In this document: piece by piece, positions 1-64,000 of the stretch
Layout of the letters: each line of letters opens with the position of its first letter
How positions within the stretch are numbered: position 1 is the first letter of the stretch
NCBI GenBank assembly: GCA_000708835.1
Contig: DF237123.1
Location: 97,444 to 161,443 of the forward strand
Direction: 5' to 3'
Source of the DNA: Klebsormidium nitens
Lineage: Eukaryota > Plantae > Klebsormidiophyceae
Length of the DNA stretch: 64,000 nt
Made by a program: the position numbers and the translations under genes
The notes under the pieces: generated by a model
Databases searched by the model: none
Seen by the model: only the letters and a program-made list of their open reading frames with translations
What the model was told of the DNA's origin: nothing

Positions 1-129
1 TGTGAATGAAATGGGGGGGCACGCCCTCAGCAATCGCCATTTGTACCGCCTTCTTATTCCGTACAGAACATGGTCGATGCGCCCGGCTTGATGATCAACT
101 CTAAACCCCAGATCCCTGAACTCAGTCTA

Positions 130-600
130 CAAGCACTTGTGGCAATCAGAGTGGCCGCACTTACGCGCCTGATGGACATCGGCGGATTTGCCCTGATCGA
201 GAGCAGCTTTCTCCTCTCGCTATAACAAAAGTCACACAGTAAGCTATGCATTTGGCCTGATTTCAAACTCTGAACCTCAAAATACCCTGATCTCATTCTA
301 TAGGCACTGGCGGCAATCAGCGTGGCCGCACTCGTGCGCCTGATGGACATTGGCGGGCACGCCCTGAGCGAGAGCGACTGGGGCCGCCTTTTAAACTCCG
401 GTGCACAAGCAACGCCACCCGTTGTCCTCATCTCAAAGCCCAAACCCTAAAGTCGTGGCCTCAATTTACAGGCACTGGCGGCAATCAGTGTAGCTGCCCT
501 GGTGCGCCTGATGGACATCGGCGGGCACGCCCCGAGTGAAAGTGATCGGGGGCCGCCGTCTTAAACCCTGCACGGGACAGAAGCGACGCCACCCGTCCTA
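130..600 (+). repeat. Tandem degenerate copies (~170 bp period) of the acceptor plus 5' part of BIG5 exon 642-825, at ~130-200, ~295-425 and ~465-600, with a remnant at ~10-50
   Basis: The core 'aggcactggcggcaatcagYgtRgcYgc...gcctgatggacatYggcgggcacgccc' recurs before the real exon. Each copy ends in a stop or frameshift. Confidence 0.9.
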
Positions 601-641
601 ACCGAAAGCCCAAACCGTAAACCGTTGACCTTGTTCTACAG

Positions 642-3600
642 GCACTGGCGGCAATCAGCGTGGCTGCACTTGTGCGTCTGATGGACATCGGCGGGCACGC
701 CCTGAGCGAAAGCGACTGGGGTCGTCTGCTAAACACCATCCGGGACATGAGCGACGCAACCCGGCCCGTCGAACTGCTGAACCCGGAGAGCCTGGGCGTG
801 TTCGGGACGTCGCCTGCCGCTTTAGGTCCGTGTCACATCAGTCTCGATTTGATTTCTCGATAGTCTGGTGTGATGCTGCCTTTGTTCGTGGTCGTGTTGT
901 TGATTACTCCAAGACCTTTGGTCGGACCAGCAGAAATGGATTTATGAGCGTTGCCGTTCGTTCAAGGAGTCAGATTGTCCAGTCTGTCACTCGCTTTGTC
1001 AGCTCGTTATGCGCAGATTCTGTCAACAAACGTCAGATTTTGCGACAAACAAACCAAGAGGAGTGCATCTTGGATCCTGTTGCCTCTGCGATCCTTTGTT
1101 GCCAGCAATTTTTTACAATACGCAGTCTGCTTTTGTGCGCCTCCTTTGTAAAGGCTCGCTGGATGGCGGATCCCAACTTCTTGCAAACTCTTAAAAGTGC
1201 CCGGACGAAACCAAAGCGCAGGCCTGAGGATTGGGAGATCCTCGCAACCCGCGGAAGGAAGCGCCTCGCGCCCGCAGAGCATTGGCAACGGCCAAGTCAC
1301 TTTGGTGCGCTTCTTTACATGAAGAAAAAAAATTGCCAAGCGGGTTGGAGGCCCAGGTATCTGAAGAGAGAACGCATTTCTGGGAGGTCTAAAGAGTCCA
1401 AATAGTCAAGTTTCTAAAGGTCTGACATCGTATGACATTGCAGAGGGAAGCGCCTCACGTCGGCAGAGCATCGGCGATGGCCAAGTCACGCCCGTGCGCC
1501 TGTCCACCGTCGAGGAGCCCCGCAGGGGGCCCAGATTAGAACGGGTCGCGGAAAACGGGTCGTTCAAGGGCGAGCAGGGCACCGTTTCTCTCCCGGGCGA
1601 GCCCAGTGCCGGGCCACCGCCGAGCGCGGACGGCGGGGCGGGGACGTCGGAGGACGGGGCGCAGAGTGCGGCGCAGACGATGGTCGGGCGCATGATGAGC
1701 ACGCTGCTGATGAGGTTAGTTTCTGCAGGAGGATCGCCCCGATTTCACTGTGGGCGTTGCAAGGTGCTGAACAACTCGACTGGACGGCTCAGGTCGCCCC
1801 CGATTAAGGATCGTTAAGTGCAGGAGATTGTTCCGAATTTAGCGTAGGCGTTGCAAAGCGCTAATGTATTTGTTGGACGGCTCTTGGTGCCCCGTCGATG
1901 ATTGCCAAAAGCGTCCGAAATGAGTGTTGGCCACGAGAGGGACGCCGCCCGGTTCTGGTGATGCTGTCCGGTTTTGGTGACACCGTCCCTTTCTCGTGAT
2001 GCCGTCTGTCAAGCCTTTTTGAATAGGCCCCGTTTCGCAGCCAATGCATCCTCAATCGGTCAGTTTCGAGAACGTATTCCTGAAGAAACAGAAATCACTG
2101 GTCTCGAGTCTCGATTTATAGGCCGCTGTCTGAATCGGCTGCCTTTAGGAACCTGTCGTTTACCACGTAAAGGCCCGGCTGATCCTCGGTGTGGTCGCCC
2201 TCCTTTTAGTATGCGCATAATCTGCATCGAATGCATTCTTCACTGTTGTTTCCGGAAACCCAATTCAGAGGATAGATTGTTATTAGCCCTGAAGTCACAA
2301 TCTAGAGCTTTTCTCTGAAATCGCTGCTTTTCCAGGAACATGTCTTTCACCCGGAAAGGCAGGGCCGATCCCCAGGTGGTTGCCCCACGGGCCCCGCCCG
2401 ACGAGGGGGGTACGTACCTTGACACGCTGGGTCCTGAGGATGCGATCGAGTTCACGAACGAAACGCTAGACGCCGTGAGATGCAAGTGAGTGCTCTCGCC
2501 TAGGCTTCGTTGACGTGAGTGTCTTTGAGAACTCATGCTTAGTTGGTGGCTTTAGGCTGGGTTTCCGTAGAGGTGTTCCTTGCGTTGAGTTTCGAGAGCA
2601 GAAGAGGAGGAGAGGCGCCAGAAGCGAGGCTTAGCGACGAGTGCGACTCTTTTCACGAGTTCACTCTCAGCGTCTGCCTCTCATACCCAGGAAGAGCAAA
2701 TGGCAGAGGGGTTTGAGCTGGTTTGTCGATCACAGAAAAGCTGGTCACCAACCTGCTTTCAACCTGTTCTCACCTAACCATTTTCTAATCAAAATGTGGT
2801 CCTACAAGACCCGCAATCGCTGGACTTCAAAGTCTCTTCTTTGGAGAGACTTTGACCCTCTTTGATCATTCAAGTGTTCAAATAAGAACGTCAACAACGG
2901 ACCCCTATCTCCTGAAGTTCTCAATGTTCTCAATAACCACTATACTAACAACCACTACTTACCAAACCCTGTTTTTTTAACCTTTACTTGTTTGTACGTC
3001 ATCAGGTGCGTCATCCAGCTGCTCCTGCTGGATGCCCTGAGCAAGGCACAGTCGGAGCACTGGGCGAACCTGAGCCCCACGAACAAGCGCGCACTGCTGG
3101 AGACCATGCAAGGCCTTGTTGATTTCGCGGCAAAATACAACTGTGAGTGCTTACCAGTCCATGTGATCGCAAGCTTTATTCTGATTGATCCTCGCTTCTC
3201 TCTCAGTCCTCTTCCAGTCCGTAAAAAGAGGCCAGTGATTCTCAGTCCTCTTCCATTCCTCAAAAAGAGGCAGATTCTCCTCTCAGTCCTCTTTCAGTCC
3301 GTAAGTAGGCTTTGTCTTTCTCATTGGCGAGCCTGTATCCAGGTTCTGAAACCAATACGTCATTCGCATGTGCAGCTGACGTGTCGTTGCGCCAGAGGCT
3401 GCAGTCCGTTGGCTCGGAGAACCCACCCCCAAGCTTGCTGCGTCAGGTAAGGAGCACGCCACATTTGACATACTTTTCGGGTTCGGGGAGCTTGATTTTC
3501 TACGGCTTCGAGGTCTGCCTATCGTGCCGTATGAACGAGAGGCCGATCCAAGTTCGATCAGAAACTTACGCATGCAACTCGTCGACTGTTGCTGGATGGA

Positions 3601-4847
3601 CCGCCAGGTACAGCCCGGTGCCGTCGACCTCCTGCAACTAGATAGTACTAGTGGATGAGTACTTATGATTGAAAAAATCAGTTATCCTTAGAAGGGGTGT
3701 TTGCAGCGAGTTGGGAACATGATGCGCCTTGGTAAGCAAATAAGAGGAGTTTCGAAGGACCCTTACATTGCCCGAAGCTTGGCCGTTTGGCGTTTTGGAC
3801 GATAAAGATTCGGACAGTCTCATGGTCCTTCGAAACCCTCTATCTTGCTCGAGAAGGCACGTCAAGCTTCAATTCACCGCCGATTCCCTTTCAATTTTCT
3901 TCGTCTGACGTCTTTGTAGGAGGTCGACGGCACCGGACTGTACTTAGCGGTCCTGTTCAGCGTTTTGGACGACAAAGATTCGGACGCACCGCTCCTGGCC
4001 GACGCGGAGGCCCGCTTCGTGGGCGTCGCCGAGCGGGTGCTGGGTGAGGCGTCGGCGCTGCAGAGCGACCGGGCGGACTCCACCAGGAGCCACCAGGCGC
4101 TGGGGCTCAAGGCGCCAGTAACTGTCAAGGTGAGTTTGAGGGTTTGGTGTCTTTGAATCTTCTCTAAGATCTAGATAGTGCAGATTCTGAATCGGGGGTC
4201 GAGATTTCGTTCAGATCACTGTAGCGATCCTCATATCATGGTCATCTACAACCCCGCTCCTTTTCAATCACGTCCCAGCTGTTGTCGATTAGAGCCAGAC
4301 GGTAATCCGTGAGAAGCACATCAGGTCTCAGGGTGGTCTTAGAGCGTGTCGTGAAGAGCCTCAACGCCCCGTGATTGCTGACGTCACAGCGTTCTGTCAC
4401 GACAGGTGTTGGACGCCCTTCAGACGGTTTCGGAGCCGGTGTTCAAGCGGCACTTTGAGCAGCTGTACCCGCACTTGACCACGCTGATTGGCAGCGACCA
4501 GGTGAGAGGACGACACGTGTCGTATCCTCAGACCTCCATTATTGGCATGCATGGCCGTGGCGACGAAGTTTTGTTGGCAGTATCTGCATTTGGAGAGTGG
4601 TTTGGGTTCGTTATCTGCAACGGCAATAGAAAAGCAGCGCTGTGACCATAATAAGCATTTTCAAGCACTTCCAATGTCTGGCAAACTTTGCTCCTAATCA
4701 GCGTCAAACGGCAAATTGTTTGAAAAGGCGAAGTTGAGCGGGGAAACAGCGCTTGACGAGAAGTATCTCTTGCAGTTGGAGGTCCGAAGAGCATTGGCGA
4801 ACCTGTTCTCAGCACGTCTTGGCGCTCTTCTGCCTGCTACGAAATAG
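642..4847 (+). CDS. BIG5: Brefeldin A-inhibited ARF guanine nucleotide-exchange factor, BIG5/MIN7-like, C-terminal part (5' end lies upstream of the window). Exons 642-825, 1444-1714, 2336-2485, 3006-3142, 3376-3446, 3920-4129, 4406-4501, 4776-4847
   Basis: All eight exons have AG/GT borders and consistent phases. The spliced peptide (ALAAISVAALVRLMDIGGHALSESDWGRLLNTIRD...RCKCVIQLLLLDAL...ENPPPSLLRQEVDGTGLYLAVL...LGLKAPVTVKVLDAL...FKRHFEQLYPHLTTLIGSDQLEVRRALANLFSARL*) matches my recollection of the Arabidopsis BIG5/MIN7 C-terminus (CITQLLLL, PPLNLLRQE, RSPVIVKVL, FYPLLTRLVCCEQ). Confidence 0.9.
3199..3303. repeat. Short intronic tandem repeat (ctcagtcctcttcc...aaaaagagg)
   Basis: Three imperfect copies of 'ctcagtcctctt(c/t)ca' separated by 'aaaaagagg'. 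Confidence 0.6.
3601..3641 (-). repeat. Inverted intronic copy of the acceptor and first 31 nt of BIG5 exon 3920-4129
   Basis: The reverse complement ttgcag-gaggtcgacggcaccgggctgtacctggcgg aligns to ttgtag-gaggtcgacggcaccggactgtacttagcgg with 4 mismatches in 37 nt. Confidence 0.85.
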
Positions 4848-6146
4848 GCTGATAGAGGGACTGCTATAAAGGCGGCATCACCTGAGTATGTAGCTACCTG
4901 AGACTGTGCCCGTCTTGATCCATACAGACCAGGGGAATTTCTACCCGCTCTTCACACTCAATGGAACGGCATCGTTTGGGGGTTTGCAACAATTTGTTCG
5001 TGCAAACTTTAACGGAGGCTGGTCCCATTTTGATGGTTCGGCACACACTGATGTGAGCAGCAAAGTATTATGCTTTGTATCGAGCTTACTCATCGTCTCC
5101 CGACGGGCTGCCATCTGCACTTCATCGCGGCTACATACGGTTTCGATTATTGAGCGTACATCACGCATTGATTGGATCTCAACGTTGGATCTGCATGAAT
5201 TAGGTATTCCAACAACTGTAACCGGCTCATCGAAGCAAAGCCGGCGCTGCCGACAAGGGTCATGCAAAGCTGGCCCATCAAAAGGCCTGCCAGTTAGTAG
5301 TGCCAGCATGAGTCAGATGAGAGTCAGCCGACTGTTGCGCACAATCTTCATGTGATGTGTGCATGACTCGACAACTATTCCAAAATCTGTTCGCCAAATC
5401 CACATATGCCAGCATGGTGTATTTGTGCAATCAACAATGCTGACTTCTGGGCCCGGGCGCGGGCTTCCGGCACCGGTTCTACCGATATGCCGATGATGAG
5501 TTTTAAGATTAATTCATCAATCACAATTGTGCCCAGCCCGAAGGTTAAGCTCTAGCTAGCCCAAGTGGCATCACGGCCAGCCCGTGAGCAGCGACAGTGC
5601 AGTGATCGACAGATGCAGCAAATCACTAAGATGATGTGGGGATGAAACAACCATACCCATGTGATTAATCCAGTTTTGCAACGGCGACCCGTGAGTTTGT
5701 TCCGGCCTCACAGACGGTTGAAGCGCATTACAAAGTGTATGCCTAACAAACTCAAGCATCAGTACGTTGACCATGAAATGCCCATTGAAGGGGCGGCAGT
5801 GCAGTCAGCGCTAGCATGCTCTCGGCTGCACGGTAACCAGACTCATCTTACCAAAGTAAGCTCCTGAGACCCACTTTCTTCTTGCGCTGATCAGCAAGAG
5901 CCTGATTGGTAGCTGCATATGCCTGGAGGAATCAGATGAGAGGTCTACTGTCTAAAGTTTGTTGATTTATAGGAACGTATCTTGCCGCCTGCAACACAGT
6001 TCCTGATAAAGGAATTGACGCCTTAACTAATAGTGCATGTGGAGAGCATCATGCCGCTTCTATCTGATGACCTAGCTTTAAGATCCGCCTAATTTTCCTA
6101 ATTCTAAGGTGGAAGAGTCAAATGTGCCGCGCGCCTAACTATCCAA

Positions 6147-7315
6147 TCAGACCCAAGCACCTTTCTTCTTTCCTTTCTTAGCAAGCCGCCCCTTCTTCCC
6201 CTTTCTGACTCTAATGCCGCTGCTCTTCTTTTTTATTCCACCTTTTGACTTCAGTGCCTTCTTCGTCTTCGAAGCCCCGTCCACGGCCATGTCTTCTGTC
6301 GCCTCATCTGGCGCTCCTTCCCTGCCTCGAGACGGCTCCGCTTCTGAAAAAAAGTTGGTCAAATCTTAGGGGCATGCAGTCTTCTGTGTGAATATTGTCA
6401 TCAAGCTTTACTATCCCAACTTCTGGCAACGACGTTCCTGATAAAGCTGACCAGATTCAAAAGTGGTGGCGCCAACTTGGCCACAATGACCTGCTAGAAC
6501 AAAAGAAATGCTAACAAAAGTAGGACCAAAAAGCCTTCGGCCCGGAGCTCAGAATCTACAATGGAGGCGTAAAGCGGCTCAGGACAGTGCACATACAACA
6601 GGGTGTACAAACAAAACATGATGGTGGTAGCGCGCTACCGCTCGGAAAGACTTTCAGAGTAAGTCGAAAGTAGCGCACGTGTTCTAGCAACTACCTTACA
6701 ACACTGCAAACTAAGCCAGCATCAATTTTGAATGTTAGCTGCGGGTGCCAAACATACTGACTGCGACATGCTGAGCAGGGAACTGCTTTCATAAGATACA
6801 GAGGTGGTGCATAATGCTGCCACTAAGAAACTACACTTCACTGGCCCAACTCTTTTTAAGTCAAGTTCTGCACTAAAAAACAATTTTTGCAGCATCGCCC
6901 CAATAAAACACCAGTCTTGAGTCTGCAGTTGCTGGTGCGGTGACCATTACCAGATGCAAACCCTAAAATCAGCAACTACCATTGCCAACTTTTTTACCGG
7001 GTTCATTCCTGTATCCTCTTCTGGCTCCTGCAAAACCACCGCCTTTAAATCCCAACAACCACCGCTCTGGAAAACAAAAGCTGAGCAAGACAAGAAGGAT
7101 TTGGAAACATATTCTTGAAGAAGGACAGAGAACACCCAGACCTCACCCATTCGCTCCTCTCTGACTGCTGCTTCGTCCCCAGCCTGTTCTGTCAAGATCG
7201 CCGCAAGCTTTGCTTGCACTTCCGCATCCTTCTTGTCATAAAAGTTCGCTTGCGCCAGCTCCCTCCGCTGCGTCCGCAACCGCTTCTCCCGCTTTGAGCG
7301 GATGGACTTGCCCAT
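6147..7315 (-). CDS. Small basic nucleolar-type protein, LLPH/learning-associated-protein-like. Exons 7315-7147 and 6343-6147, with a possible 30-nt middle exon at 7027-6998
   Basis: MGKSIRSKREKRLRTQRRELAQANFYDKKDAE... resembles the plant LLPH-like N-terminus (MAKSIRSKREKRLR). The C-terminus is Lys-rich (DMAVDGASKTKKALKSKGGIKKK...KGKKK). The GT donor at 7146 and AG acceptor at 6344 join in phase 1. Confidence 0.8.
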
Positions 7316-7900
7316 GGTGGACCGGATGCGTGTATTCGGCGCTGTCACCTTGCCTCGCAGTATCGCTTGGACAACAGACAGGATGGATACGCCTCTTGTC
7401 CTGGCGCCCCCTTGATCTCCAAGTTTCTGCCACCTTTCCTATATCGCGGCAATGGTGTTATTACACGATCCGACCGTTTTACCGGTACGGATAGGGGTTG
7501 TGTCGATGGTTCTCATCTTATGCTCCTACAGGTCCCCAAAAGAGCATAGGACTACCATTAAAGCAACTCGAGGCGTATACGCCGAATTCTATCTCTAGAG
7601 GCAAGTTATCTCAAGTCTTATATATTAGAGCTCTTTATAGGCAACGCTTATATATGTATCGTATATGTAGTGTCGAAACCCCCCTCCCCCGACGTAACGC
7701 CAAGCAAATAACAGATAGTATGCATACTCGACTGGCACGTTCAGACTGCGTACTACGTCCTAGGGCGACCCGAAACCAGTCTGCGGCCCTTCAACAGACT
7801 GCCGAAGATAACGCGATAGAGTGACTTCTGTTACACAGTGTACACAAGAAGAGCGTACATGGTGTACTCTTGACACGTGGCCTGACTCCAGGAAAAATGC

Positions 7901-7980
7901 GGAATGCTCTCTAACGGGACTCGAACCGTCGACCCTTCGCTCTCAAATCCAACGCTCCTACCATTTCGGCCAATAACAGA
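7901..7980 (-). pseudogene. Degenerate tRNA-like sequence (pseudo-tRNA or tRNA-derived SINE head)
   Basis: The minus strand has an A-box-like TGGCCGAAATGG and a B-box GGTTCGAGTCC at tRNA spacing, plus a TTGGA-TTTGAGA anticodon-arm remnant. The acceptor, anticodon and T stems pair poorly, so it is not a canonical tRNA. Confidence 0.5.
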
Positions 7981-10900
7981 CCAACTCACAAGAGGTCAAT
8001 CACAAATTGTACACACAATACAAGAAGCCACGAGAGCAGATTGAAACCGTCGATTGACATCGACGGTTCACGCCGCTCGAGGGTTCACCTAATGCATTCT
8101 CCGACTGCAAAACGTACGCGTATTCCGTGTACATGTGCGGTACTCCATTATCTTGCGAAATGTACAGACTTGATGTGCAAATGCGCCCTTTGCAGCCAAA
8201 TCTCTCCCTCCTTTCAGTCAGCCCCGCCTCTTATCTTAGTCTGCCCTCTTATTTTCCCTTATTTGCCTATTCCCACTTTTCTCGCCTCTCCGTTCTCCCG
8301 GCGTTTGGAGTGTTTCCTTAGGCTTATACAATAGCATTAGCCTCACTCAAATGGCAATTGCGAGCGCTGCGCAGTCTAATCTTGCTGCTAAGCGCAGCTA
8401 GACCCTAGAGGCGGAGGCGGAACTTGAACGGAACGGAACTTACCGACTGGATGGGACTCGAAACCCCGCGGGTAAACCCGCGCACGCGATCATCCGGCGG
8501 CGTCGGGTGCGCGCGAATTAACGTCAAGGCTGAAGGCTGTGCTGCCATTGATCTATAATCTTGTTGACGAAGAAAGAACGAGGGCGAGGGCAGGGCGAGG
8601 GCGACGGCGAGGGCGCCACCATATCATTTCGTCTGCGTAGACGGAAATACGGTAAGTCACCCATCCGCCGCCCAACATCTTGTCCATAGTCCTGAACACT
8701 CTGAACTTTCTGTAATGAGACGGCCTCACATTATCGTAAGGTGACGGGATGGTGACATACTTCTGGAGGAGCAAGTCTGAGAATCCTTGTACAGCATCTA
8801 CCATAGGCCCTAGGGAGGATTGAGGGACAGCTCAGCATCCTGCCTAACAACAGCCCTGACGCGCCTTGTAGGACGGTACGTGCTTGACCACAGTGTCGAG
8901 CCTGGGCCTCATGCCCGCTTCCTCCGTCGTGAGCAGCCATCCAGCAATTCAACAGGCGGCCTAAAGAAGGAGGCCTCAGAACCAAAGAACCAGTCAGCGG
9001 CATACAAAGTCATGGGCAGGAACTTAGAGGAATCTGCTATGGAACAGCCGCTTCTTCCGTAGGTGTTCGTGTCTTCCTTGTCTCCTTGTCATTTGTCAGC
9101 CTGCTAAGCTCTTCGGTCCCCTTTTCAAGCCCAGTCTTTAAGTCTTACCAGCCTGCTAAACTGGATCGTTATAGTGCCTGTCTGCCTGCAAAAATGGTAA
9201 AGCTGTAAAGATGGACAGCACATCACTTGACTGCCTTGACGCCTTCCATCAGGTGTTGCTCGTACATGTCTTCAATTGAGCTCACAAGCCCGTGCCTTAT
9301 ATCATGGTGTCAACGAACCTGGCAAATCCAGGGTTATGCATCCAGGGCTATGCATCCAAGAGAAGCGCACTTGCTAATGCAATTTATCGGGCCTGATTCA
9401 CTTTTCTATCCCCTAGACTCTGAAGTCTCTGCTTGATTAGTTCTTCTCGTTTCCAGGTGTGATTCACCTATCACAAAACGTATCAAGCAGAAAAGCATGC
9501 TCGTGTACACGAAATGTAGTTGCATACAAGTATGGTTGTGATGGCTGCAGGGCACAAGAAAGCAAGAACCAGCTAGAAGGAATCTTCAAGTACAAGAGCA
9601 TCTGTTATCTGGACCGCACCCGCTACGAGAAGTTCAAACTATACCAAGATGCGCTCTTGGAGTTGGAAGCAGCTGAGCGGGCTGAGCGGAATGATCAGAA
9701 TGATGGAGCTTTTTTGAGTCCAACAAAAAGTCAGTGAGATCAGTGACCTGCTGTCGTTCTTCTGAAATACTGCGGGTATCAAAAGTGAAGACCTGCTATT
9801 CCGTCACTATCACATTTCTGTTGCTTGCAGTTTGTTAATCTTATAATGTGATTTCCTTCGTTTGACAGCCGGGAAGGTCTCTGATGCTGTCTGGGAGAAG
9901 GCTGCTGATGCTCATAAAGTATGGCGGACGGCTGCAAAGAAGTGCCGGGACACAATGGGCAAAAGCCCCATCCGTAAGTTTGTCCGTCCGCAAGAGACGT
10001 TGAAAAAGGTTACCTTGTTCACATTCTGATTTTCTGTTGATAAGCAACTTTGCATGAAGCAGATGAAGTGGACAACTGAGCTGCTTGAAATCTAATTGTT
10101 GAATGTTTCGCAGCTCAATTCCGGGACAGGTCTTGATTTGCTTGAATTCTTCAGGCTTCAGGATTGCTGCTTCAAAGTTGATGTTTTTGCTTCGCTACCT
10201 GATCCTGCTCTATATCTTCGTGCAGCGAACTTTCTGCTCGATGCGCTCCTCGTCGTGACGTTTCTGCGGGCCTTGCTACGGCAGGAAGCTTGGACCAAAG
10301 GGAAAGGGTTTTATGGACCGTCAAATATCAAAAGAGATTTCTCTGTCAAGTGTCAAGAACCATCTAATATGAAAATCACATCTTTCTTAGAATGAGGACA
10401 TCTCTCGTGGGTAACCTGGGCGTGACGGATGATCGCTGAGACATTTTCGGCTCCGAATCGCGTGCAGATTGAGATCTTGAGACGGATTTGTCTCGGTCAT
10501 TACTCAAGTTAAGCTGTGGATGGGCATCGATTCTACGCTGAGGAATTTTGATCATTAGATGTTATTGTGTGGAGATGCGGAACAGCCTCTCTATTCCCGC
10601 AGTACGTTAGCTAGCGCCTGAGGTGCGCCTGAGTTGCTGCAATACGTCAGAGCGCGCCAACTGAAACAAGGCGAATTTTCAATTATTGATCGGTCTCAAC
10701 TACAAAACATCGTCATGCATTTCACATTCCTTGACGGCAGGCTCGGTCATGTGATGAGATCATTTCTGTCATGGATTTCTTCGAGCGGAACATGAATGAT
10801 GGCAAGAACGATCAAAATTTGGGCAGCCGGATGCTGCGCACTTTTCAGCTGCCTGGGGCTTAATGTCCACCGATCTATATTGGCCTAAGGTACACATCCA

Positions 10901-12152
10901 TGATGACTGGACCATGGGCCGCCATGTGCCATGCAGACCCCAAACATGCTTCAGGGCCGTGACTCACTGCACATCTCAGCATTGCAGCGCGCATGCATAA
11001 ACGACTGGAGTATAACACTAATACATGCGGCTTTAACTAGCCGTTGGGGTGTCGACATGGACAGTACATTGCAGTACTTGTAATTTTTGAAGATGCATTG
11101 GAGGTCCGACAGATTGGCTTAATGGCAACCATCCCGTGTCGGACTTAGGCGCGTGTGTGCACATATGCATATGATCATTGTTGGATGCTGCGGCCCAAAG
11201 TGTCAAGTGTGCAATACCCACAGCGTAATGGCTTGCATGTGCATGCCATCAGGAACTGTATACTGAGAGAGTCTTGCACATAGAAGCCTGCCGCTTTTGT
11301 AGTGAGCAACCGCCACATGTTGGACGAGATCCTGCTCCAGTGCATATATTTGAGCAGTTCATGATAAAAACCTGAAAGAAATCAACATGCACCCCTTGAA
11401 GCCTTGAAAACATCACAAAAAGGGATTGGCAGGAAGGAGACTGGCATGGCTCCGAAATGTAGTTGTTCATTCAAAAAGTATCGAGAATCTGTCCAGATTT
11501 CTCCCATGCTCATGTTGTCCCGAAAAGTGCAACTTCGGCAGGATTGCTCCACAATTCTGGCAACGCACTGAACCAAAGTACCCAAACATTCGATGTCTGA
11601 GAACACAATCGCTGTATACCCAGAACGAGAAAAGCAAGTGGACAAAGCCGTGACCACCTTCGCGAAATCTCCAAACGGTGAACTATCTGAACGGCTTTGC
11701 AACCGTCAGACCAGACTCACAACCTAAGCGCCCGATAACATAGCAAACAGACATTTTGTCCGACTTGCGTCCCAGCAATTTGTACAGTAGACGGCTGGCA
11801 GCTGCAGAGAGTCGAGAGGGCGGTTCCAGTTAGAAGCGAGCAGAATGTATTTGGCAGATTATCCTTGTCAAGCCTTTTGCTATCAACAAGGTTCCGCTGA
11901 CTGCTATGCTCAAATACCAATACTTGAAACCCAACTATGACAGACAGCCAAAAGGCTGCAAACGTGAGAGCGGATAGGGCGCCAACTTCCTTTGAGGCCT
12001 TTGGAGAAACCGCCAAGGAAGGCGCTTTCTGTCTTCCACCGTTCTCCTATCCTCTTGTCATACTGACGTGCAGAAACGGAAGCATGCAGGATCGGGGGAC
12101 GGACGAGATCTTGCGACCAGCTCACCTCAAGCCTCACTCAAGTGTGGGCAGA

Positions 12153-14742
12153 TCACCACTTCTTGCCCCACTTCTTGTGCTTGCCCCACTTCTTGCCGCC
12201 AAACTTGAACATATACGCCTTCTTGCTCTTGTGCTTCTTGTGCTTCCCGTACTTCCCATGGCCGCCATAGCCGCCGTGCTTGCCGTGCTTCACAGTCTGG
12301 TAGCCGGGCACTGCGTAAGGCATCGGGTAGCCCCCAGCTGTAGATAACAACAGTTCTGTCAGAAACGTTCACTCTGGAACGGATTACGGTAGTTCTGGAT
12401 AGGTTGGAAGCGGGAGCCGTGCTTGCTGTACTTCGCCTGTTTTGATGAAAGCGGAAAACCGAATTGCGAGCAATCGGTGCCAACCTTCCCTGCTTTATGA
12501 TTTGGCCGGCCAGCGTAAGGCATCAGGCAGCCCCCAGCTGTAGAGCAAACAACAACAGACAATCAGAACAGTCCAATCCAGATCTAATTACGTGACCCTG
12601 GATAGACTGGACTTTGGTGCCATGCTTCCGTGCTCTAGGCATTGGGCATCGCCAAGCCCCCATTGGCAGCCAGCGCATCAATGTTCTGCGTTTACTGGAC
12701 GTCAGCTTTTATGACATCTGTAACAAATTGGGACGATATGATTGAAGTGTGTTCGTAGTCGGATTTCGATGCAATAGTAGACACTCTTCTTTTGCAGACA
12801 CACCAGCCCTTTCAATCAGCTCACAAACATCATAAGAACCAATCCAATCAGGGTATTTTGGTAGTTGAGCAGTAGGACAGAGCTCGTCCTCGAAGATGGT
12901 TAGGTTGCATCCGCAATGATCGCAAAAGCATAACAAGTCTGCAATTGCAAAGTTAGATGCGTAGTTGCAAGCACCATCCAGCTCTGCAAAAAGCCGTCAG
13001 CTTCTGAGGTCAGAAGAGCTCAGAATGGTCAAGGTCAGCAAAGTCCAAGGCAAAAGGAGCAGTAAAGCAGAACGGGAAGAGTCTTGGGACGAGGAAGGAT
13101 CGCGTCAGCTCAAACTCAGGAAAGCAGATTCATCAATAGCATTTCGTTTTAGTAGGCTTGGAGCACTATGGACGTGCGGCTTTCCTAATCTCCGTTAGCT
13201 TGCTCGGATTGCCCTGGAAGTAGCCTGACTCGCAATTCCAGACAAGGAGGAGGGCTCTAAGCAACCAATGCACTATCTGATGCTTTAAGGGACGCGCAGG
13301 AGTCTGCCCTGTTAAACTGGAAAGGGAATCAAAACACATACTAACTGAGCGAAAACAAGTAGGAGGGGCAGGTGGCAACAGGACGGAAATGTCAGCAAGG
13401 CCAAGGGGAATAGATTTCGGGAGTTGGCAACAACTCACGTGCCGGGGCTGGGTAGCCGGATGGTGGATACGCTCCGCCCTGCGGGGGGTATGCCTGAGGG
13501 GGATATCCGCCAGTGGGGGGATAACCAGGGGCTCCATAACCGGGGGCGCCATACCCAGGCTGAGGATACCCCCCAGGAGCAGGGTATCCCCCAGGAGCGG
13601 GATAACCGCCAGGGGCCGGGTATGCTGGGGCGCCGTAACCCTGAGGAGGTGGGTACGGATAGGCCTGAGGAGGGTAGCCGTACCCACCCCCATGACCCCT
13701 CTCTTCGATGCCCCCCCTCGACTCAATGCCTCCTTTGTCTTGAGTGCCTCCTTCCTCTCCTGTTGGGGGAGGTTGATCGGGGTACCCCGCCGGTGGCCCC
13801 TGGGGGGGGACTTGAGGAGGGTATCCTTCAGGGTACCCTTCTGGAGGACCACCCGGGTTACCCCCTACAAGATTGTGAAGAAAAACTAGGGTTGAGAAAC
13901 AAGTTGCCATTCTGTTGCTCTCATTCAAGAGAAATGAAACGAGTGAAAAGCTTTTCACTTGTGAAAGAGTGCAAGTCTTAAGAGTCCTGATCAGAGATAC
14001 CTGCATTGATCTGACATTAAAAGATGCTGTCCAGTACTGAGCTGGAAGACAGAATAAGTGGAACCTTTAGGTAGAAGTTGGCTTTCTCAGATGTTGGTTG
14101 ATATTGGAGCAATACGGCACCACTTGACTTGCCTGTGCTGAGTAGGAACATCTAACTGGAGGAATGTATGTTTTTTGGAACTTGTTTCATTCTGCACCTC
14201 CAAACCAAGAACAAAACATGAAGGACCATGAAGTCAGTTGAGCCCCCTGCTTTCCCCGCAGCTCCAAAAAACTACTCCTGCTGCATATTGCAGCTCCCCC
14301 AGTGCAGTGTAAGAAGGAGACACACCAGACAGCATGAAGGGAGTGCTCATTGATGCTGACATGTAAGAAGCTCTGCACTGCCAACATGTCCACATACATG
14401 CAGGGCAAAGTTCTCTGCTTATGTGAGTAGCAAGGAGGTCTGCAATTTTCAGATAGGACTATGAAGCAAGCAATGGAGACAGGATCAATTGCAAAAAACT
14501 GGCCATGAAAAGCTTGTCTTAACAATGAGGACGCAATTTGCAAACTACGACTTCTCTAAAGCCAATTGATTTCATGATCAACATAGAGGTGAAACGTGTA
14601 CAGCAAAATGAATCTGACAAAAACCGGACTGCTGGCAGGCAGACAGACTGCCAACAGGCAGACACGACAAATCAATGTGAATTGCCTCAAAACTCTGAGC
14701 ATCAGCAGCTTAGACCTCACCTGGAGGTGGATTACCCGCCAT
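12153..14742 (-). CDS. Glycine/proline-rich protein with GYPP repeats and a His/Lys-rich tail (glycine-rich protein A3-like). Exons 14742-14721, 13864-13439, 12337-12153
   Basis: MAGNPPP|GGNPGGPPEGYPEGYPPQ...YPAPGGYPAPGG...GYPAPA|PGGYPMPY...KHGKHGGYGGHGKYGKHKKH...KKWGKHKKWGKKW*. All junctions are GT/AG in phase 1. The GYPP plus KHGK...KKW architecture is typical of this plant family. Confidence 0.85.
12505..12550 (-). repeat. Intronic degenerate copy of the acceptor and start of the last exon of the Gly/Pro-rich gene
   Basis: ctctacag-ctgggggctgcctgatgccttacgc versus the real atctacag-ctgggggctacccgatgccttacgc. Confidence 0.8.
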
Positions 14743-15476
14743 GGCCTCTCGCAGGTGGCGTGTCCTTCCACTACCTTAGAAGTAGAATTTCCTACCCTAA
14801 CTACCTACAACCTGAGCAATCCAGCAACGCCTCCTTGGAATGGTCGGAAGCTCCCTTTGACTTTGACTTTGCCAAAAGATACACAAACATTGACAAGACT
14901 GTGACAGGGAGTGCTGGACGGAGTGCACGAAGGAGAACTAGAGCTGGACGAGTCAACGATTCCCCGAGCGTCTAAAGAGTACTAGGTGCTGAGTGCTTTT
15001 AATCTGACGGTCCGAAGTTTTTGTTTTATGTTTTGGACGGCCGAGAGTTGCACCATAGTGCAGCTACAGATGATGTCACGCATTGGCCGCGCACAGAGCT
15101 GAGGGAAACCCTAGAATCCAACCATGCTGCATGTCATTGTTGAGCGGCCTCTGTTGGGATTCAGGAAGGTGGTGTGGCGGAGGGTGGCGTGCTGCAGGCT
15201 TAGAAGCCAGGTGGTCTTTGCAGGTAGGAGCAAAGGTGTTGTTGCAAATGCCAAGGGTGAGAATTCTGTTCTGAGCCCCTGGCGCCGTCACTGATGAAGT
15301 CGCTAAGTCAGATCTTACCCCCCATGAGTCAATACGCAGTTGCAGACAACTAGCACGGAGGTAGTAGAAAACGTTGATCCTGTTCCTCTGGTGAAAAAGG
15401 GTCAAACTTTGCCCATAAGAGAGGAGAGTCCACGAGCATGGGCGAGGAGGAAAAATATCCATCGGATTGACGAAAG

Positions 15477-18400
15477 ATGCCTCCACCTTCTGGAAGCAGT
15501 ATACCGTCAGTAGCAATGAATGCTGACGCAGGCGGTTCAGTGGGGCACAACGCTCAGGCGCCAGAGGAAGCGCAGCGACCTCTGGACTTCGAGCGTTGGT
15601 CTCTTGATAGCGAAACAGCACAGTTTGAGGGAGGTAGCAAACACGACGGCAATTCCTGTAGGAGCAGCTTAGATATTGATGGGGTGGCAGTGGAGTCAGA
15701 GCGTCAAGGAAAAAGCCAAACAAAGCGTCCGTCTCAAAGCAGAAAGGAACAACAGCATCAAAAAGCGGTCCAGAAGAAGTACGGGCCGGTGGGATCATTG
15801 AGCAAGATCAAGCGTTTGCTGTCGTCCAGTGGGGGAGACTTTTCAGACGAAGAGGAACAACTAGGTGGGGAGAGAGATACGCTGCTTGCGCCGGCCCCAT
15901 CATCGTGTTATGTGGACGCTGACGATCAGAGTGAGGGGAAGGAGTCCGAGTACTGGAAGGAGGCCAAGCGACTATGGAACCTCGCCGTGCCCATCGCATT
16001 TATGCAGGTAAAATCGTTTTGCTTTTGCAGCTTCATGTTGTGCGAAAGCGCTCTCAGTTTCGTCAATAGAACATTTGCGCTTCTTGTTGGGATCTTCAAG
16101 TTCCACAAACTGCGTGCTGATTACGGTGGGGCTTTATATCGGGTGCAGCAGATGTAGTTGCTCCACCAGGCTTGTGTCCTTCAAAGATGAGTTGGCAGGT
16201 TCAAAGACATCCAAAAGGGTCTGCATGCACACTTAGTGGAGCCTCGAAATGGGGATGCTACTACGCAGCCTCTGATCTCCAGCCAACCCGCCAGGTTCTG
16301 CTTTCTCTGCGCACCTTTTATAAGTGTCCCGGGTAGTGGTTCAAACTCCTACACAGCTGATAATCCTATACTGACTTCTGGACTCAGTGGGGCACTCCTG
16401 AGACTTTGCAAATTGCAGAAGTAGCCCTTTGCCAGTGCAGAATACTGGCATAAAGCTTAAGGCGCCGCTTGCCTCCCTGTAGGTTCTCTGGTACGCGCGC
16501 ACGGTCGCCAGCCTCATCTTCGTAGGCCACCTCGGGGGGGTGCAGCTCGCTGGCATCGCGTTGGCCAGTACTTTTGCGAGCGTGTCCGGGTAAGCTTTTA
16601 TTTTAGTCATCAACATGTGCCCTCTCATGCGTTGCTTCCAGTATGTCCGTTGGCTCTTCGTAGAGCCTCAGCCCATACTGCTTTCCATATCCGCAGTTAA
16701 GGTTTGAACGGATTCTCTGCTCCAAATATCCAGACGGTGAAAAGCAGCGCCAATTCTTAGACGAAAGCTTGGCGGTGACCCCCTAAGAATCAGACACAAC
16801 GACGTCTTAGAGAGGAAACGATTGAATCACTCAGCACTTGTGGATTTTTTGGAACCTTCAATGTGAGGATCTGATTCTTCTGCTGAAGTACGTATATGAT
16901 CGGCCTCTTGAGCAGGGATGAAGTTCTGGGTTGTTACCTCGCTGATGGATCACTTTGACAACTTTTTGAACGGCGCCGTTCATATCCTTTTTAACCGGTT
17001 CTTTTCATTGTTTCTTATGTGCCATTCATTCGGATCTGGTCCTATTCATACTGTCCTTACTTGTTGTTTACGTTGCTTCTACCTTCTCAGGTATGCTATC
17101 ATGTTCGGCCTGGCTAGCGGAATGGACCCCCTCTGCTCCCAAGCGGTCGGCGCCAAAGAGTACGCCGCAGTTGGGTTGACGCTGCAACGAGGGTGGGCCG
17201 TTTTACTGTGCGTGTGCGTCCCGACGTTTGCCACGTGGTGGAACGTGGAGCCCTTCTTTCGGTTTGCCAGGCAGGACCCGGTTCTGACGGGGTTTGCCAG
17301 CGAGTACTTGAGAATCCTGACCCTGGACCTGCTGTTCATGGGACTGGCGCAGCCGCTGCGGGTGTTTTTGCGGTCACAGGTGCGTTCTCCGCCCACCGTT
17401 TCGAAAGTTCACCTTTGAACTGTTGGTGTCTCTGTGTTGCAAAATGGCCCCCCCTCGCCCAAGGGCTTGTAGGTGCGTTTTCGCTGTCGTGGTACGATTC
17501 TGATCATGTCTTGGATGCTTCTGTCGCTGAAGTTCTGCTCAATTGGCGCCTAGAAATAGCCTTGGGGAACGTTAGCAAAGAACGGTCCGGTCGCTGGTCC
17601 AGGGATTTGCGTGGATCAACTTAGATTTAAATCCGGTTTGTTGTTGCCACTATTGATGTTCTGCATCAATCTGTTCAGAGTTCCGGTCAGGAGTGAACTA
17701 ACCGCTCAACCTACAGCATGAATGTAAACTCCTGAACAAGGGTGCCATAACAACCAAGTAGCGCAACCTTTTACAATGCTCAAACTCCTCACTTCCGAGT
17801 CAGCGTATCTCCGAATCTGCAGGGAATCGCCAAGCCCATGGCCTGCTTCGTTGGGATCGCCTTCGCTGGCGAACGTCTTCTTGCTCCAAGTGTTCAGAAA
17901 CTGCTGAACCTCGACAGACCTCATCCAAAGCTGGGAAAGTCACAAACGTCAAGAAGGTTAAAGTTTCACACACTGCGCAGGGCATTACCAAGCCCATGGC
18001 TTGCTTCGCCGGCATCGCCTTCGCGGGCCACGTCTTCTTCCTCCACGTGTTCATAAACCTGCTGAACCTCGGCGCGCGCGGGGCCGCGATCGCGCAGTGC
18101 TGCACGTCGTTCAACTTCTTCATGATGCTACTGCTCTACGTGCGTTGCTACCCGGGGCCTCACCGCCAGTGCTGGGACGGGCGGTTCGACGCAAAGGCAC
18201 TGAATCCGGCGGGATGGAAGCCGCTTTTGAAGCAGGTAGGGGGCTGGATATTCTTCTTTAACAGGCGCTTAATGTTTTCTTTTGCGGTTATTTTGAAGTT
18301 ATCTAAGTTGGGAGATGCTTGAAAGCGGATTGTATACTGGTGGGGCTTCCTTTACGGATGTTGATTACGCTGCTGCTACCCGAGGCCTCACCGCCAGTGC

Positions 18401-21348
18401 TGGGACGGGCGGTTCGATGCGAAGCCGCTGAATCCGGCGGGATGGAAGCCGCTTCTGAAGCAGCTGAGGAAAAGCGAGCTTTGAAAGAAGCTCCGTGTTG
18501 TGCTTGGATGCTTGAGCTGTTCGGTTGCATCTGGAGTTCGACTGGTCAGGGATCACGTTGCTTGGAAGCCCACGGGCTTTGGGAGGTGCAGATCCTGCGA
18601 AGAGGCAAGAAGCTGCTTTCGCGAGCGAAAGGAGTCGAAGTCGTCGAATTGGACCTTTCGAGCTGTGAGACTGTTTGAAGCATCGACGTTTCTTCTTTGA
18701 AGGGATACCGTCGGAAGCGGCTGAATGTGCTGAAGTCATCTTGCAGCCGTCAGCGATCGTTTATGAGGGCCTGGCGCGAACGGTTGAGCGCACAGTATCG
18801 AATTTTTCCCGGTTCTGACTTTCTCCGGCGACCATGGTGCAGGCCATCCCGTCGCTCGTGTCGCTCTACCTGCAGCGCTGGTCCTACGAGTGCATGGTTT
18901 GCCACCAAGTACACAGGACCGAAATGTCAGCTGCCCGGTTTCGACCATTTCCGGCGACCATTTTGCAGGCTATCCCGTTATTCGTGTCGCTCTACCTGCA
19001 GCGCTGATTCTATGAGGTCAAGGCTTTCGACCAGGCTATACATCGACCCTTTAGCTGCCCGGTTCTGACTATTTTCGGCGACCATTTTGCAGGCCATCCC
19101 GTCGTTCGTGTCGCTCTACCTGCAGCGCTGGTTCTACGAGGGCATGGTCATCATGGCCGGTTGGCTGCCAGACCCGCACGTGCCAGTTGGTGCGATGGCG
19201 GTCGCTATGAACGTGTTTTCACTGGTCACCATGTTACCAATGGCGTTCAACATTGCGGGGGCGACACGTGTGGGGAACGAGCTTGGTGAGGAAATTGTCA
19301 CCAAACCTTAGTGAGTGGTCTTGATTATAGAGAAAGGAATGCTTCTCTCGAGGAAGTGAATTGCGGCTGCCATGAACGTGTTTTTACTGGTCACCATGTT
19401 TCCCATGGCGTTCGACAGCGCGGGGGCGACATGTGTTGGCAACGAGCTAGGTGAGACTAGGTGAGACCAGAGTTTACTATTAACGTTTCGAGTCTTCTGT
19501 TCTTTTTGTTCTTTTGTGAGATAACAACGCGTGTAATATTGGAAGGTCAGACTTGGGATTGGCTCGGCATGTTCATTGGGGCGAGACTGTCCGGCAACGA
19601 AGCTCAGTCAGAAGTGTTTTGGACCTCTCTTCTCCGTTGTTCTTTTCGCCAGGAGGAAGCTTGTGTGACTTCGTTCCTTTTCTTTTGTTCATTTTGGCAA
19701 GGAGGAAGTTTGTATAGCTTCGTTTCCTTCTTTGTTGCTTAAGCTTACCTCATCTTCATGTGTCCACACGCAAACAGGTGGTCAGACCGCTTATTTTACA
19801 AGGGTGCGTCGCCTTTCTCTAAGCCGTCTGCATTGGCATCTTGGCTTCGAAAGTCCCGGTTTCCACTTAGTGCTTCATCACCGTCGCCTCTTCTTTTCCA
19901 AAACCCAAACCCTAAGATCATTCTCCAAAAGGTGTACTGTCAGGCGCGAACGCCGCCCGGGGCTAGCCGCGTAGCATTACTTTACGCTGCCTGCGTTGGC
20001 ATCCTAGGGGTAGAGTAGCAGTCCCCATCTGACTCGATACCCTTTGCGGGCTCAAAATCTTCTCAAGTTGAGCCCGCCTTAACTGGTTCTTATTCTCCTT
20101 TTCCAGGCGCGAACGCTCCTCGGGGCGCACAAGTCGCGAGCCGCGTCGCGTTCCTCTACGCCGTTTGCATCGGCGTCATGTGGTGCGTCATCATCACGTC
20201 ATCCCGTGAGGTCATCCCCCGGGTTTTCACCACTGATGGCGACGTCCGGGCGCTGTGCTCCACGTTGCTGGTCGCCCTCGGCGTCTGCCAGCTGTTCAAC
20301 TGCCCCATGTCGGTGCTCGGGGGACTGCTCCGAGGGGTGGGCAAGCCGTCGACAGTAGTGGTGAGTAGCCGTCTTTGATCTGTACATAAGTCTCGTCTTA
20401 TGTTGACTTAGGTTTATGTTGAGTTAGATCAGTTCCCCGGGCTCAGACATAGTAAAAGTCTAAACCCAAAGTTAACATGCTCCGCACCTGTACCCACCCT
20501 AAACCTCCATACCAGCCCCACCCGTCCCCCAAGCTTGACATAACTCAACGTAGCCGTAAGTCAATATAAGATCGAGACTACTGATCTGTACTTGATCCAT
20601 AACCGAGCAAACATCAGATGATTTGATTGGAATTCACGGCTGCGCTCGAGAGGTTCTCACTGGTTGACAAAAGTCGTGGCAACGCGCAGTTCTTGGTAGG
20701 CTTCGTTTTCCATTTAGACAAAGCCGCGATGCATGTGGAGTTGTGCGGAGAACAGCCTCATGGTCTTACTTTGCCATCAAGGAGCACCTTGCGAAGGAGG
20801 AACGTGTAACCTATCTCCAAGGCCCTTTCGCATGTTGTGTTCGTTAACAGATATATGCAGCCTTCGTTCAAAGATCAGAGTTTGTGGTTAACCTGCCCAC
20901 TAACTCATCCGTTTTTGGCCGCTATACGTCTTTATTTGCGGGAGCTTCTTTATACGTGCAGGAGCTTACTCCCCTTCCTCTTTTCTGCCAGGTACTGAGC
21001 CTTAGTTCCTACTACGTCATCGGGTTGCCCACTTCGGTTACGCTCACCTTCTACAAGGGTTGGGGCGCCCTCGGCCTCTGGTGGGGCCTAACAATCGCTC
21101 AGAGCGTTATGGTAACCCTGATGGTTATCGTCGTAACCCGGTTATCGTGGCAGGAGTTGGCGGATAAAGCGCGGAGCCGGGCGAAAGAGGGGGGCCGGGA
21201 CGCGGAGAAAGTGCCTCGGAAAGGGGGGTGGAAAACTGGAAACGATAAAGCGGGGGCAGAGGTTGAGAAGTTGCTCCGAAACGGGGGGGCAGAGAAAGCT
21301 GATGTTGAGGCGGGGGTGAGTGGGGTCGGAAGCTCGAGGGAAAGATAG
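15477..21348 (+). CDS. MATE/DTX family transporter (copy 1). Exons 15477-16007, 16483-16589, 17091-17379, 17981-18235, 19093-19285, 20107-20360, 20992-21348
   Basis: Hallmark MATE motifs: EAKRLWNLAVPI, FVGHLGGVQLAGIALA, GLASGMDPLCSQAVGAKEY, LRVFLRSQ, QRWFYEGMVIMAGWL, GATRVGNELGAN, LGGLLRGVG, YYVIGLP, GALGLWWGL. All exon lengths are consistent with phase. Confidence 0.93.
17815..20015 (+). repeat. Cluster of intronic partial exon copies in MATE copy 1, at ~17818-17918, ~18365-18475, ~18805-18895, ~18930-19015, ~19362-19456, ~19565-19610 and ~19945-20010
   Basis: Each aligns by eye to the nearest exon edge. For example 'gcaggccatcccgtc..gtgtcgctctacctgcagcgctg' occurs three times at ~125 bp period, and 19362-19456 reproduces the exon end with its GTGAG donor. 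Confidence 0.9.
20386..20581. mobile_element. Non-autonomous MITE-like insertion (~196 bp) with ~45-bp imperfect terminal inverted repeats and a 10-bp target-site duplication (Mutator-like)
   Basis: The left arm agtctcgtcttatgttgacttaggtttatgttgagtta matches the reverse complement of the right arm, agtctcgatcttatattgacttacggctacgttgagtta. TGATCTGTAC flanks both sides (20376-20385 and 20582-20591). Confidence 0.7.
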
Positions 21349-22678
21349 CGACTGGCGAGACGCACGCGGTTACAAATAGGAACATTGAAGAGCTGGTCTC
21401 TGGAGCAGATGAGACCGCCACGAAAGCATAGGACGAGTTGATACCCATACAAGGCCGATTTATGGAGCATGATATAAGTTGGTTGGGAGAGGTGGGCAGT
21501 CGCAGCAGAGATTTGAGTAGGGATGGCACTACGTGAATTGCTCGCAATGATTCGAGATCAATTGATGGTCACACACAACGGGAACACACTGGCTGCACGC
21601 AAGAAATAATGATTCCTGGGACTCAAATAGGCCCGCATTTTGCCTGATTGCTTGCGCCTTGACAAAAATAGGCCCTGTACTTCAAACATTTTCAGAAGCT
21701 CGCGCAGGCACATGAGTTGGTACTTGACAATTGAGTTGTTGGCCTCAAGAGAAACCTGCTGAGCCAACCGTAGCACTCATTGTCATGTATTCATTGGAAG
21801 TGAATTTGAACGTATCATATGTATCCAAGTTCAATTTTAACAGGTCAAAGCTCCGAGACACGACTGCATTGGATAAGGCAAATTCGAAAGAGTGGACCAT
21901 GGTCAAGTTTTTTAAAGTCCTGTATATGTGACTGGTTCTCAAGTTCCGAAGCTAATGCCATGATCTGGCCAAGTCAGGTCATGTGCTTTTGGACGCGCTC
22001 AGTACCGTACGTCGCTTATAATTATGCAGCTTGCATGCTACAGGCCAGTCGACGAGCGCCTGTGCGATGCATACTAAGGCTCCTTAATTGAACTGAGTGC
22101 TGCCGGGCTTCAAAATAACTCATATATGATGTCCGGTCAAATGTTTACCAACTTTCTGGTGAATTGGCGGCCGTATAAGAATTCCACAATCACACATGCG
22201 GCACTGAGGCATGAAACTTAGTGGCATGCATGCAGCTCTATGCGGCGCTTACAAATATTCTGGCGGCAAATTCGACACTTCCATCATGATCCAGAAAGGT
22301 AACCTTGTCACACTAGCTTACAGACTGCGTCCAATCTTGTAGACCGGCAACTGTCCAATCAAATGATCCTATGAGAAGCTCTCAACCTAAGTACTGGCAC
22401 GCGTCAAACGTACATGTACACGTGACTCTAGGGCGGGCTGACATGGATAGCGGGTACACGCGCGGCGCAGATGCTTCCGGCCAAAACTATCCCTTCGATA
22501 CGAAACGAAGTGTAGTGCCCATCTGTACTAGCTTACTAATTTACTAGGCGGTTGCTTCATTGGGAAGGAATCTAGACTACGTGCCTGTATATGCACGCCC
22601 GACAATGATGCCACTCGTTTGTTTTCTACCAGCTTCCCCGTATGGTACAGGTGACAACCCACGGCCGCCAGCACACAC

Positions 22679-25600
22679 TCAGGCCCCGAAAGCGGCACCT
22701 GTTTCAAAGACATTGCAGTTTGAAGACGATGTCAGAAGCAGCTCTGCTTCGCGCCTCACCATTCGCAGCAATGCTTTGCAGTACCAATGAGTGTATTCGG
22801 AACTCTCGCACCGAGGCAGGGGAGCCGTTTAGGTTGCTCCATTTTCTTGACGTTATTGGCAGTCACGACGTGGATGATCCTTATCAGAATGAGTCCAATG
22901 TGAGCTGATGCGTGCGCTTGATTTATGCTGGTGCTTTGTTTGATATTCTTGTGCCCGTTAATGCAGGGAAAGTCCACGAAAGCCGTATCCCCTGGAAAAG
23001 CTGGCTGCAGCACTTATAAAAAGTGTCTTACTCGAGAGGAGTCTGTTCATGAGCGGCTGCACAATATTACCTTGAGAAACAGAAAAAGAAGTAGTATCAT
23101 TTTCCTTCATAGCTACATGAAGAAGAATGCAACTCAGGGGGATTGAAACCCATTTCAGACACAAGGACATGCGTGGAACGGCCGCAAAAGAGGTACAAAA
23201 GAAAACCTGAGCGAGCAGTGAAAGTTGTTTTCGTTCTGGCCTGAAACATCAAACAGGATAACCACTGCGGTCCATGACACGGACTGCAAAATCCATCGCT
23301 TTTGGGGCTTGGTTCCAATCGAAGAAGTTGCTTGTTTTGGATCATGATTGTACAGAAACCGACTCGTAGTAGAACAGTTGAGAATCAGCAAGAGCTCGGA
23401 TCTCCTGTGCGTGTTCGGACACTTACCAGAAGCCGGAGCAGGGGCGGGCGCGGGAGCCTGCAGCAGCCGGCGTCCGTTGGCGCACGGCGTCGAAGCTGGA
23501 AAACACAACCAGACAGATCATGCGAAAGCGCAACTTATCGTAGAATTAGCGAGGCCAGGCGGAAGCGCAAAGATCGTAGACACTAAGGGATCAGGCGAAA
23601 GCGCAGAAGTTGGAGACACTGAGGGATCAGGCGAAAACGCAGAAATTGGAGACACTGAGGGATCAGGCGAAAGCACACAGTTACAAACACTTCGTGAATC
23701 AAGCGTAAGCCTACGGGAAAGCAAGAAATGGCGTGGAGGCCGATGTTTCCAGAACCGTTAAGAGGGTAACCTTCCCCGAGCAACATGAGCTATTTTGCCT
23801 TTGTATCAGATTGTGTCAAAAGAAAAGGAATTTGGTATGGACTACTGACTCGCAGGAACGCAGGCTCCCAGCCTGGCAATGTCCGGGTTCAGCGGAACAG
23901 GGCCTCGCAGCTCGCACACCAGCCCGGGGGGGCAGTCGATGGGGAGAATGCTACCCCCCTGACGGCAGGCTGCGCACTCAACAAGAAGAACTTGTCAGGG
24001 TAAAAACCGCAAGTGGGCAGATCGGTATTTGAGCTCGATTGCAGTATCCCAAAGCGATTGGTGTGAATACAGAAGCTACAGCAGACAGATTAGTCGTTTC
24101 TCGAGGACTGAGGGGATCCCTTCGTGTAAGAATATCCACTCCGAGAGGTTCGCCGCATCTGAGAACCGCATATCAGTTAAGGCAGAGCGTTCAAAATTCT
24201 GCTGCTCACTTGCAGGAACGCAGACTCCCATCCTGACATTAGAAATAAGAAAGTTAGAGCACTCAAATCTAGTCTTAATGACTAAAGGCCGAGGGATCCC
24301 TTAGGGTGACCAAGAGCTTTGCCGCATCCGATAGCGGCGTATCGTTCAAGGCAGAGCGTTCAAATCTTTGCTGCTCACTTGCAGGAACGCAGACTCCCAT
24401 CCTAGCGATGTCGGGGTTCGACGGAACGGGGCCTTCCGGCTCGCAGACGAGGCCTGAGGGGCAGTCGATGGGGGCGATGTTACCCCCCTGACGGCAGACT
24501 GGAGGACGCAGCAGAATAAGAGTGTCAAAAAGGACGGTGGATAGACTTGAGCATGCTAGATACTAGGGATCTGGTGGCCCTTTAACGGTAAGATGAGACA
24601 CTTATGGGTCCGGTCCAAAGAGAAAGGCTAACGGGAATGATGATAAGGAAGCAAGCTAGAATTCCACGGTACATACTAGACTATTGATCGAAAGTGCTTC
24701 TGACCGTTCGTTGGCAGCACAAAGGTGCAGGAAACGAGATGGACTTCGAGGGCATAGGTATTGATAGCTTCTACCGGCGTGCATGAAGACCTGTGGATCT
24801 TTTTACTTCTTTTGAGGCCAACGGATGTTGGCAGAAGATCCCTTGAAGGCAAATTTATAAGATAAGAAAGGAGGACAGGAGAGGAGGGTGTGAAGGAAGT
24901 GGGCGACCCTTACTAGGCTGCGTGACCGTCTTGGTCGCCTCCCCGAGCAGCTTCCGTGCTCCGAGGCCCAAGAGAGAAGCTGCACCAGAGAAAGATGGCG
25001 GCGTCGGCTCACAGGACGACGTCAGCTCGCAGGGCAAAGTTACCAACCCCTTGCAATTCATCCAATGCTAAACTATGTTGGTTCTCTCTCAAACCCAAGA
25101 AAACAAACCTTTTTTTCTTATTGAAAACCCTCATAAAATACTGGAAGAGATCCTGAATACTTCGTGGTAAGAGTGGGAGTGATTCTGCATCTTTCCCGAC
25201 CTTTTTCCCTCAGCTCCGACACCCTCGAAGGCCCCGTCCGAAACTAACTGTTCGTAAGTAAAGCAACACGCTTCATTCGTGTGTCATTCGGGCGCCGGAC
25301 CAGAAGGAGCTCTAAAAACAGAACCGGGGGAGCTTACCGAGCAGTCCCCCCGGCGCGGGCGCGGGCGCGCCCAGAAGCGAGGGGATTGAGGGAAGGGCCT
25401 GGTGCACTTTGCGCGCGCGCGCCTTCGCAGCTGCACTTCCTGTTACAGTGGGTGTGAGATTTCAAAGGGCACTAGTGGCTTCTTAGTTCCGACAGTCATC
25501 GGACAGACTACAATGCACCTTGAATTTCTGCCTCGGCGACCATTTTGCCCATTACTGCGGTAGCTGGTCGCCAAGGCGTTACGGTCACAGGACTCCCTGT

Positions 25601-26660
25601 TCGAAGGAAAGGCAGCATCAGAGAAGAGAAGTTGCAGGAAGAACCTTCTGATGTTTCAACGAGTGAAGGAAAGCAGAAGATGTCGAAGGAAAGGCGAACG
25701 AACATACGAGGTAGATCGAGTTGGTGTTTTTTCGACAGGAATCAAAGATGCAAGACTCAGCACAAACACACCGTTGAGGCGTTTCTCAATCAATAGCTTG
25801 CGTACTGTTCTTCATCGGCCATGTCATACTATGTGTATGAATCCAGAAGTTCTTTGAATATTGAAGCAATATCACGACCGTGTCTCAAGAGGACTTTATC
25901 GAACATGACCTCCTCACAGGGTTAGGACGACCTTGCGATTTCATTGGGCTGTGCCAAATACCAGCGGATTTGAAGGATGAAGATTGATTGGAATCGAAAC
26001 TTACCCAGCAGCGTAACAGGTTCGTTCTCATCTTCCTTCTCAAGGATCCTTCGTCCCCCGGTCAGCGACCCTGAATAAGAACACAGAGGCAGGAAAGCGT
26101 TCAAAACTTGTTGTACCTTGTATGGCACCTAGCAATGGCTCTCGCAAGGAGCGGAACACGAGATTGAGGGCTGTATTCGTCAAACTCATTAGTCCAATCA
26201 CACTTTCTGTAAAGTGGGCTCCTGTTTATGGGGCTGTCTAAGGATTTTCGTGCGTCACGTCCAGGTGATTCAAAGCAACTCCGCTCAAGGATTCATTGGC
26301 TTCACCTGGTTGACTCCAACTCAGAAAGTTGCACTACTCTCGAATGAAAGGATCTAAGGGTTCTCGGCAACGTAGAACAGACAAAGTCCACCTTTCAAGG
26401 ACGTGAACCCGATGCTTTGGAATCTCTTCATACTTCGTCGCAAAAAGTTGCTAAGCCGCTCCAGCCCATCACTGATGGTGATGGCCCTAAACTCTAGATT
26501 TTAAGATTCTTTTCCGAAACCCGTGCAAACAAAGCGCGTGCATTTGCGTGCAGGATGTTGACATTCTCACCGATCATTCCGAGGATTCCGCCCGGCGCGG
26601 GCGCCGGCGCCGGAACGGGGCTGATCTGGTGGAGCTTACGCGCGCCCGGGGAGGCGACTC
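22679..26660 (-). CDS. Modular Ala-Pro-rich (AGP-like) protein, second part or second gene (start not identified). Phase-1 exons 26660-26571, 25596-25519 (uncertain), 25439-25338, 24979-24914, 24498-24379, 23495-23427; possible last exon 22698-22679
   Basis: Each internal exon has AG/GT borders and a length divisible by 3: GVASPGARKLHQISPVPAPAPAPGGILGMI; GSAAAKARARKVHQALPSIPSLLGAPAPAPGGLL; ASLLGLGARKLLGEATKTVTQP; ICRQGGNIAPIDCPSGLVCEPEGPVPSNPDIARMGVCVPA; TSTPCANGRRLLQAPAPAPAPAS. Confidence 0.65.
23580..23678. repeat. 33-bp tandem repeat, ~3 copies
   Basis: gacact(a/g)agggatcaggcgaaa(g/a)cgcagaa(g/a)ttgga repeated three times. Confidence 0.8.
23848..24240 (-). repeat. Degenerate copies of the Cys-rich exon 24498-24379: a frameshifted full copy at ~23850-23975 and a 3'-end-plus-intron copy at ~24110-24240
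   Basis: The copy CRQGGSILPIDCPPG has a 1-nt deletion and a changed donor (gtcagt). The second copy duplicates 'aaggcagagcgttcaaa..tgctgctcacttgcaggaacgcagactcccatcct'. Confidence 0.8.
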
Positions 26661-27300
26661 CTGAGCAACGGAGAAGTTTGAGATAGTCTTTCAGTCCTCT
26701 GTCAGATTGAAGAAGAGCAGAGTTTGTCTGGTTAGAGGTTAGACGTTTTTGGTCAGAGGTTTGAACGTATTCGACGCCAGTACACCCATCCGTAATGGAT
26801 AGGGACCTGCCGGGGGAGGAGAATATGGAAACGGGAATTCGTTTCTCAAGCATTGCTTTCGAGTTAGACAAGGCGCAACGAAGGCTTAGTGAGGGCAGCT
26901 AGTGACGTGGGTACTCGTGAAGCTGACGTGAGCAACCGTGCGGGGCATGAAGTTCCAGTGAACTTATCGTAAGTTTCCGCCGTGAAGACTGCAACCAAGT
27001 CCGGAAAGTCTGAAAGGAAGCCCTAGTCATAGTCACGAGTTTCTGAATTGTGAATGCTGGCGCAGGCGCCCGGGACTTAAGCTCTTGCAATAGCTGTCAG
27101 AACGTTTCTGGTAGAATTCTACGTCCAACATACAAGTGTATATATTCGGTTCGTTGATTTTTGCCCAGTAGTCTGCCTAACGACTTCTTAATGCTCGGGT
27201 ATTATTTATGGTACGTGTACTCGGCAGTAAAGTCGATTAGAAGTCTTGTTAGAGAACCACAAGTGTGCGGCCCATGACAAGAATTATGTCTGCTGTTAGT

Positions 27301-30300
27301 TTATCTTCTCAAGGTCGCCTCTCCCTGTAGTAAGAGGCGCATCCCGCCATTCCCTTTCTCCCGGTGCTTTGCCCCGGTCGCGACAGTGGTGCTCGCGCCT
27401 TGGACGGTGATAGTTGTGCTTGTGCCCGGTAGAAGTGAAACTGTGCCCGGTTGAAGTGAAGTGGCGCCAGTTAAACCGGGGCTGCTGACCAGGCTGGTTT
27501 CGGAGGGGGTTAAGCTAAACGTAGACGCCGTACCCGGTGCCGTAACCACCGGGTTAGAGGGAATGGTTACGCTAGCCGGAGGAACGACCACGACAGGGGC
27601 GGAGGTGGCAATTGACACCGGGGCGGCCGTGCCCAGAGGCTCCAGTGTGAAAGAGCCCGAGATCGCCCCGGTTGTGTCTTGCGTCCCGGTTAATGTCCCG
27701 CTTGGGCTACGAACCCCGTTTTGGGTTACAGGCGACACTCCTACAACGGCCGGGTTAGTGACCCCGGTTATCGAAGAAGCGACAGGTGAAACGGACACGA
27801 CTGTGGAGGGGGAAATGAGTGACGTACCGGCGGCGGTAACTAGGGGCGGGGACAGCGCGCCGAGCGTTTCGGCGGGCGTACCTACGACTGAAACCGTCGG
27901 GGGGGAAGCGGCTGACGTCGTGATGACGGCAGTCGTCGAAGTCCCCGGGGGAGCGCAGTCGATGTTTATGTTGACGACGCCGTTTGGGGTCATCGACTTA
28001 ACCGTTGCGCAGTCTGTGCGGAGCTGCCTCTGGGAGCGTTGGGACTCTTGCGGGAGAACTAGGTTGGGCTCGTCGCGTGTTTGGGGTTTCGTGCGGTGAA
28101 GGGTTGTGGCGGGGCGTGAGAGGGATTCGTCGTGTCCTGCGTGCAGGAATCGAGTCTTGGCTGAACACTCGTGTTAATGACGTGTTGTCTGACGTGTTGT
28201 TTTGCAGGACTTATCATCAGAGTGACGCGTGTTGGAAGTCCGACTGTATGCCCAGGAGCTGATAGTGGGTACTGGGTGATTTTAAAGGGAGCGATAGGGG
28301 CGTTGGGCATATACGATTCGAAGTCGAGTCGGGCGGAACAGGCGTGCACATGTGGGGGCTTAGGCGGACGTGAAGTCATAATCAAGCTTCGTTCGACCCG
28401 TGCATTCTGGCTCAGACAAGGTGAACACCCGAGACAAACACTTTAGAAACGAAAGGATACATGTTTCGGCGAATGAGAAGGCAGAGGGTTTGACTACACT
28501 CTATATTTCTCGGGGAATGCAAGAGGCAATAGCGCCTAAGACCAAGGGGCAATGAGGACATTCTAAGTGAATGGGTCGGATCAAGACGACGATGGTAAGA
28601 AAGGGACGGAACACATACAAGTTACGCGACATACATTCGCGTAAAAGAAAACAGAAAAGTCCTTCAAACCAAAGTTAAGCAGACGCCAGTAGAAAACTAG
28701 GAAAATGTATTGGTAGGAAAGTACGTCTGGCGAAGTGACCCTCTAGATTCAGGTTCCTCTTCGGCGGCTATAAGACTATTCCAACCGCTTACCGTTTTAA
28801 ATCTGCTGTACAAAGACGGAGCACGAGACGAGTCACGGCGACTTCTAAGACGATGGACCGAACAATCAATTTAGCTTCACAATCAATATGGGCTCAGTAA
28901 TTCTTTTCAACCCGTTTACCTGGTGCGGGTGCCGGTGCAGGGCTAGGCGCCTGGTGCAGCCTGCGCGCGNNNNNNNNNNNNNNNNNNNNNNNNNNNNNNN
29001 NNNNNNNNNNNNNNNNNNNNNNNNNNNNNNNNNNNNNNNNNNNNNNNNNNNNNNNNNNNNNNNNNNNNNNNNNNNNNNNNNNNNNNNNNNNNNNNNNNNN
29101 NNNNNNNNNNNNNNNNNNNNNNNNNNNNNNNNNNNNNNNNNNNNNNNNNNNNNNNNNNNNNNNNNNNNNNNNNNNNNNNNNNNNNNNNNNNNNNNNNNNN
29201 NNNNNNNNNNNNNNNNNNNNNNNNNNNNNNNNNNNNNNNNNNNNNNNNNNNNNNNNNNNNNNNNNNNNNNNNNNNNNNNNNNNNNNNNNNNNNNNNNNNN
29301 NNNNNNNNNNNNNNNNNNNNNNNNNNNNNNNNNNNNNNNNNNNNNNNNNNNNNNNNNNNNNNNNNNNNNNNNNNNNNNNNNNNNNNNNNNNNNNNNNNNN
29401 NNNNNNNNNNNNNNNNNNNNNNNNNNNNNNNNNNNNNNNNNNNNNNNNNNNNNNNNNNNNNNNNNNNNNNNNNNNNNNNNNNNNNNNNNNNNNNNNNNNN
29501 NNNNNNNNNNNNNNNNNNNNNNNNNNNNNNNNNNNNNNNNNNNNNNNNNNNNNNNNNNNNNNNNNNNNNNNNNNNNNNNNNNNNNNNNNNNNNNNNNNNN
29601 NNNNNNNNNNNNNNNNNNCGCCGGCACAGGCGCAACGTCTTGCTGGAGGCGACGCGCCCCGCGGGCCGCGGCCGCTAACAGGTCAAAGGGAGGAAGCGAT
29701 TTATAGAGAGAGTGACTGCGGAGACAGCATATCCCGGGACTGGTGTGCTGGAGTGTTTCAACAATTCCTTCTCAAGAAAATTGTCGTTGACAATTTGAAA
29801 GCGAAGGTGCGCTCTTCGAACCAAGTCGAGTTGCTTCACTTACTGGGCGCGGCAAAGGAAAAGAAAGAAGACAAAAATAGAGCGATCTTCTGTTGGATCA
29901 ACTATGACTTCTCGCAAACTCATAGCATCTTACTGTAAAATCAGCTTTCCAACATTTGGCGCGAGACAAATAGACGAAGAAAGAACAAAGGCAGGCGCTG
30001 ATTGTCTTTCAATGACTGGACGTTTGGGAGGTTGAGCGCATCCCTTCGCCGATTCAGACAAAGCTGAACGTCCTCAATCTGACCCTCGTTCTCTCGTAAA
30101 CGTTCTAGAACATGATGGAGAGCTCATGCTATGAACGACAGGTACGAGAACAAGACTGCAAGCTGCTCTGCGGACCATCATCTTCGGCTGTCAAAAATGA
30201 CTGTACACGACACAGATGATTCGTACCCGTGACGGGCGCCGGTGCCGGTGCCGGGACGGGGGCCTGCTGGAGGCGGCGCGCGCCCGCGGCCGCCGATGCG

Positions 30301-32887
30301 CCTGGCGCGGGCGCGGGCGCGGACGCGGGAACTGAGGTGTGCGGAAGAAGCAGTGAGAATGTTTTTAAAAATCATGGATATTAGAGGTCTGAACGGGAAT
30401 GCAAAGGTAAAACTGGCTCGAGACGTCTTAGCTTGTCAGCTCCGTGTGAACCAGGAGCACCATTGAGGCAAGGTAGCAGACGACAAGGTTGGATCTCAAG
30501 AACACGGACTTTGAAAACGTTCATCGAGAAGCAGCACTTGCAGGGAAATAAAGGGAAACTTGCTAGAGCGAGAGCTTCCTGACAACTTGACTGGGATCCA
30601 GTACTTAGTTGATGCCGAAAGCGTGCTCAAGCTGGTTGATTATCGTAAGCATCGTGTAGAAGGGATCTTGTCAGAAAGGTCGAAGATTCTGCAGGAAACG
30701 CCCTTACCTGGCGCTTCGACCTGCAACAGCCTTCGGGCGCTAGGAGCAGTTGCTGTGGCTGCAAAGAAGGAAAATAACGTTCGGACTTTCAATCAGACGA
30801 GAAGCAACGGATCGTCGAAAAGAGGGATTTAGTCGTTTGAATGCTTGCTAAGGAGAGGAGAGGAATCGATACCGCCGAGGACTCGGGGTCCTGTCTTGAC
30901 ACTCGACAACTCGTCCTCGTAAGACACGAGATTTGGCTTTTGGTCATATAGAATAGGTACCCAGAAAATCACGCTCCCTTGACGAAGTTGTTTGTTTGGA
31001 GTGACGATCGACCCCTCCGCTTTTGAACGCGAAGGTCCTCGGGTTGAGGCAAGCGCAGATCGGGACTCATGCAGCTGATTGCTCGAGATTAACAGATGGA
31101 TTTTTGAACCTGAGCTTTTCCTTGACCGTTTTGAAGCACCTTCTGCCTTCCTCTTTCAGAAGGAAGGAAGGATCTCATCTGTCCATTCAAACGCTTTTTC
31201 CTTCCAGATCTGAAGATGCAAAGCATATGCTGGCAGGGTTCAGGTTATGTAGCCTCGAGAGAAGCTTACCAGGCGCTGGTGCCGTCGCGTTAGCGGCTCC
31301 CCCCGCAGCAGCAACTGGGGCAGGCGCCGGAGGCACAGGCACCGGGGCAGGGGCCGGAACCGGAACGGGCGCAGGGGCCGGAACCGGAACGGGCGCCGCG
31401 GCAGCAACCGGAACGGGGGCAGGGGCCGGGGCAGGGATGGCCACTGCCCCGGGCGCCACTGCCGCAGTGACCGGGGCAATGGCGGGCCCGGTCACGTTGT
31501 GAGTGACCGGAATGCCGTGGTCCAGGTCATACGCGACGGCGATCGGGCTGTTGGGGACGAGCACGCCGACACCGGTGGCGTCCACGGCTGGAGAGAGGGG
31601 TTACGGGAGGTTAGGGGATGGTTAGGAAGGTCAGGGGATGGTGAGAAAGGGTCGGGAAGGGAGAGACTGATCAAAGGAACTTCCATGCAAATGTTCTTGC
31701 CGTGTCTGGAACTAGAGGTTTTACTGAGCATCTCGACGGGTTTGCTTTCCTGTTGAGAACGTTGAGACATGCTCTAAAGAAAGGAGAGACTAAAGAGCAG
31801 CGCGGATCTGCGGGAAGAAGAGAAACCGAAGACAGCATATCACGTGTTCGTGTATTGACTCACTATCTGAAGTAGCGAGAAGGTGGGCAATGCACCAGCT
31901 AGCCATCCACCCACCCTCAAAGTCACAGAAGCCAACTCCTAAAACGAACCAAATTTTGTTCGCGAGTTGACCTTTGTAAGCAAGGACTCAGCCGATATCA
32001 TAGATGGAAAGGTAGGAGGACCATGCTGTCTTGCTTTGGTGGAATCAGCCGACGAGACCAACCGATCTCCCTCAGAGCACTCAATCAAAATCCAATATTT
32101 ATCTGCATCTATTTGCGTGACAAACAGAGTCGTTCCTTATACGCGAAGAGGCCTGACTGTTCTGGGGTGTGCCCCAGAGTCCTCGTTCTTGGTTTACTCT
32201 CTCGCGAAGCATTTTGCGAGTTTTTTTTAGTTCTGTCCGCGAGTGGGAAAGCAAGCAGCCCAAAGACGTCAAGGCCTCTGGTTATCCAAGTCAGTTGGCC
32301 GATAAAAACTACGAAGTTAAAGTACTTTCCGGACAAAGAAGTCTCAAAAGAAAGTTCGCTCGTGGGCACTCACGTTTCAGGCTTCGGCTCCTCACCCTTG
32401 CAAAACCTGCACACACGCTTGCTTGCCTGAGTAGGAAGCATTCTTTAGGATTCCCCTCTCATCCTGTAGACTCAAGATTGTTCTGAAACGGCTCTTTTCA
32501 ACATTAGTCTTTGGACATGTGAAATAAATCCAGCAATGAAGCCTACAATCGGCTATGACATTTGAAATCTTCTCATTCACATGCATGCAAACTCAAGGTC
32601 AGTAACAAAAAGCCAATATTTATGTCAGCCCAACTGTTTTGTAGGGCACATCCGAGACCTATCTCCTGGGTCTGGGCCAATCAGACGACACTCCCGACTC
32701 AGTTGTAGAAGATACTGAGCACTAATTTCATGACAACCAAAGAGGGGCAGCTTCAGAGCTTGATCTGCATCGGAAACTTACCGGCACGCGTCATCTCGCG
32801 CTCGATGCCCTTTGCAGAGCAGCTTCCCAGCGTGCAGAGAAAGAGCACAAGTAACGAGCACCGAAGCCATGCCTTTGTGAAGCCCAT
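27301..32887 (-). CDS. Secreted arabinogalactan/mucin-like protein with signal peptide, AP-repeat modules and a Ser/Thr/Pro/Val-rich terminal exon. Exons 32887-32782, 31587-31270, 30331-30227, 29674-(gap), (gap)-28920, 28136-27301
   Basis: The N-terminus MGFTKAWLRCSLLVLFLCTLGSCSA is a typical signal peptide. Phase-1 exons encode APVPVPAPAP repeats, ARRLQQAPVPAPAPAP, ARRLQQDVAPVPA and ARRLHQAPSPAPAPAP, followed by a 278-codon S/T/P/V-rich exon. The middle is interrupted by the N gap. Confidence 0.75.
28970..29618. other. Assembly gap (649 N)
   Basis: Run of N inside the GC-rich repetitive AP-module gene. Confidence 0.99.
31320..31445 (-). repeat. Coding GC-rich tandem repeat (24-nt unit encoding APVPVPAP)
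   Basis: gcaggggccggaaccggaacgggc units repeated on the + strand. Confidence 0.75.
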
Positions 32888-34223
32888 TGTAGCTTCTTCA
32901 AGTCGTCCGTCTGAGCGATCCCCCTTTGCCAAAGCTAATCTCTGGAGCAAGAAAGTCAACCAACCTCTCAAGCAGAGTTTTCTACTTTCGTCCTCCCCGC
33001 AAAGGAACTCTGTTCCGTCTGGAAAACCAAAAGTCTTCGTCTCTCCCCGAACTTCCTCCCTGCCACTGCCAGAGAACTTCCGTCGACCTTCCGGAACTAG
33101 TTGAAATGCTCCTCAGCTTTCCCTCTGACCTGCTCGTGATCCGCAATGTTTAGGTGGTCAACATTCTGCAAGAATTTAAAAGGGCGGATCTTCGATGGAC
33201 TTCAAGCAGAGCTCCTCTCAGCAGCGCAGAGCAACAATCCACTTCGAGGTGCCTCTGCCAAGCCTGTGACAGCCTGTCGATGCCTAGCTTCGTCAACTAA
33301 GCATGAAGCTGTGGGGTGCCTCAAGTCTGAACCGCATGGACGATCGCCGACACTTTACATGCGGCTCATATCTGCTTCTGTGCCATGCGCAAGCCATGTG
33401 CCTTCTCCAGCGATGGGTCAGATTACGGAGCTTGAGGCCCCTCTGAAAGATTCTCTGACGGGCTTCGCGCCTCAGCACCTCGTTAATTGACGATCGAACA
33501 ATCCAAATTTTCGCTCTGCGCGACGCGCGTGCGTGCACGTAGTACATTGCTCTTACTTTTTCCCGCTCAAATTTGAAAGTTAGGACCAGCGCTTACCTCA
33601 TTCTTGAAGCTAAGACTAATGTAAAACCCCACATTCGAAGACGTCCTGGAAGGTCATGAAATTCGTCGGGCTCCTCCTGAGGAGGCTGCCCGGTTCATTC
33701 TACCGGGTCACTTTGCAGCCTACATGGAAAGACTTCTCTCTTCTTCCCGGGCATGCTTCAGTGCAGACCCGGTCGATCGACGGAATGCTGGATTGCATTG
33801 ATCTATGAACAAAAAAACAGGGGAAACGAGTTACAGCCGAGTAGCGCAGGGCGGCACTCGCGAAGGATACGCGCAGATCAGCGCGCCAAAGAATCATAGT
33901 CTTGGAACCCGTTCTGCTTGAATTTTACGAATCTGGATTAAGACAGGTTCTGAAAGCTTGCAAGGAGGAAGGTGAGTCACATTCTGTCGAAGGAGAAACA
34001 GACGAGCCAGTAGCGGAGCACAGGGGAAGTCAGGGTGCTGCGAAATTGGTTGTCCAAGCCTGAACGTGCGGTGAAAAGTAGCAAATCTTGCTGCATCTGC
34101 AGAAAGCAGCATTTGAGATCGAAAGACAGGTTTTTGCACTTCGTCGCTGAGGACAGTCGCCAACTTGCTAAGATTCTGCCGGACCCCGTGGTGACTGGAA
34201 GTACGCTCCAGAAGCTGGGAAGA

Positions 34224-37200
34224 ATGACGCGCGACCGGCAAACATCCTTATGCATCTTGTTTGCACCTATCCTCCTCGTGGCTGCATGGGATAGCACGGC
34301 TCAGGTAAGATTGGTTACTGCATCAGAGTGATTGCAAAGTTGCAGCCCTTAAATTTGCATATTAGACCTGTTTGATGATATGCTGGATCGCGATATTTCA
34401 TGTTCTTCAGGCTTCATCCGACGTTAAATGGAGCCTCCTTTTCCTTTATCTCCAATGCCTCCTTTTCTGTATCTGCTTTAAACGTCGATTTCCCCTCAGA
34501 ATTATCGTAACCTTACAAATCATCGAGCTGTCCCTCTCCTTTACAGGCTCAATCGACCGACACCTCTTCTGGAGGCTCCAATGGTAAGACCTGCAGAACA
34601 AACGCTTCAATGTCATGCAATGAAGATTGCGGATCCTGACCTGGTTTCGCTGCTGTCAAGCATCCGACTGTCCTGGCTGGTGATTCAGCAATTTCTGCAT
34701 CAGATGACAGTACTTGGAACTTGACTCACAGGAACCCATTTTATCCGGGCGGAGGGAACCCAACTCTTCCTTGGGTGCAAGAGGTTTGTCTTTGCGGGTT
34801 GGAATCAATGGGACTTGGGACAGGTAAGGACAAGATTCTATTCAAACTTGTGCTCAAAGCTAACCACTGAATATTCTACTCATTCAAACCTTTTCTGAAA
34901 TTAGATAATATCTTTTTTCCAGTTCGTTTGATCATGTCAGCTCGACAAAGAAGCTCGTATTCGTTAGTGGTCTTCGCTTTCCGCATCAATTCAATATGCT
35001 TGCAAAAGGACTAGCTGGCTGGGGCGTAAATCAAGGTCTCTTGCTCTTGCAGGCCTACGCGGCATCAAATGGTAGTACCAGCAACATTACATCTTACGTT
35101 CAGACATCCCTTGACTACATGAAAGAGCAAGGACTGACTGTCGTCCGCACCTGGGGCTTTGGAACCACATCCAGCACCAACCTTCAGGTTAGCCGGTAGC
35201 ATCTGCTCCCCACTAATTCCAAAATCTCAACTTCGACAAGTCAATCTGCCGTTGATGAAATCGACAGGCTGGCGGGGCTTGGTACGCTCCCTCGACCATG
35301 TTAAGAATGCGTCTCAAGAATGGAAGTTAGCCCCTGCGGCTGTCAATTTTTTCTATTGTTTTCTGCAGAATACTTGTCCTTAATCATCTCCTTTTGTACT
35401 CGATCGTGAAGCCTGCCAGTAGTAAAGCTTGCGGTGATGGTCTTTTACTACTCGCTGATCCCAACTCTCATGCTTCTTCTTCTGCAGATCGCTCCTGGCC
35501 AATATAACGAGAGCGTCTTTGAGAGTGAGTTACTTCCACTGAACACAAGCCTCTGATTGAAACGTGTTTCTAATCGCTTACCAGATTCCATGTTTTCACA
35601 AGAACGGACAGAAGAGAATGATATGACTAATTGTTACGTTATAACCTCCGTTCAATGTCTTACAGGTCTGGACTACGTCATCAGTGAAGCCGCAAAACGA
35701 AACATATATGTGAGCTGCGTCAGATTGCAAAAACCTGCACAAAAACTTTCGGCTTCAAATATTTGGTTCCAAAACACAAGGTCAGGATCGTTTGTCTAGC
35801 CTATCGGGCATCAAGCTTGGCGCACTTGGGAGCGTGACCAAGTCGCTAATGATCTCGAGCATGATCAAGCGAAGAAAGACTTTCTTGAGTTTCTATTGAA
35901 ACAGAACCTGACATGATGTACATTTGAGAATGATAATGCTGCTGCAGGTTATCATGCCCTTTGCTAACTACTGGACAGACTACGACTCAGTGAATCAGGT
36001 GAGCAAAGCACCTTGAGATGACCCTACGTACGCTTGTCGAAGCGTTTCTTTTGATACTAAGATATCACAGTCAATAGCGAGGCTGGATCCTTTTCTTCAG
36101 CTCATCCGCCTCCCAAGTCTACATTCTTGTTCGTGCAAGGTCTTGCATCAACCATTCTTGAGATTCTGATCCACTCATCTCAAGAAGATTTCAATAAAGT
36201 AATTCCTTGTTTTGCAGTACATCCAGTGGTGCGGTACACAAAGCATGGACGAGTTCTTCACAAAAGAAGAGGTGAGCCAGCTGTTGTAGCATGCGACAGA
36301 CGACATTCTGTGAAGCTCCTCTGCGTCCATTATATGCACCATATTTCAAGCCTACTTACCCATAGAGCAGATTATCACAAGCTGAATGTGAGGTGGCTCT
36401 GTGAAAACCAATTTTACCAGGGGAGAAGCAAAGACGATCACTGACGTTTCTCGTTTGCTTTGCAGTGCAAGCAGCTTTACAAGAACCATGTCCAGCATTT
36501 CCTGGTGAGTCAATCCCTTGATCTTCACTTGCCAGAATAGACTATGCAGTGGTATTAGATACTAGAAGAAGATCCACTAAGGCCCCTTAACGTCCCCTGA
36601 GGTCCCTCGACCTGACATTGCGGTCTGCTCCTGGATCCATTTGCGGCGAGCAGATTGGAATCTCTCATCACATCTTCCGCAAGCTCTTTGCCGCCGACAG
36701 CACGGTGAAGAAGGACGCTGATTACATCAATTCTTGATATATTGCCTTGGGCTGATGCTGCAGACTCATGTCAACGTGTTCAGCGGCATCTCGTACCTCG
36801 ATGATCCCACCATTCTGGGATGGAACCTCCTGAACGAGCCTAGGTGAGTCACCTGCTGATCTCCGGATTTCTGCATGGCGGCATGGACAAATTTAGCATC
36901 CAGACTATTCGTGTTTGCTCTATAAGCACACTTTGCGTGCGGGACCTGCTGGATGCAATTCATGACGCCGTTTGGACAGGAATTCTTTCTTTACAGGTGC
37001 GAATCGGGCAATTACTGCGCTGACTCCGTTCAGAGCTGGATCGAAGAGATGGCCGCTTTCGTGAAGGTACGCCTGCTGCTGGAAAAGTTGAAACCGTGGA
37101 AGCGCGGGTCCCTCCTGCTTATTTCTTGCTCGAAGGAGTTTGCACACCATCCTCGTTTTTCAAGCCAGCTGCACGGTTATGCAGGGCACGATTTGATTTG

Positions 37201-39308
37201 AGAAAAAAATTGGATTGATGCAGATTATTGACCCTAATCATATGCTGGCCACCGGCTTTGAGGGCTTCTACAGCTTGACTAGTAGCCGCTGGATGTGCAA
37301 CCCCGATTACCCAGGCAAGTTCCAAACTTCCTAACGCCGTCAAAACCCAGATCTCTCAAAATCATCAAAGTCTTCGTGTCGTTTTCGAAGCGAGCCCCTA
37401 TCAGCGTATTCTGTAAAACAGCTGCAGATACTTCGTGAAATTGCCGTGAAACAATCTAAACTTGGTCCCCGTTTTCCCTCCCTTCGAGCACCATTATTCT
37501 TTCCGACTTAACAGATTGTGCACCTTTCTGATTACAGACAAGTGGCCGCAGCAATCGGGTCAGGACTTTTACCGCAACAACCTAGTTCCTGAAATCGACT
37601 TCGCGGCAGCACATCTGTGGTAATGTACATACTTCTTCTCGGTTCATTTCCAATCCTTGCATTCTAAGCGACATCGGTGGTCAAGGGACTAGAGCTGACG
37701 CTGAATTTCGATTCAATCTCAATCTCTTCATACTGCTGACTTCAAAAGAAAGCCGCCAGATCAGTGGATACTGGTTTTGCAATGATTGACACAGGAGGAA
37801 GAAATCATCTGACAGGGGACGCTTTTGTAGGACGGACAACTGGTTTGGCTCGAACAAGTCGACGACCTGGGAGCAGAAGATCCAATTTGTCGACCTCTGG
37901 CTGACGTGCCACATCAACGACGCAAAGGTAAGCAAAGCATCCTTTGACGATCCTCAGTTTTGCTCGAGCAAAACTTCAGGTGGTCTCAGAAAGCTCTACG
38001 ATGACGTTCTGCAATAGTCTCATGGTGGATTCAGAATTGCGGTGAAGCCGCTCGAGTACCTTTCCGGACCTCATTACTCTGGCTTCTGAGAAGGCGGTGA
38101 GAAAGGCATCAGGCTAAACCCAACCCGCTTTGATAGACTCCAGCTTCTGGGCAAGCCGCTAATCTACGAGGAGTTTGGGAAGGCGATCACACCCAAGGAT
38201 GACATCAGCGTGAAAGACACGTGAGTAACTCTTGCCGCACACGCGTCAAAGTACGTCTGCAACTTGAGATTCCGTTGCTATCTCGAACGAGCGTGGCTTC
38301 AATGCTGCAAAGCGTGCACTCCTTCGCCATTATGAAGATAATGTTCACACAAGACCCAAATGCTCATCAACTCAGAAAAGCGTGTGTGCAGGTTCTTTCG
38401 GAACATCTACTCCCGACTGCAGCAGTCGATGCAAGAGGGAGGGCCGGTGCAAGGCTCCGCGTTTTGGGTCTTCGAAAGCCCAGGCAAGTATCATGAGCCT
38501 TGCAATCACTGCAGAAAGCGGCTCCAGCTTTCTATTCGAGTCCGCTCGTTTGAATGCCTCTCTCCACAGTACGGAAACTTGGTGCTTGCAGCAAGCCTTT
38601 CCGATACTTTACCTGGCCTTAGTTCGAAGCTGCATCACTTCAGTTCGCCTTCCTCAGAACTACGCTCTTCGTCAACAGGTGGGCAGTACAACTACACTGT
38701 GCTGCCTGGAGACTCTACGATGGGCATCATTGAAGCCCACACGTCCTACGTGGATCAGCTGCAAAGCAGGTGAGCTCGGCAGCGACTTGGGATTGCCGAA
38801 AACAGGGCAGAGTCTGAAGGCGAGCTCGACCGATAAGTCGTATCAGAAGCTTCCACTCCGGCACTTACCATAGCCTCGATGCAATCAGACTGTACTCCAT
38901 TCAATCAAGCAATGATCCAGGACGTGGTTACTGAAGCTTTCAACTACCTTGAACTGTCGAAAAGCACCCTACCCCTCCGCCCGGTAAATCTCATCATAGG
39001 ATTTCGTCTAGCAGAAGCATTCCGTGAACAATTATTGAGAAGGACTTCCGTAACGCCTCTTTCATCGTCGATGCAGCATCAATGAAGGCGGCTGCTCACC
39101 TGTGCCGGCGACTCCTCCGACGCCCTCCGTTGACGCCCCCGCCCTTGCTCCAGCCCCCCAGTACTTCAACACGCCGCAAAGTGCACCATCAGACCCGTCT
39201 CCAGGACCCGATGCGAACTCCACCGGCCCTTCACCGAGTGCCCCAGAGCCAGCGCCATCTCAAGCTCCGACTCCGCCGCCGTACTTGATGGTCATGAACG
39301 TCCCCTAG
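34224..39308 (+). CDS. Secreted GH5 endo-1,4-beta-mannanase with a Pro/Ala/Ser-rich C-terminal tail. 18 exons: 34224-34304, 34547-34583, 34732-34823, 35053-35187, 35488-35524, 35666-35709, 35948-35998, 36218-36271, 36466-36504, 36764-36843, 36997-37066, 37224-37314, 37538-37619, 37831-37927, 38144-38220, 38392-38483, 38679-38769, 39077-39308
   Basis: Signal peptide (CILFAPILLVAAWDSTA) and plant MAN motifs: FIRAEGTQL..FVFAGWNQW, GLTVVRTWGF, APGQYNESVF, LDYVISEA, DDPTILGWNLLNEPR (acid/base Glu), IDPNHMLATGFEGFY, IDFAAAHLW, GKPLIYEEFGK (nucleophile Glu), GSAFW. All phases are consistent when two GC donors are allowed. Confidence 0.93.
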
Positions 39309-40160
39309 CGACTCGCTTCAAGTACCATAGACAATATTGCGGAATGTTCTAGCCTTGATTACTTTAGTTGTAGACTTGATCGGCCGTGGACTCGTCCGAC
39401 ATACACATAAAGGCAGTATCACAGCATGTGAGATGCCATAAACACCGTACATATAACAATCAATGTTGTCCGAATTCTGTTGGGTGACCTGCATGTGTGT
39501 CAATGCCCAGATCATGTTGACCCGACATATGGCATGCAGACGCGTGCTTGCCTGGGCGGCTCAGCTCGCTCGCGTGACTCACGCAATAAGTTGCCGGAGA
39601 TCCTTGCGGACTGCCCTCAAGTGTGCTCACTGTCGACCAAAAGCTTGATTGAACCTAAGTCATCTGGATGACTGAAGTGACGGCGGCAATGGGCACGTGG
39701 GCACGGCAGGCCGCTTCATGAGTATACACAGCCGAGTGAGAAAAAGTGCAAATGTACTCAAATCTGCATGGTGACTCGCCGAATGCTGCGCCGAGCTTCG
39801 TGCGCATTCTACTCGGATCACACATGCATGCTATCGTTTGTAAGCGCGCATTATCTTGGGTTGCAGCACATGATCAATAAATGCACCACAAGCCTGAAGC
39901 CTGGTGCCTGCGGTTACACTGTACTGCACACTAAAAGAGCTCGGCACTCTCTAGCGCAGCATCACCGGCCCAGTACAAGTGCAGCCAGCTGTCATTCAAC
40001 CAGAAGAAGCAGGCAGTCTGCTCGTTATCAAGAATAGCTTTCGAAGAAGAGCACGTTAGACAAAATCGTACAAAATACGAGAAGTTGGTAAGCGTTGCTT
40101 GAGAACAACACCAGAAGGAGTATCTTTTGAGAATCAGGTGCAGGATGCAAACTTTAACAA

Positions 40161-43100
40161 TCACGTGTCATTGTCTTGCCGAGAGTGCAAATGCTTCTGT
40201 CTACCACTGAAATCTGTAAGTCCCTTTCCGCTACCAACGACGCCAACCTTTCCACTCAGGTCGTCGGGAGACTTGAAGATGCTCTCCTTCTTCTTGCCCG
40301 TGAAGAATCCCGCCTGCGGGCAACAGTTTATTGCAAGGTTGATGGGAGGTCAAAGGCAGTCAAGCGCCACAGTCGTGGATGTTAAACAGGAGCAAACGCA
40401 ATCCTCGCTCAAGTTAAGTCTTGTAACCTGCTTGGTGGTCGCTAATGCAGTATCTTTGTTTAAGCAATAACGCCCGATCTTGATACCGGCTTTCGTCCGG
40501 AGCAGCGAGATGGCAATTCCAAAGATACTCGAAAGAGACTGCGCAACCAAGTCCGACAACCCAACACTAAGAAGCCTTCTTCCGCACAAATAAGAAGCGG
40601 TCCAAAGACGAAAACCCGGAGCCTCAGACCTAAGCACAAGCTCCCCCGTTTCAGAACCTGTATTGAGACATTTCCTGCACTATACACGCCCCTCATCATA
40701 CCCATCCCGCCGCAAAAGACCGACAAAAATTGCAGTGTCGGGTTGCTTACCTTTTTCTTCGACCCGGACGTTTGGAATTGTTGCCAGGCATTTTGTCGCT
40801 TGTTCTGGGTCACCTCCAGCTTTTCAAACCGCTGCTTCGACTTCCACTGATGGATCTTCTTCCTCTTGGTCGCCCGCTGGAGACAAAGCGTGAGAACGAA
40901 GTAAGCTTGCTGGAAACTTGTTCCAACCAGTCGAACGGCAGTCTCTATAAATAGCTCCACTGTAAAGGGAAAATGGAATGAGGGAAGGAGCCATCCCGTT
41001 GGGGTTTCGGGCAGAAAAAACCGCATCTACAGCAAGGTTGAAGGTTAAAAAGCAATTCACGGCGTTAGCCTGCTGACATCTCTTTCGCGATTGCTGAAAG
41101 GATCGCAGAATGTCTCTCGACTTTCTCGAGAGCGAGCTCGCCTTCAGCATTCATTGGTAGATCGTCTGGAATCCTCGCCAGTAAGGAATGCGATCCACGG
41201 GAACGAGAACAAGGGGCCCTGCTGTGACAAATCCAGCTTTTCCGACGGTGCGAGATGGACTTTACCTGGCTGATCCATTCTGGCTATTGCAGAAACAACA
41301 CTCCAGCAACTCTTACGGTACTGTGTCTCTCTCTTTGCGGCGTGCCGGACCAAAGTAGGAGATCGCAACACTCACAACTTCTTCCGAGTCGTCGGGATTG
41401 ATCCGCAGGCTCTTGGGCAGGTCCTTCGGCATGTCCGGGTCTTTTTCGGCCGCCTCGGCAATCTTGCGCTTCAGCGCCAGCCGCGCCTCCTCCGCGACTT
41501 TCTCGGCGTCTGCTAGGGGGTTGGTGCCGGGGCCCTCGGCCGACCGGACTTGCTCCACCATAACCTGCACAAGTGTCGTGTTTCAGTAATCGAGATTTTA
41601 CGACTTTCACGTTTGGAGTAATCTACTCTGCTCTACCACAACCTGCACGGACGTTGTAATCCGATAAAAGTGTTGGCTTTTCGCATTTGAGATCTTCTAC
41701 TGTGCTCTTACCACCACTTCTAGATCGGTGTAAGGATAGCGGTAGGCTCTGGGGCCCACTGCCAATCGATCAATGAACTTGATAGAGTGTCGGAAGAACA
41801 GCCTTTGACTCCGCAAGCACGTATTACGCGGACGAGCTCTGCATGAACGCAGCGGATGGCTCCGTCAAATGCGGACCGACGGGCTTGCCGGGGTACCACA
41901 CCGAGAGAGCGGTGACGAAATCATCGCGGTCTGCAACAGCCTCTGAAAAGTCGCACGTGAGCTTCTGTGGGCCAGAGCAGTTTAAAACTGGCTCTGGAAC
42001 GTACGGAGCAGACCCAAGGGCGGACAAGTCCTCCACTCACCTCTTCCTTGTCTTCAAAGTCATCGTACTTGATGAGGTACCCCGCATCTGTGAAGTCTTC
42101 AATCGTAGCCTTGTACCTGCAAACGACGGAAGTTAACACGTCGAATCGGCGTCTCCTCCGAGCGGCTTCGCGGATCCCAGCCACTTCTTGGAGAGGCAGA
42201 GCCCTCATACGGCGTAAAACCGCAGCATGAGTGTGATTACTCACGCAAGCTGCAGTCACGCAATAGAGCACCGACGACATTGCTGACATTGCCCCTGTCT
42301 GTCGGAAACGCTCCTCTGATGATCCACTGTTGCCTCAAGCACCTCAGACTCCGACTAGCCCGGGTACTGTCAGAGTGGGCGTCCTGATACTCGGAGCGCC
42401 TGACGTCACACGGCTTTCTGCTACCCAACTGCCAAAACGAAAGTATCAAGGTCTGTGCCCCCAGCGCTAGGCCCTGCTAAAGTGGCTGGGTGACGATGCT
42501 GCGTAGACGGCCTCTTTAAAGCGGGTAAACAGCAGCAACGGATCAAAACTCACCACTCCCCATCTTCTCGATACAAGGCCTCGACTTTGCTCCCGATCGG
42601 TAACCGCCCCTCTGGTGTCTTCTTCAAGACGACTCGCGGCTCCGGTTTTCGTACGCCAACATTTAGAGCTGCGGTGAGGGCTTGACTTGGAGGGACGACA
42701 GGGGCAGGTGCGGCTGCAGAGGCCGTGGATCGGGCTTCTGTCAGCAGGTCCGCTGTGAGGTTGATCACCTGGAAAGAAGAGGGGATGATGCCGTCAGTGA
42801 AACAGAGGAGAGCAACAAGAACAGAGAAAGAGCGTTCTGCCCGCCTGTTGGACAGATTTTGATGTGGCCACATGGAAGCAGGTGAAGGTCTGTGGATCAA
42901 TCCAAATCGGTTCGAGCAGTTGTCAGGAGAAGCAAATCTGAAGAAAGGGAGGTTTGTTTCAAGTGTTCGGAGGCTTGTTGTGCAAATTGCATTCACAAGA
43001 TGCAAGACCCAACTTCCTGACACGCGCAGGTTCTGGACTTAGAAACCATTTGAGGACCAAGCAAAGCTTGCCAGGACGAAAAGCTCGAATAGGAACAAAG

Positions 43101-44442
43101 AAGAGACGGTGTAAGAACGATTGTGCGCCCCTCAAATGCAGCTATTCCAATATGTGTTCCCAGCCTCATGTGATTTGGGCAGGAGATACTGCAAGACGGT
43201 ATCTCGGCCTCATGCTATAGCAACATAAGCAGCTTCAGTACATCATCGGTTGCTCTTCTATCCAGCCTGGGGCTCTCAAAAGGTCCATATGCTTGCCGTT
43301 GAGGCCACTTTGTTCCCGGTATAGGCCCTTGAAATTGCACTCCCGAATGCTCTCTTTGCCACCCAACTGTATTTAAGCTTGGCTTAAGCAACCGTTGACA
43401 ACCGCTCTTGGATGGGGTGCACTTAGCCTCTTAATTCCACTCGAGTAGGACATCCTCAAGCTCGCATATCATCGTCCCTGATAGGGTCATCCACCCCGTA
43501 GCCTCCTTCCAAAAGAAAACCTCAGGCGATCATCATTGGAGGCAACCCACGTTTGAGGAATACCAGACTCGCACTCAGCACTGGCCTGCTCGATGCTCTG
43601 TCAATCAATGCACCTAACTTGCTGACCGCAGGCGTTGACCCATGAGGAACTTTTGCTGCCTGGAGCGTGCTTCCTCTGCAACTTACCCTGAGTTAGGCTT
43701 AACCAAGTGCAAGCCGCACCTCTGGCATGCTGACATCAGCCTGGCATAAGCAAGCTGATCATCTGCGGGAGAGGTCAAGGGAGAGAACTTGGTGATACCT
43801 GACAAGCATAGTTGCGGCTTATCTGCTGAAAGGTCCAAAACCTTTAACCTAAACCTTGCCAAGTTTGAAACAACTAGGCTGACACGTTCCCATGCGGTGG
43901 AAAAGCGGGTGGGGGTCGCAAAACTTGTTGAAGTATCCATTCTTCAAATGAAAAGTGAAAAGTATCAGGATAAACATCTCACCTCCTCAAGGTCCTGCAC
44001 AATGGTTGGGTACTCCTCATTTGATGGGTCCGAGGCCGCCAATTGTCGAGCCTGCACAGGTTGGGAGACCTCAACTTCAAGTCCTTAACAAGGGGAAGTG
44101 AAGCCAAATGCTGAATGACAGCGGATTGCAACTCTATGATCTTCCTCTATACTTTTTTTGAGGTCAGGAGAGTTGAAGTAGCAAATGCTGCATACATCTT
44201 CAGGCGGAACTCGGAGAGGACATTTCCAAAATGGATAGATCTTATGCCAAAAACACGTATCATCCGAGTTTAAGTGTCCGATAAACCACAGGCTTGTCTC
44301 ACAAGGATTGCTTCAAAAACATTAGACAAAATTGGCACATACAAAACGAGCAAGGGGACCAGGATCGTGTGCAGGCACTTACCTGCTGTAATTGTGCATA
44401 ATATGTAGTCAGATTAGTTTCTAGTTCCTGGATGCTTTGCAT
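40161..44442 (-). CDS. SPF30: Survival of motor neuron-related splicing factor 30 (SMNDC1/SPF30, Tudor domain). Exons 44442-44383, 44051-43983, 42768-42554, 42116-42041, 41564-41376, 40876-40751, 40313-40161
   Basis: MQSIQELETNLTTYYAQLQQ...DPSNEEY...LEEVINLTADLL; Tudor segment LPIGSKVEALYREDGEWYKATIEDFTDAGYLIKYDDF; LPKSLRINPDDSEE..KRKKIHQWKSKQRFEKLEVTQNKRQNAWQQF; KKESIFKSPDDLSGKVGVVGSGKGLTDF. Phases are consistent. Confidence 0.92.
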
Positions 44443-45074
44443 CTTGGTAAATGCACGGCCCTAGCTGTTACCCGGATCACAGCAAGCAAATGTTAAGCCT
44501 TCCTTCCCCTCGGGAATCTTCTTGCCAACCGCGCACAAATATTCGCGCAACTCAGAAAGTTATCGAACCCCGGGCCGAAAAGCGTCTATTAAAGGCTGAA
44601 CCTGCAAAGTGCAGTACGTCTGCCAAGGTGCTGCCAGCGCTGAAGTCCCTTTGAGGCCCAGTGCTCCAGAACCTTTCCTTCAAAGTCTGGCAGGCGGCGC
44701 TTTGATCCTGCTGAAACTCTCGATTCTGGAGTGCTCAGCCTCTGGAGTCAAGAGGGTGGACGAAATCTCCCTGAAGACTCGCAGGGCATGAAGCCCTCTA
44801 GAAATATTGAAAGTTACCCTGACAAGCACAATGCTTCCGAATCTCTCTTGAGGTACCTCACATTCTGCCACAGCATTTCTCCCAGAAGTTCACCAACTTC
44901 AAGTTTCTCTTTGTTTGTCTATATGGCTTGTGTCACAGTCGAAGTTCTTCAATGTGACAATGACATTGTGAAAAAGGGCGCTTTTTGTATCCACTTCGCT
45001 TCTTCAACCTGTTTTCCCTTCTGTTCTTGAGGCCACCATTCGGCTGCTGAGGTGCAACACGCTCCATTGTCACG
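44443..45074. promoter_or_regulatory. Putative bidirectional promoter region between SPF30 and DDL
   Basis: Only 632 bp separate the two divergent start codons. No specific motif was identified. Confidence 0.5.
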
Positions 45075-48000
45075 ATGGCAGCAGGCCGGGGGAGGGACAT
45101 GGTCAAGCCAGCCTGGATGAAAGAGGAGCAGCGGAAACAAGCTGGAAGACGCTCCAGGTAATATGCGGGAAGGTTTCTGGCTTACCGTCCGTTTATTTGG
45201 AGATCTGTCCGATTAAGAAGTTCTTCTGAATATGATTCATAAACCCTCCTGCATCACTAGAACAGAACCGCTCAGTCACGAGAGCTCACTTCCATGAGGA
45301 GGATCACTCCAGTCACTTGCAAACATGCGAGCTACCCGGATGTGAGTTTACTCCCAAATTTGGTGCTAAAGTGTTATGTAGTCTCGCATGAATTTCCAGT
45401 TTTATTACTAGATTACAGTGCATTGGTGGTGTTTCATTCTCAAAGGCTGAGCAACTTGGACTGCCTGTCATTAAACTCAATTGCTGATGGCAGGCAAGGA
45501 TGTTAATCAATTGGGACTGTAGACTCAACAATCGGTAGTTTCGCAGTCAGCAGAGGGAGGCATACTCAGTGTTCGATGACTGCAAATACATTGGGACTTC
45601 ATGGAGTCTCATTAAGGGTTGAAGATATGACCCATGCTGCTCGCTCCAAGCCCCCCTCACTCAAGCAGCAATCGTACATGCTTGCTGCTGCTTACCAAGT
45701 CATTCAGCTCACCTTGAGAATGTTGATCAGCGGTGGTAGACCATTCGATTGAGAACACGACTAGTTCAGAGAAATCAGCACTTAATTTCACGAAGTTACT
45801 CACACGGCTTTCGGCTCTCCTCAGGTCAAGGTCCCCCCCTCCAAGACCAAAGCTAAGGCCCCCGGACCGGGATCGCGACAGTCATAGAGAGGATAGAAAT
45901 GGGAGGGAGTCAGAAAGGGAGCGGGAAAGAGAAAGAGAAGGACACAGGGATCATCGGAGCAGAGATCACAGACAGAGGAGCCGATCGCCGGAGCGCAACG
46001 GGGGGGCTCAAAGAGCGAGGGCACGAGGGGAGGACGAAGCAGGACGCGGAGGGGATGACCGTCGAAGGGTGGGTAAACTTTTGGCATCATTAGGGTCTCC
46101 TGCAAGTGCTGGTTTTGTATGTCAAGCTGAGGTTCGACAGAAGGCCGTGTTTTCATGACTTTTATAGGGGCATTGACTAAAAGAGAGAGAAAGACAGAGA
46201 GATTCTGGCTCTCCGAGCAGAATGTACTCTAGGCCTGAGTTCATTGGTAATATGTAAAACAATCATGGGGAGGTCCAATCTGCTTCGTTGGCAAGAGTTT
46301 TATCAGTGCAGCAGGCGCATCCTGGCATTCCAGGTGTTAGTTAACATGCGTTCAAAACACGCTAGTCTGTCGAGGCAGTTCGAAGTCAACCCATTTTCTC
46401 GCGTGAGCTGTGCTCCATCATTTCATGGGCAATCTATCTATGCGACCCTGTGATCTTGCAAGTTTGCAATCCTCTTATCGTGTACTCCTGCAATTTTGCA
46501 GGACGAAAGGAGCAGAGAAGAAAAGCGGCCACGGCAGGAGCCCCTCCGGAAAGACTCGCCTGAGTAAGAACGCATATTGTATTCCTACATGAAAATTAAG
46601 CTGGTTTTCTGCGTTAGAGACTACGTTACAAGGCGAAAAGATTTTCCAGGACGACTCAACTCGTTTCGTCGTTGTGTTTCTCGCCTTCATTTTATGAGTG
46701 AAGCCCCCGTGTACTGCTTCCGACACTGATTCACTAGAACTTATCTAGCTTTTGCAAATCCTCCTCAACACTTTAGAACGAAGGACAGCACCAAGTGGTT
46801 TTTCCGTATTTGAGAGAGCGAATCTTCTTGTCAACCTTCAAGGCCATCGATGCCAACATTGAATCAGTCATAGGCTAGTTTGGTAGACCTTGCTGTGCAT
46901 CAAAAATTCGATGTTTGTTCGGTTTGATTGCCCAGTCAGTAGGCACGCTCATGGGCCCCGCAACAAGTTTGGAACCGGCCAACGATGGGGGCAGCTCCCA
47001 ACTTCCACCTTTGGGGCTGCATTTTATGCTGTCTGCCAACCGCAAAGGCCGGCCTTAATTTGTGACGGCGACGTCTTGGGGCAGATTGTGTAAGGGTGCG
47101 CCGCGTTTCCGAACTGATGTCTTGACACAACTGCCTGGTTGGCAGAACCCAAAACGATTGTGTCACGACGGGGAAAGCGTGCGTACTGACTGTGCCTCTT
47201 GTTCATTGGTTGCAACTGAAAAGATCGTGCTCTCTGTTCTACACAGGGAGCAGGCAGAACCGCCGCCTGTGGATGCCAGCTTAGCGGCCATGGAGGCTGC
47301 TCAAAAAGCGCTAGAAGAAAAGGAAGCCCAGAAGGTGCGAGGAAAGACGATCTTTTCACTAAAATCCATTCCGGCTTCTGAAGCGGGAGATTTTCGTCTT
47401 TCTGCAATGCAGCGATTTGCAAAACCGATTTTTTTTTTCAAACTGCCCTTTCTTTCGCGGAGGAGACTTTCAAAAGTTAGCAGTTGCGAACTGATTGACG
47501 AGAGGAATATCTTGAAGACACAAGGAAGGAATGTGTTTGTAGCATGTCTTAGGTGCGTCTCTGGAGTCCTTGAATTTCAGGATCTCAACCTTTGCAGTGC
47601 CGTATTAGGGTAAAGGTCCGAGGTTTTCCTCAGTCGTTTGTGCTCAGGGTAAAGTTTTTTATTGAGTGAAGTGGGTAGAACCAAGTATAAACATCCTGAG
47701 CTTTTCAAACGGTCTTTGTCGAGAATCGGTTTGTGATCTGCTCGTCGAGTCCCGCCTAATGTGGACCCGCATCCGGGTGCCATTGCCACTCGGTTGGAAT
47801 AGGGTTTGGGCCAGCTGAGGCGTTGTCTTTAAAGCGAGCCAATTTATGGTTCCAAAGCAGGTAGCGGCACATCGCAGGTACAACCGGACTTCGGCTACTC
47901 TGGGAAGTTGGCCGAAGAGACGAACAAAGTGAACGGTGAGGCGAAACGAATCTTTGCTAGCAGCCTCTGAGCGTACTCCAAACGTCCAGCTACAGACCCG

Positions 48001-51000
48001 ATTACCGTCCGCTATAGAGCGTCTTGTTGCTCCTTGATCAGCGTCTGTGTGTGCTCTTTTTAGTTGGAGCGAGAACTAAGCAGGTGTCATGGCTCACACT
48101 TGCATCTGCGTGCTTGGACCTCGTTTCTCGAACCTTTTTATCTCGGTAAGTGGTACAAGCTTCTGGTCCATTCACACAAACGCTTCTCGTGAATTTCAAA
48201 CGACGTTGTTTTGACACATCTTGATACTCTGCAGCAGTACAAACGGCGACAGCGGACTTGAATCCTTGTAGAAATAGTATTCATACGCTGGCCCTTCTTT
48301 CTCTTTGTTGCTTTGCTGACAGCACTTGCATCGTGTTCCGTTTGCAGGAATTGCGCTCGTCTTTAACGAACCTCCGGAAGCCCGGAAGCCCACGAGGCGA
48401 TGGCGGCTGTACGTGTTTAAAGGCGACGAGCCCTTAAAAGGTGAGCGCACGGCAACACTAGTGGGTTTCCGCTTCTCTAGGTACAGTAGGTCAAGCCTTT
48501 GACTTTCAGATACACTGCGACATTGGTGGCAGAGGTGACGAGCGTAGAGAGATGAAAAAGAGAGTGAAGAGGTTGTGCTCAAAGAAAGGTTAGTGGAGTC
48601 GAAGTTTTTGATCGTGAATGAGGCACGAGAAACGAACGACCCTGTCCATGCTTAAGCAACGGCGCCGCAGACCACAAGCTTAGATGTCCACAATTTCCAT
48701 GAAATGCCCAGATCCTGACTACTAGAGCCTGTCGTTAAATTCTACAACATTCCGTGTGCAGATCCGTTGTATATACACCGGCAGAGTTGCTATCTCTTCG
48801 GGCGGGAAAGAAAGGTGGGTTGGTTTCCTCCCCGTCAATGGAATGCAACTTTCTCTTGATTACCGGCTTCAATTTCGACTTGAACCCGCTTAAAAGACGA
48901 GAACGGCCCAAGAGTAGCGGTCCAAATGTTGCAAGTCATTTGAAAGCGACCTGCGTCGTGACCAAAGAGCATCTGGTGCTAGGAAGGTAGCTTCCACTGC
49001 TCATAAGACCTCTTCTCGAACGTGACTACGTGCCCCGTTTTGATTCGTATCAGGCAACAGTTGATGCGAAGGATCAACCCGTACTAGCTGGAGACCTTTC
49101 CAAGTAAACTCCCGGACTTTATGCTTGAACGTGATTCGTAGCCTAGATTTTAAGCTTCCGCAGGCGGAACACTTGATACGGAGACGTTGATGAGTGTTCG
49201 CGAATAGACTCTGTGAGCAAACTCCATTCGCTCAAAGACGAGAGCAGGAAAGCAGTAAAAGGATCCTAGAGCTTGAAGTCGATTCATAGAACCAAGCGTT
49301 CCTTTCGCTGATTGCAGATTGCCGACATCCCCACAGACCATCCTTCCTGCAGCAAGCAGCACGCGGTGATCCAATTCAGGTGAGCTGACGTCAGCATCGC
49401 CTCAGCTTCCAGGTTGAGCTTCGTCTTTGGCGATTCTGGTCGGCTGTCAATGGGCCGAGCATACACACCGGCAGCGCAAGCTCCAATTAGGTCCGAATTG
49501 AATCATGAACGCCCTTGCTAAAAGCGGAGGAGAATAGATGTAATCGAATATCGTTCATTATCGGCCCGAAAGGGCCCCAATTTAGAGGGCGAACAAGACC
49601 GGTCGTTTCCTGCCTCTGGCTTCACTGCGGCACGGATTGCCCCGAGTTTGTCGGCAAACCTTCGTCGTTCGCATTTAGGATTCAAGTGACGTGTTGCCAC
49701 CTCGAAGAGGACGTCGGGGTATCGTTCTCCGTTCGCAATTAGAGCAGTGCCGGCAAATTTAGGTTTGCCGCTTCAGCCAGACTCGAGACTTGAGCGTGAT
49801 CCTCCACGATATTTCTCTCACACCTAGTTCGGGAATGCTCCTTGAATCCTCACTCCCTCGAAAACCAGACAAGCTTCCGCTTTGCAGGCTGACCGAAAGA
49901 GAAGGCGCGGACGGCATGATGAAGAGCCTGGTCGTGCCGTACATCATGGACCTCGGCAGCACCAACGGGACGTATCTGAACGTGAGCATCTTCACACCAG
50001 CGTTTCTTCTTTCCAACTTGAGTCCCCAGACCAGCCTGTCTCAGTTCTAGACGGAGTGTGTGATTGTTACAACACCCCGAACTTCTCTGAGCATGTGGAC
50101 CCCCCCGCTTTCCTTCCCAACCGCCGCACTCTGGACCATTGTTCTTAGAGGCGAACCCTTTCGATCTCGGATCACGTAGGGTTGAATCCGGTCGGTTTTC
50201 CATTGGATACGTTCGGTCGGTCGGTTGGCAACTTTGGTAAAAGAGCGATCGACACAGTGCTGTTCTTGTCAGCTGCGCGAACGTCTATGGACCCGTCCCT
50301 TTTTAAACGCTAGGCCACAGCCCGACCGTCGCTCCAAGGAGATTGGGAGGACGGGTAAGATGGGTGTGCATCAGAACAGGACCGACGAAGGATGCCGACC
50401 TTTTAGAATGATTCAGAGATGCTGAATACCTCCTTTGTGCTGGATGCATCCTTATCAATTGCATGCCATGAGCAAATTGCTTGTCCCAAATCTGCGGCAA
50501 AAGGATTTGTTTGAAAGGCTTCCTTGAGCCGCAGTCTGGCAACACAAGTTGGGTACATGTTGACTTTGCTGGTAAGGAAATCCGCACCGTTTTTCTTGCA
50601 GGGAAAGCGAATAGAGGCTCAGCGATACCATGAGCTGCTGGAGAAAGACGCAATCAAGTTTGGGAACAGCACGTGAGCTCCGCCAGTCCCTCCTTCTGGG
50701 TTTGATTCGAGGGGCACGCTTTGAATTCTACTTAATACTCTCGAGCAGAGACTTTGGCTTCTTTGCATGAGCGAGTGCAGAGAGCGTCCGCTATTCTTGT
50801 GCATGCCACTCTCCTTTCAAAAGCTGAAAGACCATCTGTGAATCTGAACCTTGCGCTTGAGAGTTCGTGTTTGCAGCATGGTTGAGTGCTAAGTCGTACA
50901 TCGACCCTTTGTTCTCGCGGATTCCTATTTCAATGCCATCCCTGTAAATGCGTCTCCTCCTGACATTCAATTCGTTTGTGCAGGCGAGAGTACGTGCTTC

Positions 51001-51026
51001 TACACGAGAACTCTGCAGGACAATGA
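45075..51026 (+). CDS. DDL: FHA-domain protein DAWDLE/SNIP1 (Pml1). Exons 45075-45157, 45825-46068, 46502-46563, 47247-47334, 47878-47935, 48348-48440, 48762-48814, 49318-49379, 49888-49981, 50602-50672, 50984-51026
   Basis: RS/RE-rich N-terminus, then PDFGYSGKLAEETNKVNGIALVFNEPPEARKPTRRWRLYVFKGDEPL, LYIHRQSCYLFGRERKIADIPTDHPSCSKQHAVIQFR, VPYIMDLGSTNGTYLN, IEAQRYHELLEKDAIKFGNSTREYVLLHENS, the diagnostic SNIP1/DDL FHA sequence. Confidence 0.95.
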
Positions 51027-52268
51027 TAAGTCATGGGCCCTTCCTATTCTCTTCGTAAGCGTTTTGCTGCTTGCGTGGAGCGTTGCGATTTGGGTCTCTT
51101 TGCCATGCATACTTGCAGTGTTGTGGGAACAAGGGACCTTTCAGACCATTGACTTTGCAGCACATAAGTGCCACGAGTTCAATCCTTTCGTGGCAGGCAT
51201 GAGGTGTTGGCATGCCGGGTACGATTATGAAGCGATTGACGCATGAATATCCTTATGGTGTCGATGGTCCCACCGGTTTTGAGGAGCATTTGAGGCCTGT
51301 GCAGAATAGGGACAAAGCTTCATGTACATTGAATGGTTCATGACGGTTCACTTTCATGATCGTGCTGCCGAAATTGTCGAATAAATTGGCTGCGATCATG
51401 GTCCGGACGCCCTCAAGTTGTTAATTGGTTGCATGATAGTTGCCAAACTGCAAAGCTGCTGCTAACTTTATCTTGACTCATACATCAACATGCAATCATT
51501 GCACGAGTGTAGCTTTTCTTAACCGATCACGCGTGCGGATAAGGGTTTATTTAACAAGCAGCTGCGTGCCATCGCGGTTTGGCCCTCATCACTGCGAAAC
51601 ATCGATCAAACATTGATACTCACTAGCACCGCGCCACGACTGAGCGGCTAGCGGTCACATGCAGACAGAGCCTACCGCATGGCCGGCCGGCGCGGGCCAG
51701 TATACGGTATAGCTCTTCTGTCGGTGTGAGTGACATCGGCACCATCATGATCACATGTGCATTTGTAATTGCACATGAATGGAGCACTGCATTCTATAAA
51801 CTTAGGCGCATGCATAATACACACAATGCATATGTAGACGCGTAACGTGCACCCCAAACTCCTCGGGAAGTCCATCACAAATACAATTAAGTACCACCCT
51901 CGGAACGCAGACCATAAATGAAGCTTTGCTTCTCAAGAATTAAAAATTCCAGTTGAATGTTCCGTGATTCGTTGGTTGTATCAGGAAACATAGTGGTCAT
52001 AAACCTGCTTGCAGAGCAAAGCACTGCACTGAATCAAGTGATCCAATGCCAGCCCTTGAATCGATCTTAATCATACAACGAACAAATTCAAGGTCCTACC
52101 TGGCTTCTCGAACATGCACAATTCCCGCTATTGCCATCTTGACAAGCAAATCCATGACTACTTCCGTTTACCTGGTTCATGCAAGTCTTACCCCCGATCA
52201 ACAATCAACAAACGTGCGCAGCTAGAGGCTGGCCTTCTCTTCCTGCATTCTCAATCAAGCCTCCGTCG

Positions 52269-55200
52269 CTAGAGGTCGGCTGTATCAATCTCCGCCTCAT
52301 CTTTCCGCCAAGAGGGCACGTAAGTCCCCGGTTTCGAGCACTCCCCCGACTTTGATAACCCTACGCCCTCCCGCAGAAGCTCCGGCGAAAGCTCAAACTG
52401 CGAAGGCGCGTACACTCTCCTCTGGGCGGCCCCCGGCTTGCCCGGCGGGCCTGCTACCGCTCTCCCGGCAGAGTCCCCGGTAGGCTCCTCCGACTGCATC
52501 GTCGCTCGCACCGACCACTCACTGCTTTTCCCGTTCGTGCAGATAGTTTGAGACTCTCTCGCTCCAAAGAATGAACCGGGACTGGAGAACGGGCGCTCGA
52601 TCTTCGCGCCAGGCTCCTCATTCCGACCCAGGCTCTCCGTCCGGTCTAGCTCCCCCCAACTTCCGCCCGTCCTCACTCCGCCGCGTTCCGTTTCAAACCC
52701 GTCCGGAAGGTCATCAAACGGTTCCATCGAATCAACCACCCATGACGCGCCGGACTCGGTCAGTCCTGCCGCCGAGTCATAAGGGTCTTCGTAATCTACA
52801 CAGCGGCCCCTCTCGTTGAACTCTTCATCTTCCAGATCCAACAGTTTATCGGTCGCTTGCCGCCCGCTTTCGTTTCTGACAGTCACCCCGGTCTCGTTGC
52901 TCGAAGCCGGCCCCCCGACTGCCTTCCGTTCGGCTGTGTCACCCCCTGTCCCCTTCGTGGAAGCTCCCCCAGTCACCTCGTTTCTCCTTTCAGACGTCTC
53001 CCCATTCCGTCCCTCGCTTCGAACTCTTACGGTCGCCTTGCTGATCGAACTGGGTGGCACGATCTCCTCTTCGAAACCCAAAGGCTGCTGCAAATGGTCT
53101 CCCCATTGAGCGGCCGGCCCCTCCCTTTTGTCTCCGACGAGCACCCCCGCTGAGCTGACGTCACTGGCGCTCAAGCTGACGTCAGACCCGCGCCGAGTTC
53201 CGGCCCTGATTCCGTTCCTGAACCCGTTAGCCGGCCTCTCCTGCGTCTCGTTCCGCGCAAGAAGCATTCCTTCCGTTTGTTCCCCACCTTCGCGGCGCTC
53301 GGAAAGTTTCTCCTCTTTCGGAATCGCCCCCTTCCGATCTTCCAATCTCGTCTCTGCGCGGTCGGAAGCGATCGGCGGCCGCGCCCGCTCGGCGGTCTCT
53401 GCCACGTACAGGTCGTAGTTCCAGGCCCCGGCAAGGTCAGGCGCTTCGTACTCTGGGAGGTTGGGGGTTGTGGGCGTCGTCGGCGTTGTTCCCTCACATC
53501 CTGAGAGGTTTGGGGTTTTGGGCGTCGGTGTCTTCGCTTCCGGCCGCGGCGAAACCTGCTGGGGTTTGAGGGTTTGGGACAACAGGGGCCCGAAGTAGAG
53601 GTCCGGCATAGGCAGGTAGTTGCGGTGCCGGCAGATGAACAGCTCGTGGTCCCATTCGGTGTCAAACCGGGTTCGCGGCCGGTCGAAGAACTCGTCGGCT
53701 GCGGCCGCGCTCGGGAAGCGCACGCACGCGTGGCGGCCGACGGCCAAAACCTCGAGCTCCCACGCCGCGCCCGCGTAAGCCCGGACCTTCTCCCGCACGA
53801 GCGAGCACAGATCGCCCTCCGCGCGCAGCGCGCGCGCGTATGCGCAGCGCCGGGGTTCCCACGCCCTTACCGTGTCCTCGAGCGCGCGCACCGCTTCCAT
53901 TTCCGCGCGCGCGGGCGGCGCGGGCGCGCATTTCTGACGGGCCGGGATGCGGATCTTCTGGGGGATCCCCAGATGGTCTCGCAGGGTGCGGACGGACGCG
54001 ACGACGCGCAGCGGCGCGCGCGCACTCGCGTCCATGACGACCTGGGCCGGGAGTAGCGACGTCAGCTCGACGTAGGCGACAGTTTCGCCTGATCGCGCTT
54101 CCACTGAGGAGCGGATTCCTCGGACGTCCAAAACCCCCCGGGGTAAGGCGTCGAAGCCCGCGAAGAAGTCTCGGAATGCGCTCTGGACTCGGCTTTGAAC
54201 GATCTCCGGGGGCAATTGGGGCGGGATCTGAGTGACGAAGATTTCGGGGCCACAGCCGGCGGTTTTCCAGTCCTCTGCTTCGCTGACGACCGAAGCTTCG
54301 TCACTTTCCGGTGTGATTCTGTGGCCTGAGAGTGATTCCTTGCTCTTGAGCTGGGAAGCTGCCGGACGTGCGGAAGAGGGGCGCGATTGGCTCGTCACCC
54401 GAACCATTGAATCGTTTGAGTTTGTTGCGGCTGAGTCTTTGGCAAATCTCGGGAGAGGCTCGCTCTCGAGATGAGGGAATTGCGTCGTCGACAGAGTTGC
54501 CGAATCTTGGAAAGTCGTGGACGCAGATTCCGGCGTGTGCCTGATTGAAGCGGAAGGGCCTCCGCTGGATCGAGAAACCTGCAAAAGATGCAGCGAGGAA
54601 ACGGTTCAGACCCAGAAGATGACCATCTTCACAATGGACAAATGCTCGTTACATGTCTGGTAGATTCTCACAAGATGCTTCGTCAAGCTCAAGCTTAAAA
54701 TGGTCCAAATTGATTATCCATCCTTTACTTCAAGCTTCATGCGATGCAGCGTTTTGAAAAGTTTGTCATAAGCGGAAACCCTGAAATCTGCTCAAGGTTC
54801 AGTACATTGCAGACTTGACACCCGGTTGCACGAGGCAAGCTACCAGTCATGAAGATATACGAACGAGCCTGCACTCACGTGAAGAAAATGCTGAAAGCCC
54901 GTTTGAGATATAGCAAGCCCGTTCGCACAGAGTTTCTAACCGTCTTGTTCATCAGAGTCATACTCCACCAACATCCCTAGAAAGCATCGAGTAGAGTTGA
55001 AGCTCAAGAAGGCTGCGCATCGCAAAGAAACAGCGTACAGGCTTGAATCTGCTCGGAATGTGAGGAGGCCCCCAGGTCCTAAAATTTCAAAGGATCGCTT
55101 TCTTCTAGAAACTCATTGAAAGAATCAGACCCTTCAAGACATTCTTGGGAAGAGAATTAGAGAAGCATGCGACTTGAATTAACAATCTTCCTCTGCAGAG

Positions 55201-56097
55201 GTTACAAACCCTTCTTTGAGGACAAGCCTTATTCTCGGAAACCACGGAATCTGATGCAAATTTTGCATCCGGTACAAAGTCGAGTCAAGCTCTGATTACG
55301 ATCTTTGGCAGATCAATCTGCATCGTTTGGGAGGAGATTCGGGAGCACTCTGCATCGTTAAGAAGAGATTCACAAGGAGATTGATAGAAGCTTACCTGCT
55401 TGTTGGTCTTCTCATCTATAAGCACTTTCTGTCCTTCTCCCACTTTGCTTGCATCCGGCGACTTGACTGGAAGCTGCTCTTCCAATGCTGTCACTCTCAT
55501 GCAGAGCCTGCTGACTTCGTTCTTCAGCCATGTGTGTTCTGACCCAATCTCTTCCTTGACAGAAGGCCATCCTATAGCTGAAAAAGCTTCCGTTTTCTGC
55601 AGAAGAGAGCTCCTTCTTTCGTGAGTGACGAATGCGGATTGCTCTGGCTGAAACATTCTCTTGTAAGTTGATTCAGGCAGCAATCTGCGCGCGACGTCCA
55701 GGCACTCCGCTTGGAAGCCTTCCAACTCTTCAGAAAGGCATTGGAGCTTCCTCTCCTTCTGTCCGAAGACACAGATGACTTCAAACAAGGCCTGTCTGGT
55801 GGCATGCATGAGGTCAGCCACTCTGAGCAGCCATTCATGCTGGATGGCTGGATGGTTTCTAAGAGCCTGCTCGCTCTCAAAGCTGCGAAAGGTCTCTGTA
55901 AGCGCTGTGATGCTCCTGAAAAGCTTGCGGATCCGTTCCGTCTGGCAAGTGGAAGCAGCCAAGAGGTCCGCAGCGGCTCTCTCAGCAAGCGGAATGAGAA
56001 CCCCGACGCGTTCGAAGGAGGTGAAAGCTGGAGCTTCCAAGTAGGCTGGTTGTCTTCGATCATGCGCATCAAAGAATGGCCCCTGGACACTTTCCAT
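52269..56097 (-). CDS. Uncharacterised protein with an N-terminal coiled-coil and one or two RRM-like folds followed by a long acidic disordered tail. Exons 56097-55396 and 54578-52269 (intervening exons possible)
   Basis: Long open frames of 270 aa and 771 aa join at a phase-0 CAG|gtaagc donor and ttttgcag acceptor. EIFVTQIPPQL and TVAYVEL resemble RNP2/RNP1; RHACVRFPSAAAADEFF resembles a second RNP1 plus helix. Confidence 0.6.
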
Positions 56098-57592
56098 CTC
56101 TGATGCCAGGCGCAGGCACCCTCCTTCTGTAGTACCGGCCTACTGTCGCTTCAAGTTTCAATTCGCCTTCTCCCTAACATCCTCTTTCAAGATTATACCA
56201 ACTTTGCTAATGCATCTCTTCATGTGTGTGCGCCAATCCTGACCAGAAACTGTTGCGCAGCATGCACAAAAAGCTGCCCTCGAAGAAAACGAAGGGTTGT
56301 TTGGTGGCCAAGACAAAATGCGGGCCACTCCAACAAATGCTACGACCTACTTAGGCTGCTGACAAGAATCCCTCAGAAGGGGAAGCGCCTTGCCCTGATC
56401 GTCAAGCCTAGAAGTTCGAAGTTGTTCGACATTTGCCCCTTCGTCGAAATCTGCAACGTGGAATGAAGCGGCTCAGCAGTTCGATAAAATTACGAAAAGC
56501 TGCTTCCACGGCGCATCGTCGCTGCAAGTTCGACACTTAAGAGGCTGTCAGGAGCCCAGATCCGCTCCCCAAGGAGTGCCTCTTCTTGATATCATTAGGA
56601 CTTGTACTTCAGAAGCAGGTAAAACTTGGATTCGACTAGCTCCGAGACTGAATTTCATGCAGGTCGGACGCAGGTAAATGCGCAACTTAGTGAATCATAG
56701 TCTGGCCATGCCTGGCAATACCTATAACCGAGGTCAGAGATCGGAGAGCATGCTAAATCAAGATCGTCGTTGAGATCCACGATTGCCAAAAAACAGGACA
56801 TGCATCTGAACCGTCCATCCAGGTAACCGTCCATCCAGCTATCTATACATGGCTGTTGCATGTGAGCTAGACGAACAAGAGGCCGGGCGCGCCGGCGTAC
56901 GGTATACTTGCATGTTCAAGTTCGTAACTTAAGTTGCTGCATGTGTCGATCAGTGGATTAAGCATAAGGATTAGCACGACGGTGCATATGGCTCGCCCTG
57001 CCGTATACTAGTTTAATCTCAAGTGTGCCGGAAAGTAGGCCTCAGGGCAGCATGACGTTGCGCAAGCTGGTGTGCGCGCATGTATGTATGCTGCATGATC
57101 CACATGCATGTGCGATTAAGTTCGATAAGTCCGACATCAGATACAATGCAATGATGCGATCTAGCTTATACTGCAATAGCACAGGCGCTCTAGCCAGCCG
57201 TTGACACCGGGTATGTTCAGTTACGCAACGCCGATCCGAGCATGCATTGATTAAGTCTGATTATACTCGTACATGAAGTGACTATCAAAGCTTGCATTGC
57301 GTCGCGTACGCTGCTCGCAATGAGATGAGAATTTTTATAGAGTAGGTGAGGGCCGGGAGTTTTGGTCGTCACGTGCTGTAGCAAACTTGCGCTTGATTCA
57401 ACTTGGGAGGCGGCTTCAAACTACAAGGATTAAAGCACTTGGTACTGTTGAACAAAGTATAACGGTCGAAGTTTACGGTTCCTGTCTCAAGTCAATGATT
57501 AAGCGCTTCATCATCTGATTTGCAGCGAATACCTCGACGATCAGCAGACCTCGACCTACAGATTCTTAGATCTTCATTAGCGTGCTTAGAAG

Positions 57593-60500
57593 TTAGAGCA
57601 TATCATCGTCAAGATCATCGGCTATGGAATACTTCTGCCCGCCGTGCTCTCCTGCTGCTGTTGCAGCAAGAGCAATAACTGCAGTATTTGCTTGCTCACC
57701 CTGAACCTCGGCTAACTTCCTCGCCCTATCCGCTAGGTCATCCCAGTCCTGCGAGACTACAAACCCTCCTAGCACAATGGCTTGGAAGCTCTGCGAGAAG
57801 ACGAGTGCCCACCAGAACCCTTGAGCCTCCCAGTGCAAGACAAAAACTAGGGTTATCGCTAATGGAAGAGCAAGGATATAGTAGGTCACTAGGCCTAACC
57901 AAGCTATGATAGTCGGCCGCCCTGCCCCCTTCAGGATGCCCGACAATAGCGATTGCGGGGCGTTTCCGAGCTCGGTGATCCCCAGAATGACCAACAGTTT
58001 CGAGACGAGTGCTATGACTTCCTCGTCCTTCGTGAAGAACCGGCTGATCTTGTTGTGCAGCGTCTCGATGAGAGCGAACATGAGCAGCCCCGCGAGGACC
58101 CCGAACCCGACCGCCACCTTCGCCGCGGTCTTCGCGCCCTGCGGCCGCCCCGCCCCTAGTTCCTTCCCAACCCGCGCCGCGGCCGCGAAGGACAACGCTA
58201 GCGGAAGCATGAAGAACAGCGAGCTACAGTTCATGACCACACTCATGGACGCGACCGTAACATCAGGCCGCGCAAGATAGCCGGACATGATGATCATAGC
58301 CTCGTACGCCCACCACTCCTGACACGTGGCTATGCATGCCGGCAACGCTAGCCGTAACAACGGGCCCCACCCGCGGGGGTCGAGAGCCGACACGAACCAA
58401 CCCGCCCAGGCCTTCCGGTGCGGACCAGGGAAGCATTGCACGTAGATAAAGAGCGTGAGGACGAAGTTGAAGCTGGTGATCGTGTTGGCGATGGCCGCCC
58501 CCGGGGCGCCGAATTTGAGGTAGGTGACGAAGAGGTAGAGGAACGGGATGTGGCCGGAGAAGGCGAGCAGAGCGGCGGCGGCCATGGGGCGAGCGATGTG
58601 CTGGGAGCTGGAGAAGAAGAAAGTCCGATGGTAAGTGCTGGGGCGCAGATTTTTTTTTTTGCTTTGTATCCAGAACTGAGTGTAGCGATTATTGCGGGTC
58701 CGACTGGACAAAGTTTTTGGATGCGGAGGATATACTGGCAGTCCATATTTTCTCTGGGATTGAAAGGACGACAGAGATTGATGTGGGAAGGCGAAACTGG
58801 CAGGCGCAGTTTACCTGCAGGCATAGGTGCTCTGAGCACTCTGAAACCCTCCGTGACCTGGACTTACTAGACTCGTAGCCGTCTGAAGCTTTTATAGAAA
58901 GTCGAGATGCACACTGTGGCAAGAAAGCTTTGGGCAACGAGCCACTGCATACGCTTGCCGACCTTGCATGAGGGCTGCATAGACTGGCGGCTTTAGCAGG
59001 ACTTGCGGCAGAATAAGCTTTGTCTTTACGCCTAACAATGTTTAGACACAATAACAGAACCGCGTCCGATTTTCCAACTTCAACTTCAAGTAAGCCTGAG
59101 CTCGTTGATCGAAGCCGATTCGATGGCAATGCCAAAGCAGGCTATAATCCGCTCTCTGGACACTCGTATACAAGAAGTCTCTCCCGCTCCTTCGACAATA
59201 AAGGTAATCAGGACGAAAATGAACTCACCGGAGATACGACCTCAGCGGCTGCGCCCACGCCGCCAGGAACAGGTCGGCCGACAGGAACCGCAGATACGTC
59301 CCCGCCTTGTGCGCGAGCATCGGGTCTTGTCTCAGCAGCAGGAGCAGCGGTTCGAGGTTCAGCCAGAGCGCCAGGATGGGGAGGCACGTCACAGTCAGGA
59401 CGGCCCACCCCTGCTGGAGGGTCAGCCCGAGCGCGCCATACTCGCCCGCTCCGAAGGCCTGCGCGCACAGGGGGTCCATGCCGCCTGATAGGCCGAACAT
59501 CAGAGAGTACCTGCGGGTTAAAGACGGGTTTAGTAGTGGAGTAGCGGTGGTTATGAGTAAGAAAGTGGTTAAAGGGCTTAAGTGGAGAGTGGACAATACC
59601 CGCGCCGAAAGCCCTGCGAGCAGAGGGAGTCCATGCCGCCCCTAACAGGCCGAACATCAGAAAGTACCTGCGGATTGAAGACGGCTTTACTGGCGGAGTA
59701 GGGTACTTAAGAATAAGAGCGTAGTTAAAGGGCTTGGATGGAGAGTGGACGACACTTGCAGCCGCTAAACGTCCGCGTCGAAGGCCGGCAAGCAGAGTGT
59801 TCCCATGCCGCCGGAGAGGCCGAACATGAGAGAGTACCTGCGGATCAGGAGACGGCTTTGTGGTCGTTCGGGTGCGAACAGGCGATCAGACAAAGGCCGG
59901 AAAGTTACAGATGCTTGGATGCAGAGAGGACAATCCTCACAACTGCTGGTCGCCTGCGCCAAACGCTTGCGCTCAAGGTGTTTCCAGGCCGCCTGATAAG
60001 CCGAACATGAGAAACACCTGCGGGTTGGAAAGCGGATTCAAGATTATTAGAGGTATTTAATAGGTGGCAGTCAAAGGTTGGAGACGTGAAAATGGTTATG
60101 AAGTAGAGGTGGTTAGACGAAGCCTGACTGATGCTTTCTTGTGCCAGAGGCCAGCACGTAGAGAGACTCGAAGCCTTCTGAGAGGCCACATACCAAGGAA
60201 CTACCTGCCACTTGGAAGAGAGACAGGTGGTGTTGGAAGAAAGCGAGAAGGGGTTGACGAAGAGGGGTCCAAAATAGTCTGCGAATTGAGAAAGCCGTTA
60301 TTTCTACGAGAATGTTCAGGACGCTCCATATCTTGGTGGCAAGCCAGCTCCGATGGAGGCAGATTACTGCCGAAGCACATGCATGACTTGAATCGCTTTT
60401 AAAACTAACAAGCTTGACCGGCCATTAAGCAAATCAGGCAGGCGTGTCTCCATGCTTCGAAGCGGAGGGCCTAACAGAACCAAGCGGCGGCCGTCCTTTT

Positions 60501-62768
60501 CTCGAAGTCAAGTAAAGTACTGGCAAACAACGCTAGCAAAATCCGGCGACCTATGGAGTTTCAGGACGTTGCTGTCAAAGTTGATTGTGTTCATCTTCCC
60601 GCCACTCTCGAAAGTTCGATGAGTCACGGAGTCGCTTCAAGTGAGCTTACCCCGTCACGCTGGAGAAGGTGATGGCGAGAGCTGCCCCCGCAAGCTCGTC
60701 CCCCCCCAGGTGGCCGATGAAATAGAGGGAGGCGACCATGCGCCCAAACCAAGTGACCTGCGGCAGAGGAGCGGTTCGTCAAGATGACGTCATATCTCGG
60801 ATCAGGCAACAAGAACTCGGATCCAGAATGAGAATCGGAGATGTCTTTTGTGAGAACGCCAGAGGGAGCGCGAGATAGACTGCTAACCTGCACAGCAAGC
60901 ATGGCCGTCACAAGTGATCCCACGTGCTCCACACAGTTACCGTCTGAATCGATCTGAGCACGAAGGAGCATATGCAAAGTCCAGCAGAGCAATCAGGGCC
61001 GCCAGCAATCTGACTCGAGCTCTTACGCAATCTAACCTAGCAAAAATGATCCAGAGTGGGACTTCATAGCCATATAGCAAGGGGTCAAACCTGTAGCAGT
61101 GCGATCGGGGCCGCCAGCGAGGCCTGCACCCAGACCTCCCTCCAGAAGCCCCCCGACGACGTTCCGGCTGCCTCCGGCTCTGCCTTCCTGCCTGTTGTAT
61201 CGCTCAAGAGCCCCGCTGTTTCCAGGTCATCCAGGTCGTCGTTCCACACGTCAAGCTCTGAAGCAGTCCTGCTCTCTGGTTCTTCTTTCTTCTTGGTAAG
61301 GCGGAGAGCTCCCAGCCGGCCGTCTTTTGACTGTTTTGTGCTTGGCTTGGACAGAGGCGGCCGGCCTGATGTGCTCGTACCTGCATGGAAGACAAAGGGG
61401 CTGGTCAGACAAAGTGCACAGAGCCTTCTTTAAGTGAAGTGCTTTTTGAAAGAAACCTCTGCTTGAGCAAGGGAAGCAGTTGCTGACTTCTTCTTGGTGC
61501 AGTTGTAAGGGAGCAGAATTCAAGAGTTTGCCGCTGTAGTGAGACGAGCCAGCAAAACCGCAGCAGCCTCCAAAGCACTGCTTCAACACTTTTCCGCTCC
61601 AATGCTTTTCAATCAAATCTATCCTCAGCGTTTCTGTCCATAAACATGTGATGCAAGTTCCTTTTCTGCATTGAGACAGTGTTGACTGGGGCTGATTGTT
61701 TCAAAATCGTTCCAAACAAAGCAGGTGGTGAGGGACACTTCAAAGTCATCCTGGAAAGTTTTATTGGGAGATTCAGAGCATGCCCTAGAGGCTGAGCGGA
61801 GACTGCACCTCTGTTCATGTCCCAACAAAAATGGATGGGTGCCGATTTTCATCAAAAAGATAGAGCTCTAAATATCATCCTAAGAGCAAGGCCACAGCAA
61901 GAACTCAAAGCATTTTGGATGAAATGTCCAGCTGACCACAGCAGACATCATGTCCTTCCAAATCAGAAGTTCTTCATTAACATGTTAAGTAGAAGCTCCT
62001 GTGAGGTACTTGGACATGGGAAAGCATTGCACTCAGGGAATATGTGGTTCCTCCTGAGAAATTCTTCTCCACTTTGTTAAGTGGAGACCTCCAGTGAGTT
62101 ACTTGGACACAGGAAAACCTTTGCACTCCGGGAACATAATTGTTTTTCCCACTGAGACATTCTTGATGATCGTATGAAGTAGAAACCTCTTCGAGGTACT
62201 TGGATACAAAGAAGAATCACACAAGGCCTCACCGACAAACAAAAGAAAGCACTGATACAACAACCGTGCTCATGAGTCCCATGTTCACCTCAGACAGCTC
62301 CATCAATCTCACTCAATTCGCATTGCGAGGCGCGCTTGGTGTGCAAGAACCACACTGACTCATCGGCAAAGATAAGTGTGTACTTCTTTCTTGGAACCTG
62401 GGCATGCTTAGTAAACCTCCAATACAATCAAGCCAACCATTTTCAGAAAGGGAGATCTCGATCAAAATGAATGCGCAAAAGGCCACTACAAACCTACCCC
62501 CATTCTCTCTCGATGCTGGTTTTTTCGACCCCGCTCCATTTGCCGCCGTTCTTTTTGCCACATCTGCCCCTCCGTCCAGCCAAGCATCGTCTTCGTTGTC
62601 AAAGTCCCAACCATCCGCTTCCCACCCCTGCCCAAGCTCTCTGTCGGTGCCGGTGTCACTTCCAGCAGAGTTGGCCAGGGAACTAGAACTCCCTGATCTT
62701 TTCACGAACCCGGGAAGATCGCCCTTCCCAAATGTGGCAGCTGCGGCGCCAAAACCCTTCTTGCCCAT
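57593..62768 (-). CDS. MATE/DTX family transporter (copy 2). Exons 62768-62498 (start may extend upstream), 61380-61091, 60757-60651, 59510-59229, 58607-57593
   Basis: FIGHLGGDELAGAALAITFSSVTGYSLMFGLSGGMDPLCAQAFGAGEY, LRSYLRSQ, LRLALPACIATCQEWWAYE, AAARVGKELGAGRP, LSGILKGAGRP, TYYILALPL, QGFWWAL. Phases are consistent. Confidence 0.92.
59620..60030 (-). repeat. Three tandem degenerate copies of the acceptor and start of MATE copy 2 exon 59510-59229 (~59620-59675, ~59770-59850, ~59945-60025)
   Basis: 'ccgcag-gtRYtYtcTNatgttcggc' recurs at ~160-175 bp period upstream of the real exon. Each copy has a stop or frameshift. Confidence 0.88.
61990..62215. repeat. Imperfect intronic tandem repeat, ~95-bp unit, ~2.5 copies
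   Basis: gag(g/t)tacttgga(c/t)a...tgcactc(a/c)gggaa...ctgaga(a/c)attctt recurs at ~62002, ~62096 and, partially, ~62194. Confidence 0.6.
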
Positions 62769-64000
62769 GTTTCTGCCCCAACTTGATTGCCAGGTGTTTG
62801 AAGGCTACTTTTGCATCAGAACCAAGGCCTTTCCTACTATAATGTGAGACTGGTTCTAGAACTTCAGGCCCAGAAGGTTAAGACCAAACCAACTTAGATA
62901 GAGAAGCTGGCATACGTACTTCCAAAGTCTTACACTATAGTATCTTGAAGAAAACCAAGTAAGCTTTGGCTCACAAATCGAACATCCTCTAAGAACTGTG
63001 CATTGTGCAAGTGGCTTGCTCTTGGATTCCACTTGAGAGTGTCCAGCCCGGAACAGATTGAAACTGCCAGTGTCAGCGCCTTTCTGCTTTTATGGAGGGT
63101 GCCCACTGCCAACGCTACGCCTACAATCTGTCTGATCGACACTTCGCGCTAGCTGCTCAAACTTCAAAGCTCAGGAACTCAGCGCAGGAACATAGCTCAG
63201 GGGTGGTGCTGGAATGCTTCAATTGGCGCCTTGGGCGGCCGCTGGCGCCTTCTGCCAGTTCCGGAGGAATCTCGCCAATCAAGGGGTGAAGGTTTGTCTC
63301 TCTCTAATACCCCCTACACCTACTTGGAAAGTGACCAGTAGTGTGGGTATAAGAACGCCGGAAAAGGGGGCTCTGGCTGGGTCAGAAGCTACCCCCCATT
63401 CGATACAACCCGGATACTCCGGAGCACAGAATGGCGAAAATTCAGCAGTCTTTTGGAACTAGATCGAGCAGAAGCTTGCATTGAGTTCGAGGAATCCGCT
63501 TGCCAGGACCTGTCACCTCACACTGTGAACACCCGTTAGTGCCGATCATGTGACGCAAAAACGGACAAAGTTGACGAGAAAAGTTTGGGGAGAATTGGGG
63601 TTCGGACGGTACCGGGCGCAAAATGGCAGCGTACGGTACAGACCGTTGCTTCTCGAGCGGTATCCAGCCTTGGCAGGAGCAGAAGCAACCGGGCACCTTT
63701 TGTGACCTTAGGGTTAGGTCACAAAGCAGTGATGGTATCTTAGGGTTAGGTATGTCCCTTGCTGTGACGGTTTGTTAGGTTCGCGTCCCTTCCCTGTGAC
63801 TGCTAACCGATTAGGGATCCTACTAACGATTAAGCCACTGTCCTTAGGGTTTTGGTGTGGTTTTAGTTTTGCCCGAGCACTTAAGTGGTGTCCGACAATG
63901 TCAAAAGTGTCCGTGTCCGATCTCCTAAACTTTTCTCATCAACTTTGTGCCTCTTGCCACAGTGACTGACGCAAGGGGCACTGGGGTTTGAAAGCGACGG

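Follow-up and report, generated by a model that had tools for sequence, protein, structure and literature searches.

Architecture of the KFL_001740170 locus

Does the locus KFL_001740170 of Klebsormidium nitens, a land-dwelling green alga, encode a secreted precursor that is cut into several peptides, and is its public gene model complete? Within the window analyzed (64,000 nucleotides of contig DF237123.1, to which all positions refer), the locus is a multi-exon gene on the minus strand, running from 32887 to about 22679. The public entry is the hypothetical protein GAQ84058.1 / KFL_001740170 of 549 aa (P0001). Its first exon, E1 (32782..32887; all exons are on the minus strand), opens with ATG, encodes the signal peptide and leaves off in phase 1; about 15 exons follow, all of phase 1-1 and a multiple of 3 in length, with AG/GT borders. 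GC content is 0.56-0.87 in exons versus 0.44-0.49 in introns. The N-terminus encoded by E1, which belongs to the public model, consists of a Lys/Arg n-region, a 12-residue hydrophobic core (KD up to 3.1) and, ahead of Lys-Gly, small residues. This is the profile of a typical signal peptide and predicts entry into the secretory pathway; no hydrophobic segment follows along the protein. The exon chain, the phases, the agreement with P0001 and the signal-peptide profile bear out the proposal of the first-pass annotation that the locus is a single secreted precursor-like gene of symmetric phase-1 exons. Its alternative of two tandem precursors gains no support: the locus has neither a second start nor a second signal peptide.

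E2 (31270..31587), part of the public model, encodes the N-terminal region, followed by a rod of (A/V)P repeats whose period is 24 nt. The public model also includes a large mucin-like exon (27534..28136; phase 1-1, GC3 0.67) rich in Ser, Thr, Val and Pro, for which no relatives were found. E12 (24379..24498) and E13 (23850..23969), 82% identical in DNA, each encode a 4-Cys mini-domain. Assignment of this pair to the IGFBP N-terminal-type Cys domain (PF00219) was rejected, there being no Pfam match at E up to 10, and a PDB sequence search gave no match. The best Foldseek match, to IGFBP 2dsp_B, was weak (E = 7.5, TM = 0.40), and the Atlas structure match was to ESM-1 (TM 0.45); these matches amount to no more than a resemblance. 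E9 (25519..25596) is a doubtful exon with an intron-like GC3 of 0.46, followed by an intron of 79 nt. The 3' end (22679..23070) is uncertain: E15 (23070-23032) and E16 (22698-22679) are guesses and form one of several possible endings.

The repeat modules align to one another at 44-88% identity. DNA comparison within the locus gave only 62-82% identity among them, and the introns are unrelated. Dead duplication remnants occur at 24141-24234. An Atlas model predicts the motif region to be disordered (pLDDT 0.39). Relatives are almost absent: searches returned only two metagenome ORFs (P0003, P0004), which repeat M-R-[RK]-L-Q-Q-A-x-x-PAPAPGPG. The locus does contain a genuine gene for a secreted repeat protein, one whose annotation is incomplete. 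The best explanation is a lineage-restricted gene that expanded as phase-1 exons were duplicated in tandem and whose product is secreted, largely disordered and rich in Pro, Ala, Ser and Thr.

Nine exons carry a basic motif

Nine exons contain the motif [AG]-R-[RK]-[LIV]-x-[QEG], and an Ala/Val-Pro run comes next in seven of them. The motif is ARRLLQ (30738) in E3 (30708..30758), ARRLQQ (30281) with an AP run in E4 (30227..30331; GC 0.87, AG/GT borders, phase 1-1), again ARRLQQ (29657) in E5 (29619..29674), a module truncated by an assembly gap and 70% identical to E4 in DNA, and ARRLHQ (28968) with an AP run in the fragment E6 (28920..28969), which has a phase-1 donor. E7 (26571..26660) encodes ARKLHQ (26643), an AP run and GGILG; E8 (26005..26070) encodes GRRILE (26055) and then an acidic stretch. 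In E10 (25338..25439), ARKVHQ (25416) is followed 12 residues downstream by the AP run, and GGLL is also present. ARKLLG (24959) of E11 (24914..24979), like GRRILE of E8, lacks the run. Finally, E14 (23427..23495; GC 0.77, strong AG/GT borders, phase 1-1) encodes GRRLLQ (23475) with an AP run.

Seven of these sites had been listed before and do lie in phase-1 exons, but ARRLLQ (30738) and GRRILE (26055) had been overlooked, and an eighth listed site, MRLLLQ (~27335), falls outside any spliceable exon. It lies in an open-frame tail (27301..27533, minus strand) that is intronic in every model, with no phase-compatible donor downstream and a stop 7 codons later, and is therefore not a module.

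When the 665 exon-encoded residues were shuffled, [AG]R[RK][LIV] occurred 0.12 times on average and none of 20000 shuffles reached the 9 observed, although the nine motifs are not nine independent events because the modules are paralogous. The conserved residues are encoded by different synonymous codons in different modules. Numbered as a protease site, the motif has an invariant Arg at P4, always Arg or Lys at P3, always Leu, Ile or Val at P2, and a variable P1 (L/Q/H). Nearly all charged residues of the AP module exons sit within it.

The public gene model and the assembly gap

The public model lacks the three gap-side module exons E4-E6 as well as E9 and E14, and ends by reading through the E13 donor to a stop at 23841. 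It still holds five motif sites (E3, E7, E8, E10 and E11). The gap itself (28970..29618, 649 N) conceals where E5 ends and E6 begins, along with one intron or more: E5 enters it without a donor and E6 leaves it without an acceptor. Read straight across, the E5 frame meets TAG after 8 codons of the right flank; with the flanks abutted the two exons are out of frame, and at the nominal 649 nt their frames are one base apart. Sequence is therefore absent from the assembly, and continuity between E5 and E6 cannot be established from it. The missing part is most likely an intron with the exon ends, and possibly further modules. Both flanks are anchored in the phase-1 system through their outer splice sites. 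Module shuffling or skipping, which had been suggested from the symmetric exons, would at most be permitted by the phases; the gap and automatic prediction are the simpler account of how the public model differs from the fuller one.

Fit of the motif to site-1 protease

The motif looks similar to sites cut by a conserved Golgi protease, and the protein may for this reason be chopped into several small pieces. The rule of site-1 protease (S1P, SBT6.1), R-X-aliphatic-Z, fits nine of nine sites, and four are canonical (RRLL twice, RKLL and RRIL). RRLL and RKLL are proven S1P sites in pectin methylesterase (PME) pro-regions (PMC4008260), and RRIL is that of RALF23; known cleavages include AARRLR↓S, INRRIL↓A and TGRRLM↓G (PMC13082318). 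K. nitens GAQ86362.1 is listed as Peptidases_S8_SKI-1_like, that is, an S1P-like subtilase (PMC6713707 Table S3), whereas the SBT1-5 subtilases originated only in later-diverging streptophytes (PMC6713707). Judged from the residues, P4 Arg, aliphatic P2 and variable P1 are the S1P specificity pattern. The earlier proposal of S1P-type sites is matched by sequence at the nine exonic positions, four of them identical to proven plant sites, and by the listed S1P-like gene; MRLLLQ does not lie in an exon. Gln or His stands at P1 in five of the nine sites, and we found no plant S1P site with either residue at P1 documented in the literature.

Several similar units and a recurring protease-type motif thus occur within one secreted precursor, with five inter-site segments of 24-33 residues each. 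In the proposed processing, the motifs would be recognized by the Golgi site-1 protease class, which cuts after Z, so that the cut would fall directly before the almost invariant Gln. Five short pieces of 24-33 residues would be released, three of them starting at the conserved Gln, which could cyclize to pyroglutamate; all five would carry AP or other X-Pro dipeptides, potentially hydroxylated and O-glycosylated. The N-terminal rod, the mucin-like block and the pair of Cys domains would be released as larger pieces. Cleavage of the precursor into several pieces is plausible from its sequence, though somewhat short of probable. As counter-points, the S1P substrates known so far carry one site or two, whereas this protein has nine; repeats also keep motifs for structural reasons; and three module exons adjoin the assembly gap, while four (E4-E6 and E14) lie outside the public model. 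Searches for transcript-derived fragments or peptide products of the gene gave no match.

Glycosylation potential

The first-pass annotation had described the products as arabinogalactan protein (AGP)-like glycopeptides. AP runs are indeed AG glycomodules in land plants, and AGPs are recognized by a PAST content above about 50% with AP/SP/TP glycomodules at most 11 residues apart (PMC5266747). The public protein has 45.9% PAST and 70 glycomodules; the module exons reach 64-74%, a range that excludes E8, E11 and the Cys exons. A GPI-anchor signal is absent, as the public C-terminus stops right after the Cys domain and the alternative terminal exons lack a hydrophobic tail. AGP antibodies give no reaction with extracts of Klebsormidium (PMC7612518), which makes the glycopeptide part the weakest of the interpretation.

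Alternative explanations

In hydroxyproline-rich wall proteins, basic residues are common in the repeats. The precursor could stay whole as a structural wall protein, a possibility somewhat on the doubtful side, in which the motif is a short Ala/Arg/Leu/Gln helix or a basic patch between polyproline-II segments that binds acidic wall polymers, or whose Gln is cross-linked. The (A/V)P rods, mucin-like block and Cys domains are also the make-up of chimeric wall proteins. The invariant P4 Arg, aliphatic P2 and variable P1, however, point more to the specificity of a protease than to a patch of charge; E8 and E11 retain the motif despite loss of the AP run, and the RRL/RKL-QQ core persists in the distant metagenome modules although their flanks differ. 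If the protein is cut, the enzyme might instead be a dibasic-specific (kexin/furin-like, Kp43-type) or other protease acting after RR or RK, as in fungal Kex2-processed repeat proteins, with trimming of the basic residues and modification of the C-terminus at Gly-Arg-Arg sites. A dibasic pair is present at all nine sites, two of which read Gly-Arg-Arg (E8, E14), and K. nitens has a listed subtilase of the Kp43 type (GAQ83163.1), a class whose architecture is described as kexin/furin-like (PMC6713707). We nevertheless consider this quite improbable: it leaves unexplained the invariant aliphatic residue after the pair and the near-invariant Gln two positions on, whereas the S1P rule accounts for the former and places the cut directly before the latter.

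It is also improbable, if slightly less so, that the protein exists only in its public 549-aa form or not at all, with E4-E6 and E14 as decaying duplicates or rarely used cassette exons and the polyprotein mostly an artefact of working from genomic DNA. The public model skips these four exons, the search for transcript-derived protein fragments found none, the locus does contain dead duplication remnants, and E9 looks non-coding. Against this, E4-E6 and E14 have a GC content of 0.77-0.87 versus 0.45-0.48 in introns, and their AG/GT sites, frames, phase 1-1 and motif are intact. Gene predictors routinely omit exons beside N runs, the ending of the public model is a donor read-through, and five motif sites survive even in the public form.

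Implications and comparison with known systems

Cleavage at the motifs would make the protein the green lineage's first S1P-type polyprotein, a concrete entry point to how secreted peptides or molecules like AG peptides were produced before plant subtilases expanded, and a parallel to RXL-processed diatom wall precursors. A broader proposal, which we regard as unlikely, is that a streptophyte alga without SBT1-5 cuts a modular precursor by an ancient S1P-type protease into at least five short peptides rich in Pro, of which three would start with Gln (pyroGlu), by a polyprotein (glyco)peptide route predating land-plant peptide signalling and AG peptides, with RxL(L)Q serving across the Klebsormidium secretome as a general signal for propeptides. 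Without cleavage at the motifs, the gene would encode a lineage-specific wall protein with an incomplete public model, relevant to the mining of HRGP/AGP backbones in charophytes.

Several Hyp-glycopeptides reportedly arise from one secreted precursor in the HypSys family, a multiplicity of products shared with the case proposed here. HypSys precursors, to our knowledge confined to Solanaceae and Convolvulaceae, have no homology to the K. nitens protein and no RRL-type sites, and their Pro residues are contiguous and arabinosylated. Land-plant AGPs and AG peptides likewise have a signal peptide, and the predicted K. nitens pieces are AG-peptide-like in size. The algal protein differs from AGPs in its missing GPI signal and whole-protein PAST, and Klebsormidium is without AGP epitopes (PMC7612518); AG peptides, unlike the array, are encoded one per gene.

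Plant S1P substrates (group-2 PME pro-regions, RALF23 and GLV1/CLEL6) are, like the K. nitens protein, secretory-pathway proteins with R-R/K-L/I-x motifs. Their RRLL, RKLL and RRIL recur in it letter for letter, and AARRLR of GLV1 resembles its GARRLQ, although no homology to PME, RALF or GLV was detected by sequence. In these substrates, however, the sites separate a pro-region from one mature product, in contrast to a repeat array. The precursors of diatom silaffins, silacidins and cingulins have a signal peptide and RRIL/RRNL repeat units that are cut into several wall-associated peptides; in the silaffin Sil1p, each repeat terminates in RRIL/RRNL, and maturation removes this motif (PMC4557024). 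They belong to the stramenopile lineage, share no homology with the K. nitens protein and have Lys/Ser-rich, silica-forming repeats, and their motif, unlike that of K. nitens, closes each unit on its C-terminal side and is trimmed off. Among known systems they come closest to the mode of action proposed here: if cut at its motifs, the K. nitens protein would work more like the RRIL/RRNL-processed silaffin repeat precursors than like any known plant protein.

Gene structure of the minus-strand repeat-protein locus

Overall GC content of the window is about 50%, and its introns are spliceosomal. GAQ84058.1 (P0001 in our searches), the 549-aa K. nitens hypothetical protein KFL_001740170, was retrieved with the repeat-module profile, and joining and translating the exons annotated for it reproduces its sequence exactly. 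The first exon, E1 (32887-32782, minus strand), encodes a signal peptide in which Lys/Arg residues precede a hydrophobic core (Kyte-Doolittle 9-residue mean up to 3.1) and a stretch of small residues. Downstream of E1, each candidate exon is bordered by AG and GT, starts in phase 1 and measures a multiple of three nucleotides. Such symmetry is evidence for growth by duplication, not for programmed shuffling. Exons have a GC content of 0.56-0.87, compared with 0.44-0.49 for introns; the long E6-E7 interval (GC 0.53) holds a large annotated exon. Immediately upstream of the E2 acceptor lies a pyrimidine-rich tract (31599-31650), which on the plus strand consists of degenerate 10-11-nt repeats of GGTTAGGGGA. 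The E13-E14 intron contains a 36-nt tandem repeat (23556-23674, 3.3 copies, 85% matches).

The public model joins E1, E2, E3, a Ser/Thr/Val/Pro-rich exon of 603 nt (28136-27534), E7, E8, E10, E11, E12 and E13, and reaches its stop by running past the E13 donor. It leaves out E14 as well as E4-E6, which adjoin an assembly gap. These four were judged to be genuine exons on account of their intact splice sites, phase 1-1 structure, GC of 0.77-0.87 and conserved module. E9 is probably not a coding exon, given its intron-like GC3 of 0.46. No alternative 3' ending after E14 yielded a GPI-type tail. A second tandem gene beginning after 27300, proposed earlier as an option, was also rejected, as no ATG followed by a signal peptide was found upstream of E7.

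The gap is a run of N at 28970-29618, which E5 enters without a donor and E6 leaves without an acceptor. When the flanks are abutted, the E5 frame meets a TAG after eight codons, and across the nominal 649 nt the frames of E5 and E6 differ by one base; hence, frame and continuity across the gap are not fixed. Its size is compatible with one intron (others at the locus measure 330-550 nt) plus exon ends, and further modules could lie inside it. The outer splice sites of E5 and E6 anchor each flank in the phase-1 system.

A conserved basic motif is carried by nine exons

The motif [AG]-R-[RK]-[LIV]-x-[QEG] occurs in nine exons, as ARRLLQ (E3), ARRLQQ (E4 and E5), ARRLHQ (E6), ARKLHQ (E7), GRRILE (E8), ARKVHQ (E10), ARKLLG (E11) and GRRLLQ (E14), and in seven of them consecutive Ala/Val/Ser-Pro dipeptides come after it. 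The initial observation of repeated motif modules was confirmed with corrections: most of the listed sites do lie in exons, those of E3 and E8 had been overlooked, and MRLLLQ (about 27335) is not a module, its open frame having no phase-compatible donor after it and a stop seven codons on. Shuffling the 665 exon-encoded residues gave a mean of 0.12 matches compared with nine observed, a count reached in none of 20000 shuffles. Since the modules are paralogues (62-82% DNA identity, with unrelated introns), the pattern of conservation is a better argument than this statistic. Arg is invariant at the first position, the second is basic and the third aliphatic in every module, the fourth varies (L/Q/H) and seven of the nine modules have Gln at the fifth. 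Codons for the conserved residues differ synonymously between modules, and in the AP module exons nearly all charged residues sit within the motif.

Two duplicated cysteine exons

E12 (24379-24498, minus strand) and E13 (23850-23969, minus strand) each encode a four-Cys mini-domain of 39 residues (C-x10-C-x5-C-x17-C, with a GL-x-C-E core). The two are 79% identical in protein sequence, retain all four Cys and differ by nine synonymous and eight non-synonymous codon changes. An AlphaFold model predicts a small hairpin domain (pLDDT 74). Sequence and fold searches with the domain gave no significant match, the nearest look-alikes being non-significant IGFBP/ESM-1-type domains. Inside the E12-E13 intron, 24141-24234 is an 85% identical copy of 24310-24403 that takes in the final 24 nt of E12 and ~70 nt from the start of the intron after it. 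Splicing it in would add a 23-nt exon and break the frame; it was thus probably left behind, non-functional, when tandem duplication gave rise to E12 and E13.

Relatives of the module and neighboring features

Each exon served as a separate query; the public protein was the one spliced sequence used in searches. Pfam returned no match for any exon or for P0001, and a word search with the whole protein found no relatives. Among 1.84 billion representative proteins, the module profile gave credible matches only to P0001 itself and to two JGI metagenome ORFs (P0003 and P0004), each with two copies of M-R-[RK]-L-Q-Q-A-x-x-PAPAPGPG. The module is thus present elsewhere, but very rare in current data. 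The full repeat unit of the two ORFs reads Y-G-[FY]...Q-M-R-[RK]-L-Q-Q-A-x-x-PAPAPGPG, and they appear to be prokaryote-style gene calls that read through tandem eukaryotic exon-intron units. Three other profile matches, P0002 (a cyanobacterial-type repeat), P0005 (bacterial) and P0006 (crayfish), were dismissed as unrelated look-alikes. A search with P0003 as query recovered P0003 only, Atlas searches gave no usable feature matches, and the literature searched held nothing relevant on the identifiers of this gene or on RRLLQ-type strings.

The locus is flanked by two MatE-family transporter genes (Pfam PF01554), at 16918-21348 on the plus strand (E = 1.6e-22) and 57593-58711 on the minus strand (E = 3.2e-32). 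Two minus-strand open frames elsewhere in the window lack Pfam matches: 13392-14006 is a Gly/Tyr/Pro/Gln-rich low-complexity frame with G-Y-P-x-P-G type repeats, probably an exon of another gene, and 52269-54584 encodes 771 aa, which is exceptionally long for so intron-rich a genome.

Possible processing by an S1P-type subtilase

The plant site-1 protease S1P (SBT6.1) cuts RxxL/RxLx motifs, with proven sites INRRIL↓A in RALF23 and AARRLR↓S in GLV1 (PMC13082318). A second subtilase, SBT3.5, also recognizes RxLx/RxxL and cuts TGRRLM↓G in PROSCOOP12 (PMC13082318). In pectin methylesterase pro-regions the cleavage motifs are RRLL and RKLL (PMC4008260). S1P-type subtilases are found across Archaeplastida, whereas SBT1-5 appeared only in Coleochaetophyceae/Zygnematophyceae, and the SKI-1-like entry recorded for K. 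nitens is GAQ86362.1 (PMC6713707). The S1P rule R-X-aliphatic-Z, with cleavage after Z (P1), fits all nine motif sites, four of them canonically. The observed conservation pattern (P4 and P2 fixed, P1 free) mirrors S1P specificity. A cut after P1 would leave the near-invariant Gln exposed as the first residue of the product, able to cyclize to pyroglutamate; such a role would account for the conservation of a residue that S1P itself can do without. Among the predicted products would be five short pieces, each 24-33 residues long and three with Gln at the start, and larger ones: the (A/V)P rod at the N-terminus, the mucin-like block and a fragment with both Cys domains.

We tentatively propose that the protein is processed in this way into several peptides, a reading that we regard as possible, at somewhat less than an even chance; against it, no plant S1P site with Gln or His at P1 is documented. 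A structural repeat protein that is left uncleaved is a more doubtful reading, yet one to be taken seriously; it would leave the fixed P4 and P2 residues to be accounted for. It is unlikely that the extra exons go unused or that the gene is silent. Neither the P0001 word search nor a search with the large exon found transcript-derived protein fragments, and expression of the gene is therefore putative. Least likely is cutting by a protease other than S1P.

The first-pass interpretation of an S1P-cut precursor of AGP-like glycopeptides is supported in part. In land plants, AP dipeptides act as AG glycomodules (PMC5266747). The AGP-like claim is the weakest part, given that AGP antibodies gave no signal in Klebsormidium (PMC7612518), that a GPI signal is absent and that the PAST value, a compositional criterion for AGPs, is 45.9%. 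The known kinds to which the gene relates are HRGP-like wall proteins and RXL-type processed precursors. To our knowledge, nine S1P sites in one substrate are without precedent in plants. As a working precedent, the diatom silaffin precursor comes closest: the RRIL/RRNL motifs in its repeats are removed during maturation (PMC4557024).
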